Positions 1 to 64,000 of a DNA stretch of 64,000 nt are shown piece by piece (positions within the stretch are counted from its first letter, which is position 1; each line of letters opens with the position of its first letter). The stretch spans positions 1,536,001 to 1,600,000 of the forward strand of contig CAXXMD010000003.1 in assembly GCA_963675755.2 (NCBI GenBank). The letters are read 5' to 3'. This stretch comes from a bacterium. Lineage in GTDB: Bacteria; Zhuqueibacterota; Zhuqueibacteria; Residuimicrobiales; Krinioviventaceae. The position numbers and the translations under genes were made by a program. The notes beneath the pieces were generated by a model that saw only the letters and a list, made by a program, of their open reading frames with translations, was not told where the DNA came from and searched no databases.

Positions 1-1
1 A

Positions 2-3000
2 GAAGATGATTCGGTTATGATTAAAATTTATAATCCGGCACAGTTGCAGATTGTAAGCACTAAAAATCTTGCACCAAATCCGGATAAAAAAGTAAGTCAG
101 GGCCAGACATTCCCGGTTGAAGTCAAGGTGGCAAATTATGGTTCAGAAGCAGCCAAAGAAGTTCGCCTTTCTATGATGACTTCCAGCACGTTACATGCAA
201 CCGTTCAGGAAACTCCATTGTATATTGAACAGGAAATAGCAGGTGGAGATACCGGAACCGTTGTATTTACATTACAGGCTGGTAACAGTACTGCTGCGGG
301 TCTGGTAAATATTTATGCGTCACTGTTTGATGCTAAAGGCAAGAATGATAACCAACAACCGGATTTTCTGGATGGTGGTGATAACGATACAACTTTTGCC
401 GACCTTGAAAAAGGCGCAGAGATGTTGATCTCTAATCTGGTTGCAGATGTAGATAATGGAGAAATCATTGCTAACTATAGCCAGGCGCCCTGGAACCTCT
501 ATGTAGAGTTGTTCAATGATGGAGAAGCAGATGTTCAAATAACTGATCTTGGCAGCGAGAATATAACCTTTGTTGTTGACGGTCAGGCAGACAATACATA
601 TGATGTTCGTCCACCGGTAAAATTACGCAGTTCTGGTGATTTAATTTTACGCGCCGGACAAACAGATACATTGGCCTTCAGTATAGCTGAAAATGGTGAA
701 ATTGCCGGTAACGCGGTAATCAAAGTCAACATTCATGGTGAAGACATGAATGTGGGTTCAGCTAGTGATCTGCTGGCTATAGATTCTACAAATGTCTATG
801 TTATTTCTGAAGCGGTTGTGCAAATTGTTGAAACTACAATTAACAGCAATGAGCACGATGATGAAGAAAAAGGTCTTGTTAACCGCGGTCAGGAATTTGA
901 GGTTCATGTCCTGGTAAGAGCAGGACAGTTACTTGGCGTTGACTCTGTCAAAGTCATGTTGACAACTGATGGTAATTCCATGCTCGAACCGGACACGGTT
1001 GTTATTGACAGTATTAATCGTGATTCTGAATCTCTGGCAATTTTTACATTGACTGCCGATGATACCTGGTCAGAGCTGGATGGAGAAAAAGAAGAAATTT
1101 TCAGTGCGACAATTCTTTCAGCATTATCCAAAGATACACAGCTTGAAGCGCGTATCCGCAAACCGGACAAGGAAACCGATGCTCTGGCAACCATGCGTAT
1201 TCAACGCCAGGCAAATTTAGCATTGGAACTCTTGTTTGAGAATGAAGGAGACAGTGTATTAACACTTGCTCAGGACTTTAATGTGCTGGCTCGTGTTCGT
1301 AATTTGGGTAGTGCACAGACCGGAAACGGTAGAGTTACATTAACTCCTCCTGAAGGCTACTCTATTAAAATTGCGCAGGATTTATATACTCAAGATCCAA
1401 CACCTTTGGATTTCCAGCTTGAAGATGCAGAAGCCTATACGGATGTTCAATTTGTATTGAAATCACCCGCGGTTACTACTGCGAACCGCAAAATCCGTGG
1501 TGAGATAACTACTATTCCGGTAGATTTGAATACAAATGAACCGGCAATTGTAACAACAAGTGTAGATTCTATCTATGCCAGAACATCAAGTTCGAACCTG
1601 GTAATTGATGCATTTGAAATTTTCAAACCCGTTGGTGCTACCGATGGTATTCTTTCAACTGTACAATCCTTTACCATGCGTGCAATTATCAGTTCTACTA
1701 CAAACCTGCAAAATCGACAGGCACGTCTCGAATTCCCGGATAATTTGCCAGGAGATGTTGAATACAATCTGATTTCAGAACAAACAATTCCATTGGTAAA
1801 CAGTCCGGATACCATTGAGTGGATTTTAACAGCACCGGAAGAAAAATTTGACAACCTTCACAAATTCAGAGTTTATGCAGAAGCTGTTGAAGCGGGAGTA
1901 CCTAAAACCGTTGAAGATAGTTTGACTATAGTTTCTGTTGAAAAACGAGCCAATATAGCCATTGAAGCTTTTGAATCTCAGGATGAGCTTGGGTACAATG
2001 AACCCAGAGAGCGGGAAGCCTATTTTTCTAAAGACCAGGCAAACATAACCCTTCGCGCCAGAATAAAAAATCAGGGTGAAGCAAATGTATATGGCAATGG
2101 TATAATTCGTTTGGATCTGGGTCAAAGTAACCTGACCCTTGCAGCCGGTAACACAACTCCATTGCAAACCACTTTTACCGGAGAAACAGAATCTGTAGAG
2201 TGGATTGTAGACGCGGGTGCAATTGATACAGATGGTAAAGATATTACCGTAGAAATTGTTCAGGCTCCACGTGATACCAATACAAATGAATATGCAAAAA
2301 CCGTTGACGATGCAACGGTTAAAGAAATTCGCGTATTTATTCAAGAGCTTGGTAGAATCAGGATCAATAACAATGTGGCTGAGATCAGTTCTCCTTCCGG
2401 AGCCAAAGATAATACAATCTCTACAGATCAGACATTTTATGTTACAACTGAAGTAAATTCTTACAAAGTTAATCCGGATAAAATTGCGGCAAGGCTTGTT
2501 ACTCCGGCAACCTATAAAGTAACTGATAGGGTTCAAAGTGTTCCAATTGGATTTTATCAAGAGGTCACCTGGGAAATTACAGCCCCGGCTGAACACCATA
2601 TTCTTACTGATGCAAAAGATACGCTTTATGTAGAAGTTACTGCAGAAGATGAAGCATCAGGTGTTGAGCTTGTATGGCGTTCTGACTCTATTTTTGTACA
2701 TGTGGTAGAAAAAACCAAATTCAAAGTAGAACCCAGAATTGTATGGCCCAATGCATGGCCGGATGAACAGCAAGAGGTTGTCTCTACATATCAGGACTTT
2801 GATATTGAAGCTTATATTCGCCATGATGGTGCCCAGTATATGAGACAAGACAGCTTTGTTGTAAAAATTTCTGCTCCGCCGGAGTTTGAAGTCCAGGGCA
2901 ACAAACAACAGGTATACAGATGGGAACAGTTTAATAATCAGGATCACCCAACGTGGAGGGTAACAGCACCACGTACAAAACCGACAAACAGTGAGGCTTC

Positions 3001-4324
3001 TTCCTTTACAATTACTCTGCTTGAAGCCGCACGAGATACCAACTCTTACCAGATGGGTACAGTGCAGGATGATTCTGTAAGATTTTCCATATTTGTTGTA
3101 GAACGGGCACTGGTAAATTTTGACACCTATCTGTTAGGTCAACAGACTCAGGATACATCCAGTGTACGTATTGGAAGTAATTTTAAAGCGGTTTGTAAAG
3201 TTACAAACCTGGGTGCTGCCAAAATGGTTGGAGCTTTTTCAGTCAAGATCAATCTGCCTTCCGGTTATACGTCTGCGGATACTTTAAAACAGGCGTTGAT
3301 TCAGGATGGGTTTGAAGATTCTTTAACCTGGAACATAAAGGCGCCAAACAGTGTAACAAGCGGATTGTCAACGATATCCTTTACCCTGGTTGATCCGCCA
3401 AACGATCAATATACACATGCAAATGCATCAACATATAATACATCGGATATTGTCAAGGTCAAGCTTGAAACCGGTAAACTGATAGCCCAGTCTTACAAAA
3501 TCCGGGAAAAAACTGCAGTAATTAAGGGTGGAACAGATGTTCCTATGATGGGCCTGGTATTTAGAAATAAAGATATTTCCAGCCAGGTTAACACCTATCT
3601 CAATAAACTCTTTTTTACATTCAAAAATAGAGAAGGTGAAGCCATTTCTGCATCGTCTGTTGTCAAGCGAGTGGTTGCGTATCAAAAGCCAGCTGATCCC
3701 AAAGCTGGTTACACGATCAAGCTTGCTGAAACCATAGACTTTACGGATACAGATAAACCGGGACAGGTCATGCTTGATCTGCGTGATATTCGGATTGATA
3801 CAATCCAGAGCGCTGAACAGGATACTGTAGATATCCTTGTGGATATCCTCAGTACAGATGTTGAAGATTTTAGAATGACCATGTCAGATTCTTTGCCCAT
3901 TATTGCATTAGATGATAACAACCAGCAGGTTGAACTGGCAGACATTGATGGTAACCCGATATCTTATTTGCTGATGGAATCGGATCTGGCGGTTATTGTT
4001 GATGCCGTAACCAAAGAGTCATTTTACAATTATCCAAACCCGTTTGGTCGTTCAGATCGCCCATCTACAAAGTTCATTTATTATCTTGAAGACCAGATGG
4101 ATGTAACTTTGCAAATCTTTACCATGACCGGTGATCTGGTTATCAAAAAAGAATACCTGATGACAAATGGTGACGTTCAATGTGAGTCCGGCTTGCATCA
4201 GGGAGATATTGAATGGGACGGAAGAAATGGTAAAGGTCATTTGGTATTGAACGGTGTTTATTTCGCGTATTTGTCCACCTCGGATGGCAAGGTTGCCAAT
4301 ACCAAGGTGGTTGTAGTAAAATAA
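2..4324 (+). CDS. Very large secreted/surface protein with tandem Ig-like (CARDB-like) repeats and C-terminal FlgD/T9SS-type sorting domain; 5' end lies outside the window
   Basis: Frame is open from base 2. Recurrent motifs Q.F.V...V.N.G, W...AP and P.D.NT. C-terminus FYNYPNPF...IFTMTGDLV...WDGRNGKG..V.NGVYF...KVVVVK. Confidence 0.8.
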   Translation, partial: EDDSVMIKIYNPAQLQIVSTKNLAPNPDKKVSQGQTFPVEVKVANYGSEAAKEVRLSMMTSSTLHATVQETPLYIEQEIAGGDTGTVVFTLQAGNSTAAGLVNIYASLFDAKGKNDNQQPDFLDGGDNDTTFADLEKGAEMLISNLVADVDNGEIIANYSQAPWNLYVELFNDGEADVQITDLGSENITFVVDGQADNTYDVRPPVKLRSSGDLILRAGQTDTLAFSIAENGEIAGNAVIKVNIHGEDMNVGSASDLLAIDSTNVYVISEAVVQIVETTINSNEHDDEEKGLVNRGQEFEVHVLVRAGQLLGVDSVKVMLTTDGNSMLEPDTVVIDSINRDSESLAIFTLTADDTWSELDGEKEEIFSATILSALSKDTQLEARIRKPDKETDALATMRIQRQANLALELLFENEGDSVLTLAQDFNVLARVRNLGSAQTGNGRVTLTPPEGYSIKIAQDLYTQDPTPLDFQLEDAEAYTDVQFVLKSPAVTTANRKIRGEITTIPVDLNTNEPAIVTTSVDSIYARTSSSNLVIDAFEIFKPVGATDGILSTVQSFTMRAIISSTTNLQNRQARLEFPDNLPGDVEYNLISEQTIPLVNSPDTIEWILTAPEEKFDNLHKFRVYAEAVEAGVPKTVEDSLTIVSVEKRANIAIEAFESQDELGYNEPREREAYFSKDQANITLRARIKNQGEANVYGNGIIRLDLGQSNLTLAAGNTTPLQTTFTGETESVEWIVDAGAIDTDGKDITVEIVQAPRDTNTNEYAKTVDDATVKEIRVFIQELGRIRINNNVAEISSPSGAKDNTISTDQTFYVTTEVNSYKVNPDKIAARLVTPATYKVTDRVQSVPIGFYQEVTWEITAPAEHHILTDAKDTLYVEVTAEDEASGVELVWRSDSIFVHVVEKTKFKVEPRIVWPNAWPDEQQEVVSTYQDFDIEAYIRHDGAQYMRQDSFVVKISAPPEFEVQGNKQQVYRWEQFNNQDHPTWRVTAPRTKPTNSEASSFTITLLEAARDTNSYQMGTVQDDSVRFSIFVVERALVNFDTYLLGQQTQDTSSVRIGSNFKAVCKVTNLGAAKMVGAFSVKINLPSGYTSADTLKQALIQDGFEDSLTWNIKAPNSVTSGLSTISFTLVDPPNDQYTHANASTYNTSDIVKVKLETGKLIAQSYKIREKTAVIKGGTDVPMMGLVFRNKDISSQVNTYLNKLFFTFKNREGEAISASSVVKRVVAYQKPADPKAGYTIKLAETIDFTDTDKPGQVMLDLRDIRIDTIQSAEQDTVDILVDILSTDVEDFRMTMSDSLPIIALDDNNQQVELADIDGNPISYLLMESDLAVIVDAVTKESFYNYPNPFGRSDRPSTKFIYYLEDQMDVTLQIFTMTGDLVIKKEYLMTNGDVQCESGLHQGDIEWDGRNGKGHLVLNGVYFAYLSTSDGKVANTKVVVVK

Positions 4325-4368
4325 AAAAACCTAATTGATTGTGAATAATAAAAAAAGAGTGGCATACT

Positions 4369-6348
4369 GTGAATAGATTATTAAAAATTTCGGTCGTGGC
4401 GGTATTTATATTGTCTCTGGTGACCGTAGGTTTTGCACAATATGAATCTGCAAATGGCCAATGGGGTGGTTTAACGGATGTTTTCGATTATCCCGTTGGC
4501 GCCCGTGCCATGGCAATGGGTGGTGCATATGTGTCTGCTGTAGATGATCCGTATGCGCTTTACTGGAACCCTGCAGCCCTGCAGCGAGTGGACAGAATTG
4601 GATTTGGATTTTTCAATACCAATCTGCCAATGAGTACGAGCTATAATTATTTTTCATTTTCCTACCCTACACTTACGTTCGGAACATTTTCGGCAGGTGT
4701 GTTGAGAATAGGAACCGGTGATATTTTAAACACGGATGATTATGGTTCAAAGCTTGGGACCCGGGATTTCAGTAAAAGCCTGTTCATGTTCGGTTATGGT
4801 TTTAAAGCTACCAACTGGTTTTATATGGGTACCAATTTTAAAGTAGAACGGACCAGCTTGCCGGGATACGATGGCGAAAGCAATTACTCTGAATCCGGGT
4901 TGGGTGCAGATTTTGGTATGTTGATTGACCCTGGCAAAACCAGTGGTTTTTTAAAAGATTTCTCTATGGGTTTGAGTATTCAAAACTTTTTGCAGCGCAC
5001 ACAACGTGTTGTTGAAACTCAGGATAAAACCCCGCGCAACTTTTTGTTTGGAATGTCTAAAGGGGTGGGTCAGGACTTTTTGAACCATCACGCGTTATTC
5101 GCATTTCAGATGGATATTAACAGCGCTCAGGATGTACCGGTATTCTATCATATGGGTATGGAATATGATTTTAGAAAAACTTTGTTCCTGAGACTGGGTT
5201 TTGATGGGCGTGGAGAACAGGCTGATGGTGTTTCTTCATGGAAGACAACATGGGGTATGGGTGTTAATATGTATGGAGTCCAGTTGGATTATTCTTACTG
5301 GAGCCCCCGTTATGATGTCTTGAGCAGCAGCCACCGAATTTCTTTGGTTTACAGCATTGGTAAAACACGCAAGCAGCGTCTCGACGAGATCCACCTGAAT
5401 GAGCTATCACGATTCCAGGAAGAAGTTGAAAGACAAAAGAAATATGATCAGCGTACTGCATATTTGAGCGGACTTGAACAAGCGCGTATCAATTTTAAAA
5501 GTGGTGATTTGTATGCGGCACTTGCAAATGTAAACCGTATTTTAGCTATGGATTCTTCAGGTAAAGATCCTGCTTTTAGTGAAGCAAGACAATTGATGAA
5601 TGAGATCAATGCGTCAATAGAGCTCAAACGTGAAGAAGAGCGCAGCCAGAGAGAGGCGAAAACCCGCGCTGAAATTGAATTGCAGCAACGTGAGCAGTTG
5701 ATTGATGATCACTATAACAAAGCTACCGCTTATTTTGAAACACAGGATTTCAGAGAAGCACTTACCGAATGTGATCGCGCACTTGAACTTGATCCAAACA
5801 GCGAGCATATTAAAGGCCTGCGTGAAGTTATTGTAGAAAATCTCAAAGGCGAAATTACCAAACTCTTGAATGAAGCGAGACGTCAGAGATTGAATGGTAA
5901 GCCATATGATGCAATCCAGTTTTATAACAAGGCATTGGAATTGGCCAAAGGTGATACAGAAGTAACCCAGGCAATTCTTAATGCCCGTAGACAACTGGAG
6001 AACAAGCTGAACCGTGACGATACTATTCGTCGCGCAAACCAGTATGAACTTGAGCAGAATTATGCCAGTGCAGCCGACTTGTATAAAGAATTGTTGAAAT
6101 CTGAACCCAATAATACGGCAATTCAAAAGAAATACAATGAAATGTACGCTCGCGCAAATGCAAAAACCAAACTGTTGACAGGCAGGGCAAAACAATTCTT
6201 TGAAAAAGGTTTAGCAGCATTTACCCAGGGTCGGTACGAAGAAGCACTGCAAAATTATGAAAGTGCACGCGAGCTTGATCCGTTGAATCTTAATGTATTA
6301 AAGGCAATTGATTTATGTCGGGCAAGATTAAGAGCCCAATCAAAATAA
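4369..6348 (+). CDS. PorV/PorQ-family outer-membrane barrel fused to C-terminal TPR repeats
   Basis: Signal peptide; GARAMAMGGAY...DPYALYWNPAAL motif; barrel ends DYSY...SHRISL; several TPRs follow (ALELDPNS, ARELDPLN). Confidence 0.8.
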   Translation: MNRLLKISVVAVFILSLVTVGFAQYESANGQWGGLTDVFDYPVGARAMAMGGAYVSAVDDPYALYWNPAALQRVDRIGFGFFNTNLPMSTSYNYFSFSYPTLTFGTFSAGVLRIGTGDILNTDDYGSKLGTRDFSKSLFMFGYGFKATNWFYMGTNFKVERTSLPGYDGESNYSESGLGADFGMLIDPGKTSGFLKDFSMGLSIQNFLQRTQRVVETQDKTPRNFLFGMSKGVGQDFLNHHALFAFQMDINSAQDVPVFYHMGMEYDFRKTLFLRLGFDGRGEQADGVSSWKTTWGMGVNMYGVQLDYSYWSPRYDVLSSSHRISLVYSIGKTRKQRLDEIHLNELSRFQEEVERQKKYDQRTAYLSGLEQARINFKSGDLYAALANVNRILAMDSSGKDPAFSEARQLMNEINASIELKREEERSQREAKTRAEIELQQREQLIDDHYNKATAYFETQDFREALTECDRALELDPNSEHIKGLREVIVENLKGEITKLLNEARRQRLNGKPYDAIQFYNKALELAKGDTEVTQAILNARRQLENKLNRDDTIRRANQYELEQNYASAADLYKELLKSEPNNTAIQKKYNEMYARANAKTKLLTGRAKQFFEKGLAAFTQGRYEEALQNYESARELDPLNLNVLKAIDLCRARLRAQSK

Positions 6349-6363
6349 AAAAGGTGTTGATCA

Positions 6364-9300
6364 TTGGCAAAAACATCAGAAAATGAACAATTAAAAATAC
6401 AGGCAAATGTAGACCATCTGGGTGAATTACGTGAATTTGTGACCCGTATCGGGAAAAAGTATGGCTATTCCGAGCGGGTCGTAAACGCGTTTAAATTGTC
6501 CATTGATGAAGCAGCAACCAATATCATCAAACACGCTTATAAAGAATGGGATGGTGATATTACCATTCGGGCAGTCAAGCGCAAAAGCAGTCTTACATTT
6601 GTACTTATTGATAATGGAAAATATTTTGATCCCCGTCAGTTCAAAGACCCTGATCTGCAAAAGTATGTAGATATTGGTAAAAAGGGTGGCCTCGGTATTT
6701 TTATGATGCGCCGTCTTTTGGACCGAATCGACTATAAAAAAACAGAAGAGGGAAATGAACTCTGGCTTACCAAAAACAAACAGGAAAAGCCCGGTCGTCC
6801 CAAGATTACGGTTTCTCCTATTCCTCTGGGTTTAAAGGCACGCTATTGGTTGTTTTCCATGGCAGCGTTTACGATTGTTTTGGTGCTGGTCTATTTGTTT
6901 TTTTTTATGGATCAGAATCAAGTTGTTCTGTCACGTTATATTGAAAAAGCCCGCGAAGCCTGCTCTATTGTGGGCAGCGATATTTCCGAAAATCTAATCC
7001 CCGATAATGATTTAATTACTGATGAAATTATTGATGATTTGGTTAAAAATGGTAGTATGGATCCCATCATACTTGATTACACCAACACCTCCATCAAGAA
7101 CTTGCTCAATACGGAATATAGTGATATTCTGCTGAATGCTTTTGTTGTTGATAATATACAAAATATATTATCAACCGCGGAATTTGATTCTGTGTATTTT
7201 CGCATATTGAGTCGTTTTGATATACCTGGTGAGAATAAAAAGCTTGAAGAAAATGTATACGAATATCGTTTACCCTCTGGCGAAAAAGTAGTTGATTATA
7301 CCTGGCAGGTCAGAAACGCAGAAGACAGGACCCTGTGTACTTTACATTTTTTGATTGATTATCAGACCATTCAAAAGGAGATTAATGCAGCCCGGTTCAG
7401 CTATTTAAATCTGGTCTTGTTAGTTTGGGTTATTGGCGCGGCTGGTCTCTTTTTATTGATTTATTTGGTTATGACCCCCCTGAAACGTTTACAGGACTGG
7501 GTAAAAACCATGAATCAGCCGGGAGATCTAGAAGATTTAGAAATCGATACGTCAACAGAAGTAGGCGAAATTGCCAAAGCTTTTAGTGATATTACACTGA
7601 AACTTCGAGATTCTCAGGCAAACCTTGCCGAGCAGGAACGCTTGCAAAAAGAAATGCAGGTTGCTCAGGAAATTCAGCAAACGCTGCTGCCTTCTGAATT
7701 CCCGGATCTTGAGGGATATGATTTAGCTTCCTTTTATGCTGCGGCCAAAGAGGTGGGTGGTGACTATTATGATTTTGTTGAAGTAGATCAGGATACCCTG
7801 GGAATTGTTGTTGCTGACGTATCGGGTAAAGGTGTGCCGGGATCACTTGTTATGACCATGATCCGTACCGCATTACGAACCGAAGCCCGCGGTGTTAAAG
7901 ACGCCGCAGAAGTACTGACCCGTGTAAATGATTTTGTAGTAAATGACATGAAAAAAGGCATGTTTGTGACCTTGTTTTATGTCATTGTAGATTCCAAAAA
8001 ACGACGTATCAATTATGCCAGTGCGGGACATAATCCCATGATTTTGTACCGTGCGTCCCAAAAGAAAACCTATTATCTGAATCCCAAAGGGTTTCCTATT
8101 GGTATCTCTTTGCCGGATAAAGATCTGTTTAAAAATTCACTCGAGTCAGATTCCATTGCCCTGACAGAAGATGATATTCTTATAGTTTATACAGATGGTG
8201 TTACCGAGGCCATGAACACCAAGCGGGATTTGTTTGGTGAAGAACGGTTCCTCAAGGTTATTCAAAATAATGGCGAGTCAACAGCTGATGAATTTGTAGA
8301 AAATTTGAAATCAGAAATTATGTCATTTACGGAAGGTAGTCCGCAAAATGATGATATTACTCTGGTAGCAATCAAAGAACAAACATCGGCGGAAAAACTG
8401 GAGCTTAAACGCGCCAAAGATGCATATCTGGCTATTCAGAATGGCAAATCCGTAAAACAGGCCTGTAAAGAAGCCGGTATCTCTACCTATTCTTATTACA
8501 ATAAATACAAAACAAGATTTGAAGAAAATGAACTGGACGATGTTTTAGCTGACGAGCCTACTGAAGAATTTGAAGTTAAACAACTCAGTATTGAAGAGAA
8601 AACCAAGATTTATGATGTAATTAAAAGATTCCCTGAATTTGGCGCCAAGCGTATTAGTGAGGAATTGAATTCGGAACATTATGAAAATACGGTTATTAGT
8701 CCTGCAAAAATTTATGATGAACTGGTTAGTTCACGATTAAATACAAAAAAGCTGCGTGAGGGTTTTATTGCACGTGGAAATCGTAAAAAAAGAATGAAAC
8801 CCCCCGGTACACCCATGTTGACAATAGATGGAAAAATCATTGTCAATAAACCCAAGCCCGAACCGCGATTTGAACTGCCTGAACCGGTTGAAACTGAAAA
8901 ACATCAGGAGGTGATAACCACTGGTGATATATTCAATGATGAAAAACCACCGGAAGAAGAAATTCCTCAAAATCAGGAACAAGAGACTGAAACTATAGAT
9001 TCAAAGGAAGATCAGGAAACGATTTCTACTGTAGAAGAAACTCATGAGCCCATTCAAATTGAAGAAATGTCATCAGAGGATGTGCTAACGTTTGAAGATC
9101 TAACCGATTTTAGTTTTGATGTAAATGAAACGTTTGATGAAATAGAGTCTGAATTATCTGAAGCAGTCGACATTTCAGAGACGGTTGCTCAGGAAGACAC
9201 AGAATCTTTGGATGATTCATCTGCAAAAAGTAGCGAGGAAAACGATGTATTAAACTTGGTGTCTGATGAACAATTTGATGAGACACAAGAAGTAGATACA

Positions 9301-11361
9301 ATTGATCTTGAAGCTGAGCTTTTGGAATCAGGTGACACGGAATCTGATGTTTTTGAACCCAGCCAGGAGATACCTGATCAAGAAACCCATTCAGATGATT
9401 TGGTAGAAGAACCGGATTTTATGGAATCGATTTTCGATGACTCTCATCCAGAGCTGTTGTCTGTAGAAGAACAGGATGAGGTTCAGGAACAATCCGAACC
9501 CGAGATGGAAGACGCGGTTGAACCACAGGAGACTGTTCTGGAGGATGAGAACAAAGAACCGGAGCTCTTGACAGTTGATAATCTTGAAAAAGAACCTGAT
9601 CTGATAGATACGCTTTCTGATGAAACGGATGAAGAAAGCCTGGAAGATATTTTTGCAACAGAAGATACTAAAGAATCGGAGCCAGACATGCAGGTTGATC
9701 AACCTGTTGCTGAATACAATAATGATCTTTTACAGGAAACAACACCTGACGAACAAACTGAACAAGATGAAGAACCGGATCTGGTAGAATCTTTGACTGT
9801 AGATATTGACGAGTCTATGTTTGCTTTTCCGGAAGAAGAGTCGGAATCTACCAGTGCGTTTGATGAATTCATGTTTGATCATGAAGAGGAAATAGAAACA
9901 CAGGCACAGGTGACTGTTACCGAAAAAGAAGAGATAGCTGAAACTGAAGAGCCGGAAGTTCAGTTTATTCATCAAACAGAAGTAATGGATGAAACCTCAA
10001 GTGATGAAGAAGAAATTGATATATTTGCAGATGTAGAAGAAGTTGATGATGAAAGTCTGTTTGTAAAAGAAGAACCCATTGAAGAAAATGATCTGGTAAC
10101 CAATGATTTCTTTGTTCAGGATGAAACAGAAAAGCAGGATCCTGAAATCAAAGATAACCGGTTTGATGTAATGGATATTTATGATCCTGAAATGGATAGT
10201 CAGGCTGAGCATAAAGATGCTATCACACATCCATTTAATGATGTATCTGAGCCAGAAACGGATGGACAGCCCCAATTAGATGAGCAGGTTTTTGAATCAA
10301 TTTCCGACTCTTCAATGGATTCTATAGATGACCATGTGTTTGAGCATTATGAAGAAAATGTTGCTGCTTCTGATGAAAATTTATCTCCTGCCGATATTTT
10401 ATTGGGCGATGAGGAAGATGAAACTTTATTAATAGATCCAAACAATCCTTTAATTGAAATACACAATCTGGATGAAGAACCCGATGTAACAGATTTGGGT
10501 GTAGAGGGGAAATATAAACCCCGGGATGTAGAGCAGGAAGAGAGAGATCTGATAGATATGCTGGATTCGGATGATACGCTGATTGAAGAGCCGGAAACAC
10601 CAGCGAGAAAATCGTTTTATGATCAACATAATGTAGAAGAAGCGGATGTTATTTCTGAAAGTAGTTATGATCAGACACCTCCGGCGGTTCAACCCTTTGA
10701 TGATTTGGTAAAATCTGAACATGATGACCAGCGTGACGCAGAGACGGTAAACTGGGAAGATGTTAAAGATGATTTTGATTTTTCCATTTCGTATGATGAT
10801 ATTTGGGAAATCAAAGAAATGAAACCCGAGACCCGTACTGGTGCAGTTCAATCCGCAGGCCCGGAAGAGGACAAAATGTCATTTGAAGAGTTGATTGAGC
10901 TGGCTGGTAAAGATGATAAAGATACAGGTACAGCTTCCTACACGGCAACGAATAGTCCTCAAAACCCAAATGTACAGCATGAAAAAGATCAATTGTTCCG
11001 TGATAAATTAATGACCAAAGCGATAAAGTTGTACGAAAAAGAGGAATATACCGAAGCCATTCAAGTGTTTTTAGATTTAAAGAAAAAACATCCTCAAGAT
11101 TACAAGGTCCACGGATATTTGGGGAATGCTTATTTTCATAATAAACAATATTCCAAAGCAGCCGTAGAATACGAACAAGTGCTGGAAATTAATGAAAATA
11201 ATATTCAGGCATGTGAAAATCTTGGTGTTGTTTACGCAAATCAGGGTAATTTGAGTAAAGCTATACAACAATGGGAAAAGTTGTTGACTATATCTCCCGA
11301 ACGTATAGATATTAAAAAAAGTATCGAACGCGCCAAAAAGTACTTGAATAAAATGGTTTAG
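6364..11361 (+). CDS. Membrane-bound partner-switching regulator: RsbW-like HATPase + 2TM/HAMP + SpoIIE/RsbU PP2C phosphatase + HTH + acidic linker + TPR
   Basis: DEAATNIIKHAY, D.G..FDP and GGLGIFMMRR (anti-sigma kinase motifs); VGGDYYD, ADVSGKG, SAGHNP, YTDGVTEA, DDIT (SpoIIE motifs); TTG start preceded by AAGGTG. Confidence 0.88.
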   Translation: MAKTSENEQLKIQANVDHLGELREFVTRIGKKYGYSERVVNAFKLSIDEAATNIIKHAYKEWDGDITIRAVKRKSSLTFVLIDNGKYFDPRQFKDPDLQKYVDIGKKGGLGIFMMRRLLDRIDYKKTEEGNELWLTKNKQEKPGRPKITVSPIPLGLKARYWLFSMAAFTIVLVLVYLFFFMDQNQVVLSRYIEKAREACSIVGSDISENLIPDNDLITDEIIDDLVKNGSMDPIILDYTNTSIKNLLNTEYSDILLNAFVVDNIQNILSTAEFDSVYFRILSRFDIPGENKKLEENVYEYRLPSGEKVVDYTWQVRNAEDRTLCTLHFLIDYQTIQKEINAARFSYLNLVLLVWVIGAAGLFLLIYLVMTPLKRLQDWVKTMNQPGDLEDLEIDTSTEVGEIAKAFSDITLKLRDSQANLAEQERLQKEMQVAQEIQQTLLPSEFPDLEGYDLASFYAAAKEVGGDYYDFVEVDQDTLGIVVADVSGKGVPGSLVMTMIRTALRTEARGVKDAAEVLTRVNDFVVNDMKKGMFVTLFYVIVDSKKRRINYASAGHNPMILYRASQKKTYYLNPKGFPIGISLPDKDLFKNSLESDSIALTEDDILIVYTDGVTEAMNTKRDLFGEERFLKVIQNNGESTADEFVENLKSEIMSFTEGSPQNDDITLVAIKEQTSAEKLELKRAKDAYLAIQNGKSVKQACKEAGISTYSYYNKYKTRFEENELDDVLADEPTEEFEVKQLSIEEKTKIYDVIKRFPEFGAKRISEELNSEHYENTVISPAKIYDELVSSRLNTKKLREGFIARGNRKKRMKPPGTPMLTIDGKIIVNKPKPEPRFELPEPVETEKHQEVITTGDIFNDEKPPEEEIPQNQEQETETIDSKEDQETISTVEETHEPIQIEEMSSEDVLTFEDLTDFSFDVNETFDEIESELSEAVDISETVAQEDTESLDDSSAKSSEENDVLNLVSDEQFDETQEVDTIDLEAELLESGDTESDVFEPSQEIPDQETHSDDLVEEPDFMESIFDDSHPELLSVEEQDEVQEQSEPEMEDAVEPQETVLEDENKEPELLTVDNLEKEPDLIDTLSDETDEESLEDIFATEDTKESEPDMQVDQPVAEYNNDLLQETTPDEQTEQDEEPDLVESLTVDIDESMFAFPEEESESTSAFDEFMFDHEEEIETQAQVTVTEKEEIAETEEPEVQFIHQTEVMDETSSDEEEIDIFADVEEVDDESLFVKEEPIEENDLVTNDFFVQDETEKQDPEIKDNRFDVMDIYDPEMDSQAEHKDAITHPFNDVSEPETDGQPQLDEQVFESISDSSMDSIDDHVFEHYEENVAASDENLSPADILLGDEEDETLLIDPNNPLIEIHNLDEEPDVTDLGVEGKYKPRDVEQEERDLIDMLDSDDTLIEEPETPARKSFYDQHNVEEADVISESSYDQTPPAVQPFDDLVKSEHDDQRDAETVNWEDVKDDFDFSISYDDIWEIKEMKPETRTGAVQSAGPEEDKMSFEELIELAGKDDKDTGTASYTATNSPQNPNVQHEKDQLFRDKLMTKAIKLYEKEEYTEAIQVFLDLKKKHPQDYKVHGYLGNAYFHNKQYSKAAVEYEQVLEINENNIQACENLGVVYANQGNLSKAIQQWEKLLTISPERIDIKKSIERAKKYLNKMV

Positions 11362-11390
11362 CAAAATATACTGTTCTTATTAAATAGATG

Positions 11391-11419
11391 TTGACATTGG
11401 TAAAGTGAACTCATATATT
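11391..11419 (+). promoter_or_regulatory. sigma70-type promoter upstream of the STAS gene
   Basis: TTGACA-17 bp-TATATT. Confidence 0.6.
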
Positions 11420-11487
11420 ATCTGATGCCCACAGTTTACGGGGCGTGAAATAAAAGATAATAGGGGTTTATACGGAGATATATTTAA

Positions 11488-12165
11488 ATGGAAGGTATTC
11501 AGTTGTCTGTTGACAGGGCTGGAACAAACAACAGCATATCTGTTATTAAGGTTGGCGGATACATTGACACAACCACATCAGCCGAATTGGAACACGCATT
11601 AAACGGTTTGATCAAAGCCGGATCTTATATGATCGTTATTGACCTGGGAAGAGTTGATTATGTAAGTAGTGCGGGTTGGGGAATTTTTATCAGCGAAATT
11701 AAAGGTATTCGTGAAAAAAGCGGCGATTTAAAGCTGGTCAATATGGTACCCGAAGTTTATGAAGTCTTTGAATTACTTGAATTTCATCATATATTAAAAG
11801 CATTTGACAGCATTCAGGATGCTGTTGCGGATTTTGAAAAAAATCTTGTAGGTTCCGTTTCAGAGCCCAAGAAAAGCAAACCCGAGCCACAGCCAGAGAG
11901 CAAACCGATTCAGCAGGATATTCCTCCTGTGCAAACAGAGACCAAACGTCCTTCACAGGCTGCCAATTTGTCGATTGACGAAAAGATACAAAGAATCGTT
12001 GCGGCCGAGCCTGATGCAAGCACCGTTCAGATCGTACGTATGTTAAATACATCTCAATATGGATTTGTCAAAATAGGCTGGTTTGGTTTACGTCGTGCGC
12101 TTAAACGTCTGGATCTGGACTCGAAACAAAAAAGAAAACTCCATGCCATTACTTATGATGGTTAA
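11488..12165 (+). CDS. STAS-domain anti-sigma factor antagonist (RsbV/SpoIIAA-like) with C-terminal HTH-like extension
   Basis: GYIDTTTSAEL...IDLGRVDYVSSAGWG (phosphoacceptor Ser motif); Pro/Lys linker, then a helical tail. Confidence 0.88.
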   Translation: MEGIQLSVDRAGTNNSISVIKVGGYIDTTTSAELEHALNGLIKAGSYMIVIDLGRVDYVSSAGWGIFISEIKGIREKSGDLKLVNMVPEVYEVFELLEFHHILKAFDSIQDAVADFEKNLVGSVSEPKKSKPEPQPESKPIQQDIPPVQTETKRPSQAANLSIDEKIQRIVAAEPDASTVQIVRMLNTSQYGFVKIGWFGLRRALKRLDLDSKQKRKLHAITYDG

Positions 12166-12216
12166 TCCACATTGGGGGTTAGTCATTCACCTTTTAAAAT
12201 TGAATCCTTTTTATTT

Positions 12217-13206
12217 ATGTTTATAGATTCTGCAAAAATACATGTTAAAGCCGGAGATGGCGGAGACGGATGTGTTGCGTTCCGTCGTGAAAAATATGTG
12301 CCCAAAGGCGGTCCCAGTGGTGGAGACGGTGGCAAGGGTGGAGATATTATATTTATAGCAGATTCATATATTCATACATTGATGGATTTTCGCTATCAGC
12401 GTGACTATAAAGGTGAGCGTGGCGGTCATGGACAGGGCTCCAACAAAACCGGTAAAGGCGGTAAAGACTGTATTATCAAAGTACCGGTTGGGACCGTTGT
12501 TTATGATGTTGATGAAAATGTAATTATTGCCGATATGGTAGAAAATGGACAGCAGGCGATTGTTGCCCAGGGAGGAAGAGGCGGAAGGGGCAATGCCCGT
12601 TTTAAATCTCCAACCAATCAGACCCCTCGTGTTTGTGAAGAGGGCGGCAAAGGTGAAGAAAAAAATCTGGCGCTTGAATTAAAGCTTTTAGCCGATGTGG
12701 GATTCGTAGGGCTTCCAAACGCTGGCAAGTCTACCTTGTTGTCTCGCATAACTGCAGCTAAACCCAAAATTGCAGATTACCCCTTTACTACATTGACACC
12801 CAACCTGGGAATTGTTAAAGTAAGGGAGTTTCAAAGTTTTGTTACGGCAGATATTCCGGGACTGATTGAAGGTGCGCATTTGGGAAAAGGATTGGGAATC
12901 CAGTTTCTAAAACATATTGAACGTACCCGTTTGTTATTGATTTTGCTCGATGCAACTTCAGAAACCCTTGAAGAAGATTTTGAAACTCTGCAGGGCGAGC
13001 TTGATTCTTATGGCCAGGGACTGGAACACAAGCCCAGAATGGTTGTGTATACAAAATTTGATTTAATAGACGATTCATTTAAACCCTTGACGCATAAAGC
13101 GTTGAAAAATGTACCAACTTTGATGATATCTTCGGTAACCGGGGAGAATATTCAGGAACTCACACAAATGGTGTGGGACCTGTTGAATTCTGAAACAGAA
13201 AAATAA
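12217..13206 (+). CDS. obgE: GTPase ObgE/CgtA
   Basis: MFIDSAKI..KAGDGGDG..FRREKYVPKGGP; GLPNAGKST; DYPFTTL.PNLG; DIPGLIEGA. Confidence 0.97.
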   Translation: MFIDSAKIHVKAGDGGDGCVAFRREKYVPKGGPSGGDGGKGGDIIFIADSYIHTLMDFRYQRDYKGERGGHGQGSNKTGKGGKDCIIKVPVGTVVYDVDENVIIADMVENGQQAIVAQGGRGGRGNARFKSPTNQTPRVCEEGGKGEEKNLALELKLLADVGFVGLPNAGKSTLLSRITAAKPKIADYPFTTLTPNLGIVKVREFQSFVTADIPGLIEGAHLGKGLGIQFLKHIERTRLLLILLDATSETLEEDFETLQGELDSYGQGLEHKPRMVVYTKFDLIDDSFKPLTHKALKNVPTLMISSVTGENIQELTQMVWDLLNSETEK

Positions 13207-13211
13207 TAAAC

Positions 13212-14315
13212 ATGAAAACATCCAGAGATACCCGGCAGTATCTTGAGGCGTTGTTCAGATTGTGTACGGTACCCCGTATCGGTTCAAAACGTATACGTTC
13301 TTTGGTTGCGCGTTTTGGCACTCCTGACAAGGTGTTTGGTGCGTCTGTACGGGAGCTTGTTGAAATTGAAGGCATTAGCAAGCAGCTTGCCCAGAATATC
13401 AAACAACACAAGAACGACTCTTTTATTGAAAACCAGATCCAACTATTGCAAACGCGTAACGCCAATGTTGTTTCATTTTGGCAGGACGAGTATCCGCCGT
13501 CTTTGAAGAATATACCGGATGCGCCCATCTTGCTGTACTATAAAGGTAACGGCTTACCAGTTGGGCAAAAGTCCCTTGCAATTGTTGGTACCCGGCACCC
13601 CAGTGCTTATGGAAAATTGATTACCGAGTCTTTCACTCGAGATCTGGTAAGAAACGGATTTACACTGGTGAGCGGTCTGGCAAGGGGAGTAGATACCATA
13701 GCACATCAGACAACTGTGAATGAAGGCGGACAAACCATAGCGGTTTTAGGCTCGGGAGTGGATGTGATCTATCCGTATGAAAACAAAAAGCTGTCAGAGT
13801 CTATTTGTGAAAAGGGTTTGCTGGTATCCGAGTTTCCATTGGGCACCAAGCCGGAAGCCATGTTTTTTCCGAGGAGAAACCGTATCATTGCGGGATTATG
13901 CTCTGCAACCCTGGTAATAGAAGCCGGAAAAAAGAGCGGAGCGCTTATAACGGCTGATCGGGCAATAGAACAGGGGAGTGATGTGTTTGCTGTTCCGGGG
14001 AACATCAACAGTCCCAAAAGCGCGGGCTGTAATCAGTTGATTCAGCAGGGGGCCAAGCTTATCACAAACGTTCAGGATATTCTGGAAGAATATGATTCTG
14101 TTGGCGCAGTACCTGTACAACAGCAGGCACCACCAGATCTGTCCGCGGATGAAAAGAAAATCTTTGATTTGTTATCAAATGAGCCTTTGCATATAGATCG
14201 ATTGTCAGAAAAAGCGGGATTGCCAACATCGCAGGTGCTGGGCGTGTTATTATCGCTTGAATTACGTAATCTTGCCAAACAGATCATAGGAAAACACTTT
14301 ATCAGGTCGTTTTAG
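13212..14315 (+). CDS. dprA: DNA-processing protein DprA
   Basis: AIVGTR.PS.YG, VSGLARGVD..AH, FPRRNRIIAG, KSGALITA, C-terminal winged helix. Confidence 0.96.
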   Translation: MKTSRDTRQYLEALFRLCTVPRIGSKRIRSLVARFGTPDKVFGASVRELVEIEGISKQLAQNIKQHKNDSFIENQIQLLQTRNANVVSFWQDEYPPSLKNIPDAPILLYYKGNGLPVGQKSLAIVGTRHPSAYGKLITESFTRDLVRNGFTLVSGLARGVDTIAHQTTVNEGGQTIAVLGSGVDVIYPYENKKLSESICEKGLLVSEFPLGTKPEAMFFPRRNRIIAGLCSATLVIEAGKKSGALITADRAIEQGSDVFAVPGNINSPKSAGCNQLIQQGAKLITNVQDILEEYDSVGAVPVQQQAPPDLSADEKKIFDLLSNEPLHIDRLSEKAGLPTSQVLGVLLSLELRNLAKQIIGKHFIRSF

Positions 14316-14350
14316 GCTGTCCGGTAAATTCAATAAAGTAAAAAAAATAT

Positions 14351-14379
14351 TTGACAAAGAATTATAAATTTTGTACATT
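14351..14379 (+). promoter_or_regulatory. sigma70-type promoter of the tRNA-Ser/gltX operon
   Basis: TTGACA-17 bp-TACATT, ending 15 bp upstream of the tRNA, with an A-rich tract upstream. Confidence 0.7.
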
Positions 14380-14394
14380 TATTGTCTATCAATC

Positions 14395-14478
14395 GGAGGG
14401 CTAGTCCTAATTGGTAAGGCAGCGGTCTTGAAAACCGCCGGGTTCGCGCCCTTGGGAGTTCGAGTCTCCCGCCCTCCG
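14395..14478 (+). tRNA. tRNA-Ser(TGA)
   Basis: GGAGGGC/GCCCTCC acceptor stem; GCGGT-CT TGA AA-ACCGC anticodon arm; long variable arm; GTTCGAGT T-loop; G discriminator; CCA not encoded. Confidence 0.93.
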
Positions 14479-14501
14479 CAAGACGTAAAGTAAGCTCATT
14501 C

Positions 14502-14588
14502 GGAGAGATGCCAGAGAGGCCGAATGGGGCGGCCTGCTAAGCCGTTGTAGGGGTTTCCCTACCGAGGGTTCGAATCCCTCTCTCTCCG
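14502..14588 (+). tRNA. tRNA-Ser(GCT)
   Basis: GGAGAGA/TCTCTCC acceptor stem; GCGGC-CT GCT AA-GCCGT anticodon arm; long variable arm GTAGGG/CCCTAC; GTTCGAATC. Confidence 0.95.
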
Positions 14589-14609
14589 CTAAAGAGACGG
14601 GAAAAAGAT

Positions 14610-14984
14610 ATGAGAATTTTAATTAAACGCTTGGAAATATGGTCTGTTGTTAAAATTGTCTTTTTATTATCTTTAATCCTCGGTTTCATTTTTAGCTTGC
14701 TTTACGCCGGATTTATTATGGTTATGAGCAGTTTTATGGGTGCTATTGGCGGAGAAGACATTACACCCATGTTACCGGCAAGCGGATTGTTAGCTATCCT
14801 TATTATTTTTGGAGGAACAATCAGTTTTGCCTTTTTTTATACCATCAGCGCTTTGATATTTTCATCGTTGTACAATATCTTTTCACGTATGGTTGGCGGC
14901 TTTACAATCGAAGCCGAACAGCTTGATAAAGATCTGGACGTCGTTTCCCAAACATATATATTGGATCAAGACAACAAAGAATAA
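14610..14984 (+). CDS. Small membrane protein, DUF3566-like
   Basis: IKRLEIWSVVKI start, two hydrophobic segments, LYN.FSRMVGGFTIE end. Confidence 0.6.
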   Translation: MRILIKRLEIWSVVKIVFLLSLILGFIFSLLYAGFIMVMSSFMGAIGGEDITPMLPASGLLAILIIFGGTISFAFFYTISALIFSSLYNIFSRMVGGFTIEAEQLDKDLDVVSQTYILDQDNKE

Positions 14985-14987
14985 GTT

Positions 14988-16481
14988 ATGACAAGAACGA
15001 GATTCGCGCCGAGTCCCACAGGTTTTGTTCACATCGGTGGACTGCGAACAGCACTGTACAATTATCTGTTCGCAAAAAAACATGGCGGGACTTTTATTTT
15101 GCGCATAGAAGATACTGACCGCACCCGCTTTGTAGAGGGTGCAACCGAAAACCTGATTTCCGCCCTGAACTGGGCCGGTCTGGTTCCTGATGAAGGTCCC
15201 GAAGCCGGCGGAGATTTTGGCCCCTATTTTCAATCTGAACGTACCGAGCTGTACAAAAAATATGCTCAGGAGCTTTTGGATAACGGCTATGCGTATATCG
15301 CCTTTGATACGCCGGAAGAAATGGATGAAAAGCGAAAATCCACCGGTAACCCGCATTTGAAATATGACGCTTCCATCCGTAATGAAATGCGCAACAGCTT
15401 GAATCTGGATAACGCCCAGGTACAGGAACTGATGGATGCGGAAACGCCACATGTCATCCGATTAAAGATTCCCGAGGACCGTACCTTTACATTCAAAGAT
15501 ATTATCCGTGGCGAAGTTTCTTTCAAGAGCGAACAAGTAGATGACCAGGTATTGATCAAATCTGACGGATTCCCCACATACCATTTGGCAAACGTAGTAG
15601 ATGATCACCTGATGGAGATCACGCATGTGATCCGTGGTGAAGAGTGGCTCAGCAGTGTTCCCAAGCATATCTATCTGTATGAATGCTTTGGCTGGCAGGC
15701 CCCTGAAATGGCGCATCTGCCGCTGATTCTGAATCCGGACAAATCCAAAATGTCCAAGCGCGACATCCAGTCGCTCGACGATTTGCCCCAAGGCAAAGTA
15801 GACCCGGATGTGGCCTCTTATGTGAAAAAAGGATTCGAACCGGAAGCGATCATAAATTATATAGCCTTACTGGGTTGGAATCCCGGTGAAGGCGATGAGC
15901 GACAGATCTTTACAAAAGAAGAGCTGGTGAACGAGTTCTCGCTAGAGCGCGTAAACAAGGCTGCGGCTATTTTTGATCTGCGCAAGTTGGAATGGGTAAA
16001 CGGCGAGCACATTACCCAACGTGATACAGCAGAGCTGGTTGAACAGGTAAAACCCCAACTGGCTGAAAAGGGACTGGATTATGGTTCCGAAGCGTATTTG
16101 TATCAAGTTGTGGACCTTTTAAAATCCCGCATGTTGTTTGTGGACCAGTTTGCCGTACTGGGGGAATATTTTTTTAAAGACCCGGAACAATATGATCCGC
16201 AGGTCGTAAAAAAAAGGTGGAAAGACGATTCAGTAAAATTAATACTTGAATTTGTTGATGAAATTGTTAAATTAGATGTGTTTGATAAAGAGTCGATTGA
16301 AAAAGCCCTCCATGTGGTGACCGAGCGAAATGAAGCCGGTACAGGTCGACTGATACACCCGGTACGGTTAGCGGTTTCCGGAATGGGTGTAGGTCCGGGA
16401 CTCTACGATATGTTGGTAGTCCTTGGTAAAGAAGCGGTGACAAGACGGCTGAAAGCAGGAGCTGAAGCCATTACACGTTGA
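14988..16481 (+). CDS. gltX: Glutamate--tRNA ligase
   Basis: RTRFAPSPTG..HIGG, LRIEDTD, YHLANVVDD, IRGEEW, KMSKR. Confidence 0.97.
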   Translation: MTRTRFAPSPTGFVHIGGLRTALYNYLFAKKHGGTFILRIEDTDRTRFVEGATENLISALNWAGLVPDEGPEAGGDFGPYFQSERTELYKKYAQELLDNGYAYIAFDTPEEMDEKRKSTGNPHLKYDASIRNEMRNSLNLDNAQVQELMDAETPHVIRLKIPEDRTFTFKDIIRGEVSFKSEQVDDQVLIKSDGFPTYHLANVVDDHLMEITHVIRGEEWLSSVPKHIYLYECFGWQAPEMAHLPLILNPDKSKMSKRDIQSLDDLPQGKVDPDVASYVKKGFEPEAIINYIALLGWNPGEGDERQIFTKEELVNEFSLERVNKAAAIFDLRKLEWVNGEHITQRDTAELVEQVKPQLAEKGLDYGSEAYLYQVVDLLKSRMLFVDQFAVLGEYFFKDPEQYDPQVVKKRWKDDSVKLILEFVDEIVKLDVFDKESIEKALHVVTERNEAGTGRLIHPVRLAVSGMGVGPGLYDMLVVLGKEAVTRRLKAGAEAITR

Positions 16482-16511
16482 AACGGTAACTCGTTTATAA
16501 TATAGCCAAAC

Positions 16512-16582
16512 TGGGGTGTCGTCCAGCGGCAGGACACATGACTCTGGCTCATGGAACCGGGGTTCGAATCCCTGCACCCCAG
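16512..16582 (+). tRNA. tRNA-Gln(CTG)
   Basis: TGGGGTG/CACCCCA acceptor stem; CATGA-CT CTG GC-TCATG anticodon arm; GTTCGAATC. Confidence 0.95.
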
Positions 16583-16592
16583 CACAATACAC

Positions 16593-16617
16593 AAGGTCGG
16601 TATATCCGGCCTTTTTG
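16593..16617 (+). terminator. Rho-independent terminator after tRNA-Gln
   Basis: AAGGTCGG-TATAT-CCGGCCTT followed by a T-run. Confidence 0.7.
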
Positions 16618-16672
16618 CGTTTTTGGGGGAACTGTGTTGCACCTCCCTGAGGTATCATAAAAGTATTACAAA

Positions 16673-16703
16673 GATCGTGACAGAGATTATCTCCGTCACG
16701 ATC
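16673..16703. repeat. 31-bp palindromic repeat, copy 1
   Basis: GATCGTGACAGAGA-TTA-TCTCCGTCACGATC. Confidence 0.9.
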
Positions 16704-16728
16704 AAATGAAAAGGGGGATAATAAACTG

Positions 16729-17049
16729 ATGAAATGGCCCGATACAGCAGACGGAGATGTTTTTAGAAGACTTGAAGGCGATAACTTTGATTTTACCAAG
16801 GAAGCCACTATTGACATAAACATTGATTTTGATCATTGGCCGTTATCTACTGAATGCATTCAATTTATGATAGCCCATTGGCCTGGTATTGAGATTATTG
16901 AACCCGAAGAAGATGATTATGGTTGGGCAACATTCCAAATCCGGACTCTACTCACTTATGAAATGATAGTAGATTATCAAATTAAAGTTTCAGAAATGAT
17001 ATCTCCCTATGGAGGAAGATGTGAATCATGGGGGTTGTTCAGCTCTTAG
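16729..17049 (+). CDS. Ribonuclease E inhibitor RraB-like small acidic protein
   Basis: WPDTADGDVFRRL...FDF...IDINIDF...YGGRCESWG pattern. Confidence 0.6.
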   Translation: MKWPDTADGDVFRRLEGDNFDFTKEATIDINIDFDHWPLSTECIQFMIAHWPGIEIIEPEEDDYGWATFQIRTLLTYEMIVDYQIKVSEMISPYGGRCESWGLFSS

Positions 17050-17283
17050 TTAGAAGTTAACCAAAACCTAAATAATTCTATCTGTAACAAAAACAAGTAC
17101 GGCTACGAGGTTGGATTTCCAGCTTTTTTTGTTTTGGGGGAAACAATTTTCTTGGGGATATAAAAAGTTGAATTATGTTCATTTTAATATTGACATTGAC
17201 GCTGGTAATTATTATCTATAATAAATCATTCCATTTAGGGGTTATTAGAGTTATAAAAAAGTTTTAAAGAATTGGAGGGTAAG

Positions 17284-18378
17284 ATGAATCGAGTATGTTT
17301 ATTGCTCATGGTGTTTGTATTGGTATTCACATTTTCATGTGAGAAAAGAGATACAGTTGTAAACGCTGTATATCAAGCGGATCAACTGCAATCAATCACA
17401 AATTCATCGACTGAGGATCTTGGTACACTGATTTTTGAATCTGATCCAATAATCAGGGGAAAGGGTGCACCTGTAACTGAAGAAATTGTCCTTCCGGGTT
17501 TTGATCCTAATAATAATTATGTATTGGTTTTAACCAATGGAGATGAAAACAAGGGGAGTAAGGTAACCAGCTGCTTTGTGATTTTCAATGGAGATACTAT
17601 TATATGTCCTATAGAAATCACAAAAGACACAGAAACGATTGTTAAAGAATTGACAATCGCTGATGAAAACGATTTATCTGCAAGAGTTATGGGTAAACCG
17701 GATAGCTATATAATACTATCGATTTACGAAGAATGTGCTCTTTGCCCACCAACAGTAACTGATATCGATGGAAATGTTTATGAAACTGTTCTGATTGGTG
17801 ATCAGTGTTGGATGAAAGAAGATTTAAATGTTGCACATTATCGAAATGGTGATCCAATTCCTAACGTTACGGATAATTCACATTGGAGTGCTTTGAGTAC
17901 TGGTGCATATTGTTATTACGAAAATAATTCAAGTAATGCTGAAGATTATGGGGCAATGTACAACTGGTTTGCTGTCAACGACGAACGTAATCTTTCTCCG
18001 CTTGGTTGGCACGTGCCTACAGACGAAGAGTGGAAAAAACTTGAAATGTTCCTGGGTATGAGCACAAGTGAAGCAGATGGTTCCAGTTGGAGAGGAACAG
18101 ATGAAGGAGGAAAATTAAAAGAATCAGGTACATCACATTGGTATAGTCCGAATATTGGTGCTACTAATGAAAGTGGATTTACGGCACGTCCTGGAGGCAA
18201 TCGTGTTTATCATGATGGTACATTCAATAGTATGGGATTGTCTGCTGGTTATTGGTGTTCTGGTGAGAGTAGTGATAGTGAAGGCTGGTTGCGATCATTG
18301 AGTCCAGATAATGCACAAATTCACCGGTCCCCTTATCCTAAAAATCAAGGTTTGTCATTAAGGTGTGTTAAAGATTGA
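17284..18378 (+). CDS. Lipoprotein with C-terminal Fibrobacter succinogenes major paralogous (FISUMP) domain
   Basis: Lipobox FSC; VTDIDGNVYETV.IGDQCWM, YG.MYNW.AV, P.GWHVPTDEEW, GLSLRCVKD; GGAGG RBS. Confidence 0.88.
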   Translation: MNRVCLLLMVFVLVFTFSCEKRDTVVNAVYQADQLQSITNSSTEDLGTLIFESDPIIRGKGAPVTEEIVLPGFDPNNNYVLVLTNGDENKGSKVTSCFVIFNGDTIICPIEITKDTETIVKELTIADENDLSARVMGKPDSYIILSIYEECALCPPTVTDIDGNVYETVLIGDQCWMKEDLNVAHYRNGDPIPNVTDNSHWSALSTGAYCYYENNSSNAEDYGAMYNWFAVNDERNLSPLGWHVPTDEEWKKLEMFLGMSTSEADGSSWRGTDEGGKLKESGTSHWYSPNIGATNESGFTARPGGNRVYHDGTFNSMGLSAGYWCSGESSDSEGWLRSLSPDNAQIHRSPYPKNQGLSLRCVKD

Positions 18379-18386
18379 TAATTAAT

Positions 18387-18427
18387 TTTTTGATCTCTAT
18401 TTGACTCTCGTCTAATAGAGATCAAAA
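18387..18427. terminator. Hairpin terminator after the FISUMP gene
   Basis: TTTTGATCTCTATT...AATAGAGATCAAAA inverted repeat. Confidence 0.6.
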
Positions 18428-18457
18428 TGGGTAAATTAAAGGAGATTATTAGAAAAG

Positions 18458-18664
18458 CTGGATCATGGAACCAATGGGGCCGCAGGTCCGCCCACCGGCG
18501 GAACTTGTCCGCCCGCTGGCGGATTCGAATCCCTGCACCCCAGCACAATACACAAGGTCGGTATATCTGGCCTTTTTGCGTTTTAGGGGGAACCGTGTTG
18601 AACTTCCCGGATGTGTTATACAAGTATTACAAAGATCATGACGGAGATCATCTCCGTCATGATC
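18458..18664 (+). repeat. Direct repeat of tRNA-Gln 3' half plus downstream flank (att-like), interrupted by a double-hairpin insertion; includes palindrome copy 2 (18634-18664)
   Basis: CTGGaTCATGGAACC...TTCGAATCCCTGCACCCCAGCACAATACACAAGGTCGGTATATC matches the tRNA from 16544 onward; similarity continues through the palindrome. Confidence 0.9.
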
Positions 18665-18874
18665 AATATTTCATAAATACGTTAAAATGGAATGGTACGA
18701 TCCGGATTGGGGCAGTAAGATTTAGTAAAAATTTTTAAAGGTGATTATGGGGAGTAATGTTGGTGTTTCTTAGATAAGCCCCGGCCACGAGGACGGGGGT
18801 ATGGACAATGGACTGCTATAAAGAATCATTTGCTCAATTTTGGTGAATAGAAATGTTAGGTTTAATAATACAGA

Positions 18875-19588
18875 TTAAAATCCATCACACAAATCCATTC
18901 TAACTGCCAAGTGAAGTGATGATAAGAATTCAGTGGTTTTTGATAATGTATCTAAAATATCTTTTAGTGTGTCATAATCATAGATGAATGTATCAATGAT
19001 TTCGTCATCTTTATCTGACATAACAAAAATTTTTGATGAACGTTTGTCAGTATGGCTTTGTTTTATCACTGCTTCTGTGGCAATTGATTTCATTGAGGAT
19101 TTCATTTCATCTAATTCGGGACTTGTTAGAATTGGATATCTAAAAAACGTACTTCTCTCATCAACTTTATTTATTTTTTTAATCATTTCTAAAAGATCAT
19201 CAGGTACTTCCCAAATTGTTCTTGTATGCTTCTCAAGGGGTTCTTTGTATGTAATAAATAGTTTGAGCACATATTGATATAAAAACTCAATGTTGTGAAT
19301 TTTAGTTAGAGGTCTCCAATTACCTTTTACAAGGATTTCTGGTTTGTCAGAATATTTTTTCTGACTTGTGATAATCTTAAAGGTCTTGTGAAATACAGTT
19401 ATGATTGATTTTAGATATAATTCAATTGAATGTCTAAGCAAATAGCATATTGGTAGTTTGATATTGTACAATTTGTCAGTTTCTTCAGAAGATGATAAAA
19501 GTTTGGATGCTGCATCTCTAAAAGAGTCAGCAGTTGCACCAAAGCCCGAATCGAAATGCTTGTTTATAGGTAAGAAAATATAATGCAT
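18875..19588 (-). CDS. Hypothetical protein, HEPN-like
   Basis: PICYLLRHSIELYLK, KIHNIEFL and FFRYP resemble HEPN-fold proteins; AT-rich. Confidence 0.55.
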   Translation of the reverse strand: MHYIFLPINKHFDSGFGATADSFRDAASKLLSSSEETDKLYNIKLPICYLLRHSIELYLKSIITVFHKTFKIITSQKKYSDKPEILVKGNWRPLTKIHNIEFLYQYVLKLFITYKEPLEKHTRTIWEVPDDLLEMIKKINKVDERSTFFRYPILTSPELDEMKSSMKSIATEAVIKQSHTDKRSSKIFVMSDKDDEIIDTFIYDYDTLKDILDTLSKTTEFLSSLHLAVRMDLCDGF

Positions 19589-19625
19589 AAATTTGGCAAT
19601 CTACTAATAGTTAGTTACTCGGATA

Positions 19626-19816
19626 AATCTCTGCATCACACAAGGTTGGATTTCCAGCCTTTTATTATTTAAGGAGCTGCAGTTGCTTGGTGGACCACTG
19701 GCCCATCATTTGAAAAACAGTTGATTCGAATGATCGTGACGGAGATCATCTCCGTCACGATCAATACTGTGGTTTTGTTTATGTGAGTCCCGGCCACACA
19801 GGCCAGCCTATGGACT
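19626..19816 (+). repeat. Degenerate module: tRNA remnant, terminator, palindrome copy 3 (19732-19762), CCCGGCCAC box
   Basis: AATCTCTGCATCACACAAGGTTGGATTTCCAGCCTTTT; GATCGTGACGGAGA-TCA-TCTCCGTCACGATC; GTCCCGGCCAC...TATGGACT. Confidence 0.8.
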
Positions 19817-19817
19817 T

Positions 19818-20405
19818 TTAATACCCATCGTTGGGGTGCGTTTTTATTTTATAGTTTTCAAAGAATTTCTTTCTGTCTTTCGGCCTTTTAAGCAATTGAA
19901 GTTCAGCATGTAGCAATTCCTTTACCTGCTCATATCCATTTCTTTCAATTTTAAATACTCTCCTAAAGCTCTCCGATAAATCACTTGTACATCCAATAAT
20001 ATTTATAGTCGGATATTCTGCTATATAAATTCCCCAATTCTTACTCTGGCCGTGAACAAACCAATGGGGTATTCCCATTCCAAAATATTCATCAAACTCG
20101 TGAAATTTGTTGTCAAATTCTTTTAGGTCACTCTTTACGGAAAAGGTAGCTTCAAATGGTATTTTTCTGTCTGTTATCGTTGCTCCGATGTTTTCTTTAA
20201 CGAAAAACCTGGATTCTCCAATTTCAATAAGGAGTTTTATAAATTTATTATATTCTTCATCATCTTCAACCAGATGCCCACCCACAGTTAGCAGAAAATC
20301 GAAATCTTGGTTTATGAAAACTTGTTCTGGTGGACAAATAACTTTGTCAGGAGATTGAGCAACGTTAAATATTTCTGATGTATTTGTCATTTTTAAATAC
20401 ACCAT
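19818..20405 (-). CDS. Hypothetical protein
   Basis: 195-aa ORF with GGAGG upstream on the minus strand; no recognisable motif. Confidence 0.7.
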   Translation of the reverse strand: MVYLKMTNTSEIFNVAQSPDKVICPPEQVFINQDFDFLLTVGGHLVEDDEEYNKFIKLLIEIGESRFFVKENIGATITDRKIPFEATFSVKSDLKEFDNKFHEFDEYFGMGIPHWFVHGQSKNWGIYIAEYPTINIIGCTSDLSESFRRVFKIERNGYEQVKELLHAELQLLKRPKDRKKFFENYKIKTHPNDGY

Positions 20406-20674
20406 AATTTTTGAAAATGTATTTTTATATTTATACCTCCCAATAGGCTGTATAAAAGCATTTTAATATATGGAATAAGAAATAAATAAAAATGAAATTT
20501 TACTTTGGGTATGATTTTAGTTAATCATATTTTTGGAAAGAGTCAATAGGAAAATATACATTTTTACTAAAAAACTGTGTAGAGGGTCAAGGACTGTACT
20601 ATCTTGAGTGTATCTGTGGTTAAAGTTTTTATCTATATCTTACTTAAGCTGTAGCGTCCGTATTTTATCTAAAA

Positions 20675-20705
20675 GATCGTGACGGAGATGATCTCCGTCA
20701 CGAGC
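20675..20705. repeat. 31-bp palindromic repeat, copy 4
   Basis: GATCGTGACGGAGA-TGA-TCTCCGTCACGAGC. Confidence 0.9.
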
Positions 20706-20745
20706 GGGATTGTTATTTGTTCACGTTTCGAGACTCGTATCATAT

Positions 20746-20778
20746 CACCTCCCGGAGGTCCCGGACCTCCGGGAGGTG
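20746..20778. repeat. Second REP-like perfect palindrome
   Basis: CACCTCCCGGAGGTC-CCG-GACCTCCGGGAGGTG. Confidence 0.8.
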
Positions 20779-20965
20779 TGCCAGACTTGAAAAATGTGAA
20801 ACAATTGGTTTACATACACGTAGAGAGAAAAAGAAGGTAAATGTATTCATTGCACAAATACAGGATAGCATACAGGGATTGATAAAAGATAAATAGTTTA
20901 TAACAAAGTCAAAAAAACAAGATGGAATCGCTGAGAGTTTCTCGCGTGATTCCGGGGATACGAAT

Positions 20966-21682
20966 ATGTCAAAAAGAGTTGAACATAAAGCGCCTCAAGC
21001 AAACCTGGTTCGCCAATGGATCCGTTTAATAGTGGTGTATCTCTTGATCCCTTTGGTTCTGTTGGTGTGCGGAGGCGATTTTGGTTGGTGGCAGGCATGG
21101 ATCTATGCTTTGCTGATTGTTGCCGCGGGTATTGGCGGACGTATTTGGGCGGAACGGCGGCATCCGGGGTTGCTGGCAGAACGACAAAACATGGAAAAAA
21201 TCCAAAGTGCGAAAGCATGGGATAAAGTGCTTGCTCCGCTCATGGCGCTGAGTGTAAGCTTTCCACTGGTTATAGTGGCGGGATTGGATCACCGCTTTGG
21301 TTGGTCACCCGCATTGCCGTTATGGCTTGTTATTTTCGGTATCATCCTGATAACGCTCGGATACGCTTTCTCCATGTGGGCATTTGTAGAGAACCGATTT
21401 TTCTCCAGCGTTGTGCGTATTCAAGCGGATAGAGGTCATGTGGTGTGTGATAGCGGTCCCTATCGACTGGTTCGGCATCCGGGTTATTCCGGAACGATTT
21501 TGCCATTGTTGGGTATTGTGCTGGCCCTGAGCTCCCTGTGGACACTCGTTCCGGCTGCTGTAGCACTGATCATCTCGGTGATCAGAACCGCGTTAGAAGA
21601 CCAAACATTGCAGCAAGAGTTGCCAGGGTATAAGGAATATACGCAGCGCGTACGCTACAGGCTGTTTCCAGGGATTTACTAA
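20966..21682 (+). CDS. Isoprenylcysteine carboxylmethyltransferase-family (ICMT/PEMT) membrane protein
   Basis: ENRFFSSVVRIQ.DRGH.V...GPYRLVRHPGY; ED..L..EL.GY.EY..RVRYRL.PGIY. Confidence 0.88.
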   Translation: MSKRVEHKAPQANLVRQWIRLIVVYLLIPLVLLVCGGDFGWWQAWIYALLIVAAGIGGRIWAERRHPGLLAERQNMEKIQSAKAWDKVLAPLMALSVSFPLVIVAGLDHRFGWSPALPLWLVIFGIILITLGYAFSMWAFVENRFFSSVVRIQADRGHVVCDSGPYRLVRHPGYSGTILPLLGIVLALSSLWTLVPAAVALIISVIRTALEDQTLQQELPGYKEYTQRVRYRLFPGIY

Positions 21683-21771
21683 TAGGCCCTTAATTTTGTG
21701 ACTGTTGGTATACTGGGAACTCATCCGGATTTAAATAGACTCTCTAAAAGAGAACTGATAATCTAAATCCA

Positions 21772-22809
21772 TCACTCCCGGGGTTTTGCAATCATCATGT
21801 TCAGATACGCTGCAAAGTCTTTTGCAACACCATCCTTTTGATTGATGTAGGTTTGCATGTGTTTGTTCTCATCGGGAATCCATTTACATCCTTTATCAGG
21901 ATCAAAGTCTAAATAGCCGGTTCCGCTGTTTATCAAATAATCGCCAACGCCTTCAACCGCATAATAAACCGTGGCCAGGTCCCAGCTTGGCCTTTGGTCA
22001 TCAAGCGTTTTCTTGCCATACCACCAAAGCCAGTCCCGATAGGCGGTACGGATGATATTGCCGGCAGGTGTCTGTTTTAAGGATTTACCGGTCATCACAT
22101 CAGCACCGGCATCCACAAAAACCATAGGCACCGGTAAATTGTCGATTAGATATTTTGTAAAGGGAGCAGTGCCGTTTTTAAAGAAATTCCAGTCTTGTGT
22201 GTATTCTCTTTTTTTATTGTTTGCGCCAAGCGCACCCAAAGCCACCCAGCGACGGACTTTGGTTCGGACCAGTTCCAATCCGCTCAAAGGCGTTATGGCA
22301 TCTCCTTCCGAAACCAACAGATCATACAATCCCTTGGTATGGCCCACGGTAATATAGGTCACGCTATGGTCCGGCTGTTCTAAAAGTAATTTCCTGTTCA
22401 GTAGTGTTTGTTCAACAGCATCGGTGTTGGATATGATGGTATTGCCGAAAGCATCGGTGTCTTTTACCAGCTTTTCCGCACTCATTTTATCCACGCTATC
22501 ACCAACATCGTCTTTATAGTTCGCACCCACGGGTATCTCGGGCCGGCCACAATAGATATTGATTGCCTGCACAATTCCCGCACCATAGGGTACTTTGCCC
22601 GAGCTATATATAGATCCAAGAATTTCAACCTTGCCCATATCCGCATAGGTATGTAACAGGGCCAGCGCTCCTACATCATCACAATCTGATCCCATATCCG
22701 TATCGAAAATGATTTTGACAGGTTCTGTAATCGATTTTAAATCCGTTTGTGCTAAAACACCAAAATGAGGGATTAACATCAAGAGTAATAAAAGACTGAT
22801 TTTTTTCAT
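21772..22809 (-). CDS. Secreted nucleoside hydrolase-like protein
   Basis: Signal peptide; IIFDTDMGSDCDDVGALA; RPSWD. Confidence 0.8.
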   Translation of the reverse strand: MKKISLLLLLMLIPHFGVLAQTDLKSITEPVKIIFDTDMGSDCDDVGALALLHTYADMGKVEILGSIYSSGKVPYGAGIVQAINIYCGRPEIPVGANYKDDVGDSVDKMSAEKLVKDTDAFGNTIISNTDAVEQTLLNRKLLLEQPDHSVTYITVGHTKGLYDLLVSEGDAITPLSGLELVRTKVRRWVALGALGANNKKREYTQDWNFFKNGTAPFTKYLIDNLPVPMVFVDAGADVMTGKSLKQTPAGNIIRTAYRDWLWWYGKKTLDDQRPSWDLATVYYAVEGVGDYLINSGTGYLDFDPDKGCKWIPDENKHMQTYINQKDGVAKDFAAYLNMMIAKPRE

Positions 22810-22846
22810 GTAGAAGCCTCGATATTCTTGTTCAGTAAAAAATCCG

Positions 22847-24358
22847 TTATGGTTTCTGCGGATTAAACTGAGAGCAGCGGAACGTGTGTTTTTCAAGTTC
22901 CGTTCCTGCCTCATTTATCAGACGAAATGTTACTGTGGGATCCGCTTTTTTCATATCAAAAGTGAATTCACCAAAAGCGATCAATCCGCCGGCGTAACCA
23001 AAAAGCTGTGCCGATTTGTCCGGGGCAAAAGCATCCGGACCGGGAACACCGCCCAGGGTTGCGGCTTCGAATTCATGCAGCGCAAAACCCGATGGCCGTT
23101 CAATCTTGAAACTGCGTGCGCCGTGACGGTCGCCACTCAAAAGCAATACACCGCCTATCTGGTTCTCTTCAATAAAGTCATAGATCTCTTCTCGTCCCGG
23201 AATGTCCCAACTGCCCCACGAGTCTTTTGCTTTGGACATAAAGTCGCTCCACATGGTCCCGCTGGTCAGTATGATAAACCGGGCTTTGGACGCCTTGAGT
23301 GTATTCTTGAGCCATTGCATTTGCTCATCGCCAAGGTAGGATCCTCGCTGTTCCCGTTTTTGCCAGTTTCGGCAAGAGCGGGTATCGAGCATGATGATTT
23401 CCACATCGCCAATGACGGTGTTGAAATAGATCCCGTGGTCTGTGACTGATGTCTGGGGATTAGCCCAGTTTTCCTGCCAGAGTTTCCGCAGCGCGTTGCG
23501 CTGAGTGTTTGTTATCTGACCTTTTTGAAGTCCGGATTTGTCATTGTTCAGATAATCGTGATCATCCCAGCTGGTATAGACCGGAATGTTGGCAGAAAAT
23601 GTCCGCCACGGTTTTGAAACGTCGCGTAATAGATAATCCGCATAGTGCATATTGGAGTTGGTTTCCCGGTCATCCACTGCGATATCACCCAATAACAGCA
23701 TGGCGAGATTGCCGCGCTCTACAATCAACCGCATCAAATTGGGATTGTGTACACCGATCTTATGATAGCAAGAACCAAAGGCAATGCGCATGGTGTCTGT
23801 GGTATTCGGTTCAGGAGCTGTGCGAAAAGAGCCATTACCTAAAACAGCATCTGCATTGTTAACGATTTGGTAGAGGTATGGGGTGTTTGCCGACAATCCG
23901 GTAATCCTGACCCGGGTGGCCGCACCGGGCTGGGTGACCTCGACATTGAAATCCTTTTGCTGTTTTTCTTCCTTATCTGTTATTTTTACGGTTAATGCTT
24001 CTGCGTGGACCGCACGGAACCAGAGGGTAATACCGCTCTCAGAAACATCACCCAACATCGGTCCGCTGATGAGGGCAAGTCCGGCTTTTTTAGCTGCCTC
24101 AATGATCCCTGGATGGGTAAGTGTTGCGTCAGGAGTTTCGACAAGGATTTCACGGGCTGATAGGTAAAAAGTACGTCGCGCTTCCGGCAGGCGTTCAAAA
24201 CTGTCCAAAAGCAGTGTATCAATTTCCAGGCTGCCTACGTGTGCTTGTTTGAGGGATACAATATGGGTCGCCGTATCCGGTGTCGATTCAGCGTAGATGG
24301 ATGAGGTAAACAAACCCCAACATAGCATGAGGCAAAGTATATTCAAACGAAAGTTCAT
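22847..24358 (-). CDS. Alkaline phosphatase D (PhoD)-family metallophosphatase
   Basis: IAFGSC, LLGD, WDDHD, LDTR, LSGDRH motifs; signal peptide. Confidence 0.88.
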   Translation of the reverse strand: MNFRLNILCLMLCWGLFTSSIYAESTPDTATHIVSLKQAHVGSLEIDTLLLDSFERLPEARRTFYLSAREILVETPDATLTHPGIIEAAKKAGLALISGPMLGDVSESGITLWFRAVHAEALTVKITDKEEKQQKDFNVEVTQPGAATRVRITGLSANTPYLYQIVNNADAVLGNGSFRTAPEPNTTDTMRIAFGSCYHKIGVHNPNLMRLIVERGNLAMLLLGDIAVDDRETNSNMHYADYLLRDVSKPWRTFSANIPVYTSWDDHDYLNNDKSGLQKGQITNTQRNALRKLWQENWANPQTSVTDHGIYFNTVIGDVEIIMLDTRSCRNWQKREQRGSYLGDEQMQWLKNTLKASKARFIILTSGTMWSDFMSKAKDSWGSWDIPGREEIYDFIEENQIGGVLLLSGDRHGARSFKIERPSGFALHEFEAATLGGVPGPDAFAPDKSAQLFGYAGGLIAFGEFTFDMKKADPTVTFRLINEAGTELEKHTFRCSQFNPQKP

Positions 24359-24493
24359 CTAGTATGTCCTTTGGTTGTTTTATAGGCTAACAGAGTAAAG
24401 GTTAATTAATTATATTTTTGTTTAAGAATCAATAAAAAAGAATGTGTCATGTTGAGGTTGGAATTACTGATTTGTATATCGGGAGACGGACTT

Positions 24494-24528
24494 TTTATCG
24501 TGACGGAGATTAACTCCGTCACGATAAA
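24494..24528. repeat. Palindromic repeat, copy 5
   Basis: TTTATCGTGACGGAG-ATTAA-CTCCGTCACGATAAA. Confidence 0.88.
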
Positions 24529-24585
24529 TGAACACTGAGAAAGGATTATATGATAAGCGCGTTTAAACGCATGACAGACAATGGA

Positions 24586-25665
24586 TCATTTTGCGCTGTT
24601 TTGATTAATAACATAATGGGTTTCTGTTGGGAACGCCATTTCAATACCGGCTTCATCCAGGTTGCGTTTGATGCCCATATTGACCTTATGAACAATGATC
24701 TTCCAGTTACTGCTGTCCGTGATCCAGTAGACAATTTCCAGATCGAGAGAAAAAGCGCCAAAGTTGGTAAATCTGACCTCGGTATCGTCGCTGTCTATAC
24801 CTTCTACCTCGGCAATGGTTTTTTTAACAATATCTATGGCTTTATCCATATCATCTGCTGTTGTTTCATAGACCAGACCAATGTTCACCACCATCCGGCG
24901 TCGCTCGCGTTTGGAATAGTTTTCCACAACGGTATCCACAATAGCGCTGTTGGGGATAACTACATGCGTACCGCCTACGGTTTTGATGCGGGTGCTTCGC
25001 ATACCCACTTCAAGTACAGAACCGGATTTGCCGCTGATTTCAATCCAGTCGTCAATCTGGAACGGCTTGTCCCAAAAGATGGTAATACCACCGATAATGT
25101 TCTTAACTGCGTCCTGAGCTGCCAGAGCAATGGCCAAACCACCAATACCAATACCGGCCAGAATGGACAATATATCATATCCCAGATTAGACAGGATGAT
25201 GATACCTCCCAGAACCAGAATAACCGTTTTCACGGATTTACGGACGATTGGCAGAATCTGGTCGTCAAGTTTGCTTTTTGATTTTTCGGTAATAGGTTCG
25301 ATGTAAGCGGTGATCAGCATGTCAAAAAACCGTACCAGAAACCAGGTAGCTGTAATTGCAAGCAGGGTAATCACTACATTATGAAAAAACTTTACTCCGC
25401 CTTCATTCAGTGTCAGAAATCGGGCGCCAACCCAAACACCACCACTGACGATCAGCAGAACAATGGGTTCTTCTATAATATCAATGAGATAGTCATCGAA
25501 TTTGGTTTTTGATTTTAGTGCAATTCTACGCAATGAAGTTTTAAAGAAAAAATAGACAATTCTGCCTAATATAATTGACAATACAATGGCGCCGCTTAGC
25601 AGTAGATACTGACCGACTGAATTATTGAACACTGTATAGTCAATAACATTCCGGATAGATTCCAT
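24586..25665 (-). CDS. Small-conductance mechanosensitive channel (MscS family)
   Basis: AGIGIGGLAIALAAQD..KN..GG, KPFQIDDWI, GMRSTRI, IPNS, IEMAFPT. Confidence 0.92.
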   Translation of the reverse strand: MESIRNVIDYTVFNNSVGQYLLLSGAIVLSIILGRIVYFFFKTSLRRIALKSKTKFDDYLIDIIEEPIVLLIVSGGVWVGARFLTLNEGGVKFFHNVVITLLAITATWFLVRFFDMLITAYIEPITEKSKSKLDDQILPIVRKSVKTVILVLGGIIILSNLGYDILSILAGIGIGGLAIALAAQDAVKNIIGGITIFWDKPFQIDDWIEISGKSGSVLEVGMRSTRIKTVGGTHVVIPNSAIVDTVVENYSKRERRRMVVNIGLVYETTADDMDKAIDIVKKTIAEVEGIDSDDTEVRFTNFGAFSLDLEIVYWITDSSNWKIIVHKVNMGIKRNLDEAGIEMAFPTETHYVINQNSAK

Positions 25666-25987
25666 ATGAACTCCCTTTTTATTAAAGAATGGATTCCAAT
25701 AGTTTAGATAGATTTATATTTAAGAAAGGTTTTCTTGCATATCAGGACTAGCGTCCCTTTATTTATATCATTCTTTCCTTTAAAAAATATAATGTATGAA
25801 AAAAAAATATCAGGATAAATATTTATTTTATTAATTACACTGACAGATTTACAAGTTGGTAAACAGGGTACTATAATGAATGAAAAATTTTGAATAGTGG
25901 ACTGCTTAGCCGGGGAATCGGGTTGTAGAGATTGCTGTTGGGAGGATAGGCCGTACCAAACAGCCTTTATAAAAAGTTAATTCGAAA

Positions 25988-26018
25988 GATCGTGACGGAG
26001 ATACTCTCCGTCACGATC
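25988..26018. repeat. 31-bp palindromic repeat, copy 6
   Basis: GATCGTGACGGAGA-TAC-TCTCCGTCACGATC. Confidence 0.9.
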
Positions 26019-26041
26019 ATACTATAGGTAAATATACAGCT

Positions 26042-27103
26042 TTAGATTAAAATATTACGTGCATAGTTAACACATGTCCTGGTTTCTTTGACAGAATTTG
26101 ACCAGGCAGCGATTCTGTATTCCAGTTCAATATCACAATAGATTTGGGGGTATTTGTTTTTGATCAATAACAATATTTCTTCCAGTGGTGTATCACCCTG
26201 TCCCCAAACCTGGTTTGCATTGGGTGGTTCTGTATTGAGACCGGTTTTATCTTTGATGTGCAAACTGTAAATCCGATCATGATATTTTTCAATAAAATCA
26301 CAGGGATTAAGTCCGGTTGAACCCCAATAGTGGCCAACATCAAAATTCAGCATAATACCAGGTGAAACGGCAAGAATGTCATCTACGTTGAAACCTTCTT
26401 CTGCATATTGATAATGATTATGCATGACAGCATACAAACCGTATTTTTCAGCAATCGGGCCCATTTTTTTGGCGGTTTCCAGTCTCATTTCTTCCGTGAT
26501 TCCCATTACATTCATGGCTTTGTTAGCTTTGAATGCATAGTCAATTTCTTCCGGTGACCAGCTAGCTGGTGTCCATTTCATAAGATGAATGTTTACTCCG
26601 GCATCCCGATACATTTGTGCAAGTTCAGCAAATTTATCCATAGGAGCGGATAAACGCCACTGTTTTAAGGCTTCTCTTGAATCTGCGGCCTGTTTTTCAA
26701 GCTCTGCATATTCTTCTTCGGTCAAATCCCGTTCTTGTTGCGCTCTGTACCGTTCATATCCTCTTTGCCCGGGTCTTGGTGGGGCACTTTTTAATTTGGG
26801 TGCGCCACAAAATTCTTCAGCAAGGTTTGTCTGCCTGAATTCTATGGAACTTAGGCCTGCTTCAATACATGCTTTTAGCAGTTCGTCCACATTTGATGGA
26901 TTGATTCCACGAATACTATAAGTTGAGGCGCCTATCTGTACACCGCCAAATTTAGAGTTGGGTTTTCCGACACCGGTGGCCATTGGTGTTGGTTTGGAAG
27001 AACAACCTGTAGTCAATACACCCGCAGTCAAGACGGTTGCTGCGGTGCCTGCTCCAATAAATTGGCGTCTTGATACGTTACCTTTTCCCTTGTTTTTTTT
27101 CAT
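26042..27103 (-). CDS. Tat-exported sugar phosphate isomerase/epimerase (xylose isomerase-like TIM barrel)
   Basis: SRRQFI twin-Arg signal; HNH, NFDVGHY, LHIKD, WGQGDTP, IELEY. Confidence 0.85.
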   Translation of the reverse strand: MKKNKGKGNVSRRQFIGAGTAATVLTAGVLTTGCSSKPTPMATGVGKPNSKFGGVQIGASTYSIRGINPSNVDELLKACIEAGLSSIEFRQTNLAEEFCGAPKLKSAPPRPGQRGYERYRAQQERDLTEEEYAELEKQAADSREALKQWRLSAPMDKFAELAQMYRDAGVNIHLMKWTPASWSPEEIDYAFKANKAMNVMGITEEMRLETAKKMGPIAEKYGLYAVMHNHYQYAEEGFNVDDILAVSPGIMLNFDVGHYWGSTGLNPCDFIEKYHDRIYSLHIKDKTGLNTEPPNANQVWGQGDTPLEEILLLIKNKYPQIYCDIELEYRIAAWSNSVKETRTCVNYARNILI

Positions 27104-27340
27104 ATTCGACCCTTTAAATTTGGATTGAAAATTATATTGAGATTAATTATGTTCGCATGGATGAAAAGTTTTATTTTTTAAAATACATATACTTTTTAAT
27201 ATATACAATATCTTGTCTCATCGCAATAAAATAAACATTTTTTCGCCAGGAGATTTTAATCACCGGTTGAGGTTTAATCCTATATGTTCTTTAAAGAGTT
27301 GCTATTATAAATGAGGCTGACTGCTTGATAACGGACGAAT

Positions 27341-27558
27341 TTAAATCCCTGCGTCCTGGCTCAATGTCTAAATAAACTGAAATAAACGATCGTGACGGAG
27401 ATTGTCTCCGTCATGATCAATCTTGTAAAACATGGTCTAGTTAATATCCTGACAAAATGAGAAATGTAAAATAACGGATCTGGAGAGTAATGATTGTGTT
27501 AACAGATTTTTTATAATTCATAGGTATCAACCCCGGCCACAAGAGCCGGGTTAGGGAT
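27341..27558 (+). repeat. Degenerate module: tRNA remnant, palindrome copy 7 (27388-27418), spacer, CCCCGGCCAC box
   Basis: TTAAATCCCTGCGTCCTGGCTCAAT resembles TCGAATCCCTGCACCCCAGCACAAT; GAGTAATGATTGTGTT resembles GAGTAATGTTGGTGTT near 18752. Confidence 0.75.
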
Positions 27559-27560
27559 TT

Positions 27561-28400
27561 TTATTTCTTTTTCATAAGCTTGTAATGAATATCAGCAAAG
27601 AGTTCATGTCCCACAGATTCCGAATGGCATGGTGTGCAATTCATCTTGCTGCTTATATTTGCCACTTTACCTTCTTTTCCATGACAGGTTATACATGTTG
27701 TAACGGGTTCGTTTGCATTCCCGGATGTCATAAAGTCATTGTTAAAAAATTGATTAAGCATGGTAACTGTCTGGTATACCACATCAGCGGTCAACCTGCG
27801 GCAGCGTTCCTTTTGTTCTTTAGATTTAATTGCATATCCACTTGTATTACTCCAGTTTGTGGTTGATGCATGGCAAAGTACAGAATTAGAGAGTGATGTA
27901 GGTGGAGTGAATTCCAGTAAAGGTTTAACCGGACTAAATTGAGGAAGCGGGGTTTTTTCGTACCATTGATACAAACTTTCTATCAGGTAGTCTTGATTGG
28001 GTTTGTCTTTTACTAACAAGCCAATAAGGGCGGCCGCTCCATTAAGTGCACCACACACCGTACCATATCCACCAATACCTCCATGTCCGTATTTCATCAT
28101 TTCGCAGGGGAAATTACTAAATGGCTCACCCACTTGATCAGCCAGTTTTGAGACAACACTTTTAAAGGTGGCGTACATACAGCTTCCCTTGTCATAGCTA
28201 TTATATGCCAGCTCGGCTGCAGCCAAAGGATCTAATTGACTATAGGGCCAGGAATGTTCTTCATCATTATGGGTCAATTTTTTGGGAGATTCTGCGGGAG
28301 AAACTTGAGGTTTAAAAGCAGTAGTGAGAGTGACCACACTAACAGCACCACCCCCTACAATCGCTCCGCTTAATATTTTAAATAATTTACGACGCTCCAT
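27561..28400 (-). CDS. C-GCAxxG-C-C family protein / split-Soret cytochrome c-like precursor
   Basis: MERRKLF Tat-like signal; GSCMY, GTVCGALNGAA, VLCHAS, ERC.RLTAD; two CxxCH motifs (CITCH, CTPCH). Confidence 0.82.
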   Translation of the reverse strand: MERRKLFKILSGAIVGGGAVSVVTLTTAFKPQVSPAESPKKLTHNDEEHSWPYSQLDPLAAAELAYNSYDKGSCMYATFKSVVSKLADQVGEPFSNFPCEMMKYGHGGIGGYGTVCGALNGAAALIGLLVKDKPNQDYLIESLYQWYEKTPLPQFSPVKPLLEFTPPTSLSNSVLCHASTTNWSNTSGYAIKSKEQKERCRRLTADVVYQTVTMLNQFFNNDFMTSGNANEPVTTCITCHGKEGKVANISSKMNCTPCHSESVGHELFADIHYKLMKKK

Positions 28401-28666
28401 GTTTGTACTCCAATATATTTTCTAATTAACTTTTTGGGTCCGGTTGACGCAGTTGTTTTGTGTATTTGATTGTTTTACATTGATAATATACGAATATTGA
28501 TTTGCAATTGTGCTTTTTTTTTCTGCAACAGACAGAGAAATTTTTTCGGGTTACTCTGAATATCTGAAATATGCTGGTCTTTTTTCCAGGAATGACCAAC
28601 CATACACCTGAAGAGGAGAGATTCCGGTCGATCTGTAAATTAAAATAGTTTGATTAAATGTATTCT

Positions 28667-29155
28667 CTAGATGAAGAAACGGTGAAATAAGACAATCCAT
28701 ATAAAAAGCCCAAGACCAAAGTTTGTGTGATTGATAAGATTGGTTCTTAAAATTTTTGATCGATGTGGTGATTTTGAAGCCATAAAACCCATACCGATAG
28801 CAGGAAGCATCCAAAACCAGGGAAAGCAAATTGTAGCAATTCCAAAAACCAGTGACATCCAAACAAATTCTTGAACCAGTGCCACGTTGAAAAAAAGTAT
28901 CAAATATACTCCGGCTAGTGCAATTCCGATTAGGTAATGAGATATCAGGCACCAAAGTTTTTCATTCTTTAATGCCGGGCTTTTGTTAATATCTTTATGA
29001 ACCAATTTGCCTTTAAATATGTAAAGGAACCATCTGCCAATAGCTTCCTGAGAAATAAATGGATAAATGAGTTTTCTTTTGGCAAACATTCCAGCCAAAA
29101 AATCCATAACGTATGTTGCAAATATCCCCATTAAAACAGCTTCAATAATAATCAA
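28667..29155 (-). CDS. DUF2938-family membrane protein
   Basis: GI.AT.VMD, IGRW, HYLIGI, PWF.M.PA.GMG..ASK.P, H..FGLG. Confidence 0.8.
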   Translation of the reverse strand: MIIIEAVLMGIFATYVMDFLAGMFAKRKLIYPFISQEAIGRWFLYIFKGKLVHKDINKSPALKNEKLWCLISHYLIGIALAGVYLILFFNVALVQEFVWMSLVFGIATICFPWFWMLPAIGMGFMASKSPHRSKILRTNLINHTNFGLGLFIWIVLFHRFFI

Positions 29156-29184
29156 CAGTGGGTCTCCAATGTTATTTTATTTAT

Positions 29185-29964
29185 TCATTCATGGGACATC
29201 ATCATACACCGGTATTCTTTCATTTTTACAAATCCCAGCTTTTCGGCGAGTCGAGTGGACTCTGCGTTCATGGCGTCCCAGTGGCATTCCAGGTTACGGC
29301 GTCCGCATTCTGCCAGCATCCGGCGGGCTACACGGGAGGCGATCCCATGACGACGATACCCCACATGGGTATCCACCTGGATCTCGATGCCGTTGCGGTA
29401 AAACGTATAGCAGCCAATGCCTCCAATTATTTTATTACCAATGGTTGCCGCAAATCCAAAGCCTTTTAAATCGTTTTCATTCATGTACATTGTATTGGCT
29501 ACCAGATCCATGGACCATTCTTCCGCGTGCATGGCAGCGGCGAGTTCGTTGTCAATGGGCTTGATTTCAACCGGCTGGCCTTCAAGGACCAATGGAGTTT
29601 CTTCTTGTATGCTCAAACCGGATTTTGACGCTTGTTCAGCTGTCATGGGATGAAAAGCCATTCTTGTATATGCTGTAATTTTTCCGGCATAGTATTTTTG
29701 AATGCCATCAAGCCAGGCTATGGGAGGATCATAAAGGTGTGCTTCCCGGATTTCGGCAATTTTATCATAAATTTCTTTATTGAATTCCCCTAATAGTTCA
29801 ACAAAGTCTCCCACAATAACCGCAGAGCCGGGAGCGTTGATAAAAGCTTTACCATACATACCATCTATAAAGGACTGGGATATCTGATGCCGGGGGAGAG
29901 GCAGATTGTTTTCAGAAAGGATAGCGATAAATTGATTTGCTTGATATGCTTCAAGGTGTATCAT
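29185..29964 (-). CDS. GNAT-family N-acetyltransferase
   Basis: IEIQVDT..GYRRHGIA; HWDAMNAESTRLAEKLGF. Confidence 0.85.
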   Translation of the reverse strand: MIHLEAYQANQFIAILSENNLPLPRHQISQSFIDGMYGKAFINAPGSAVIVGDFVELLGEFNKEIYDKIAEIREAHLYDPPIAWLDGIQKYYAGKITAYTRMAFHPMTAEQASKSGLSIQEETPLVLEGQPVEIKPIDNELAAAMHAEEWSMDLVANTMYMNENDLKGFGFAATIGNKIIGGIGCYTFYRNGIEIQVDTHVGYRRHGIASRVARRMLAECGRRNLECHWDAMNAESTRLAEKLGFVKMKEYRCMMMSHE

Positions 29965-30032
29965 GATTTGTCCGGATTTTGTGATTGGGATAATTGAAAA
30001 TATTAAACCCGGATTAAAAAGTCAACAGGATT

Positions 30033-30063
30033 ATATCCCCCGTTACAACATGCCGGGGGATAT
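30033..30063. terminator. Hairpin after the minus-strand GH92 operon
   Basis: ATATCCCCCG...CGGGGGATAT, 20 bp past the stop at 30083. Confidence 0.55.
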
Positions 30064-30082
30064 TATAAAAAGTGAAAAGGAA

Positions 30083-32230
30083 TCAATTCTCAAGCTGTTG
30101 AATCATTTCTTCAATCTCGTCCATTTCATTAAAAACCCGGTTATGGAGAAAATCCCAGGCACCGGTTTTCATATAAATGGAATCACGAAAATAATTTGTT
30201 GCGTTGACCATGCCCTCCATTTCAAAATCATCCGCAATGTTGGGTTTGGACAATGCCAGTTTTACCAGGCGTTTGTCAGATTCCAGAACAAGCTCGAGTT
30301 TTTTCCTCATTTTTTTTGTTTCCTGACGATGCTTATTCGAAAAGGCTTCAGCTAGTAATAATCTGGAGGTAAAAAACTCGGTAAAGAGTTGTGTACCGTG
30401 AACCATGTCGTTAAAAGCCGGCAGGGCTGTTGGAGTTACGTGGTCCCGATTGCTTTCCAGTAAAAAAAGTGCCTGCGCCATCATTTGGGAATGCTTTTCA
30501 ATGCGTTTTATGTTTTTTGCCAGTTCTTCCGGTTTTGCTGTTTTCAGGCTGTCCAGTCCAAACATCCAGGCCAAACGATAATAATCTTTATACAGTGTAA
30601 TTCCGTCGAAATCAACACAGAATTCTTTCCAGGCGTTTTGGTTCAACTCGAGGGATTTATAAATAGCTTCACTGGCATTGCCATAAGTGGATTCAAGATA
30701 ATTGTCAATCAGATCCTCAACCCGGGTTTGCAGGGGGGACCAGTTTAGCTTTGCCATTGCAAGGAAATTGGTCTCCGTGATCCAGCCAAAATCTTTTTCT
30801 GCTGAAACAATGCTGAATCCGCTGAAATTGGGAGCCTTGTCAGAAGCCGCATATTTTTTGACACCTTCCTGATAGGGGAGATATTGTACATTTCCAAATG
30901 GAGAGACCTCTTCACTGGGAAGGGCCTGGCTGATCAGAAAGCGGTTTCCGGTTTTCCGGATTTCGTCAAAATCCAGATTTGGCTCAGCAGTGGGTTCCCA
31001 GTCACGTCCCCATTTGGTCTGCAGAATTACATTGTCGGGCAGTTTATCCCAAAACTTCTGCGAACCGTGTAAAAACAAACGACCGCTTAACAGAATCTCT
31101 ATATTGGGTCTTTCTTTAATAGCTGCCTCTATAATTTCAAGCGTCAGCTTTTTTTGCAGTTCACCCTGTCTGCCCCGGCAATTATCACATTGACAGGGAA
31201 AAGACTCTCCCCACCAACGGATGTGAATTCCCGCGAGAGAGGGATAGGTGCGCAAGATGGCCCGGATTTGCGCGGTAAACACTTTAGTCAGTCTTCCGTC
31301 CGCATGGCAAAAAGACATGGCGCCGTTGTGGTGTTCGTCATTGCTGAGTACACCCACAAGATCGGGACGGTTTTTAGCTATAGTAGATGTGGCAGACCCG
31401 GTTAAATAGTTCATTAAATAAGGTTTCACTCCACGACTTGAAGCATATTTGAACAAGTCTTCTCGAACCTGTGCCGCTTTGATGATTTCGTCATTTGTGA
31501 ACTGACTCATTCCCTTTGTAGCGGGATCAACAGCAAGGTCCCACCAGTTTGTACCGGTACTGTACGGCCAGTTTGACAGGCGGTTGATTCTGTGCCTCGA
31601 GCACCAGTCACACCATGTTTTCCATGTATGAGCAGCATCCTTGAATCCCCCTTCATGGCCGCTGTAATAATTATTTTTTTCAGCAAGTACATCTGTATCA
31701 ATCAAATCCGCTACACCCATAGAGAAATTGGATAACTGAAAAAAGCGTAATGGATAAAAGGGTTTACTTTTTAATTGAACCTCCGGGAGGTTCTCAAATA
31801 ATTCAGCAGCCTGACCGGCAATGACAGGGAAATCGATATCGGCATGCTGATAATCATCAATATAGTCCGAGCTGTTTGAAATGACCCATTCTACAAGAGC
31901 TACGGAGCCATAGAGCAGCCCGGCTTCTGTAGCAGCCTTGATGTTTATATCGGCGGGAGATATATGCAACTGATAACCTTCATCTCCACAAGATTCCGGC
32001 AATGATTTATCCAATACCAGTTGAACAGATATGTCCTTTGGATTTGCATGTCCTGTGAGTTGGGTCAAATGATACTTTAGCAGATGAACCGTATAAACCG
32101 TTTCAGGAGAACTTTTATGCTTGTAATCCACAAGAACATTCGCCTGGGAATGTATTGTAAACAAAAACAGAAATACTGCAATAAACCTGTAAACCAGGTT
32201 ATACCGTAATTTCAAGTCCGTAGGTATCAT
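30083..32230 (-). CDS. Secreted putative glycoside hydrolase-like protein (GH20/GH67-type N-terminal domain), family unclear
   Basis: GDEGYQL...I.AATEAGLLYG and P..PLR pattern; signal peptide; directly downstream of GH92. Confidence 0.55.
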   Translation of the reverse strand: MIPTDLKLRYNLVYRFIAVFLFLFTIHSQANVLVDYKHKSSPETVYTVHLLKYHLTQLTGHANPKDISVQLVLDKSLPESCGDEGYQLHISPADINIKAATEAGLLYGSVALVEWVISNSSDYIDDYQHADIDFPVIAGQAAELFENLPEVQLKSKPFYPLRFFQLSNFSMGVADLIDTDVLAEKNNYYSGHEGGFKDAAHTWKTWCDWCSRHRINRLSNWPYSTGTNWWDLAVDPATKGMSQFTNDEIIKAAQVREDLFKYASSRGVKPYLMNYLTGSATSTIAKNRPDLVGVLSNDEHHNGAMSFCHADGRLTKVFTAQIRAILRTYPSLAGIHIRWWGESFPCQCDNCRGRQGELQKKLTLEIIEAAIKERPNIEILLSGRLFLHGSQKFWDKLPDNVILQTKWGRDWEPTAEPNLDFDEIRKTGNRFLISQALPSEEVSPFGNVQYLPYQEGVKKYAASDKAPNFSGFSIVSAEKDFGWITETNFLAMAKLNWSPLQTRVEDLIDNYLESTYGNASEAIYKSLELNQNAWKEFCVDFDGITLYKDYYRLAWMFGLDSLKTAKPEELAKNIKRIEKHSQMMAQALFLLESNRDHVTPTALPAFNDMVHGTQLFTEFFTSRLLLAEAFSNKHRQETKKMRKKLELVLESDKRLVKLALSKPNIADDFEMEGMVNATNYFRDSIYMKTGAWDFLHNRVFNEMDEIEEMIQQLEN

Positions 32231-32260
32231 TTGATCCTCACTTTTTCAGATTGAGCAGAT

Positions 32261-35200
32261 TCAATGAAACAAAACCTCTGCAGGGATTTCTTTAATTTTG
32301 CCATTATCTTTTTGCCAACTGACAACAAGATCTTTGGCTCGTCCCATCTGGAAATAATCTACTTTGATTTTGTGGAACCCTTTCTTTAATCCTTTTTGTC
32401 CATACAGAACATAAGAAGCGTGCGCGCCATCATTGTCAACAATCAGTTCATCGTTCACATACAGCGTTGCGCCATCATTGGATACGAGATAAAATGTATA
32501 TATACCGTTTTCAGGCACATTTATATATCCGGTCAGGTTGTAACCAAAAACTCTCGAGTCTTTGATTGCATCGACATTAAAAGTACGGAGAACACCTGTA
32601 TCTTTAACCGGATATTTCAACAGGTCAGCCGTTTCTGCGCATAATCCTTCACGATAAAGATACTTGATCCCGGGTTTTAATCCGGAAACATTTTGTGGTT
32701 CTTCAAGTCCTGTTTTTCTAACGGAAACAGTGGTTGTATAGCTTGGTACCTTACCCTTAACAAAGGTTTTGGCCTTGATAACAGCCGTTTCGTTTACTTT
32801 GAACGGACCGGTATATTTTGTTGAAGATTGATCGGGTTCTGTTCCGTCAAGTGTATATTTGATTTCAGCCGTTTTATTTTCCGTTGACATTTTAATTAAA
32901 CTGTAATCAAGAAAGACTTTTTTTGAAAAAGTAACTTGAGGCATGACCACTGCATCATATTTCAATGAATATGGACGGTTTTCTTTAGCTTTGCCCCATT
33001 CTAAATTTGGTTTGTTTCCCATTTCAAAAACAATTTCAGAACCCTTGATGATATCATCATATTTTATATAAGATTTTTGATAGGGGTTTCCATTCAAAGA
33101 AACGGATTGAATATATGGATTGTCGATTGAATTGTTATTTGCAACAACCGTAAACTTTTTGCCGTTTTCCAGGTTGATGGTTACCTTGTCAAACAACGGA
33201 CTGCCGATAACAAAATAATCCATACCCGGAGTGACAGAGTAAAAACCCATTGCGCTCAAAATATACCATGCGGACATTTGTCCTGCATCTTCATTACCGC
33301 TGATACCATCAGCCTTGTCAGAGTACAAGGTTGTTAAAATTTGGCGGACTAGTTTTTGTGTTTTATATGCGGAACCAACATAGTTGTACAGATAGGAGAC
33401 ATGATGACTGGGTTCATTACCATGGGCATACTGGCCGATAAATCCGGTAACATCTGCAATTGTCATTTTTGTAAAATCGGTTTCTGTGGAAAACGCAACA
33501 TCCAGCCATTTTTCAAAAGTTTTATCTCCACCCATCATCTCTATCAAGCCTTCAATATCCTGTATCGCAAAAGTTGAATATTGATACGCATTGGCCTCAG
33601 TGTAATGATGTGAACTTTGCATGGGATCGAAATTTTTATACCATTCATATTCGCTGCTTTTGGGGACCATGAAATTGTATTTTGGGTTAAACAGGTTTTT
33701 ATAAAATTGACCGCGTTGGTTATAAAGATCATAATCAGCTTTATTGAAATCTTTGGCTAATACCGATACACACCAATCATCAAAACTGTATTCAAGTGTG
33801 GAAGAAACCGATGCAATTTCGAATTCATAGGGTATAAAACCATACTGCAAATAGTGTTTTTTCCCTGGTATGTTTGCATCGGACAGTTGTTTCATTCCTT
33901 TGTAAGCTTTTTCCACATCGTAATCACGTAATCCCTTTGCATAGGCATCTGCGACGACAGGTAAAGAGTGATAACCGATCATTGAGTATCTTTCGTTCCC
34001 GGAAAATTCCATAATAGGCATATTGAGCGAGTGTTCATATCGTTCAATGAATGTTTTAATATATTGAGTTGTTTTTTCTGTATTGATTATTGTCTGTAAC
34101 GGATGTAATCCACGGAAAGTATCCCATAAAGAAAAATTGGTATAGTTGTCAAAGTTCTTATCCGCAGTGTAAATTTTATTATCTGTGCTGCGGTATTTCC
34201 GGTCAACATCCATATAGATATTGGGATGAATAGAAGCATGATAAAGCGCGGTATAGAATGTTTTCTGTTGTTCCCGGGTACCACCTTTAATATCGATTTT
34301 ATTTAACTCTTTGTTCCATGCTTTTCTTGCCAGTGTTTTGGTTTTTTCAAAATCCCAATACGGCAGTTCTGCTTTCATATTCTTAATTGCGCCATCAATG
34401 CTGACTGTGGAAATTGCAACTTTGAGTAGAACTGGTTCATCTTTATCAGTAGAAAATTTGAAAAAGCCTTTAATATTTTTACCTTTGGCTGTTGTAAGGT
34501 TGTTCTTTAAAGTATTGTCAACTTCCAGACCGAATGAATCAAAAGGTTTTGAAAACTCTGCGACAAAATAGATTACCTTTGGGCCGTCAAGACCACCTGA
34601 TGCTGCCCGGTATCCCAGCAATGTATTGTCTTTAATTTCAATAAAGAGACTATCCGGCGTATCTTTATTACCGTGAACCAGGTCTAAAATTACGTTGGAT
34701 TCCTTACTCTGTGGAAAGGTATATTTATGCAAGCCAACACGTTTGGTTGCAGTGAGTTCAACCTGGACATTATAGTCATCCAGCAGTACAGAATAATATC
34801 CGGGTGACGCATATTCGTTATCATGAGAAAACCTTGAGCGGTAGCCGGTTTTGGTATCCAAGGTATCTCCGGGAGTAAACAACAGTTCGCCTACAGTAGG
34901 CATGAACATGATGTCTGAACCACCTTCTCCACCTGTACCGCTGAAATGAGTATGTGTAAATCCCATAATGGTGCTGTCAGAATAATGATAGCCGGAGCAA
35001 TTGTCCCAAATTCCCACAGAATAATCATTACCAGTTTCTTTGTCCCAGGCGCCCACTTTGGTATCAGGCGAAAGCTGTACCATACCAAAAGGGAGTGTAG
35101 CTCCCGGAAATGTGTGGCCATTCCAGTTCGTCCCGATCATGGGATCTACCAAAGCGGCATAGTCATTTAATTCTTTCTCCTTACATGAAAATATTAAAGC

Positions 35201-35263
35201 AAAAAGTATTAATAAAAAAATATAATGTTTTTTCACATATTGTTTTTTGGGTTTATCTTTCAT
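32261..35263 (-). CDS. GH92 alpha-1,2-mannosidase with Fn3-associated and PA14 domains, lipoprotein
   Basis: GHTFPGATLPFGMVQLSPDT, FSLWDTFR, YAHGNEPSHH, GNEDAGQMSAWY; YTLDGTEP; PA14 SNDG. Confidence 0.93.
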   Translation of the reverse strand: MKDKPKKQYVKKHYIFLLILFALIFSCKEKELNDYAALVDPMIGTNWNGHTFPGATLPFGMVQLSPDTKVGAWDKETGNDYSVGIWDNCSGYHYSDSTIMGFTHTHFSGTGGEGGSDIMFMPTVGELLFTPGDTLDTKTGYRSRFSHDNEYASPGYYSVLLDDYNVQVELTATKRVGLHKYTFPQSKESNVILDLVHGNKDTPDSLFIEIKDNTLLGYRAASGGLDGPKVIYFVAEFSKPFDSFGLEVDNTLKNNLTTAKGKNIKGFFKFSTDKDEPVLLKVAISTVSIDGAIKNMKAELPYWDFEKTKTLARKAWNKELNKIDIKGGTREQQKTFYTALYHASIHPNIYMDVDRKYRSTDNKIYTADKNFDNYTNFSLWDTFRGLHPLQTIINTEKTTQYIKTFIERYEHSLNMPIMEFSGNERYSMIGYHSLPVVADAYAKGLRDYDVEKAYKGMKQLSDANIPGKKHYLQYGFIPYEFEIASVSSTLEYSFDDWCVSVLAKDFNKADYDLYNQRGQFYKNLFNPKYNFMVPKSSEYEWYKNFDPMQSSHHYTEANAYQYSTFAIQDIEGLIEMMGGDKTFEKWLDVAFSTETDFTKMTIADVTGFIGQYAHGNEPSHHVSYLYNYVGSAYKTQKLVRQILTTLYSDKADGISGNEDAGQMSAWYILSAMGFYSVTPGMDYFVIGSPLFDKVTINLENGKKFTVVANNNSIDNPYIQSVSLNGNPYQKSYIKYDDIIKGSEIVFEMGNKPNLEWGKAKENRPYSLKYDAVVMPQVTFSKKVFLDYSLIKMSTENKTAEIKYTLDGTEPDQSSTKYTGPFKVNETAVIKAKTFVKGKVPSYTTTVSVRKTGLEEPQNVSGLKPGIKYLYREGLCAETADLLKYPVKDTGVLRTFNVDAIKDSRVFGYNLTGYINVPENGIYTFYLVSNDGATLYVNDELIVDNDGAHASYVLYGQKGLKKGFHKIKVDYFQMGRAKDLVVSWQKDNGKIKEIPAEVLFH

Positions 35264-35380
35264 TGCCTGCTATTCCTTTTACAAAAGAGAAAATTTTTAA
35301 ATATGGTCACCATTTTGGGAGGGATAATGTACAAACGAGACTAGGCTTGTAGTGCATTACAAAATTTTAGATTACACAAT

Positions 35381-35419
35381 TGATCACAACGGAGATATTT
35401 AGAGTCTCCGTTGTGATCA
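35381..35419. terminator. Hairpin related to the palindrome family, downstream of GH3
   Basis: TGATCACAACGGAGA-TATTTAGAG-TCTCCGTTGTGATCA. Confidence 0.65.
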
Positions 35420-35436
35420 GAATTTATTTGTTAATA

Positions 35437-37800
35437 TTATTTGTTAGATGGTGTAATTTCGTGCAAGATAAAGTTTGGATAAAGCACATCGTGGACCTTT
35501 TCAACCATAATTTGATTTGCTAAAGTGAATGTATCTTCAAGACGAATGTCTTTGGAAGAAGCACCAATCTGCACTTTATATTCACCCTTGTCTGCAATCC
35601 AGGCATCAATTCCGCTCCAGAAGGAGGCAAGTGCGCGCTCATCCAGTTCAAAGGACAGGGTCTGGCTTTGACCCGGTTTCAGTAATTTAGTTTTAGCAAA
35701 GCCTTTAAGCTCGTGAACCGGTTTGTATAGTTCTTTTGTGGGAGCAGAAAGATAGAGTTGTGCTACTTCTTTTCCTGCTACTTTGCCGGTGTTTTTAACT
35801 GTTACTGAAACCTGTAATTTATTTGTAAATTTATTGCTGCTTAATTTCAGATCTGAAAATTCAAAGGTGGTGTATGATAATCCAAAACCAAACTCGTAAG
35901 CAGTGGGTACATCGAATGTATCATAGTAACGATAACCGACAAAGATACCGTCATTGTACAGAGAAACGATAGGATCATCTGCAGGTTCACCCGGAAAAGT
36001 ATCGGATGAAGGTACATCCTCATATTTCAGCGGAAAAGAATCCGGAAGTTTACCGGAAGGATTGACGTTACCGATCAGGATATCTGCAACAGCGTGACCA
36101 CCTTCCTGTCCCGGCTGCCATGCCAACAGGATTGCATCTACATAGTCTCTCCAGCTTGCGGTTTCCCATACGCCGCCAACATTGAGTACAACAATCACTT
36201 TTTTGCCCGCAGCGTGGAAAATATCGCTCACGTTTTTAACCAGTTCCATTTCAATCTCGGTGATGGGCAGATAACCGTTTTCATAGTTTTCACCGGCACT
36301 TCTTCCCAGTGTTATAACAGCCAGGTCAGATTTAGATTCGTATTTTTCAATATCTGCTCTGGGTACACGTTGTTCAACGCTGAATGCTACCAGTCTTTCT
36401 TTGAAATGCAAGGGAGACTGATTGCCGGTTATACCATTGTTCTTGCGCATTGTAGGATTGTCAAAATAGGGAGGAACCAGATTTTCGCGTTTGATTTTTT
36501 CTATGTAATTGACATAGTTTTCTTCCATCTCTTTTAATACTTTGAATCCTGCGTCTTGTAAACCTTCGTTTATCGAAACAGTGTGTTTATAACTACGAAC
36601 GCTGCCGCTGCCGGTGCCAAAGGGAATCAGGTGATAACCAATCTTGCCAAACAAAGCTACTTTTTGTTTCTTTTTAAGAGGCAGGGTTTTGTTGTCATTT
36701 TTCAACAATACCATACCTTCACTGGCGGCTTCACGTGCTACCTGTGCATGTGCTTCCAGGTCTGGTTTAAAAGAGGGTTTGTTGCCGTTCATGCTTGGAG
36801 AAGAAAGCTTTAATTTCATGTTATAGTATAAATTTTTATCAAGCATACTTTCATCCAGCTCTTTGTTTTTTAGAGCATTGGTGAGTTCGTTTAGCTCGCG
36901 TTCACTACCGCTCATAAGCAGGTTGTTTCCCGCTCTTACTTTAGCAACGGCATCGCCAAAATGACCGTCAAAGTCAGTCATGAACAGACCTTCAAAACCC
37001 CATTCTTCACGTACTATGTCATGCAGCATTCCTGGGATCTCTGCGGTGTAAAAGCCGTTGAGTTTGTTATATGCAGTCATCATTGCTTTGGGTCTACCTT
37101 CTTTTACCGCAATTTCAAAACCGCGTAAATAGATTTCACGTAAAGCGCGTTGACTGACAACCGCATTGTATTTTCTACGATTCGATTCCTGGTTGTTGGC
37201 AATAAAATGTTTGAGGGTAGCACCTACACCATTGTCTTGCAAGCCCAGTACCATAGATGCAGCCATTTTACCTGAAAGAAGAGGATCTTCAGAATAGTAT
37301 TCGAAATTACGTCCGCAATTGGGATTGCGATGAAGGTTTAATGCGGGCATTAATACCAGATCGTAATCGTATTCAATCAATTCGTTACCAAAGGCCATAC
37401 CTGCTTTTTTTACCAGGTCAACGTTCCAGGTAGCTGCCATACAGGTTGGTGTGGGAAAGGAAGTGGTATACAGGTATCCCGGTTCGCCTTTGTTTTCGTT
37501 GCCTTTGTTGATACCACAAGGGCCATCGGTTAATGCGGTGTTTTTTATTCCCAAACGGGGAATGAGCATTTTTGATTTTCGATTTGCAATGTACTGCTCT
37601 GTTGTATTTTCTTCAAGCTTTTCAGCATTTGGCAGGAACCGTCCATCGCCAACGGTCAGGGCAACTTTTTCTTCCAAAGTTAATTTTGAAACGAGATCTT
37701 TTGCCTTTTGCTCAACGGATTTTCCCGCATCCTGTGCAAAAAGAAAAGAGCCCATTAGACATACTGCTATAATGAAACGGATTGAAAATTTAATTTTCAT
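35437..37800 (-). CDS. GH3 beta-glucosidase
   Basis: TDGP.G, GRNFEYYSEDP, KHFIANNQE, MTDF, NPSGKLP, FGFGLSYT. Confidence 0.93.
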   Translation of the reverse strand: MKIKFSIRFIIAVCLMGSFLFAQDAGKSVEQKAKDLVSKLTLEEKVALTVGDGRFLPNAEKLEENTTEQYIANRKSKMLIPRLGIKNTALTDGPCGINKGNENKGEPGYLYTTSFPTPTCMAATWNVDLVKKAGMAFGNELIEYDYDLVLMPALNLHRNPNCGRNFEYYSEDPLLSGKMAASMVLGLQDNGVGATLKHFIANNQESNRRKYNAVVSQRALREIYLRGFEIAVKEGRPKAMMTAYNKLNGFYTAEIPGMLHDIVREEWGFEGLFMTDFDGHFGDAVAKVRAGNNLLMSGSERELNELTNALKNKELDESMLDKNLYYNMKLKLSSPSMNGNKPSFKPDLEAHAQVAREAASEGMVLLKNDNKTLPLKKKQKVALFGKIGYHLIPFGTGSGSVRSYKHTVSINEGLQDAGFKVLKEMEENYVNYIEKIKRENLVPPYFDNPTMRKNNGITGNQSPLHFKERLVAFSVEQRVPRADIEKYESKSDLAVITLGRSAGENYENGYLPITEIEMELVKNVSDIFHAAGKKVIVVLNVGGVWETASWRDYVDAILLAWQPGQEGGHAVADILIGNVNPSGKLPDSFPLKYEDVPSSDTFPGEPADDPIVSLYNDGIFVGYRYYDTFDVPTAYEFGFGLSYTTFEFSDLKLSSNKFTNKLQVSVTVKNTGKVAGKEVAQLYLSAPTKELYKPVHELKGFAKTKLLKPGQSQTLSFELDERALASFWSGIDAWIADKGEYKVQIGASSKDIRLEDTFTLANQIMVEKVHDVLYPNFILHEITPSNK

Positions 37801-38019
37801 TGCAACTCCTTAAAGGGTTCGGGTGATGATTTATGTAAAAGCATTTATTATTTATTAAAATATGAATCACAAAAATCTATTGTTAGCGATATAATTTATA
37901 TTGAAATGAACCGATTTTGTAAAACAGGGAAAGTAGGGGATGAAATGGAAATACATCCCTAAGGAAATTAATAATTTAGAAGAAATTTACAAACAATTTT
38001 ATGGAATTCGTCAATTTTC

Positions 38020-39399
38020 TTACAATTTTTTACCAGTTTGGCGGTCGAATTTGTCCGGGGTTGGATTGTCTGGTATCTTGTCATCTGTTTGTTTGATCCA
38101 ATTATCAAGAGCAGACCGCATTTCAACCAGAGTGCTTGCATATTTTTGATTACCAGCCAGGTTTTTAAAAGAATCAGGATCTTGTATTATATCATATAAT
38201 TCTTCTTTTGGACGGGGAGCTATAAAACAATCCTGCTGTTCGGGCGGCAATTTACCCTGGGATTGTAATTCGATCATTTTGCGATATGTAATGCTTCGGA
38301 CTGCATCTGCCGGAGGATTGCCATTGAATTGCGGAAAGCTGTTGCGTATATAGAGATATTTTTTATTCCTTACCGAACGTTCATGTGCCTGATAGTCGTG
38401 CCAATTATGCTCGGCAAAAACATAATCCCGTATAGATGCGGAATCCTTTTTTAGCATGGGCACAAAAGATTTACCCTGAAACGTTGGTGTTTGTTTCAAT
38501 CCGGCAAGGTCAAGAATGGTAGGAGCAATGTCAACAGAACTGACCAGATTATCATGAACTGAACCGGCTTTAACCAGAGCAGGATAGCGGATGATAAATG
38601 GAGTTTGAATACCGCTGTCATATAAGCGGGTTTTGCAACGAGGAAAAGGTCTGCCGTTATCACCCAGGAATAACATAAAGGTGTTATCCAGTTCTCCCTG
38701 ATCTTCCAGTAATTTGAACACTTTGCCCATATAGCTGTCCAGTCGTGAAATCTCGTCGTAATAAAGCGCAAGGTCTTTACGGGTCTCGGCATTGTCTGGC
38801 AGAAAAGGCGGGACGATTACATCCTCAGGCTTGTGAGGATTGGGGATGCATTTTTCTTCATAGCCACGGTGTGCGTCAAAAGAAGCAAACCACATAAAGA
38901 ACGGTTTGTCTTTGGGACGTTCCTGTACTACCTGCTCCCAGTATTCACAACCACTGGGACGTCCTTCTTCAATACGGTCAAAATTAACTTTGGCCGCTTC
39001 ACCCATATGCCATTTCCCGGAACTGGCTGTATAATACCCGGCGTTTTTTAGCAATCCCGCAAAAACAACCTGGTCCGCTGGCAGCGGCATGTGCAGTTCA
39101 CCGGCACCGGTAGAATGCGGATACCTGCCGGTCATAATGCTGCATCGGCTGGGACTGCAAGAGCTGATGGTGAGAAACGCATTGGTGAATTTTACACCTT
39201 CTTTTGCCATTCGGTCAATGTTGGGTGTTTTTATGTGAGGATGTCCATAGGCACCAATATCGTTCCAGCTTACATCGTCCGAGATAAAGATAATAAAGTT
39301 GGGTTGTTTTTTTGGTGCTGCGCAAGCCATGGGCATGGCGGCCGCTCCCAAAAGGGAGAGGCCCATGCGTTTCATAAAAGAACGTCGGGTTGTTTGCAT
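38020..39399 (-). CDS. Tat-exported formylglycine sulfatase (sulfamidase-like)
   Basis: TRRSFM signal; SDD; CSPSRCSIMTG; GKWH; GDNG. Confidence 0.92.
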   Translation of the reverse strand: MQTTRRSFMKRMGLSLLGAAAMPMACAAPKKQPNFIIFISDDVSWNDIGAYGHPHIKTPNIDRMAKEGVKFTNAFLTISSCSPSRCSIMTGRYPHSTGAGELHMPLPADQVVFAGLLKNAGYYTASSGKWHMGEAAKVNFDRIEEGRPSGCEYWEQVVQERPKDKPFFMWFASFDAHRGYEEKCIPNPHKPEDVIVPPFLPDNAETRKDLALYYDEISRLDSYMGKVFKLLEDQGELDNTFMLFLGDNGRPFPRCKTRLYDSGIQTPFIIRYPALVKAGSVHDNLVSSVDIAPTILDLAGLKQTPTFQGKSFVPMLKKDSASIRDYVFAEHNWHDYQAHERSVRNKKYLYIRNSFPQFNGNPPADAVRSITYRKMIELQSQGKLPPEQQDCFIAPRPKEELYDIIQDPDSFKNLAGNQKYASTLVEMRSALDNWIKQTDDKIPDNPTPDKFDRQTGKKL

Positions 39400-39415
39400 T
39401 CCAGCTCCGATTGAT

Positions 39416-40918
39416 TTATACTGATTTTACGTTCAGCATTTCTGTTGATGCTGTTTTTCCTGCGGAATCAATAGTTTTGATCTGATACTCTATTGCAGTT
39501 GTTGTATTCAAGGTGTCATTATATTGAAACGGTGACAGTGTTGTTTGCGGTTTGTGCGCAACCTCTGCAATTTTTTGATTGTCGCGCCAGATCTCATAAG
39601 TTTTGATCGGATCGTTACCTGCATACGCGGTGTTCCAGCTAAGAGAAATGGTCCGTTTGCCATCAACGACTTTTTGCTCAACATTGGGATCGTTCACTGC
39701 GCTGAGACCACCTTCCTCAATCTGAAAATAGTTGGTCTTGCCGTCTTTGATGGGACGGGTCAGGTTTTCGATCTGTTCACGTTCGGTCGCACTCAATCCA
39801 TTTACGGCAATCTGGGCTGCGGACAGGTTTTGTTCAAGCTGGCATTTTTTCGTATCGATATTGTCGATCTGACCAATACCGATGATACCAGTATGAACTC
39901 CCGGAGTGGAGAGACTGTATTCGACTAACGGACGACTGGCCAGATCTGGAGTGCCCACACTGCGAATGACATGTTCCGGTTTATTGGAAAAATGCGCACC
40001 CTTGCTGTACATGGCACCATCCGCAAAGACTTTCATGGCGATCACGCCCATGTTTTTTGCCTCTGCAACGGGTATTACATTGTGCTGCATGTTCATGTAC
40101 AACCGGTCATTGCTGTTGATGGCAACCAGCATGCCGTCTAATATATTGTCTTTGTCACGGCGGATAAATTCCATCATAACCGGTGCGGAATAATGGCCGG
40201 AGAAACCGATATGGCGAATCAGCTTTTCCTCTTTGGGATTCAGGCCAGTCAGGTTGGTTCCGTCCCGCACATCGCGTAGTGCCGCAAGTGCACCGATATG
40301 TTCTTCTGAAGGGGAGGTGTTATCAAGTCCCATAAAGAGCACATCCAGTTCTTCACTGCGTCGAATAGTATGAATGAGCACCATATCCAGATAGGCGCCT
40401 TTTGGGTAATTGCCGTTACCATCACCAAAGATCTGGCTGAGGGTGCGTTTTACATCGTCGATGGCCAAAGATCCTTCAGGTCCGTTGGTACCGTTTCTAA
40501 CACCTTTGTAGTCATAACCGCCCTTGCCCCAACGGATTCGGGTTTTGCTGGTCAAAAAGATGGACCGGCGCAGGGCTTCATTGTATCCCGATTTTCCGGG
40601 AATGAGATCCAGTTCCCGAAAGGCTTTTCCATAATTGAGTTGACTGGGACCGTAAAGGTTGGATGTATCGTAATAGTTTATCTTTTTCTCAAATGCTTTA
40701 TGAATAATCGCAGTGGGATCAACACCCTCCGGGGTCCACTGAATGGACGCTTGTCCACCAAGTCCAAGTGTAGTGACCTCAAAATCAAGTTTGCCAAAGG
40801 GGCGAGTCATGGGTTTGCTTACACCGGTTTTACCGCAATTGAACAAGGGAGCGGAAAAAGCAGCAGCAGTTGTGGTTTTGATAAAATTACGGCGGGTAAA
40901 TTTATATAGATTTGACAT
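39416..40918 (-). CDS. Tat-signal aldo/keto reductase with C-terminal Fn3-like domain
   Basis: TRRNFIK; RPFGK...LGLGG; INYYDTSNLYG; IGFSGH; IAMKV; C-terminal LSW...YEIWRD...Y.D...YQI...D..G; GGAGG RBS. Confidence 0.82.
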   Translation of the reverse strand: MSNLYKFTRRNFIKTTTAAAFSAPLFNCGKTGVSKPMTRPFGKLDFEVTTLGLGGQASIQWTPEGVDPTAIIHKAFEKKINYYDTSNLYGPSQLNYGKAFRELDLIPGKSGYNEALRRSIFLTSKTRIRWGKGGYDYKGVRNGTNGPEGSLAIDDVKRTLSQIFGDGNGNYPKGAYLDMVLIHTIRRSEELDVLFMGLDNTSPSEEHIGALAALRDVRDGTNLTGLNPKEEKLIRHIGFSGHYSAPVMMEFIRRDKDNILDGMLVAINSNDRLYMNMQHNVIPVAEAKNMGVIAMKVFADGAMYSKGAHFSNKPEHVIRSVGTPDLASRPLVEYSLSTPGVHTGIIGIGQIDNIDTKKCQLEQNLSAAQIAVNGLSATEREQIENLTRPIKDGKTNYFQIEEGGLSAVNDPNVEQKVVDGKRTISLSWNTAYAGNDPIKTYEIWRDNQKIAEVAHKPQTTLSPFQYNDTLNTTTAIEYQIKTIDSAGKTASTEMLNVKSV

Positions 40919-41012
40919 ACGAATAACCTCCATGATTAAACAAACATCATTACAGTGTAAAAGATTTTGAACTGATATGCAATATTTTTTTTAAATCTGG
41001 TGTCTATTGCGG

Positions 41013-41429
41013 TTAAAAGCGTATGCGTCCCCGGTTTTGTTTGATTGAGCTTTTGTGTTTTTTAGCATCCAATCGTCGTTGTTTTGCTGCTTTTGAAATG
41101 CGGGTTCTGCGTCTTTTCGGGCGGGTTTTGAGCGCTTCTCGCAAGAGATCGATAAATTTCTCGATCGCGTCTTCCTTGTTGGCATACTGACTTCGCGAGT
41201 CCTGCGAGGTGATTTGTAAAATCCCCTCTTTGGTAATACGGTTGCCAAGCTTTTCCTGGATACGCGCTTTTTGTTCATCCGACAAGTACTGTGAATTCAT
41301 TACATCAAATTCCAGCAATACCTTGGTGTTGACCTTGTTCACATGCTGTCCACCGGGACCGCCGCTGCGTGAAGTAGAAAAGGAAAGCTCTGATTCGTCT
41401 ATGAATGTTGTGGGATTTAATTCGATCAT
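41013..41429 (-). CDS. arfB: Alternative ribosome rescue factor B (peptidyl-tRNA hydrolase)
   Basis: SRSGGPGGQHVNKVNTKV, RSQ..N, basic C-terminal tail. Confidence 0.95.
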   Translation of the reverse strand: MIELNPTTFIDESELSFSTSRSGGPGGQHVNKVNTKVLLEFDVMNSQYLSDEQKARIQEKLGNRITKEGILQITSQDSRSQYANKEDAIEKFIDLLREALKTRPKRRRTRISKAAKQRRLDAKKHKSSIKQNRGRIRF

Positions 41430-41601
41430 ATTTTGCTAAAATTTAGTGAACCCCATATTACAAATAATTATGAAAACCTGCAAGAGGGGATTTCTGTTTT
41501 TGATTTAAAAGGGATTGCAATAAATTAGAAATTTAAATATAATATGACAGGGAATTAACTACATAAATCAAATATCAAGAATGACACATAAATGTAAAAG
41601 A

Positions 41602-42054
41602 TGCCCACGAATAACACGAATATGCACGAATTAAAAGGGGGAGTTATGAACGATTTGATTTATGACAAGGAAAGTTATAAAATATTGGGTGCCTGTTTTC
41701 AGGTTTATAATCAAATGGGATCTGGATTTCTGGAAGCAGTATATCAAGAGTGTCTGGAAATTGAATTTCAATATCAACAAATTCCTTTTTGTTCACAAAA
41801 AGAAATACAGTTAAAATATCGAAACATTATATTGAATAAAACATTTAAACCAGATTTTATTTGTTATGGTAAAATAATAGTAGTAATCAAGTCTGTATCT
41901 CAATTATTAAAAGAACATCAATCACAGGTATTGAATTATCTGAATGCAACAGGTTATAAATTAGGATTGCTTGTAAATTTTGGACAATATCCTAAAGTAG
42001 AGTATAAACGGTTAATACTTTAAAATCTGTGATAATCTGTGTTATCCGTGGGCA
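41602..42054. repeat. Imperfect inverted repeats, built of short tandem units, flanking the GxxExxY gene
   Basis: Left TGCCCACGAATAACACGAATATGCACGAATT (41602-41632); right end reverse-complements to TGCCCACGGATAACACAGATTATCACAGATT (42024-42054). Confidence 0.75.
41646..42023 (+). CDS. GxxExxY protein (PD-(D/E)XK-like)
   Basis: GSGFLEAVYQECL, PDFIC, Q.LNYL.ATG..LGLLVNFG; GGGGAG RBS. Confidence 0.92.
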   Translation: MNDLIYDKESYKILGACFQVYNQMGSGFLEAVYQECLEIEFQYQQIPFCSQKEIQLKYRNIILNKTFKPDFICYGKIIVVIKSVSQLLKEHQSQVLNYLNATGYKLGLLVNFGQYPKVEYKRLIL

Positions 42055-42084
42055 GAATGCTTTTTTATTATGTATAATAAAAAA

Positions 42085-42113
42085 AACGTGACAGAGAAAA
42101 CCTCTGTCACGTT
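42085..42113. terminator. Terminator between convergent GxxExxY and GH3 genes, resembling the palindrome family
   Basis: AACGTGACAGAG-AAAAC-CTCTGTCACGTT with a T-run on the minus strand. Confidence 0.7.
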
Positions 42114-42139
42114 AAAATTCGAGTATATTTTTCTAGTAT

Positions 42140-44803
42140 TTATTCTACATAAAACGTCTTGCCGGTGACCTCGAACTGGCTGGTTATTACATCTGTGGTT
42201 GAGGGACCGGGAACATCGGGTTGTTTTCCACCTACCGAAACCTTGAACAATCCCGGTTCTACTATACGCAGATTTTCTTTGTTGGTAAATGAAAGCTGAC
42301 GGGGATCAAGAGTAAATTTTACGGTTTTTGATTTCCCGGGATCCAGATAAATCCGTTTGAATCCCTGCAAAGTACGGATAGGTGTGGGAACAGACGCTTT
42401 TATGTCTGATATATAGAGTTGAACGACTTCTTCACCACCCATTTGACCGGTATTTTCTACCTCAATAGAGATATTGACCGGCTCGCCCGAAGCAATTTGC
42501 TCCGGCAACTCAAGGTTGTGATAGCGGAATGTAGTGTATGACATACCATGACCGAATGCGTACAAGGGCATACCGTCAAAATACCGGTATGTCTGGTTAA
42601 CCAGGTTGTATTCTTTGAACGGCGGGAGCTGATCAACGGATTTGTAAAAAGTAACCGGCAAACGTCCACCCGGATTGTAATCGCCAAACAATACATCGGC
42701 AATAGCTTGTCCCGCAGCTTGTCCGGGATACCAGGCTTGCAAAATAGCAGGTATGTTTTCATCCGCCCAATTGATAGAAACGGCACTTCCGCTCATGTTA
42801 ACCAGAACCATCGGTTTACCCAACCGATTTAGGGTTTTCATGAGATTTTCCTGAATGGCGGGCAGGTCGAGTGTTAACCGGTCTCCTCCTGCAAAACCTT
42901 CAACTTTGACCCGCATCTCTTCGCCTTCTAACCGGGGCGATAATCCCATAACCAGGATGACCACATCTGCGTCTTTGGCAGCTTCTATGGCTTCATATTC
43001 ATAATCGCGTCCGGGAGGTGACCAGATCAGGTGCGCAAAGGCGTCTCCCTGTCTTTCCATAAATTCAAAAGTAATGGGATACGTTTCGCCTTTGATCAGA
43101 TCAATGGTCTCGTAACGTTTGTTTGCATGATGTGTATTGCTAAAGGTAACAAACTCTTCATCATTGATATAAAGGTTAAAAGCGTTAAAGGCTTCGCCGC
43201 CAATAGAATAGCTGCCGGTTACAGGAGCTGTAAATTCTCCACTCCAACGGATACTGAAATTGTCATCATCCAGTTCTTCAGAGGGTGATTTATCCCACCA
43301 GTTAAAATCCACATTTTTATCTATACGTGTAAATACCGGATCACCTTCCAGTTTGTTGTTGTTGAAATATTCTGCAGTAAGACCGTTTACACGCTTGCCA
43401 TCTTTGTCTATTGTAAACAGTACGCTGTCAGGAATAATCTCAAAAACCGGCAGTCCTGCTGCCCATTCACATCCCAACGCGTAATTGACTTGCGTGTTTT
43501 CACCCACTTTATCGATAATACCCTGCAACGGGGTAATGGGATTGGTGGGATAACCGTTATAGTTACCGAGCAATACTTCCTGGTCGTTAGCATTAGGACC
43601 AATAACCGCAATGGTTTTCAGATTTTTGGAAAGGGGAAGTGCATTGTTTTCGTTTTTTAACAAGACCATGGATTTTCTGGCAGTTTCCAATGCAAGATCA
43701 CGGTGTGCTTTGCAATCCACAATATCATACGGAATTTTAGCATAAGGCACCATATCTTCAGGATCAAACATACCCAGCTTGAATCGTGCTGTAAACAATC
43801 GTTTCAGAGAGACATCAATTTCTTCTTCAGTGATTAATCCTTTTTCAACAGCCTCAACCAGTTGTTGATACTCGCTGCCGCAGTTGAGATCGGTACCGGA
43901 TTTTACAGCCAGAGCCGCGGCTTCGGGCCGGGTTTCTACTACTTTGTGATACTTCCAGAAATCACGTATTGCACCACAATCGGAAACTACATAACCATCA
44001 AAGCCCCATTCATCGCGAAGGATTTTGTTACCCAATCGGTCGCTGCCGCAACAGGTTTCACCCATATAACGGTTATAGGCACACATGACAGAATAGGCTC
44101 CAGATTCCATAATGGTTGTTCTAAAGTGGGGAAGATAAAAATCTCTCAAATCCCGTTCACTGGTTTTGGCATCAAAAGTATGACGATCGGGTTCTGGACC
44201 GCTATGTACCGCATAATGTTTTACAGTAGCTACGACTTTGAGATATTTCGGGTGATTGCCCTGTAATCCTTTTACGAAATTGACACCAAGGCGTGAAGTA
44301 AGATAGGGATCTTCACCATAGGTTTCCATACCCCGACCCCAACGTGGATCACGAAAAATATTAATATTGGGTGACCAAAAAGTAAGACCCTGGTAGATTC
44401 CATGTTTTCCGTTCCTGATAAAGTTGTGGTGTTTTGCTCTTGCTTCATCGGATATAGCCGTCGCAACCTGATACATGTGTTTGGTATCCCAGGTGGCTGC
44501 AATGCCTATTGCCTGTGGAAATACAGTCGCTCTACCTGCACGTGCAACTCCATGCAGACATTCGTTCCACCAGTTGTACGCAGGAATATCCAATTCAGGG
44601 ATTGCAGGAGCATCGTTAACCATCTGAGAGGTTTTTTGCTCAAGGGTCATTCTACTGACCAGATCATCAACACGTTCTTCTGTGGAAAGCGTGGGATTTT
44701 TATAAGTGGGTAGTTGACTGTAATCAACTTTTTCACCACAGCTTGTAAAAAGAAATGTTGATAAAATTAATGATATAAGCAGTAATAAAGATTTACTGTT
44801 CAT
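42140..44803 (-). CDS. GH3 beta-xylosidase/glucosidase with PA14 insert, lipoprotein
   Basis: WWNECLHGVAR, WSPNINIFRDPRWGRG.ETYGEDP, VVSDCGA, GLSPRLEGEE. Confidence 0.93.
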   Translation of the reverse strand: MNSKSLLLLISLILSTFLFTSCGEKVDYSQLPTYKNPTLSTEERVDDLVSRMTLEQKTSQMVNDAPAIPELDIPAYNWWNECLHGVARAGRATVFPQAIGIAATWDTKHMYQVATAISDEARAKHHNFIRNGKHGIYQGLTFWSPNINIFRDPRWGRGMETYGEDPYLTSRLGVNFVKGLQGNHPKYLKVVATVKHYAVHSGPEPDRHTFDAKTSERDLRDFYLPHFRTTIMESGAYSVMCAYNRYMGETCCGSDRLGNKILRDEWGFDGYVVSDCGAIRDFWKYHKVVETRPEAAALAVKSGTDLNCGSEYQQLVEAVEKGLITEEEIDVSLKRLFTARFKLGMFDPEDMVPYAKIPYDIVDCKAHRDLALETARKSMVLLKNENNALPLSKNLKTIAVIGPNANDQEVLLGNYNGYPTNPITPLQGIIDKVGENTQVNYALGCEWAAGLPVFEIIPDSVLFTIDKDGKRVNGLTAEYFNNNKLEGDPVFTRIDKNVDFNWWDKSPSEELDDDNFSIRWSGEFTAPVTGSYSIGGEAFNAFNLYINDEEFVTFSNTHHANKRYETIDLIKGETYPITFEFMERQGDAFAHLIWSPPGRDYEYEAIEAAKDADVVILVMGLSPRLEGEEMRVKVEGFAGGDRLTLDLPAIQENLMKTLNRLGKPMVLVNMSGSAVSINWADENIPAILQAWYPGQAAGQAIADVLFGDYNPGGRLPVTFYKSVDQLPPFKEYNLVNQTYRYFDGMPLYAFGHGMSYTTFRYHNLELPEQIASGEPVNISIEVENTGQMGGEEVVQLYISDIKASVPTPIRTLQGFKRIYLDPGKSKTVKFTLDPRQLSFTNKENLRIVEPGLFKVSVGGKQPDVPGPSTTDVITSQFEVTGKTFYVE

Positions 44804-44926
44804 AGAGTACTCCCAGGGTTTTCAAAAATCAAATATATTTCAGGAACCCACAATGTTACATAACAATGGAATAAAATTCAAGTAAAATAAAGACTTTTTT
44901 AAGGTTTAAGAATGTAAGAGGGGGAT

Positions 44927-45316
44927 TTAAGGATCAGCTTTGATGATATGAAAACCAAATTCGGTTTTCACAATATCGCTGATTTCACCACTTTTCAGCT
45001 TGAATGCCGCATTTTCAAAGGGAATTGCCATTACACCACGTTTAAAGGGATCCAGCTTGCCGCCCTGACTGCTGCTGACACAATCGGAATATTGTTTGGC
45101 AATTTCTGCAAAATGACCACCGTTTTTGACCTGGTATAACAATTCATTGGCAATTGCATAAGCTTCCTGCTTTGTGCGTGTTAATGAGGCAGGGGCCATA
45201 GATGCGCCTCTGTACATGACCAGTATATGGCTTACATGGGCTATGTCTTGCTCTTTCTCTTTGCATGAAGAAAATAAAGTGATTGCCAAAAGAATAGCGG
45301 TTGACCATTTTAACAT
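44927..45316 (-). CDS. Parvulin-type peptidyl-prolyl isomerase, lipoprotein
   Basis: SHILV, FAEIAKQYSD, GG.L, M..PFENAAF.L, T.FGFHIIK. Confidence 0.9.
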   Translation of the reverse strand: MLKWSTAILLAITLFSSCKEKEQDIAHVSHILVMYRGASMAPASLTRTKQEAYAIANELLYQVKNGGHFAEIAKQYSDCVSSSQGGKLDPFKRGVMAIPFENAAFKLKSGEISDIVKTEFGFHIIKADP

Positions 45317-45441
45317 AAAATCCTCAATAAATTCCAGTAACAAACTTACAAATTCCCGTATACATATCAAAGCATATTTCTATACGAAAAGGTGTTTATT
45401 AAAAGACAAATTTATTATATTCAATTAATCATTAATTCCGG

Positions 45442-46023
45442 ATGAATATGAAAAAATGGATTTTTATAATTTTGCTTTTTGCCGCCGCAGGATTTTCGGC
45501 TGAATTTCAGGTTGATACTGAAGCGGATAATATGGTGCTGTTTATGGTTCAGGCACCTATGGAGCAGTTTGACGGATCAACAGCAATGATAGATGGTTTT
45601 GTCAAATGGGAAGGGGAGAATCCCCTAACGGAGAGTGAATTTTATTTTCAGGTTGATTTGAGAGATCTGGATACCGGGATTGCGAAAAGAAACCAGCAAA
45701 TGCGGGAAAAATATCTGCAAACCGATAAATATCCTTATGCCGTTTATACTGGTATGTTAACGGCAATTGATACATTAGAGACAGATAACGAATTTGATGT
45801 CAAAGTTGAAGGAACATTAAATTTACATGGTGTTGAGCAGTCCTATGTCATCGACGGTAGAATTTCGCTGATTGACAGCACTATGCAGGTACAGTGTGGA
45901 TTTGAACTAGGATTGCAAAGACATAATATAAAGATCCCCAAAATCATGTTTGCCAAAATCAGTGATTTTATATTGATGGATTTGAGTTTTTATATGATCA
46001 GGAAAGACCCCATCCACCGCTAA
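45442..46023 (+). CDS. YceI-family periplasmic protein
   Basis: LDTGIAKRN..MR..YL.T.KYP; G.L.LHGV. Confidence 0.85.
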   Translation: MNMKKWIFIILLFAAAGFSAEFQVDTEADNMVLFMVQAPMEQFDGSTAMIDGFVKWEGENPLTESEFYFQVDLRDLDTGIAKRNQQMREKYLQTDKYPYAVYTGMLTAIDTLETDNEFDVKVEGTLNLHGVEQSYVIDGRISLIDSTMQVQCGFELGLQRHNIKIPKIMFAKISDFILMDLSFYMIRKDPIHR

Positions 46024-46741
46024 TAACAAGCTCGGTGCCGGTTACATATTGAGCGTTATCGCTGATCAGATATTGAACAGCACCTAAAACATCCTCTGCG
46101 GTTCCGCTCCTTCCCATAGGAACGGTACTGGCTTGCATTTGTAACTGTTCTTCCGATAACCTGCCATTGTCCATTAATCCGGGAGCAATCACATTTACGG
46201 TTATTCCATTGGGAGCTTCCTGTTTTGCAAGGGATTTGGTTAAAATATGCACCCCGGTTTTTGCAATAGAGTAGGGAACCACATTTTGAAATGCTTTGAC
46301 ACCCGCGTTAGCAAGGCCTATATTGATAATTCTACCCCATTTATTCTGGCGCATACCCGGTAAGGCGGCTTTACAGCAAAGAAAACAACTGTTGAGATTG
46401 CTGCTAAACATATCCTGCCATTCTTGAAAACTTGTGTCATCAAAGGGTTTAAATACAAAATCACCAACATTGTTTATCAATATATTAACACTGCCGGTCT
46501 TTTGCTTTATTTGCCGGAACAAGTTGTTAACATCCGCTTCCTGGCTGACGTCAGCCTGGATGGCTATTGCATGTCCACCGAGAGATTTTATTTGATCTAC
46601 TGTTTCTTTTGCGGCTATGTGATCAGTATGATAATTGATAATAATCGTCGTGTCTGGTGATGCCAGTCCAAGGGCGGTTTTTTGTCCCAGTCCTTTTGAT
46701 GAACCGGTAATCAAAAGGGTTTTGTGTGCGGGCTTGTTCAT
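45998..46741 (-). CDS. Short-chain dehydrogenase/reductase (FabG-like)
   Basis: TGSSKGLG, NNVG, YSIAK, NVIAPG. Confidence 0.9.
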   Translation of the reverse strand: MNKPAHKTLLITGSSKGLGQKTALGLASPDTTIIINYHTDHIAAKETVDQIKSLGGHAIAIQADVSQEADVNNLFRQIKQKTGSVNILINNVGDFVFKPFDDTSFQEWQDMFSSNLNSCFLCCKAALPGMRQNKWGRIINIGLANAGVKAFQNVVPYSIAKTGVHILTKSLAKQEAPNGITVNVIAPGLMDNGRLSEEQLQMQASTVPMGRSGTAEDVLGAVQYLISDNAQYVTGTELVISGGWGLS

Positions 46742-47937
46742 GGATTTAAAATAACCCTCATGGTTGTACCCTTGCCCACATGAGATTCTTTGATGAACAG
46801 TTTACCATTATGATATTCCTGAACAATTCGTTGGGCCAGGTTGAGTCCCAAACCCCAACCCCGTTTTTTAGTGCTGTACCCGGCTTTAAAGATATCTCGT
46901 TTTCCTTTTGTAGAGATTCCTATACCATTGTCTTTGACATCCAGAAAGACGTTGCCATCTGGCAATACACCGGTGATTAATTCAATAACACCCTGTTTAC
47001 CCTTGACCGCGTCAATTGCGTTTTTAATCAGATTTTCTACGGTCCATTCAAACAGATCACGATTAAGCGGAACGACAGGTATCTCTCCAAAATGTTCAAT
47101 CAGTTTGATCTCTTTGCCGGTTTGGGGCAAACGTCTCTTGAAATAGATCATAATATCTGAAAGAATGGGATGAATGTCTTGCGGTTTGAGCTGTGTTTTG
47201 GAACCGATTTGAGAGAAGCGCGCGGCCACTTTTTCCAAACGTTTAATGTCATTTTCCATTTCAGTGGATACAAAGCTTACATTTTCAGCATTACCTGAAT
47301 CGGATTTCAACACCTCCTGCCATCCCATCAGAGAAGAGATGGGAGTACCTAGCTGATGGGCCGTTTCTTTGGCCATACCAACCCAGATGAAACGCTGTTC
47401 GCTTTGTTTAATACTGCTGAAACCTAAAAAGGCCAGCAAGAGTAACAAGCCCAGTCCGACAATGGATATATAAGGCAGGTAAATCAGTTGGGTGATCAGA
47501 TTTGAATCTCCATAATAGAGATAGTTTAAAACCGTATCATCATAGGTTATGGCAATGGGCTCGTTTTCCTTTTCCATTTTGGCCATCATGTTGCGAATTT
47601 TGGCAATAGTTTCTTTGGATGGATTGGTTTCCGGGATTCCAATGCTTTTCCAGGTTGTTGGATTTTTATCAGAATCGGTCAGAATGAGAGGAAAGTTGGT
47701 ACGCTGGGTAATGTTTTCAAACGACCAGCCCAACGCTTCGGGCGCCAGAGGATCAGATGCGATCCGTTTGATGGTGGTCACATAAATACCCACAATTTCA
47801 CGCGCTTCACGACGAAGTCCGTTTACCATCTGCTGCGTATATAGCACCATGCCCAATATCACTGCAAGTATCAGAATAAAAAAGATGCCGCGCAAAGTGC
47901 CCGACATCATGTACAAAGTTTTACGTACTGAAAACAT
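46738..47937 (-). CDS. Membrane sensor histidine kinase
   Basis: AKETAHQLGTPISSL (H-box), ENLIKNAIDA, DNGIG, GYSTK.RGWGLGL. Confidence 0.92.
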   Translation of the reverse strand: MFSVRKTLYMMSGTLRGIFFILILAVILGMVLYTQQMVNGLRREAREIVGIYVTTIKRIASDPLAPEALGWSFENITQRTNFPLILTDSDKNPTTWKSIGIPETNPSKETIAKIRNMMAKMEKENEPIAITYDDTVLNYLYYGDSNLITQLIYLPYISIVGLGLLLLLAFLGFSSIKQSEQRFIWVGMAKETAHQLGTPISSLMGWQEVLKSDSGNAENVSFVSTEMENDIKRLEKVAARFSQIGSKTQLKPQDIHPILSDIMIYFKRRLPQTGKEIKLIEHFGEIPVVPLNRDLFEWTVENLIKNAIDAVKGKQGVIELITGVLPDGNVFLDVKDNGIGISTKGKRDIFKAGYSTKKRGWGLGLNLAQRIVQEYHNGKLFIKESHVGKGTTMRVILNP

Positions 47938-47939
47938 GG

Positions 47940-50489
47940 CTAAGCCTGTACTTTTGACCTGTTTTTTAAATATTTTGCTCCTAATCCTGCCAGGATGAGC
48001 AGCAGTACAACAAATGTAATGACACTGATCCACATGCCCAGGAAAAAGGAATCGGGATGGAACCTGAATTCTATTTCGTGCTCACCCGGTTCCAAAAAGA
48101 TGGAACGCAACAGATAATTGGTTTTGTAGATTTTGGTTTCAACTCCATCTACATAGGCTTTCCAGCCGGCAGGGTAATAGACTTCACTCAAGACCAATAC
48201 ACCGGCTTTGGCTGCTTGTGCTTTAATCTTGATATTGTGTGCATCAAAATGAGTAACCTCGGCAGTATTTTCTGCAGAGGGGAACACAGTCATGGGAGGT
48301 GCTTCTTCAAGTATTGCAGTTTTCCGTGGATTAAACTGACCGCTTTTCATATAGTCAAAAATTGCTTTTTTACCATTCAACACGGTAACCGTATCAGCAA
48401 AAAACGCACGGGGCAAGACTTGCGTGTTTTCATAGACAAAATAATTCCATCGTTGTCCCTGGTACATGATAGGATATTGTGTTGCAACCTTGAACCGGGG
48501 ATCGGTTATGGGTAGCCCCATGGACAGTACATACTTTATGTTAAGCATGTCCATCATGGCATAATCAAAATTGAGGCGTCCTGGATCAATTTGTTCAGGC
48601 GGAACGGGTTCCATGCTGGGTCTGTTGTTACGCATAACATTGCGCCAGTATTTCATTATAAAGGGACTGTTGCCAGTGCCATAGCCACTCTCTTCTAAAA
48701 AGTCCTGATAAATTCTAATCTTGGCCGCACTGTAACCATAAATACTTGCGATATTGTGGTACATGTACCAGTTTGCGGCTTTATCATCGCGGGCGGGATA
48801 AATGCGGAACAGGTCCGTGTCCTTTTTCATATATTGTACAGCAGGTGTTTCATTAAAGTAAGACTCTTCGCTGACAACATCCTGGGGTTTCATGATTTTG
48901 TAATCAATCATCCACAGGTCGGCTACAACCAGTACAATCATGAACAATCCGAAAAAGGATATCGATAGTTTTTTGTTAACCAATTGAACAGATAATCCTA
49001 TAGCAATGGCAGTCAGAACCAGGGATTTAAAACTGTCCATTAGAGCAATGTGATATGCCTGCTCACGCATTGCGGCAGAAAGGTGACTGCGGCTGTTAGC
49101 AACCATTGTTGTAAAGGAGGTATGTGCAAACAGCATATACAGGGTAAACAATCCAATCACACCCAAATACGCCCAGAAGTATTTTTTGATTCTGCCAATA
49201 GCGGGATCCGGTTTTTTGGGATTACTTTCTTTATTGTATAGATCGATCAGTGCCTGAATACCATAAGCGGCAAGAATCACCATGGCTATATCCAGCACAA
49301 TGTGGATCATACTGGGTATACGGAACTTGTTGAAAAAGGGGAGAAATTTAAACATAGGGGTATACAAAACCCCAAAATGTCTACCAAAAGAAACCAGCAA
49401 AGAGAACAGGGCAAGAATGCCAAAAAAGGTAGTGTTTTTGTCCCGACGTAAAACCAGTGCCGCACCGGCAAAAAATAAGACCAGAACACTGAAATAGAGC
49501 GGGTAATCGGTAAAGGGCATTTTACCCCAATAGGTTGCTCCGCCAAATCCCATAAAAGAAGGGATGATAAATGTAACCATTTCAAGCGGATGGAATGACC
49601 AGCCAGAGGCATAATCAAAATCGAGGCCGCTACCTTCACTGGATCCGCGAATAGAATAATGTTGATAATCATAAACCGAAATGTATACAATAGAGGAAAG
49701 TAAAACAGCTACCAGTATTACACCGGCCAGTAAACCGGCGGGGACCAAAATGTCTGACACTTTTTTGCTTGATCTGTAGGTATTGATTACGGTAACCAGA
49801 TAATAGATGCCCAACATCAGATAGGTGTAATAGCAGACCTGCACATGCGCACGAATGAGCTGCAGCCCCAGGGTAAGGGCAAGTAATACAAAATAGAGCA
49901 GGTTGCGTTTTTCAAACAGCTTGTTTGCCAGCAGTAAAATTAAGGGGATAAGCATTAGAGAGAGAAACTTTGTATTATGCCCATATGATGTAAATGCTAT
50001 AAATTGAGGTAGAAACATTAAAGCAATGCCGGCAAAGGCTGCTGGTAAAAGCCCTATTTTCTGATCCCTTAAAAATATAAAGGCTAATAATCCAAACAAC
50101 AGGTAATTGATGAAAACAAAAAAGAAATTGGGATCGTGATGGAGCTTGAGGGTTTCAATAATCCCGCGAATGGGACCATCTACAGGGTTTACAATCTTGG
50201 GTATGGATAACATACTGGAATATGAGGGCATACCGCTGAATATGAATGGACACCATAAAGGGAAATCGATATCGTACGGATTGTGTTTGACAAATTGTAT
50301 TGTGGCTTTTGAAGTCATTTTGTCCGGCGAAACCAGGGATTTACCTCCAAAAAGGACCTGAAAATAGAATACAGTCAGCAGAATCAGGGCCGCTATGACA
50401 AAGGTCCAAACCGGATGGTCCTGAATGAATGAACTTTTTGGTTTTATATTTAATTGTGACGGTTTTTTGGATGATTGTTTTTTACCCAC
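47940..50489 (-). CDS. YfhO-family multipass membrane protein (GT-C-like)
   Basis: PLW.P..FSGMP, H.Q..YY, KFR.P, LPRAFF, SEVYYP.GWKAYVDG; GTG start. Confidence 0.88.
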   Translation of the reverse strand: MGKKQSSKKPSQLNIKPKSSFIQDHPVWTFVIAALILLTVFYFQVLFGGKSLVSPDKMTSKATIQFVKHNPYDIDFPLWCPFIFSGMPSYSSMLSIPKIVNPVDGPIRGIIETLKLHHDPNFFFVFINYLLFGLLAFIFLRDQKIGLLPAAFAGIALMFLPQFIAFTSYGHNTKFLSLMLIPLILLLANKLFEKRNLLYFVLLALTLGLQLIRAHVQVCYYTYLMLGIYYLVTVINTYRSSKKVSDILVPAGLLAGVILVAVLLSSIVYISVYDYQHYSIRGSSEGSGLDFDYASGWSFHPLEMVTFIIPSFMGFGGATYWGKMPFTDYPLYFSVLVLFFAGAALVLRRDKNTTFFGILALFSLLVSFGRHFGVLYTPMFKFLPFFNKFRIPSMIHIVLDIAMVILAAYGIQALIDLYNKESNPKKPDPAIGRIKKYFWAYLGVIGLFTLYMLFAHTSFTTMVANSRSHLSAAMREQAYHIALMDSFKSLVLTAIAIGLSVQLVNKKLSISFFGLFMIVLVVADLWMIDYKIMKPQDVVSEESYFNETPAVQYMKKDTDLFRIYPARDDKAANWYMYHNIASIYGYSAAKIRIYQDFLEESGYGTGNSPFIMKYWRNVMRNNRPSMEPVPPEQIDPGRLNFDYAMMDMLNIKYVLSMGLPITDPRFKVATQYPIMYQGQRWNYFVYENTQVLPRAFFADTVTVLNGKKAIFDYMKSGQFNPRKTAILEEAPPMTVFPSAENTAEVTHFDAHNIKIKAQAAKAGVLVLSEVYYPAGWKAYVDGVETKIYKTNYLLRSIFLEPGEHEIEFRFHPDSFFLGMWISVITFVVLLLILAGLGAKYLKNRSKVQA

Positions 50490-50569
50490 AATAGTCCTCG
50501 TATTTTTGTAAACAAGATTTACTAATTATACAGATAATATTGTTACAACTCAACAATTTTTCAGGATAT

Positions 50570-51904
50570 TCATTTTTTTATCAACTGGTCAAAATGTTTT
50601 GCCAGTTCCCCGGTCAAAGTATGGCGACTAAAGGCAGTGAATTCTTTTGCAGATATTTTCTTTTTATCTGCCTGCTCAACAATGTCGAACAAGGCTTTTT
50701 TAATTTCATCCGGGTTTTTGGGATGCGCGGTACTGCCCAGATCGTATTTTTTGATCAATTGAGCCGCATCTCCGTCTGGTGCCAATGCAAGTACCGGATG
50801 TCCTGCACCGATATATTCGAATAGCTTGCCGGTAAGAATGCCATAATTCTCAGGAGAGTCGTCAATGATCAATAAAGAAATATCTGCGGATTTTAACCAG
50901 GCTATACTTTCACTATGGGTCACATAGGGAATCCGTTCAACTAGGTGTGAAATGCTGCTGGAATCTAATCGTTTAATTATTGGCTCACCCACTCGTCCTA
51001 CAAAGAGCAGTCTCAGCTTTTCCGTAAAGTCTGGATTTTCTTTTTGGAGTGATTCCAGTGCCTGTACCAGATATTCAGGATTTCGGTTTCCATAAAGTGA
51101 ACCGGTATAGATAATGGTGGTCTTAATTGATTTGGGCTTTGCTTCTACGTTTTCAAAATCTTCCGGGTCAAATCCGTTATACAGCAGCTTCCAGCGTTCG
51201 TCTCTGTATTGCGGATTCCTGCTAAGCAGATCTTCTTTTACCCCGGGAGTAACAGAAATCAAAGTGCTGGCATCTCGCAGTACGGACCGTTCCATCCATT
51301 TTTCCAAAGCACGTGACAATTTGGGGCGCCATTGCGGTGTAGACAGCCAACCAATCCATGAATCGCGGAAATCTACAACCCAGGGTAAATTTGATTTCTT
51401 GTGCAGGGCCAGACCAATCAAATGTGTTGTGTATGGCGGGGCAGTGGAATAGATTACATCAATATTTTCGCGTTCGATTATTTTTTTACCCAGGTTATAT
51501 GCAAAGGGCAACCAACCGATACGGGCATCGGGAACAAAAAACGCGGAGCGTACCCACTCGGCAAGCCGTTCGGTCCATTTTTGTTTCTGGTCCGAATCCA
51601 GGGTGAGGGTTGCAATGTCTGTGGCTTCGCCCTCGGCGCGGCCGGTAAGTTTACGGTAAAATCGATAAGGTTCAACAATTGTAGATCGATACACCTTGAC
51701 CCCATCGGGTATTTCTTTTGCCAGGGTGTCATCATATGCGGGATAGTCGGCGTTATTGGCTGTGAGTACTACAGGTTCCCAACCAAAGTCACGCAGATAT
51801 TTGACAAATTTCAAAGTACGCTGTACACCGGCGCCACCAGAAGGTGGAAAGTAATAACTGATGAGCAGTACTTTTTTTCGAACAGGGGGATTAAGATTCG
51901 TCAT
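50570..51904 (-). CDS. GT4 glycosyltransferase
   Basis: YYFPP.GGAGVQR..KF.KYL, PDARIGW, DFRD.W, GKLFEY. Confidence 0.88.
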   Translation of the reverse strand: MTNLNPPVRKKVLLISYYFPPSGGAGVQRTLKFVKYLRDFGWEPVVLTANNADYPAYDDTLAKEIPDGVKVYRSTIVEPYRFYRKLTGRAEGEATDIATLTLDSDQKQKWTERLAEWVRSAFFVPDARIGWLPFAYNLGKKIIERENIDVIYSTAPPYTTHLIGLALHKKSNLPWVVDFRDSWIGWLSTPQWRPKLSRALEKWMERSVLRDASTLISVTPGVKEDLLSRNPQYRDERWKLLYNGFDPEDFENVEAKPKSIKTTIIYTGSLYGNRNPEYLVQALESLQKENPDFTEKLRLLFVGRVGEPIIKRLDSSSISHLVERIPYVTHSESIAWLKSADISLLIIDDSPENYGILTGKLFEYIGAGHPVLALAPDGDAAQLIKKYDLGSTAHPKNPDEIKKALFDIVEQADKKKISAKEFTAFSRHTLTGELAKHFDQLIKK

Positions 51905-52862
51905 TCTCTTTCCAGCCCCGGGCCTGTTTGAGTACATAGGTTTCATTATCATGACGCACAGATATGATCATTTCACCAATCAGACCGATGGAGAAAAATT
52001 GCAGTCCCACAATGATCAATAAAATGCCTAGCAGCAGAATGGGTCTGTTGCTGAGGTAAATGTTCATAAAAATACGTTGATAAGTCAAATAAGCCAGTAC
52101 CAGGGTTCCCAGAAAGGAGCTGAGCAGGCCCAGCATACCGAACAGGTGCAGTGGACGTTTTTTATATTTTGTTAAAAAAGTAATGGTCAATAAATCAAAT
52201 GCACCCCTTACAAACCGGGCGGAACCGAATTTAGATTTACCATGTTTTCGTTCATAATGTTTGACCGGTATTTCAGTAACGCGAAATCCGTTATGGTGAG
52301 CCATAACGGGAAGATAGCGGTGCATTTCTCCATAAACATGCAGACTTTTCACAACATCCAGCTTGTAGGCTTTGAGGCCGCAATTGAAATCGTGGAGTTT
52401 TAGACCGCTGAAAACGGATGTGAAATAGTTGTATATTTTTGAAGTGTGTTTTTTGATAAAGGGATCGTGACGTACTTTTTTCCAACCCGATACCAGGTCG
52501 TATCCCTCTTCCAGTTTGGCAATCAGATTGGGGATCTCGTTGGGATCATCCTGCAAGTCCGCATCCATGGTAATCACATACGTACCGGAAGCATATTCAA
52601 AACCGGCGGCAAGACCGGCAGCTTTGCCGTAATTTTTTCTGAATTGCAAAAGCTTGGTGTGAGAATTTTGAGATATTAAATTCTCTATTACTGACGCAGA
52701 ATTGTCAGTTGAACCATCATCAACAAAAACAATCTCGTAACTGCGGCCCATAGAGGTTATTACCTCAACAATGCGATGGTGCAGTTCTGCTAACGAGTCT
52801 TGCTCATTGTATAGCGGTATAACGATGGATATGTCTGTTTTGGGGTGGATCTCTTTATTCAT
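51891..52862 (-). CDS. GT2 polyprenyl-phosphate glycosyltransferase (ArnC/GtrB-like)
   Basis: IP.YNE, VDDGSTD, N.GK...L.AG, MDADLQDDP, two C-terminal TM segments. Confidence 0.9.
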   Translation of the reverse strand: MNKEIHPKTDISIVIPLYNEQDSLAELHHRIVEVITSMGRSYEIVFVDDGSTDNSASVIENLISQNSHTKLLQFRKNYGKAAGLAAGFEYASGTYVITMDADLQDDPNEIPNLIAKLEEGYDLVSGWKKVRHDPFIKKHTSKIYNYFTSVFSGLKLHDFNCGLKAYKLDVVKSLHVYGEMHRYLPVMAHHNGFRVTEIPVKHYERKHGKSKFGSARFVRGAFDLLTITFLTKYKKRPLHLFGMLGLLSSFLGTLVLAYLTYQRIFMNIYLSNRPILLLGILLIIVGLQFFSIGLIGEMIISVRHDNETYVLKQARGWKENDES

Positions 52863-52879
52863 AAACACTTCCGGGTTTA

Positions 52880-53677
52880 TTATAAATTCACCTTTAATAC
52901 ATTATCTGGTAATTTAATATGAAATTCGTTTTTATCAATAGATTTGTTGATTTTCATGCGTTCATAAAAGAGCGACAGACCCTGCTTTTCCAGAGGACGG
53001 TTGATGGATATATGAAAGGGGATACGGGTTCCGTTGACAGATTTAAAATTGCTGAATTTGTGCAAGGCTACCGTTTGTCTGTCCTTGTTAACAATTTCCA
53101 GTTGGGTAATATTGCCAAAAACCGGATGGAAATGATAAAGGTAGACATCATCCCGGTATTTACCGCTTAATCGGATATCGTCTTCGGTTTTGGTCACATT
53201 CCAATCCTGTAGTGATGTCAAAAGTTCACTCCCGGTAACCGTTTGTAATAACTGATCAAAGGTTATGTCCATATCCAGGAATGGGGCCTTGTGTAATGAA
53301 TCAATGTGTCCGCTGTAGCTGAGGTTTTGCATGGGAGAATAGATCATATACCGGCTGCGGTCAGCAAAGAGCATACCCACATCAATACCAAAGGTGGCTT
53401 CAATTTTAAAAAATAAAGAGTCTGGTTTTTTCATAAGAATGTGCGCACTGGCATTATAGCCCTGCATGGGCGATTGAACGGTCATGGTTGCCCAGCCATC
53501 CAGAGATTGAATACGATTGTATTGATTTTGGGTTATCTTTTGTAGCGTGGCAAGATTTATGGTTTTTTCTTTGAATACAGATTGTTGCTTAAACCCTGTA
53601 CATCCTGCAAAGAAAAACAAGAGAATCACCACACCTGTTTTGATTGATGTTTTCATATACGACGTTTTATTCGTCAT
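52880..53677 (-). CDS. DUF4292-like lipoprotein
   Basis: Lipobox FAGC; PDSL...I...FGI; F.....IP..I.I; lies downstream of a TPR gene. Confidence 0.65.
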   Translation of the reverse strand: MTNKTSYMKTSIKTGVVILLFFFAGCTGFKQQSVFKEKTINLATLQKITQNQYNRIQSLDGWATMTVQSPMQGYNASAHILMKKPDSLFFKIEATFGIDVGMLFADRSRYMIYSPMQNLSYSGHIDSLHKAPFLDMDITFDQLLQTVTGSELLTSLQDWNVTKTEDDIRLSGKYRDDVYLYHFHPVFGNITQLEIVNKDRQTVALHKFSNFKSVNGTRIPFHISINRPLEKQGLSLFYERMKINKSIDKNEFHIKLPDNVLKVNL

Positions 53678-55670
53678 ATGCGGGGTGTCCAAGTTTTTCT
53701 TTCAAGTATATACGATCGCCGTCTAAATCAAGGGCTTTTTGCCAATATTCGCGGGCCTTATCCATTCTTTCCATTTTCTCGTAAACATTGCCCAGATGTT
53801 CCATTACCTCTGGGGAATTGGGTTCAAACATGAGAGACTTTTCAATAAAGCTTATAGCTTTTTCATAATCACCCAGGTGAAAATAGATCCAACCCAATGT
53901 GTCAAGAAAGGGGCCGTTTTCAGGATCCGCCTCAAGGGCTTTTTTAGAATAGCCCAATGCCTTTTCAAGGTCTTTGGATTGCAGAGACAGATGATAAGCA
54001 AAGTTGTTGTTGATTATGGGGCTGTCTGGCTGCGCAGTCAGCATCTGTTCATATAGTTGAGAAGATTGCTGAAATTGTCCCAGTTCATCAAGTGTGCCGG
54101 CAAGTGCAAGCAGGGTTTGCATATTATCCGGTTCTTCTTTGAGAGATTTTTGATAATATGGCAATGCGATATCAAATTGTCTGAACTGACTGTAAATACT
54201 TCCCACATAGAAATTGATAGCGGGATGATCAGGGAAGAAACTTAGAGCTGATTTGAAATTGTCCAAGGCTGTATGCATACTGTCCAGCTGCATGTAATTT
54301 AATCCGCGTAACAGCCATAGATGCGGCATATCTTCGCGCATTACAACAGCCTTGTCCAGAAAAGGGCTGGCGGTTTCAAACTTTTGTATATAAAAATAAA
54401 GGCGACCCAATGTTGCGGGTATACGCCAGTCGTCTTGATGCGAGTCCAGCAGGGCTTCACATTGCTGAATGGCCTGAAGAGTATCACCCTTTTCCATCAT
54501 TATGTTTGAAATTTCAATCTGTGCACCCACATAGGTCGTATCATTATCTTTTAACGGTTCGTATAATGATATAGCGTTTTCCCATTCCTGCTGATCCAGA
54601 TAATAGTTTTTAAGCTGCTGACGGATATAGTAAAAAGAATCGTTTACATCCAAAGCATCTTTGTATACCTGTATAGCTTTGGCAGTATCTCCCTGCATTT
54701 TCCATAAAGACGCCAGAGCAAGGTGTGAACGTTCCCGATGGGGATGTTCTTTGATTGTCTGATTATAAATATCAATAGCAGCATCAGTTTGATTGTTTTT
54801 ATAGTACAGGTGACCCAATACCAGCTTGTTGCCCAGATTGGTAGAGTCTTTTTCAATTAATCCTTTATAGAGGTCTATGGCTTCCTGCCAGTCTCCATTT
54901 TTTTCATATAATGCACGCAGTTCAGCTTTGGCGTCGTTGAATCTGGGATTCTGGTTTAATGCTTTTTTGTACCATTCAATTGCACCGAGAGTATCTGCCT
55001 GTACTTTGCGGGTAGCTGCCAGTGCAAGATAGACCTCTTCTTCTTCAGGACTGTCTTCCCAAACGCCCGTATAAATGGCTTCCGCTTCAGTATAGGCACG
55101 GTTTTGGAGAAACATGTAACCTATTTTCATGCGGAATTCCGGATCATCAACTCCCAGGTCTACCATTCTTTGATAAGATACCAAGGCCTCTTTATTTTTT
55201 TGTAAAGCAATTTGCAGAGATGCCAGGTAATAGAGGTTTTCAATGTTGTATGGCGTTATGTTGACAATTTTTTCGTAAACCTGCATTGCCTGATAATATT
55301 TGCTCTCTTGTTCATAGCAGGCAGCGAGCAAGACCAATGCATCAAGATTGTCGGGATCGAGCTGAAGAATTTTGTTGATGATTTTTGTGCTGGTTTTATA
55401 TTCGTTCAACAAATAGTAATTTTGCGCCATTGCATAATAGATACCGGTGGAAGAAGAGTCAAACTCGGCAGCCTGATGGAATTTCAGTAAAGCGTCTTTG
55501 GGACGGCCCACAACATTAGCCAGAGCCCCGTCAATCACCAGGTTCATGGCGTCTTTGTTGTATTCCTGTTTAGGTTCTTCTTTCTTTTTGGTTAAAGCTT
55601 GTTGACTGCTGCACCCCATAAAGAATAGTGCTATAACTATGGATATTGTTATTTTATAAGAATTGTTCAT
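53667..55670 (-). CDS. TPR-repeat lipoprotein
   Basis: Lipobox MGC; many TPRs; C-terminal NNFAY...P.N..FLDTLGWIYF...EHLG. Confidence 0.9.
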   Translation of the reverse strand: MNNSYKITISIVIALFFMGCSSQQALTKKKEEPKQEYNKDAMNLVIDGALANVVGRPKDALLKFHQAAEFDSSSTGIYYAMAQNYYLLNEYKTSTKIINKILQLDPDNLDALVLLAACYEQESKYYQAMQVYEKIVNITPYNIENLYYLASLQIALQKNKEALVSYQRMVDLGVDDPEFRMKIGYMFLQNRAYTEAEAIYTGVWEDSPEEEEVYLALAATRKVQADTLGAIEWYKKALNQNPRFNDAKAELRALYEKNGDWQEAIDLYKGLIEKDSTNLGNKLVLGHLYYKNNQTDAAIDIYNQTIKEHPHRERSHLALASLWKMQGDTAKAIQVYKDALDVNDSFYYIRQQLKNYYLDQQEWENAISLYEPLKDNDTTYVGAQIEISNIMMEKGDTLQAIQQCEALLDSHQDDWRIPATLGRLYFYIQKFETASPFLDKAVVMREDMPHLWLLRGLNYMQLDSMHTALDNFKSALSFFPDHPAINFYVGSIYSQFRQFDIALPYYQKSLKEEPDNMQTLLALAGTLDELGQFQQSSQLYEQMLTAQPDSPIINNNFAYHLSLQSKDLEKALGYSKKALEADPENGPFLDTLGWIYFHLGDYEKAISFIEKSLMFEPNSPEVMEHLGNVYEKMERMDKAREYWQKALDLDGDRIYLKEKLGHPAYDE

Positions 55671-55817
55671 ATGATCCTGATCATTTTGTGTACAATCTAT
55701 AAATATATTATTCTTTTTTCTCTTAAACAAGTGAAAAGTACTATGGTAATCCTACAAAACGCTTGAACTTTTATAATGTTTTCAATACTTTACCTTGGTA
55801 AAATAAAGGAGTATAGC

Positions 55818-56486
55818 ATGAAACACCAAAAGATTATATTGTTTACCACTGCAATTTGTTTCATTTTTTTTGCAATTGTTTTTATTACACCCCGCGCTAT
55901 TCAATCACAGGGCCTTGATACTGAAGAAGTGATTGTAGAGGATGAATATGTTATGGAAGATGTTGCCGCATTATTTTATTACGGCAATGGCGATACCCGT
56001 ATTCATACCTGGGTTAGCGAAGGTGAATCTTTTAAATATTCAGGATCAAATGGCTGGTTCAGCACCAAAAAAGGCGGTTATGAAGGAAATAAACTGCTGC
56101 ATTGTGTTTCCGGTGACTGGAATGCGGATGGATTTACCGATATGGCAGGATTTTATGATTACGGTCAGGGAGTTACCCGCATTCATGTCTGGCTGAATAC
56201 CGGTGGAAACCGGTTCGATTATCAGCATTCCGCTGGTTGGTGGGAAAGCGGCCGTGGTTATGATGCAAAGAATATTGTGGGTGCAACAGCCGGTGATTTT
56301 AACGGTGATGGTTATGATGATATTGCAGGCTTTTATGATTATGGAAACAATGAAACCCGTATTCATGTCTGGTTGAGCAATGGTTCTGACAAGTTTAAAT
56401 ACGAGGGATCACGAGGTTGGTGGGCAGCCAAAGGCTATCCGGCGGCAGGCGTTCAACATATTGTTGGCGGAGAGTTTGGAGATTAA
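55818..56486 (+). CDS. Secreted FG-GAP/VCBS-like repeat protein (3 repeats)
   Basis: GD(W/F)N.DG..D.AGFYDYG...TRIHVWL repeats; AAGGAG RBS. Confidence 0.78.
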   Translation: MKHQKIILFTTAICFIFFAIVFITPRAIQSQGLDTEEVIVEDEYVMEDVAALFYYGNGDTRIHTWVSEGESFKYSGSNGWFSTKKGGYEGNKLLHCVSGDWNADGFTDMAGFYDYGQGVTRIHVWLNTGGNRFDYQHSAGWWESGRGYDAKNIVGATAGDFNGDGYDDIAGFYDYGNNETRIHVWLSNGSDKFKYEGSRGWWAAKGYPAAGVQHIVGGEFGD

Positions 56487-56493
56487 TAATATT

Positions 56494-56516
56494 CAGGGTC
56501 ATATTATATGACCCTG
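56494..56516 (+). terminator. Rho-independent terminator
   Basis: CAGGGTCATA-TTA-TATGACCCTG followed by TTCTTT. Confidence 0.65.
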
Positions 56517-56542
56517 TTCTTTAATATACAGAAAAGGAAGTT

Positions 56543-57361
56543 ATGAACGCGGAAGAGAAAAAGATGTTTTCGTCTTGCAAGGCGATTGTTTGTGATCTGG
56601 ATGGAACACTCTATCTTGAAGGAAAACCAGTCCCCGGAGCTATTGACTTTTTGAACCGGGTACTCGAATCCGGAAGAAAGCTTTATTATTTTACCAACAA
56701 CAGTTCAAGTTCACGAGACACTTATCTTGCAAAACTGGACAAGATCGGCTTTCCCTGTGAAGATGAATATTTGATAACATCGGCTGATTGTGCAGACAGT
56801 TATTTAAAACGCAACAAACTGTTTCCTGAAATTTATCTCATTGGTAACCGTGATCTGGTATCTGACTTTACCAAAAGGGGATACCGGTGTATGACAGATA
56901 CAGAAGTTAAAGAAACACTGCCAAAAGCGGTCGTAATGGGATTTGATACAGAATTGAATTATCAGAAACTGTGCACAGGTTATGACCTGATGCTTACAGA
57001 TATACCCTATATTGCAACGCATGCAGACATTCTCTGCCCTGTTACCAAGTCTACTTTTAAACCGGATGTAGGTTCATTTATATCTTTGTTTGAAACCGCT
57101 ACCGGCGGCAGATTACCGCGTGTTGTTGGCAAGCCCCATAAAGAGGCTGTAGAGGCAATAAGTGAACGTGCTGAAATGGATGCACAGGAAATAGCATTTA
57201 TTGGAGACCGATTATATACAGATATACGTATGGCCCAACAGTTTGATATGGTGGGTGTGCTTGTAATGAGCGGAGAAACTACTCCTGAAATGCTTGAAAA
57301 ATCATCCGATCAACCCAAAATCACTGTTTCCAGTGTTTTGGAATTGATCGATGTTTTATAA
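56543..57361 (+). CDS. HAD-IIA hydrolase (NagD-like)
   Basis: DLDGTLY, TNNSS, GKP, GDRLYTDI, SGET. Confidence 0.92.
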   Translation: MNAEEKKMFSSCKAIVCDLDGTLYLEGKPVPGAIDFLNRVLESGRKLYYFTNNSSSSRDTYLAKLDKIGFPCEDEYLITSADCADSYLKRNKLFPEIYLIGNRDLVSDFTKRGYRCMTDTEVKETLPKAVVMGFDTELNYQKLCTGYDLMLTDIPYIATHADILCPVTKSTFKPDVGSFISLFETATGGRLPRVVGKPHKEAVEAISERAEMDAQEIAFIGDRLYTDIRMAQQFDMVGVLVMSGETTPEMLEKSSDQPKITVSSVLELIDVL

Positions 57362-57946
57362 TCAATTATCTGTACTCATAGCACTGAGAACGCTGGTTTT
57401 GTTGCCAAGCCAGTAATCGACGCCTGACCACAGGGTGCCCATAGATGCCAGAAAAATGATAATAGTAACTGCCGGTATATCAAAGGGACCGTTAATGGTA
57501 GCCGGTAATAACATCATTTTTTGACCAATAACAATCAGCATTACACCCAATATCGCGAGAAATTGAATCCAGGCTTTGATTTTGCCGCTGGTTCTGGCAG
57601 CAACCACAATACCCGATTTAATGGCAAAAACCCGGATAATAGATACAAGTACATCGCGATAAAAGAAAATGGCAATAACCCATACGGGTGCGTATCCTGC
57701 GCTTAAAAAGCACAAAAAGATGGTAAACCTTGAAATGCTGTCAGCAAAAGGATCCATCAATTTACCGAAATCACTAACCATGTCCATCTGTCTTGCCAGT
57801 TTACCATCCAGGAGGTCTGTCAGTTCAGATATTCCAAATAAGATCATAAATACCCATAAAGACCAGACCGAATCGATCATAAAGAACAGCATGAATAATG
57901 GGGTCAGCGCTATTCGGATTATTGTAAGTGTGTTTGGTGTTATCAT
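57362..57946 (-). CDS. pgsA: CDP-diacylglycerol--glycerol-3-phosphate 3-phosphatidyltransferase
   Basis: PNTLT..R, TD.LDGKLAR....SDFGKLMDP.AD, GKIK. Confidence 0.85.
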   Translation of the reverse strand: MITPNTLTIIRIALTPLFMLFFMIDSVWSLWVFMILFGISELTDLLDGKLARQMDMVSDFGKLMDPFADSISRFTIFLCFLSAGYAPVWVIAIFFYRDVLVSIIRVFAIKSGIVVAARTSGKIKAWIQFLAILGVMLIVIGQKMMLLPATINGPFDIPAVTIIIFLASMGTLWSGVDYWLGNKTSVLSAMSTDN

Positions 57947-58062
57947 GATACCTGCTTTTTCTGATTCATATATTCTTAAAAATAACAAAAATTTAGGCAA
58001 TGAGCAAGTCATTTACTTACAAACCAGACATTTTTATATGTTAACAGCAAAGGAAAATTAAT

Positions 58063-59028
58063 ATGGGCATTACAAGATGGGGCTTGATAGGTTGTGGTGA
58101 TATTGCAAAAAAGAGAATAGCGCCAGCATTACGAGATCTTGAAAATTGTGATTTGGTTGCTGTAAACCGTCAGAATTATGATCTGGCAGAAGCTTTTGCC
58201 AAAGAGTTTGGTGCCCAAAAGTGGTACAAAGACTGGCAAGAATTGTTAAAAGATGATGAGATTGATGCTGTCTATATTGCAACACCCGTGTATTTACATG
58301 CAGAACAGACAATTGCAGCGGCCAAAGCCGGCAAGCATGTGCTTTGTGAAAAACCCATGGCTATGAATGCTGCGGAATGCCAGGCAATGATTGATGCATG
58401 TGAGACAAACGGAGTAAAGTTGGGTGTTGCCTATTACCGGCATTTTTATCCGGTTGTTGATCGGATAAAAGAAATTGTTAACAGCGGAGAGATTGGTGAT
58501 CCGGTTGTTACCCAGATTAATGTGTTTGAAGTGTTTGATCGCAAACCGGGCGAAGCAAGATACTGGTTAACGCAAAAAGATATGGCGGGTGGCGGACCAA
58601 TTATGGATGTTGGTTCCCACCGTATTGAATTGTTATTGAATGTGTTTGGAGAAATTAAAAAGGCTACCGGCTTTGCCAACAATGTTGTTCTGGATCGTGA
58701 TGTTGAAGACACCGGCGTTGTTCAATTCGAGTTCGAGTCTAGTATTGTGGGTGTGTTGACCGTTTGTCATGCGGCTATAGAACCTCAGGATACGTTTAAA
58801 ATTTTTGGAACAAAAGGCACCATTTACGTATCAGTATTAAACAATGGCGATTTAACAGTTAAAACAAAAAAGGGCGTTCGGACGGAAACCCTTCCTCCGC
58901 ACACCAATGTGCACCAACCACATATTGATGCATTTGTAAAATCTATACAGGGAAATGATCCTGTAATAGTGGATGGTATTGCCGGTAAGCGGGTGTCAGA
59001 AATTGAAGATGAAATTTTTGGCCGTTAA
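58063..59028 (+). CDS. Gfo/Idh/MocA oxidoreductase
   Basis: IGCG.IA, DAVYIATP..H, GKHVLCEKP, GGG...DVGSH. Confidence 0.92.
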   Translation: MGITRWGLIGCGDIAKKRIAPALRDLENCDLVAVNRQNYDLAEAFAKEFGAQKWYKDWQELLKDDEIDAVYIATPVYLHAEQTIAAAKAGKHVLCEKPMAMNAAECQAMIDACETNGVKLGVAYYRHFYPVVDRIKEIVNSGEIGDPVVTQINVFEVFDRKPGEARYWLTQKDMAGGGPIMDVGSHRIELLLNVFGEIKKATGFANNVVLDRDVEDTGVVQFEFESSIVGVLTVCHAAIEPQDTFKIFGTKGTIYVSVLNNGDLTVKTKKGVRTETLPPHTNVHQPHIDAFVKSIQGNDPVIVDGIAGKRVSEIEDEIFGR

Positions 59029-59093
59029 TGCTGAATATGTTATGGTTTGTGGTGTACTCTGGATAGTTATTATGAAAAATCAGGAGAGCAAGC

Positions 59094-59999
59094 ATGTCGG
59101 TTCTAGACGTTCAACATGTTGAAAAATCGTTCGAAAATGTACGGGCTGTTCAAGACCTGTCGTTTTCGGTACAGGACGGCCAGGTCTTTGGTTTGCTTGG
59201 CCCCAATGGTGCGGGGAAAACCACAACCATCCGTATGATTATGGATATCATTCGTCCGGACAAGGGCGAGATAACCGTTTTTGGCAAATCAAACAATATT
59301 CAAGTACGTGACAGCATTGGCTATCTTCCCGAAGAACGGGGCTTGTACAAAAAGATGAAAGTGTTTGATACCATTTTGTTTTTTGCCGAGATTAAAGGCG
59401 TACCACGCTCAAAATCTACCCCTCTTGCCAGGACGTGGCTTGAAAAACTGGAACTTGAAGAATGGCAGGACAAAAAAGTTGTTGACCTCTCGCGCGGTAT
59501 GCAGCAGAAATTACAGTTTATTTGTACTATCATTCATCAACCCAAACTCATTATTCTGGATGAGCCTTTTACCGGTCTGGATCCTGTAAATACCGGGTTA
59601 TTAAAAGATGTAATGCTTGAATTAAAACAGCAGGGCACTACGATAATTTTTTCAACACATCTGATGGAACAGGTTGAGAAATTGTGTGAATCTATTTGCA
59701 TGATCAACAAGGGACAAAATGTGTTATATGGTAATCTTTTGCAAGTCAAACAAAAATTCGGGCAGAATCGTATACGGCTCAGTTTTGATGGAGAGGCCGC
59801 TTTTTTAAAGGATACCTCGATTGTAGAAAAGTATGACAACTATGGTCAATATGTAGAGTTGACTCCGGCCAATGGGAAAAACAGCCAGGAAATTCTCAAA
59901 ATTGCAGCGGAACAGGTAACGGTTTCAGAATTCAAGATTGCAGAACCCTCACTGAACGAAATATTTATTAAGACGGTCAAAGGGGAGGTAGCATCATGA
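59094..59999 (+). CDS. ABC exporter ATP-binding subunit (NatA/YhaQ-like)
   Basis: GPNGAGKTT, YLPEERGLY, LSRGMQQK, LDEPF.GLDP. Confidence 0.92.
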   Translation: MSVLDVQHVEKSFENVRAVQDLSFSVQDGQVFGLLGPNGAGKTTTIRMIMDIIRPDKGEITVFGKSNNIQVRDSIGYLPEERGLYKKMKVFDTILFFAEIKGVPRSKSTPLARTWLEKLELEEWQDKKVVDLSRGMQQKLQFICTIIHQPKLIILDEPFTGLDPVNTGLLKDVMLELKQQGTTIIFSTHLMEQVEKLCESICMINKGQNVLYGNLLQVKQKFGQNRIRLSFDGEAAFLKDTSIVEKYDNYGQYVELTPANGKNSQEILKIAAEQVTVSEFKIAEPSLNEIFIKTVKGEVAS

Positions 60000-61279
60000 T
60001 GAAAACCTTTGCATTAATCAAACGAGAATATCTGCAAAATGTTAAAACCAAGGGCTTTCTAATTGGTACGGTTTTGATGCCTGTATTGTTGGTGTTACTG
60101 GTATTTATGCCCATGTTTTTTTCAAAGATGGAAGTAGAAAAACAGGTGGAAATATCAGTAATAGATTACACGGATTCCGTTTATGAGGTGTTTGCTCCGG
60201 CGTTAATGGAAACCAAAATGATCCAGGACAATCAATCCATGTATGCTTTGAAAAAGCTGAATGTACCAGTAGAACAATTGTCAGCCCAAAAAGCGGAATT
60301 GGATAAAAAGATTTTATCTGGTGATTTGGATGTATACATCGTAATACCGGATTCTGTTTTTACATCTAACAGTGTGGAATTCTATTCAAAAAACATTACC
60401 AATTTTGATTTTATCTCCCGGGTTGAGCGGTCACTTTCTTCTGTCATTTCTGATTTGAGGTTGAATCAAAGCGGACTAGATCCGGAGCTGGTTGAAACGC
60501 TTACACATCGGGTGAATGCTCAAACCTTCAAGGTTGATAAAACAGGCTCGGAAGAGTCGAGTGGATTTGATACGTTTATGGTCAGTTATGTGATGGTCTT
60601 TATCTTGTACATTGCTTTACTGATGTATGGCCAGTATATTATGCGTGGAATTATTGAAGACAAGAATTCCAGAGTAATGGAGGTGGTCATTTCCTCAGTC
60701 AAGCCCTGGCAGCTGTTAACAGGCAAGGTCATTGGTTTGGGTGCCGGAGGATTGACCCAGTTTCTGATCTGGTCGGTTTCATTTGGATTGATTTCTACCT
60801 ATGGTTTAATGATGGTGCAGATTTTTAATCCCAGTGTTTCCGCAATAGCCATTCCTGCTTTACCGTGGCCGGTTTACATTGCGTTTGTACTTTATTTCAT
60901 GCTGGGTTATTTTTTATACGCTACACTTTTTGCTGCTTTGGGCAGTATGGTAAATACAGAGAGCGAAGCACAAAATCTGCAATGGCCCATTATGATGCTT
61001 ATAATTGTAGCATTTATGGCAATGTTTACCATAATTAAAAGTCCGGATAGTACCCTGGCAATTATTCTGTCTCACATTCCGTTTTTCTCTCCATTGTTAA
61101 TGTTTTTGAGAATTACTTTGAATGCGGCACCGTTATTCGAAGTTTTATTAAATGTTGTGGTTTGTCTGGCTACCATTGCCGGATTGCTTTTAATATCTGG
61201 CAAGATTTTTCGGGTAGGTATCTTGATGTATGGTAAACGCCCAACGTTACCTGAATTGATGAAATGGATTAAATATTAA
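59996..61279 (+). CDS. ABC-2 permease (NatB/YhaP-like)
   Basis: IEDKNSRVMEV..SSV, GK..G, IPFFSP..M..R; ATGA overlap with the ATPase gene. Confidence 0.9.
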   Translation: MMKTFALIKREYLQNVKTKGFLIGTVLMPVLLVLLVFMPMFFSKMEVEKQVEISVIDYTDSVYEVFAPALMETKMIQDNQSMYALKKLNVPVEQLSAQKAELDKKILSGDLDVYIVIPDSVFTSNSVEFYSKNITNFDFISRVERSLSSVISDLRLNQSGLDPELVETLTHRVNAQTFKVDKTGSEESSGFDTFMVSYVMVFILYIALLMYGQYIMRGIIEDKNSRVMEVVISSVKPWQLLTGKVIGLGAGGLTQFLIWSVSFGLISTYGLMMVQIFNPSVSAIAIPALPWPVYIAFVLYFMLGYFLYATLFAALGSMVNTESEAQNLQWPIMMLIIVAFMAMFTIIKSPDSTLAIILSHIPFFSPLLMFLRITLNAAPLFEVLLNVVVCLATIAGLLLISGKIFRVGILMYGKRPTLPELMKWIKY

Positions 61280-61289
61280 GATTTATTAC

Positions 61290-61313
61290 GCAGGCCGGTT
61301 TTAACCGGTCTGC
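61290..61313. terminator. Terminator between convergent permease and bioY
   Basis: GCAGGCCGGTT-TT-AACCGGTCTGC followed by a T-run. Confidence 0.7.
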
Positions 61314-61316
61314 TTT

Positions 61317-61871
61317 TTATTTAAAGTTGAGACGTATTTTTAACTGTTTGGCTAGGAATGCCGCAATACTGGCTTTTAATATTTCACCCGGAATAAAAAT
61401 AAGAAACCCACTGATCCATACCGTACGAAAAGAGATGGCCTTCATCAACCAGACATTCACTGCCATATAGAGCCAGCAGGATCCCAGGGCCAAAATCAAA
61501 ATACTTGCAATAATATTAATGATGATCATGGAAGACAGGGAATTCCGTATACCGGTACGTGTGTTCAAAAAAGAGATTAGCCATGCGGCAATGGGCAGGC
61601 TCAATAAATACCCAAATGTGGGCTGCAGAATATATCCCAATCCACCTCCGTTGGCAAAAACCGGTAATCCGGCAAGTCCCAATACCAGATATGCTGCCTG
61701 ACTGAGAAACGCGTATCTGGGTAACAGCATGCACCCGGCTAATAACGTGAACAAGGTCTGAAGTGTAATAGGTGCCAGAGGAAAAGGAATGCGTATAAAC
61801 GCGCCCGCAGAAGTAAGTGCGGTTAATAATGAAGCAAACAATAACTGACGGGATATGTTGGATATAATCAA
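61317..61871 (-). CDS. bioY: Biotin transporter BioY
   Basis: PITLQTL, YL.LGL.GLPVFANG.G, PTFGYL, FIPGE..K. Confidence 0.92.
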   Translation of the reverse strand: MIISNISRQLLFASLLTALTSAGAFIRIPFPLAPITLQTLFTLLAGCMLLPRYAFLSQAAYLVLGLAGLPVFANGGGLGYILQPTFGYLLSLPIAAWLISFLNTRTGIRNSLSSMIIINIIASILILALGSCWLYMAVNVWLMKAISFRTVWISGFLIFIPGEILKASIAAFLAKQLKIRLNFK

Positions 61872-61959
61872 GAAAAGACCTGTTTTTATTTTCTACTTGC
61901 TTTTTCAACAAGACCTGTCTAAATTCGCACGTTAGCGAATACGCAAAATCTGGAAGAAA

Positions 61960-64000
61960 ATGAATTTATTTATGAAATATAGAACATTCTTTATTAATTA
62001 CTATAATAATTTTGCTGTAATTTTATTGTTTGTATTGATTTTTGCATTCAATTTGTACTCGCAAGAAAAAGTTGTTGAAACGTTTCGGCTGGATTATAAT
62101 GGAAAAATGATTGCCCCACCCCGAGCCATTATGCCTTACAGGGAAGTTAAAAGGCCTAGAATAGGCATTGCCTTGAGTGGCGGGGGAATGAGGGGAGTAG
62201 CTCAGATTGGTGTTTTAAAAGTCCTTGAGGGAAATGACATACCCATAGATTATATTGTGGGTACCAGTATAGGCGCGGTAATTGGCGGATTATATGCTTC
62301 CGGGTATACCCCTGATGAAATATGGGATATTACCCGTTCTTTTGACTGGGGGCAGGCACTTAATGATAACCCTGAACGTTCGAGTCAGTTGTTGGGAGAA
62401 AAACAAAAACGCAGCCGGGCCATCATCCAATTTCGACTGGAAAATATGAAGCTGGTATTACCCGAGGCGCTATCTCCGGGACAGAATTTAGGCGATTTTA
62501 TAACCAATTTGATTCTTAATGCTCCTTATCACAGTTATCAGTTTGATCATTTAAAAATTCCATTGCGAATCATTACCACAGATATTCTTTCAGGAACCAA
62601 AGTTGTTGTAGATCGGGGTGATCTTGCGGCAATGATTCGTGCATCCATATCGATTCCGCTGTTGTTTAATCCTGTCAAAAGTGACAGTTTACTGTTGGTC
62701 GATGGCGGTGTGTTGGACAATATCCCTGTTGATGTAACGCGAAGCACCGGTGCGGATATTGTTCTTGCTGTGAATACTACATCTCCGTTAAGAAAACAGA
62801 GTGATTTAATGGTCCCCTGGGAGATGGCTGATCAGGTTACAACCATTATGCAAATTCCTCATAACGAACAGCAATTAAATAATGCAGATTTTGTTGTATC
62901 TCTTGCGGATATATATAGTACTTCTGCCAATCAAAACAATGTTGACTCGTTGTATCAGGAAGGTATTCGCCGAGGCACTGCATTGCTTGCAGATATTCGG
63001 GCAAAATATAATGAGCTGGATAATCAGAAAAACAGAGAACGTTTGATATATGTGCATGAAATAAAAGTAAATGATGATTCTTTACTGCCATTCAATCTGA
63101 ATACATTGGCAAACCGGCATATTTCCGAACAGGAGATAATTGATGTGTTGGAAAAAGCCCATAATAGTGGATCATTCAGAGATGTTTATGCGGAATTGAA
63201 AAAACAGGATGATAAAACCGTACTGGTTTATACCTTTGAACCTTATCCTGTTCTTGAGCGAGTTTCACTGTTGGGGCAAACCACATTTCATGGTTCGGAA
63301 CTGCAAGCTATTTTTAGTCCGTTACTTTTCAAACCCATGAATCATTTTGAATGTACCCGTGCGCTTGAACAAATTATTGAAATGTATCGTGAAAAAGATT
63401 ATTCACTTGCTGAAATTTCCAATATTTCCTTTTCTAAAGAATCCGGTCATGCAATTATTACGATATCAGAGGGAAAAATCAGTTCGTTGAATTTTGAAGG
63501 TAACGAGCATGTAAGAGATTTTTTACTCTATAATGAATTTACATTGCATCCACAGGATATCTTTCAAAACAATCTTGCCAAAGCCGGCATTGAGAATATT
63601 TATGGGACCGGTTTGTTTAATTCGGTTTCGTTAAAAATTGTACCCGGAACATCAGGGTATCATTTAAATATTCGTTTACAGGAAAAAGCAACCAATGTAA
63701 TCCGATATGGATTCCGTTATGACGATGAGCGATGGGGACGTTCGTTTTTAGAATTTGCTGAAGAAAATATGTTGGGCGTAGGTAATGATTTGACTTTGCA
63801 TATGCAATATGGCGAACGTGATAAAAAGTTTGCTGCCGAGTACAGTATAGATCGAATTTTTAATACCTATTTTACTGCCAGATTTAATTTGTATAATAAC
63901 AATCAAAAGTTTTTTACATATGATAAAAGTGAAAGTATTGGAGAGTATTGGCGGCATTCTACAGGTGCCAATATTAATGTAGGTCAGCATATAGAACGTT
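61960..64000 (+). CDS. Patatin-like phospholipase with POTRA/Omp85-like C-terminal part; truncated by window end, not in ORF track
   Basis: Manual translation: RPRIGIALSGGGMRG..QIGVLK, VGTSIG (GxSxG), LLVDGGVLDNIP; then POTRA-like ISEGKI....FEGN and LYNEF...IYGTGLFNSV. Confidence 0.88.
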   Translation, partial: MNLFMKYRTFFINYYNNFAVILLFVLIFAFNLYSQEKVVETFRLDYNGKMIAPPRAIMPYREVKRPRIGIALSGGGMRGVAQIGVLKVLEGNDIPIDYIVGTSIGAVIGGLYASGYTPDEIWDITRSFDWGQALNDNPERSSQLLGEKQKRSRAIIQFRLENMKLVLPEALSPGQNLGDFITNLILNAPYHSYQFDHLKIPLRIITTDILSGTKVVVDRGDLAAMIRASISIPLLFNPVKSDSLLLVDGGVLDNIPVDVTRSTGADIVLAVNTTSPLRKQSDLMVPWEMADQVTTIMQIPHNEQQLNNADFVVSLADIYSTSANQNNVDSLYQEGIRRGTALLADIRAKYNELDNQKNRERLIYVHEIKVNDDSLLPFNLNTLANRHISEQEIIDVLEKAHNSGSFRDVYAELKKQDDKTVLVYTFEPYPVLERVSLLGQTTFHGSELQAIFSPLLFKPMNHFECTRALEQIIEMYREKDYSLAEISNISFSKESGHAIITISEGKISSLNFEGNEHVRDFLLYNEFTLHPQDIFQNNLAKAGIENIYGTGLFNSVSLKIVPGTSGYHLNIRLQEKATNVIRYGFRYDDERWGRSFLEFAEENMLGVGNDLTLHMQYGERDKKFAAEYSIDRIFNTYFTARFNLYNNNQKFFTYDKSESIGEYWRHSTGANINVGQHIER

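Follow-up and report, generated by a model that had tools for sequence, protein, structure and literature searches.

The tRNA-Gln locus and the genes behind it

The window analyzed here is a 64,000-nt stretch of one genome (G000), which we compared with its sister genome (G001). The order tRNA-Ser/tRNA-Ser/gltX/tRNA-Gln is retained in 7 of 7 relatives' loci scanned. Downstream of this anchor, genes on both strands are separated by terminator-like copies, small hairpins and a repeated palindrome, which we call REP (repetitive extragenic palindrome) on the grounds given in the next section. The features of the locus are listed below; REP copies carry no strand.

14988-16481, gltX, upstream of tRNA-Gln
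16512..16583, + strand, tRNA-Gln(CTG) (ARAGORN; Rfam tRNA 58.3 bits), conserved anchor after gltX
16584..16672, + strand, terminator-like hairpin and spacer downstream of the tRNA, template portion of the repeated module
16673..16703, REP copy 1, loop TTA; G001 colinear homology stops at 16705
16729-17049, + strand, RraB-like gene (Pfam), absent from G001
17105-17145, terminator-like copy between the RraB-like and FISUMP genes
17272-18378, + strand, FISUMP gene (Pfam), absent from G001
18458..18633, + strand, displaced tRNA-Gln remnant (nhmmer E 7.5e-38)
18634..18664, REP copy 2, loop TCA
18780..18806, + strand, CCCGGCCAC hairpin copy 1
18875-19588 and 19818-20405, - strand, two low-GC ORFs of no family
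19627-19676, terminator-like copy between the two low-GC ORFs
19732-19762, REP copy 3, loop TCA, between the two low-GC ORFs
19789-19815, CCCGGCCAC hairpin copy 2, between the two low-GC ORFs
20675-20705, REP copy 4, loop TGA, inside a conserved non-coding block (20493..20765)
20966..21682, + strand, ICMT/PEMT-family gene (Pfam)
21772..24358, - strand, nucleoside-hydrolase-like and PhoD-like genes, common to G001
24496..24526, REP copy 5, loop TTA
24586-25665, - strand, MscS gene (Pfam)
25988-26018, REP copy 6, between the MscS and TIM-barrel genes, kept in place in G001
26042-27103, - strand, TIM-barrel gene (Pfam)
27388..27418, REP copy 7, loop TTG
27524..27550, + strand, CCCGGCCAC hairpin copy 3
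42084..42114, degenerate REP outside the island, degenerate at the same G001 position too

Among the gene names given in a preliminary description of this DNA, Pfam confirmed RraB, FISUMP, ICMT/PEMT, PhoD, MscS and TIM barrel. The nucleoside hydrolase match fell under the family cut-off, the ORF called 'HEPN-like' had no family match, and the gene labeled 'split-Soret cytochrome' matched C_GCAxxG_C_C instead. GC content is 30-37% across 16.6-20.8 kb and 43-48% in the flanks. Neither the window nor the corresponding G001 locus encodes a recombinase, in agreement with the proposal of an array without its own integrase. PF00589 gave 0 matches among 44 window ORFs and 12 G001 locus ORFs; the genome's four PF00589 genes all lie elsewhere, with no tRNA gene listed near them.

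The palindrome GATCGTGACGGAGA-N3-TCTCCGTCACGATC (31 nt) was found seven times in the window at up to 3 mismatches, at the starts listed for REP copies 1 to 7, compared with 0 in 100 shuffles, and its description as a repeated element is thereby borne out. Folded as single-stranded DNA, every one of these copies forms a hairpin with a perfect 14-15-bp stem and a 3-5-nt loop (-11 to -18 kcal/mol, z -6 to -10). The degenerate copy at 42084..42114 is, judging by its sequence in the two genomes, an old and vertically inherited one.

Sequence downstream of the tRNA recurs as a direct repeat of 146 nt (16560-16705 and 18521-18666, 90% identity), which takes in the 3' part of the tRNA from the T-arm on, together with terminator and palindrome, reaches 122 nt past the tRNA and stops exactly at the REP edge. 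The displaced tRNA-Gln remnant runs from an anticodon-loop fragment (18458-18473, 14 of 16 bases identical) through an insertion of about 50 nt, made up of two TCCGCC-N4-GGCGGA hairpins, to the T-arm and 3' end, the terminator and the spacer. Each intergenic spacer was compared with the tRNA-3'+terminator template by local alignment, using 300 shuffles per spacer. Spacer 18379-18633 scored 171, while spacers 17050-17271 and 19589-19731 scored 31 and 32, values reached by no shuffle (300 each). The matches in these two cover the terminator part only (16589-16631) and not the tRNA, which gives two terminator-only copies in the window. Spacer 27104-27387 scored 19 (p ~0.11), which leaves the tRNA remnant previously placed at 27341 unsupported, and the spacers of the REPs at 20675, 24496 and 25988 hold the palindrome only.

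The copy at 18458 is thus the closest to the intact tRNA flank, as had been observed, and the composite module first described is retained as seven palindromes, one 146-nt duplicate, two terminator-only copies and three CCCGGCCAC hairpins, minus the remnant at 27341. The CCCGGCCAC 9-mer occurs 20 times in the genome; its hairpin form occurs three times in the window and once elsewhere, within an unrelated terminator. No tRNA-Gln remnants were found in the genome beyond the locus. G001 carries a second remnant module elsewhere in the island (nhmmer E 2.9e-11). Only two tRNA remnants per genome are statistically supported, the best preserved being the one nearest to the tRNA, and the remaining modules match terminator or REP alone.

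A REP family with replichore-dependent orientation

The 25-nt core of the palindrome is present in 46 copies in the genome at up to 4 substitutions and in 0 copies in the reversed genome. At up to 2 mismatches we counted 44 copies in G000, 30 in G001 and 0 in 28 other relatives, with one near-match in G023; overall the counts are 44-46 in G000 and 30-34 in G001. When 185,579 species genomes were scanned for exact matches, the core turned up 13 times in the record of G001 and one further time outside it; viral contigs gave 0 matches and metagenome contigs three single ones. Stem cells are Watson-Crick paired in 455 of 484 cases (26 compensated and 29 uncompensated changes), and stem position 7 is G:C in 20, A:T in 19 and mixed in 5 of 44 copies. 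By a crude ORF call, 42/46 copies lie outside ORFs of at least 90 aa. Most are found 10-150 nt past stop codons, with a flank that is T-rich on one strand and A-rich on the 5' side; a passage of PMC3733652 likewise places REPs mostly downstream of ORFs. Copies decay in place, and 29/44 occupy the same place in both genomes, which marks the REPs as mostly old and immobile.

The same genome encodes a REP-associated tyrosine transposase (RAYT) of 177 aa (C3:340671-341204; NCBIfam NF047646 116.4 bits against a cut-off of 80, Pfam Y1_Tnp 39.8 bits). This gene is flanked on both sides, within 2.5 kb, by about 25 hairpins of the form GATCGTGACGGAG-15 nt-CTCCGTCACG. They are a long-loop (15-nt) form in direct tandem arrays, while the window form has a short loop, and an identical 13-nt stem is the sole tie of the window form to the RAYT gene. 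On the strength of these sequence features, the palindrome is a REP of a genus-specific family with a cognate-type RAYT gene elsewhere in the genome. It is not a private att site tied to tRNA remnants, as had been suggested, given its 44-46 genome-wide copies and the confinement of the remnants to the locus. The scattering of the palindrome speaks against the earlier model, yet module-bounded indels do exist. Searched with this query, G001 contains no intact copy of the RAYT, only a 50-residue remnant. Since G001 still has 30-34 REPs and varies just as much, RAYT activity is not required for the gene turnover seen.

Nearly all G000 copies (44/46) are found no farther than about 1 Mb from the skew origin on either side, and most G001 copies are distributed likewise. 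Skew minima were placed at ~1.488 Mb of contig C3 in G000 and near 6.03 Mb in G001. The purine:pyrimidine ratio at the loop centre in G000 is 22:4 left of the minimum and 5:13 right of it (Fisher 3.4e-4), or 11:0 and 1:7 after clusters are collapsed (Fisher 1.6e-4). Around its own minimum, G001 shows 15:4 and 4:11 (Fisher 0.0047). Hairpin orientation has no correspondence with the strand of the adjacent gene. This replichore-dependent orientation fits a spread on single-stranded DNA at replication forks. Y1 transposases act on the lagging-strand template according to the portions of PMC3333891, PMC6006769 and PMC3971601 that deal with them. In the literature searched, orientation tied to strand or replication has been demonstrated for IS200-type elements, and a replication-linked orientation of tandem REP arrays is remarked in passing for Pseudomonas fluorescens SBW25 (PMC3116915); an origin-dependent strand switch of singleton REPs was not found there. 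The switch of the loop base at the origin in two genomes is in-genome evidence that singleton REPs of this family spread on the lagging-strand template, as proposed for Y1 transposases.

Differences between the sister genomes

Colinear blocks with G001 extend over 1-16705 and 27507-63998, with all six gaps between them. All six gene-scale differences in the 64-kb window fall inside 16706-27506 and none in the 53 kb of flanks, which upholds the view of the locus as a real array of variable genes. The RraB-like and FISUMP unit (~1.96 kb, 16729..18378) is absent from G001 exactly between the 146-nt module copies, and G001 has one module copy at this site where the window has two. The right flank of REP copy 2, up to 18806, is the orthologue of the flank beside G001's first REP. 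In place of the ORFs at 18875..20405, G001 carries an Abi_C gene and an 835-aa helicase-like gene. The non-coding block 20493..20765 shows 91% identity to G001 overall and is almost identical over the 180 nt to the left of the REP. Segment 20766-21765, which holds the ICMT/PEMT gene, is represented by 32 nt in G001.

G001 has an extra 1.74 kb between the nucleoside-hydrolase-like and PhoD-like genes, comprising an alpha/beta hydrolase gene, a hypothetical gene and a REP at the segment edge. Neither flank of REP copy 5 is related to G001, which has 1.78 kb at this site, containing a module with a tRNA remnant, a REP and a T9SS-tailed gene of 381 aa. The stretch 24586..27103, with the MscS gene, REP copy 6 and the TIM-barrel gene, is colinear in G001. 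At the site of REP copy 7, G001 has 2.18 kb with a gene for a MazF-like toxin, a REP and a second T9SS-tailed gene of 381 aa. These two paralogues have the REP and coding region in common and no likeness beyond the start codon. With one sister genome, each of these differences may be read as a gain or as a loss. The gain or loss at module boundaries predicted for the gltX-tRNA-Gln locus is seen for a single unit, the RraB-like and FISUMP genes between the two copies of the 146-nt repeat, and does not extend to a defined junction: the indel ends keep no single fixed position relative to the palindrome and are offset by 0 to 60 nt.

Comparison of 2.17 Mb (G000) with 2.08 Mb (G001) placed a REP edge within 5 nt of a homology-block end in 9/44 copies in G000 and 8/34 in G001. 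Only 2.8-3.0% of 20,000 random ORF-free positions were equally near (binomial 3e-6 and 6e-6), a 7-8-fold enrichment over controls that are unmatched for distance to gene ends and with clustered REP copies that are non-independent. REPs lie at inversion edges in 4/44 cases, and 4/15 G001 IS copies lie within 50 nt of a REP; parts of PMC1525189 describe REPs as IS targets. Cargo at REP sites includes IS elements (IS256-, IS5- and IS3-like), restriction-modification, toxin-antitoxin and Abi genes, among them a methylase with a TdeIII endonuclease, ABC-3C, a KAP NTPase, Abi_C and MazF. Strain-specific segments ending at a REP edge include the alpha/beta-hydrolase unit of G001 and the segments L031 and L032. 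A 4/4 pattern of cargo side seen by eye was not upheld in counts over both genomes. In the 2-Mb comparison, the hairpin lay near the 3' versus 5' end of a strain-specific segment 9 versus 11 times, and block-edge REPs gave 7 versus 5, with no consistent polarity. Apart from IS elements, which have their own transposases, we saw no cassette occurring at more than one REP site. The strong enrichment of REP edges at breakpoints, inversion ends and IS insertions turns REPs into practical markers of genome plasticity in this little-studied uncultured lineage.

Origin of the island and its relation to known systems

Region 16706-27506 is probably (about 0.68) a REP-punctuated, tRNA-Gln-linked hypervariable island and not a dedicated integron-like machine. 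Its reading as an integron-analogous array falters on the lack of an integrase, an attC-like structure, a fixed junction or a cargo polarity. An apparent new recombination system is removed once the 'att-like' palindrome is recognized as a REP with a cognate-type transposase gene. We infer that genes come and go by ordinary routes favouring these sites. Recombination between repeated modules or REPs may produce deletion, duplication and inversion, horizontal transfer may be followed by replacement via the conserved flanks, and mobile DNA may insert beside the hairpins. The displaced remnant was probably left when DNA integrated, at least once and long ago, at the tRNA-Gln anticodon loop. The spacers of the island contain REPs as well as decaying duplicates of the tRNA-downstream module. 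It is possible that the REPs are active recombination sites and not mere markers, since the 146-nt repeat ends at a REP edge and REP edges are enriched at breakpoints.

The remnant at 18458 starts at the anticodon loop and continues to the tRNA 3' end, as expected if a tyrosine integrase, lost or acting in trans, had inserted elements serially at this loop, each insertion displacing the earlier 3' half downstream, with REPs as passengers. The second remnant module in G001, the absence there of the unit between the repeats and the better preservation of the tRNA-nearest remnant point the same way. Classical accretion of this kind is still unlikely: neither version of the locus encodes an integrase, the four PF00589 genes have no tRNA gene listed nearby, the repeat goes past the tRNA and halts at a REP edge, and modules other than the two supported remnants match terminator or REP alone. 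Moreover, of the 113 sites to the left of the REP, G001 departs from the tRNA-proximal module copy at 4 and from the distal copy at 8, small counts that run opposite to the prediction for a crossover in the tRNA.

Position and sequence of the REPs might instead be selected by the host for reasons unrelated to gene flux, such as binding of a chromosome-organising protein in the origin domain or formation of 3'-end RNA hairpins. The clustering around the origin, the conserved positions, the proximity to stop codons and the T-rich flank on one strand would suit such a role. We regard it as extremely improbable, given that orientation tracks the replichore and not the gene strand, the same stem forms tandem arrays around the RAYT gene, the family is missing in 28/28 other relatives at 2 mismatches, and copies decay in place. 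The hairpins could also be cut-and-join sites worked at forks by the RAYT or another single-strand nuclease, so that DNA between or beside REPs moves as a unit and builds an integron-like array without an integron integrase. The breakpoint excess, the segments ending at REP edges, the two 381-aa paralogues and an orientation fitting single-strand chemistry all favour this. The inconsistent cargo side, variable breakpoint offsets, lack of non-IS cassettes at two sites, absence of an intact RAYT in G001 and shared position of 29/44 REPs make it very doubtful. A related reading, in which REP hairpins are gateways of gene flux and the run behind tRNA-Gln is an integrase-free, integron-like collector, is distinctly unlikely. 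Hairpins would extrude on the lagging-strand template, RAYT or a nuclease of the host would nick them at the foot, and DNA of foreign origin or from nearby would be joined at that point, collecting defence, toxin-antitoxin and surface-protein genes; if true, this would account for the 7-8-fold breakpoint excess, for inversions ending at REPs and for an orientation polarised by replichore.

The island resembles integron arrays (IntI, attI, attC) in that unrelated genes are separated by a folded palindrome and content varies between close relatives. It differs in the lack of IntI and attI, the presence of genes on both strands, the dispersal of the hairpin over 2 Mb and the lack of a fixed junction. 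While attC sites are imperfect palindromes with extrahelical bases and an R/L box layout, the hairpin here is perfect and has neither. Similarity to tRNA-linked integrative islands is found in the start at a tRNA 3' end, the displaced 3' half from the anticodon loop, the low-GC content varying between relatives, and a far boundary marked by a direct repeat of the tRNA's 3' part, with presence or absence exactly at the repeats. Unlike in such islands, there is no integrase, the repeat runs on for 122 nt after the tRNA and ends at a REP, and most internal boundaries are a REP or terminator copy only.

In neisserial intergenic mosaic elements (dRS3/RS) and REP-targeting IS systems, palindromic repeats also mark intergenic hot spots with strain-specific DNA and IS elements, although the neisserial elements belong to another sequence family and lineage; dRS3 is linked to phage integration. 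A passage of PMC3733652 classifies dRS3 as a CGTC-type REP. IS200/IS605 elements and their hairpin-ended derivatives share the Y1 HUH enzyme family, single-strand hairpin recognition and an orientation tied to replication direction (in the relevant parts of PMC3333891 and PMC3971601), but we found no element whose left and right ends differ, and cargo showed no polarity.

The REP/RAYT systems (E. coli REP-BIME with TnpAREP, Pseudomonas REPIN-RAYT) differ in several respects. Many REP families bear an unpaired tag, GTAG or CGTC, at one end, as outlined in part of PMC3733652; we saw no such tag, and the copies here have a perfect 14-bp stem, a 3-nt loop and a paired GATC foot. Inverted doublets (REPIN/BIME) were not seen either, the copies being mostly singletons or, beside the RAYT gene, direct tandem arrays. 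They are confined to a region reaching about 1 Mb to each side of the origin, at which loop orientation switches, and the sister genome retains them without an intact RAYT. Shared with REP/RAYT systems are a short extragenic hairpin in tens of copies, paired stem changes, a location mostly after stop codons, the confinement of the family to one genus and a Y1 transposase gene above the NF047646 cut-off within a hairpin cluster.

Gene content of the tRNA-Gln island

The tRNA-Gln locus is a hypervariable, tRNA-linked island, and its recurring spacers are repetitive extragenic palindromes (REPs) together with copies of a module that lies downstream of the tRNA. When the window was compared with the sister genome G001, the only congener of the source genome G000, two colinear blocks were found, at 1-16705 (92%) and 27507-63998 (90%). 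Every one of the six gene-scale differences falls between these blocks, in agreement with the variable gene array proposed in the preliminary description. The module-bounded gene unit proposed there was also recovered: an RraB-like gene and a FISUMP gene stand between two module copies in the window, while G001 has a single module. At 18807-20492 the window has two ORFs without a family, where G001 has an Abi_C gene and a gene for an 835-aa helicase-like protein instead. The ICMT segment is absent from G001, which has three additional segments of 1.7-2.2 kb each, carrying an alpha/beta hydrolase with a hypothetical gene, two 381-aa T9SS-tailed genes, and a MazF-like gene. The two 381-aa genes are paralogues, 79.5% identical from within the REP to the start codon; a search for more REP-linked copies of their product brought up over 150 members of a paralogous family. 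G001 also has a second module with a tRNA remnant at a site where the window retains the REP only. The low GC over 16.6-20.8 kb is real. No recombinase is present at the locus, either in the window or in G001.

Features at the tRNA end of the island:
16512-16583: tRNA-Gln(CTG), after gltX
16560-16705 and 18521-18666: 146-nt direct repeat, 90% identical, spanning the tRNA from its T-arm onward plus terminator-like hairpin, spacer and palindrome
18474-18520: about 50 nt breaking the distal copy, two small TCCGCC-N4-GGCGGA hairpins

The 5' neighbour of the distal repeat copy is a fragment matching the anticodon loop and stem of tRNA-Gln. TCCGCC-N4-GGCGGA is a second small hairpin repeat, seen here as two tandem insertions within the displaced tRNA remnant; it also occurs beside a REP elsewhere in G000 (contig C3 near 478.65 kb). 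The module template was aligned locally to each spacer, with 300 shuffles per spacer as control. Of the module, spacers 17050-17271 and 19589-19731 contain just a copy of the terminator part (scores 31 and 32, reached by 0/300 shuffles), and the palindrome is the sole module element in those at 20675, 24496 and 25988. A tRNA remnant claimed at 27341 scored 19 (p about 0.11, 300 shuffles) and is indistinguishable from chance. The CCCGGCCAC box occurs in hairpin form three times in the window and once elsewhere, at C3:608976. A link to an integrase was considered for this last copy, which has a recombinase gene 4 kb away, yet it belongs to an ordinary, unrelated terminator with unrelated flanks.

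REP 4, the fourth of seven along the island, lies within a conserved 270-nt block and the ICMT indel begins about 50 nt away, while the 1.74-kb G001 segment terminates exactly at a REP edge. Breakpoints thus have no fixed offset from the palindrome, and the single att-like junction suggested earlier is not supported. At the 113 sites left of the REP in a three-way alignment, the single G001 module shows 4 differences from the tRNA-proximal window copy and 8 from the distal one. Beginning with the REP's right arm, it agrees with the distal copy. On these small counts, the pattern is compatible with two events, a crossover close to the REP or a between-repeat deletion in G001.

About 180 nt of non-coding DNA to the left of REP 4 (20493-20670) are near-identical in the two genomes, compared with 87-94% around them, and may be a small RNA or regulatory region. 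Rfam matched only three tRNAs in the window, plus a match antisense to a tRNA-Ser; neither this block nor the hairpins had a match. The antisense match (Plastid-psbl-rps4 3UTR RNA, 69.3 bits, 14537-14588, minus strand, opposite tRNA-Ser(GCT)) is almost certainly artefactual, the model containing an antisense tRNA.

In seven tRNA-Gln loci of relatives in other genera, the 1.5 kb downstream encode none of 14 island or downstream proteins (the fifteenth query, gltX, matched in all), so these loci provide no outgroup polarity. Among public reads, the stretch occurs in just two runs of one sample, as contigs breaking at the repeats. One contig joint (16704 to 19721) has a shorter side of 26 letters within a repeat and is uninformative on excision.

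A genus-confined REP family and its transposase

The palindrome, GATCGTGACGGAGA-N3-TCTCCGTCACGATC, is a REP. Allowing up to three mismatches, seven copies lie between 16673 and 27418 (0 in 100 shuffles), and every window copy folds as single-stranded DNA into a hairpin of 14-15 bp. The preliminary description tied it to one att-like site; a palindrome specific to this locus is not supported, given its dispersal. The 6.48-Mb G000 genome contains 46 copies of the 25-nt core (0 in the reversed genome), and 44 of these fall in the 0.48-2.53 Mb range of contig C3. Stem changes are paired; at position 7, 20 copies carry G:C, 19 carry A:T and five are mixed. The core at two mismatches was found 44 times in G000, 30 times in G001 and in none of 28 other relatives, with one near-match in G023. 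Exact matching against species genomes, viral contigs and metagenome contigs added just five single stray hits, too few in the metagenome and viral sets to supply further relatives. The palindrome is therefore confined to one genus.

A half-site scan revealed a dense cluster around one Y1 transposase gene of G000 (C3:340671-341204). Its 177-aa product matches NCBIfam NF047646, REP-associated tyrosine transposase (RAYT), with 116.4 bits (cut-off 80). Around the gene stand about 25 hairpins of the form GATCGTGACGGAG-15 nt-CTCCGTCACG, alongside a second hairpin type. The 13-nt stem of the former is that of the window, which identifies the window palindrome as the short-loop member of a RAYT-bearing REP family. 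Genome-wide, the arms GTGACGGAG and CTCCGTCAC are separated by 5 nt in 33 cases, 14 nt in 29 and 15 nt in 23. The second hairpin type (C3:338000-345000, locus L045) is CGCAACGGAG-14 nt-CTCCGTTGCG; it and the main REP alternate, forming repeat units of about 80-230 nt.

With this RAYT as query, no intact copy was found in G001, only a 50-residue remnant. Homologues of about 40-45% identity are present in 17 further relatives, and the query matches 19 of 31 genomes at E <= 1e-5, counting G000 and the remnant. Three other PF01797 genes of G000 (C3:1821632, C3:2392867, C2:1359786) are not flanked by the window palindrome. Both Y1 hits in G001 also differ: one (locus L036) has no hairpin of the window family, and the other (L037, G001:371998-375159) is a different Y1 transposase gene with GTAGGGAACGGTC-TCA-GACCGTTCCCTAC hairpins on both sides; this is a REP/RAYT pair of the classic GTAG type, unrelated to the window family.

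REPs at homology breakpoints

The G001 origin sector (2.08 Mb) was aligned to C3:430001-2600000, giving 201 blocks. REP edges fall at block ends far more often than random ORF-free positions do, in a comparison that rests on one sister genome, crudely called ORFs, block ends accurate to a few bases and clustered REP copies that are not independent.

REP edges near block ends
Edge to block end; REPs of G000; REPs of G001; randomly drawn ORF-free positions; binomial p
<=5 nt; 9/44; 8/34; 2.8% and 3.0% (20,000 positions, unmatched for gene-end distance); 3e-6 and 6e-6
<=60 nt; 20/44; 14/34; 16-17%; -

The 44 G000 REPs lie in unaligned DNA (26), at a block edge (7) or inside blocks (11), with 20, 5 and 9 for G001; 36% of ORF-free positions are in unaligned DNA. 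G001 has a REP at the corresponding site for 29 of the 44 and none for 11, and four are at inversion edges. One such inversion, of several tens of kb, is beside the replication origin (C3:1469133, locus L032 position 11137, versus 6.06-6.12 Mb in G001) and has one end in an 89-nt gap holding a REP; the three other REPs are likewise at inversion edges. At ten shared REP sites gap lengths are kilobases apart between the genomes. The additional G001 DNA at REP sites is often mobile or defensive, including IS256-like, IS5-like and IS3-like elements, a C5 methylase with a TdeIII endonuclease, ABC-3C components and a KAP NTPase. The two commonest G001 IS elements have 4 of 15 copies within 50 nt of a REP, and IS insertion at REPs is reported for other bacteria (PMC1525189).

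These findings favour ordinary processes concentrated at REP and module sites over a dedicated cassette recombinase. These processes would be recombination between repeats, replacement anchored in the flanks and insertion of mobile DNA beside hairpins. Another possibility, which we consider improbable, is that the hairpins themselves are cut-and-join sites; we keep it in play because the breakpoint excess at REP feet is strong. A polarity of cargo, suggested by eye from four of four strain-specific segments with the REP at the same end, was not borne out by a systematic count (nine REPs near the 3' end of such segments versus eleven near the 5' end).

Two further features of the sector were noted. 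A 1.84-kb insert specific to G000 (C3:953298-955187, locus L030) is built from three units, each headed by a REP, containing small ORFs and trailed by a CGCAGAG-rich repeat, and its edges are a promoter-like direct repeat of about 50 nt. The IS256-like and IS5-like elements of the G001 sector (seven and eight copies, 96-100% identity) are absent from the aligned G000 sector, suggesting that these elements expanded recently and in G001 alone.

Loop orientation and replichore

The loop centre is the sole asymmetric base of the hairpin, and it varies with replichore. The turning point of cumulative GC skew on C3 is at about 1.485-1.49 Mb. To the left, 22 copies have a purine centre (TAA in 20) and four a pyrimidine; to the right, five have a purine and 13 a pyrimidine (TTA in four, TCA in seven; Fisher left versus right 3.4e-4). 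Merging clusters within 12 kb gives 11:0 versus 1:7 (p 1.6e-4). In tandem gene contexts, loop orientation tracks the replichore on either gene strand. In G001, with a skew minimum near 6.03 Mb, counts are 15:4 versus 4:11 (p 0.0047), many copies being orthologous and so not fully independent. dnaA of G000 (C3:1609043-1609531) is about 120 kb from the skew turning point (about 1.488 Mb), so the origin is probably not beside dnaA in this genome.

The T-pyrimidine-A loop sits on the lagging-strand template strand. This polarity is consistent with the fork-coupled, single-strand chemistry that PMC3333891, PMC6006769 and PMC3971601 describe for Y1 transposases. The freely accessible literature searched contained no report of replichore orientation for singleton REPs. 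In SBW25, Bertels and Rainey mention, in PMC3116915, tandem REP arrays that are oppositely oriented on the genome's opposite sides.

Follow-up and report, generated by a model that had tools for sequence, protein, structure and literature searches.

The island that follows tRNA-Gln in the 64,000-nucleotide stretch of bacterial DNA analysed here (the window) raises the question of how its genes came to end at a repeated sequence. A preliminary description had proposed that the stop codons of the cargo genes sit at a fixed position against the right end of a repeated module, that the genes are captured precisely at their 3' ends as integron cassettes abut attC, and that this argues against random decay of the island. 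We analysed the module, its palindromes and its cargo in the window, in the rest of the genome and in the sister genome (G001), which together with the window's own genome (G000) makes up all known genomes of the genus.

Organization of the repeated module

The full module is a composite of about 290 nt, in which the last 24 nt of tRNA-Gln are followed in order by the tRNA terminator, a REP, what is left of a dead RAYT transposase gene, namely its last 18 codons (the RAYT relic), and a GC hairpin (the box) that ends in ATGGAC (Table 1). A direct repeat of 146 nt (16560-16705 and 18521-18666, 89.7% identity), which starts in the T-loop at GG(G/A)TTCGAATCC, brackets the RraB-like and Fib_succ_major genes. 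An nhmmer profile of 295 positions built on module 1 finds modules 2 and 3, and it also finds a tRNA-end copy at G001rc 10064-10176 (E=2.4e-8) and matches the 3' end of the RAYT gene Y1d (E=2.4e-6); the relic reads FHKYVKMEWYDPDWGSKI followed by a stop, and the end of Y1d contains FHKYVRTGWYDPDWGD. Taken at the level of sequence, these matches show that the module copies are paralogous, being at least three copies of one multi-part unit.

Table 1. Features of the tRNA-Gln island, with positions counted from the first nucleotide of the window, and the intact RAYT gene elsewhere in the genome
Feature	Position	Strand	Basis or remarks
tRNA-Gln(CTG), island anchor	16512..16583	+	ARAGORN and Rfam
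Repeat copy 1	16560..16705	+	tRNA-Gln last 24 nt, terminator hairpin 16593-16613, REP 16673-16703; alignment, terminator scan
Insert with RraB-like and Fib_succ_major genes	16706..18520	+	Absent from G001; Pfam, G001 comparison
RraB-like gene	16729-17049	+	
Fib_succ_major gene	17272-18378	+	
Module 1, full unit	18521..18813	+	90% identical to G001rc 1381-1670
Module 1, tRNA 3'-end copy	18521-18544		
Module 1, terminator	18554-18574		
Module 1, REP	18634-18664		
Module 1, RAYT-gene relic	18669-18725		Translation FHKYVKMEWYDPDWGSKI, then stop
Module 1, box hairpin	18779-18799		
Module 1, ATGGAC twice	18801-18806 and 18808-18813		
Cargo, 237-aa ORF	18875..19588	-	No match in Pfam or PADLOC; not in G001
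Module 2, degenerate copy	19628..19817	+	tRNA-end-like stretch, no RAYT relic; profile positions 10-152, E=3.2e-8 (nhmmer)
Module 2, terminator-like hairpin	19642-19661		
Module 2, REP	19732-19762		
Module 2, box and TATGGAC	19789-19797 and 19809-19815		
Cargo, 195-aa conserved hypothetical protein	19818..20405	-	Stop 2 nt past ATGGAC; missing from G001
REP and second palindrome family (CACCTCCCGGAGGTC...)	20675..20778	.	REP 20675-20703; second palindrome 20746-20778
PEMT-like gene	20966-21682	+	Right of the 20675..20778 palindromes; absent from G001
Module 4	24496..24585	+	REP 24496-24526, GATAAGC 24552-24558, palindrome GCGTTTAAACGC 24559-24570, GACAATGGA 24577-24585, then mscS stop
mscS-type channel gene	24586..25665	-	Pfam
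REP	25988..26018	.	24 nt from AP_endonuc_2 stop; spacing same in G001
AP_endonuc_2 ("epimerase") gene	26042-27103	-	
Module 3	27344..27560	+	Profile positions 111-289, E=2.1e-9 (nhmmer)
Module 3, tRNA-end-like stretch and REP	27344-27360 and 27388-27418		Followed by decayed spacer
Module 3, box and AGGGAT	27532-27540 and 27553-27558		Hairpin to 27550
C_GCAxxG_C_C gene	27561..28400	-	Stop 21 nt past box; gene, box and spacing all kept in G001
RAYT Y1c, intact gene	C3:340671-341201		Pfam Y1_Tnp, E=5.7e-10

Box hairpin and stop-codon offsets

The box, CCCGGCCAC, occurs exactly on the plus strand at 18780, 19789 and 27532. As had been described, the TTA stops at 19818 and 27561, which belong to the minus-strand ORFs 19818-20405 and 27561-28400 and are preceded by TATGGACTT and TAGGGATTT, each start 21 nt past the last C of the box. 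The mscS stop (TCA) was also confirmed to follow directly on GACAATGGA, with GATAAGC upstream, and the epimerase stop to lie 24 nt after a GATC-flanked palindrome; all four of these genes are on the minus strand. The position is fixed, however, in the two 21-nt cases only, while the mscS and epimerase stops had been measured from other landmarks. When every box hairpin found in either genome of the genus is counted, the orientation is constant, with 6/6 independent copies facing a gene 3' end, but the distance is not: the next stop lies 87, 21 and 21 nt away in the window, 95 nt away at C3:608976 and 39, 25 and 21 nt away in the sister genome, where the 21-nt copy is the ortholog of 27561, leaving offsets of 21, 21, 25, 39, 87 and 95 nt. 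Even the two 21-nt copies of the window are not independent, because they are paralogues, their tails being identical at 24/32 positions, ungapped, from the box through the TTA inclusive, and at 4/13 positions beyond it. The equal offset probably reflects common descent of the two box copies, with the similarity extending to the stop codon.

Cargo stops lie within 0-2 nt of an ATGGA(C)/AGGGAT motif in 3/6 cases, which is tighter than in ordinary 3' spacers. The 195-aa cargo protein, for which 55 of 109 candidates score as homologs at E<=0.001, is full length, its C-terminus aligning with 11 homologs, and the cargo genes meet the right end of the module with native 3' ends.

At up to 1 mismatch the box 9-mer is not enriched in the window (8 matches against 6.3 expected; 32/100 shuffles reach 8), and only 4 of the 21 exact 9-mers in the genome form the hairpin, 3 of them in the window. 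The box does not show the make-up of an intrinsic terminator, a GC hairpin and then a T-run: a terminator scan of both strands called 0/3 of the window boxes, and on the gene strand the hairpin has no T-run, the sequence after it being A-rich. In many unrelated, GC-rich metagenome contigs, however, this hairpin sequence forms part of a canonical terminator (A-tract, hairpin, T-tract). Its place 3' of genes would follow from its being a terminator-like element of 3' ends that travels with the unit.

Both this recurrence and the paralogy of the two 21-nt copies favour a reading without any special mechanism, in which plain REPs and a plain 3' hairpin or terminator gather in horizontally acquired DNA that is under little constraint. 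The 21-nt match would then be coincidence plus local duplication, and the indels described below would be ordinary island decay and IS traffic. We regard this as possible but rather doubtful, since tRNA-end direct repeats and at least three paralogous multi-part copies are unexpected from decay alone.

The palindrome family and its RAYT gene

The palindromes of the window are perfect, 31 nt long and have a loop of 1-3 nt; their 11-mer arm has 13 matches in the window against 0.49 expected (0/100 shuffles). The stem GTGAC[AG]GAG/CTC[CT]GTCAC is present in about 108 copies in the genome. Of 49 short-loop copies, 43 are extragenic by crude ORF calls. In tandem spacers 19/24 short-loop copies are nearer the 3' end, and 12 copies lie in convergent spacers. 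The palindrome was found in 2/31 related genomes, both of the window's genus, and among 185,579 species genomes only in G001 and the window's own genome. The stem arms co-vary between copies (GGAG/CTCC and AGAG/CTCT), and variants with a long loop have the same stem and form arrays at ~79-nt spacing that flank a RAYT gene. This intact gene, Y1c, is surrounded by 24 REPs (14 upstream and 10 downstream; stem GTGACGGAG/CTCCGTCAC), and its translation contains HFH and YIHYNP, which we take to be the RAYT HUH and catalytic-tyrosine motifs. The REPs around Y1c are long-loop and those of the window are short-loop perfect palindromes; their shared stem suggests that they are one family. A terminal GTAG tag is absent, CGTC lies inside the 3' arm (CTCCGTCAC) and not at an end of the repeat, and GATC is found at both flanks. 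The window's genome has the intact Y1c and 36 exact long-loop REPs, and G001 has no intact ortholog and 6 such REPs, which is a correlation only. Judged from these sequence features, the palindrome is, by its stem, a member of a REP family that is confined to the genus and comes with a predicted RAYT gene of its own.

On contig C3, which holds 47/49 of the short-loop copies between 0.36 and 2.7 Mb, the copies are centred on the GC-skew minimum (~1.49 Mb; dnaA is at 1.609 Mb). This distribution, and the perfect palindromes ending in GTGAC/GTCAC, would suit protein-binding sites around the replication origin for a regulatory factor or one that organises the chromosome, with the island rich in them by chance. 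We hold this to be very improbable, since both arms change together, long-loop stem variants exist and the ~79-nt arrays flank the RAYT gene; moreover, the palindrome is confined to one genus and favours gene 3' ends, not promoters.

Gene turnover between the two genomes

In G001 the tRNA-Gln runs directly into module 1, without the 16706-18520 insert. The homology between the two copies of module 1 ends directly after ATGGAC (18806 in the window, G001rc 1670), and past this point the window's genome has two unknown genes where G001 has genes for Abi_C and a PDC-S28-type helicase. The comparison thus bears out the right end of the module as a real boundary of gene turnover. Differences of gene-sized blocks between the two genomes were found at 5 places in the island, and gene-sized indels at REP-bearing spacers. 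In G001 the spacer of module 4 is 1.8 kb long and carries a gene for a 381-aa T9SS-sorted protein, with homology picking up 5 nt before the mscS stop; in module 3 the REP and the box are 1.4 kb apart with a second 381-aa gene between them, and a plus-strand toxin-antitoxin-like pair lies upstream of the REP. G001 also contains a duplicate (10282-11498 and 15245-16458, 79.5%) of a gene-plus-REP unit whose boundary is exactly at the REP. Many inserts are filled by IS elements and defence genes, the IS elements beside REPs in G001 being IS256-type (three), IS5-like (one) and IS3 (one).

The junctions of the indels lie 0-300 nt to the left or right of a palindrome and share no crossover point, and 16/35 indel zones have no REP in either genome. 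Among the spacers, which are not independent and come from regions picked around REPs, 18/24 of those bearing a REP are at indel breaks against 37/81 (46%) of those free of REPs (odds ratio 3.6, Fisher p=0.019), so that the link between REPs and indels is modest relative to the local background. These data cut both ways for a region without special mechanism: REP-free spacers of the same regions are often at breaks and many inserts hold IS elements and defence genes, but REP-bearing spacers are still enriched, and the sharp break at ATGGAC with different cargo beyond it would be unexpected.

The integron reading

Small units with a structured repeat 3' of the ORF make up integron cassette arrays and also CALINs, the attC clusters that have no integrase. 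The island resembles them in its small cargo units, in a structured repeat just 3' of the ORF, in stops near the repeat and in content at repeat boundaries that varies between the two relatives. Unlike them, it has no IntI, no attC architecture and no GTTRRRY core, its orientation is mixed and its offsets varied, and its repeat is a dispersed REP. The best match to the IntI profile TIGR02249 reaches 81.4 bits against a cut-off of 265, and 14/14 control genomes match similarly; the matches are ordinary tyrosine recombinases in other regions of the contigs. Inspection of the module alignments found neither attC architecture nor GTTRRRY at the boundaries, the module being two separate local hairpins with a tRNA-end copy and a RAYT relic, not a paired site of the attC type. 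The genes are not co-oriented as in a cassette array, 3/12 ORFs between 16.7 and 28.4 kb (RraB-like, Fib_succ_major and PEMT-like) being on the plus strand, as is the toxin-antitoxin-like pair of G001. With offsets of 21-95 nt and a palindrome that is a genome-wide REP, the analogy with integron cassettes had to be given up.

It could still be argued that a site-specific recombinase, acting in trans, cuts out units of a gene and its 3' hairpin or REP and places them at the module. Candidates for the actor would be a tyrosine recombinase, with the 31-nt palindrome (12-nt arms around GATNATC) as its core site, and a RAYT/HUH enzyme with single-stranded DNA hairpins as its substrate. In favour of such an integron-like cassette system are the replacement of cargo exactly past ATGGAC, the gene-plus-REP duplication, the 3/6 junctions with a stop 0-2 nt from the module end, the 18/24 REP-bearing spacers at breaks and the intact RAYT in the window's genome. 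We nevertheless consider it unlikely, given the lack of IntI and of a recombinase in the window, the inconstant crossover point, the 16/35 indel zones free of REPs, the ordinary IS elements among the inserts, the plus-strand island genes and the scatter of the box-to-stop offsets. No recombinase domain was detected in the 45 window ORFs scanned, no integrase gene lies within the window or adjoins any tRNA, and a tRNA is within 8 kb of 0/4 of the tyrosine-recombinase loci.

Relationship to known systems

REP elements and RAYT genes together form REPtrons (Nunvar et al. 2010, PMC2817692; Bertels & Rainey 2011, PMC3116915), and a terminal tag, GTAG or CGTC, on one side of the repeat is given as a REP feature (Di Nocera et al. 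2013, PMC3733652). Like REPtrons, the family described here consists of short extragenic palindromes in ~100 genus-specific copies with paired stem-arm changes, favours 3' ends and convergent spacers, and has a Y1/HUH transposase gene inside a repeat cluster. Unlike them, its window copies are perfect palindromes with a short loop, lacking a terminal GTAG and having CGTC within the stem, the copies are concentrated around the origin, and a dead RAYT gene next to a tRNA adjoins one of them.

Tandem islands bounded by direct repeats of tRNA or tmRNA 3' ends are described for the ssrA islands of Dehalococcoides (PMC3146451), and cis-mobilizable elements formed by accretion in an IME review (PMC5704250). 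As in those accounts, the repeats here begin within the T-loop and are found downstream of the RNA gene, the cargo between them is strain-specific, there are units without integration genes, and relatives differ strongly in the region. An insert is bounded by direct repeats of the tRNA 3' end, the site is empty in G001, and there are further decayed copies. Unlike such islands, the array has no integrase or integration module, its units hold 1-3 genes, its repeat extends 120-270 nt past the tRNA end with a REP, a RAYT relic and a hairpin, and only one repeat pair is well conserved, the others being decayed.

REPs also act as join points in duplications and rearrangements. As targets of insertion sequences they are described by Tobes & Pareja 2006 (PMC1525189). 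Both roles have a likeness in G001, with IS elements in inserts beside REPs and a duplication boundary at a REP.

A probable tRNA-linked islet

We think it probable that the stretch is a tRNA-linked flexible islet with REP and RAYT relics, somewhat like a cassette array but not an integron. One composite segment of ~290 nt would have been copied several times in the flexible islet after tRNA-Gln, with unrelated cargo between the copies that differs between the two genomes of the genus. The copies may have come from repeated recombination at the tRNA-Gln end, as small islets without an integrase integrated and accreted, through a recombinase acting in trans as for tandem islands at tRNA or tmRNA genes. 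This recombinase is hypothetical, given that neither the window nor the neighbourhood of any tRNA contains an integrase gene. Further reshuffling could have come from REP-to-REP or module-to-module recombination and from IS insertion beside REPs. Classical tRNA integration duplicates the tRNA end only; here about 120-270 nt of downstream flank are duplicated as well, which suits homologous or REP-mediated recombination, or re-integration of excised units of the array, at least as well. The islet reading leaves the closeness of stops to the motif (0-2 nt) unaccounted for.

The apparent integron-like rule is resolved into parts that can be recognised, among them a new genus-specific REP family with a predicted RAYT gene and a dead RAYT beside tRNA-Gln. 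It seems to us quite improbable that, in the absence of an integron integrase, a RAYT-type HUH enzyme working on single-stranded hairpins, or a trans recombinase with the tRNA-end/REP module as its site, moves a gene and its 3' REP or hairpin as one cassette; if true, REPtron parts would here have formed a gene-capture array similar to an integron, in an uncultured bacterium with type IX secretion. The REPs may drive gene turnover or only mark it. The tRNA-end repeats mark small swappable blocks of genes, some of them defence genes, and the locus offers a clean case of REP and RAYT relics and tRNA-linked islet accretion in one hot spot of an uncultured lineage.

Stop codons at the right end of the module

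The module is a composite repeat of about 290 nt consisting of a tRNA-Gln end, a terminator, a REP palindrome, a relic of a REP-associated tyrosine transposase (RAYT), a box hairpin and ATGGAC. The box CCCGGCCAC occurs exactly at 18780, 19789 and 27532 on the + strand of the window, and the TTA stops of the minus-strand ORFs 19818-20405 and 27561-28400, with TATGGACTT and TAGGGATTT respectively ahead of them, do lie exactly 21 nt past the last C of the box. The position of the mscS stop (24586) after GACAATGGA, with GATAAGC upstream, and that of the stop at 26042, 24 nt from a GATC-flanked palindrome, were likewise confirmed. The preliminary description had read these positions as a fixed distance between the module end and the stops of the cargo, the genes between module copies. 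When copies from both the genome of the window (G000, in which the window is C3:1536001-1600000) and a sister genome of the same genus (G001) are considered, every box points towards a gene's 3' end, at distances that range from 21 to 95 nt rather than being fixed. Counted from the last box C, the next stop is reached after 87, 21 and 21 nt at the three window boxes, after 95 nt at C3:608976, and after 39, 25 and 21 nt in G001, the 21-nt case there being the ortholog of 27561. Because the two 21-nt copies agree at 24 of 32 positions in the stretch that starts with the box and ends with the stop, and at only 4 of 13 beyond it, their common offset reflects shared ancestry. Such ancestry leaves unexplained the three of six cargo stops that lie 0-2 nt from an ATGGA(C)/AGGGAT motif.

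The box 9-mer is not enriched within the window (8 observed versus 6.3 expected, allowing one mismatch), and just 4 of its 21 exact copies in the G000 genome form a hairpin, three of these being in the window. The hairpin, CCCGGCC-ACGAG-GGCCGGG followed by (T)ATGGAC, is intact in G001 too, and in a terminator scan it lacked the canonical terminator form on the gene strand. The same hairpin sequence is a canonical terminator in many unrelated GC-rich contigs among the matches listed. A metagenome scan with CCCGGCCACRAGRGCCGG, meant to enlarge the box sample, found at least 121 stretches, with 82 matches in 80 loci for which DNA was available. Among the matches listed, all 82 were on contigs of 47-77% GC; since the genome has 40% GC, these matches are unrelated and add no related box copies.

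The comparison of the modules to integron cassettes was only partly upheld, in that cargo does turn over at the module end but neither the fixed offset nor the integron mechanism holds. Our search of the window's own genome for an integron integrase (TIGR02249) gave no match above the cut-off, no recombinase domain was found among the 45 window ORFs scanned, none of the four tyrosine-recombinase loci has a tRNA beside it, and the module alignments contain no attC-type architecture. The named cargo genes are on the minus strand, as had been noted, but the + strand carries 3 of the 12 island ORFs. Leading-strand bias was rejected as the cause of the minus-strand placement of cargo: the window lies to the right of the skew minimum (near C3:1.49 Mb, with dnaA at C3:1609043-1609531, or 1.609 Mb), and + genes dominate the region 48 to 23, so replication does not account for how the cargo is oriented.

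Composition of the module

An nhmmer profile built from module 1 (G000 18521-18812) and its G001 ortholog was searched against the genome and the G001 loci, and matched four other places.

Matches to the module 1 profile (nhmmer)
Feature	Coordinates	Profile positions	E-value
Module 3	27385-27557	111-289	2.1e-9
Module 2	19628-19766	10-152	3.2e-8
tRNA-end copy in G001			2.4e-8
3' end of RAYT gene Y1d	contig C2	141-240	2.4e-6

Window positions 18669-18725 translate to FHKYVKMEWYDPDWGSKI and a stop, and the end of Y1d reads ...FHKYVRTGWYDPDWGD...; from this and the profile match, the palindrome-box spacer is therefore what is left of the 3' end of a dead RAYT gene. On its left side the module repeats the final 24 nt of tRNA-Gln, starting in the T-loop, and the terminator of that tRNA. 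The direct repeats 16560-16705 and 18521-18666 share 89.7% identity over 146 nt, and the single G001 copy of this repeat is a mosaic of both G000 copies. In modules 2 and 3 as well, the palindrome comes after a decayed tRNA-end-like stretch. Two similar terminator-like hairpins, 17107-17126 and 19642-19661 (GAGGTTGGATTTCCAGC...), also resemble the tRNA-Gln terminator (16593-16613), are followed by TTTTGGGGGAA-like sequence and are probably more fragments of the repeated unit. Rfam searches of window positions 14-34 kb returned tRNAs and one antisense-tRNA match to a plastid family, with none on the modules. This match, to the psbI-rps4 3'UTR (14537-14588, minus strand), scores barely above the gathering threshold, is antisense to tRNA-Ser(GCT) and is in all likelihood spurious, a product of tRNA complementarity.

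The REP family and its transposase genes

The palindrome of the window modules is a REP. Its arm GTGACGGAGAT has 13 matches in the window, far over chance (0.49 expected; none of 100 shuffles). The short-loop form GATCGTGAC[G/A]GAGAT-N-ATCTC[C/T]GTCACGATC has 49 copies in G000, allowing one mismatch per arm, and changes between copies are paired in both arms. Contig C3 carries 47 of the 49 between 0.36 and 2.7 Mb, C2 carries two and C1 none; the 47 occupy the chromosome section that lies closest to the origin, surrounding the GC-skew minimum (about 1.49 Mb). Crude ORF calls put 43 of the 49 outside genes, 12 of them in convergent, 24 in tandem and 7 in divergent spacers, and 19 of the 24 in tandem spacers are closer to the 3' end of the upstream gene. 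Stops lie between 7 and about 900 nt away from the palindromes.

Regardless of loop length, the stem GTGAC[AG]GAG/CTC[CT]GTCAC has 108 copies, of which 47 are 22-23 nt long, 58 are 32-33 nt and 3 are of other lengths. A 177-aa Y1_Tnp gene with HFH and YIHYNP motifs, Y1c (C3:340671-341201; L037:4671-5201), is flanked by 24 long-loop copies, 14 upstream and 10 downstream, spaced mostly about 79 nt apart, an arrangement that earlier work describes for REPs and the RAYT genes belonging to them (PMC2817692, PMC3116915, PMC3733652). Two of 31 related genomes, both of the genus of the window's genome, contain the palindrome; among 185,579 species genomes it is present in its own genome and G001 only, and its exact form has no match in 2.9 million viral contigs. 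G000 has an intact Y1c and 36 exact long-loop REPs; in G001 there are 6 such REPs, and all that corresponds to Y1c is an open frame of 79 aa, 40% identical over 50 residues. REP copy number may track the presence of the transposase.

Two more RAYT-like genes of G000 (C3:2392867-2393357 and C2:1359645-1361332) adjoin other palindrome families, TTGCCCGGCACCTCCGAGGTGCCGGGCAA being found beside Y1b and CGTGATGCAGAT...ATCTGCATCACG near Y1d. A fourth family (CCTCCCGGAGGTC...) has a copy in the window too, spanning 20746-20778.

Comparison with the sister genome

G001 is collinear with the window on one contig at 87-94% identity, and the differences are gene-sized blocks. The RraB-like and Fib_succ_major genes between the two tRNA-end repeats are found only in G000, as is the PEMT-like gene. 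Past the ATGGAC of module 1, G000 has genes for proteins of 237 and 195 aa, the latter a genuine gene that is complete and keeps its native C-terminus; in G001 their place is taken by an Abi_C gene and a helicase. This G001 slot (L020 revcomp 1691-5134) adjoins tRNA-Gln. The 835-aa helicase matches the PADLOC candidate defence system PDC-S28 (E=4.6e-282); PADLOC gave no matches for the window cargo (the 237-aa, 195-aa, RraB-like and Fib_succ_major proteins). A small +-strand pair at L020 revcomp 14560-15095 appears by eye to be an antitoxin and a PemK/MazF-type toxin.

Extra G001 blocks lie between the IUNH-like and PhoD-like genes, at module 4 and inside module 3. Each of the last two holds one copy of a 381-aa T9SS-sorted gene, and these copies are 79.5% identical over 1225 nt, with similarity beginning exactly at a REP. 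In the window, the IUNH-like (21772-22914) and PhoD-like (22847-24358) ORFs overlap by 68 nt; relative to G001, 1.7 kb is gone here (an alpha/beta hydrolase gene, a 197-aa ORF and a REP), and the breakpoint 22831/22832, at the edge of the G001 REP, costs the IUNH-like gene its first 25 or so codons. Neighbourhoods of mscS in three other genera were all different, and at such distance are uninformative.

REPs and gene turnover

We compared 11 G001 regions (220 kb), picked around G001 REPs, with G000. Indel zones of at least 300 nt are touched by 18 of 24 REP-bearing spacers versus 37 of 81 REP-free spacers (odds ratio 3.6, Fisher p=0.019, with spacers non-independent and regions ascertained on REPs). 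A REP is present in either genome at 19 of 35 indel zones and absent from 16. The distance from REP to junction is 0-300 nt, in either direction. By these counts REPs are located in plastic spacers and may attract insertions (PMC1525189); they are neither required for gene turnover nor precise crossover sites. The 22 ORFs scanned in 10 G001-specific segments include three IS256-type, one IS5-like and one IS3 transposase, a restriction-modification set with Vsr, an ABC-3C system and assorted others. Each IS256-type (Transposase_mut) copy (L024:2338-3561, L027:9741-10964, L029:7423-8646) is in an insert beside a REP palindrome, and the IS5-like and IS3 elements are in similar places.

Origin of the island

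The island is best explained as an array of small integrase-free islets linked to the tRNA. As part of the repeated unit, the REP and RAYT relics would have been carried with it, and rearrangement associated with REPs would have come afterwards; for this scheme we infer both the recombinase and the order of events. Public contigs assembled from one sample cover the region, break at REPs and provide no trustworthy joint. One of them joins window position 16704 to 19721, both REP edges, skipping 3016 nt; the shorter side of this joint is 26 letters only, making it indistinguishable from a repeat artefact and neutral on excision. The proposed array can be likened to tandem islands bounded by tRNA/tmRNA 3'-end repeats and to accretion of cis-mobilizable elements, as outlined in PMC3146451 and PMC5704250. 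The element is a member of the REP/RAYT family and of the tRNA-linked flexible islets, both of which are kinds already known.
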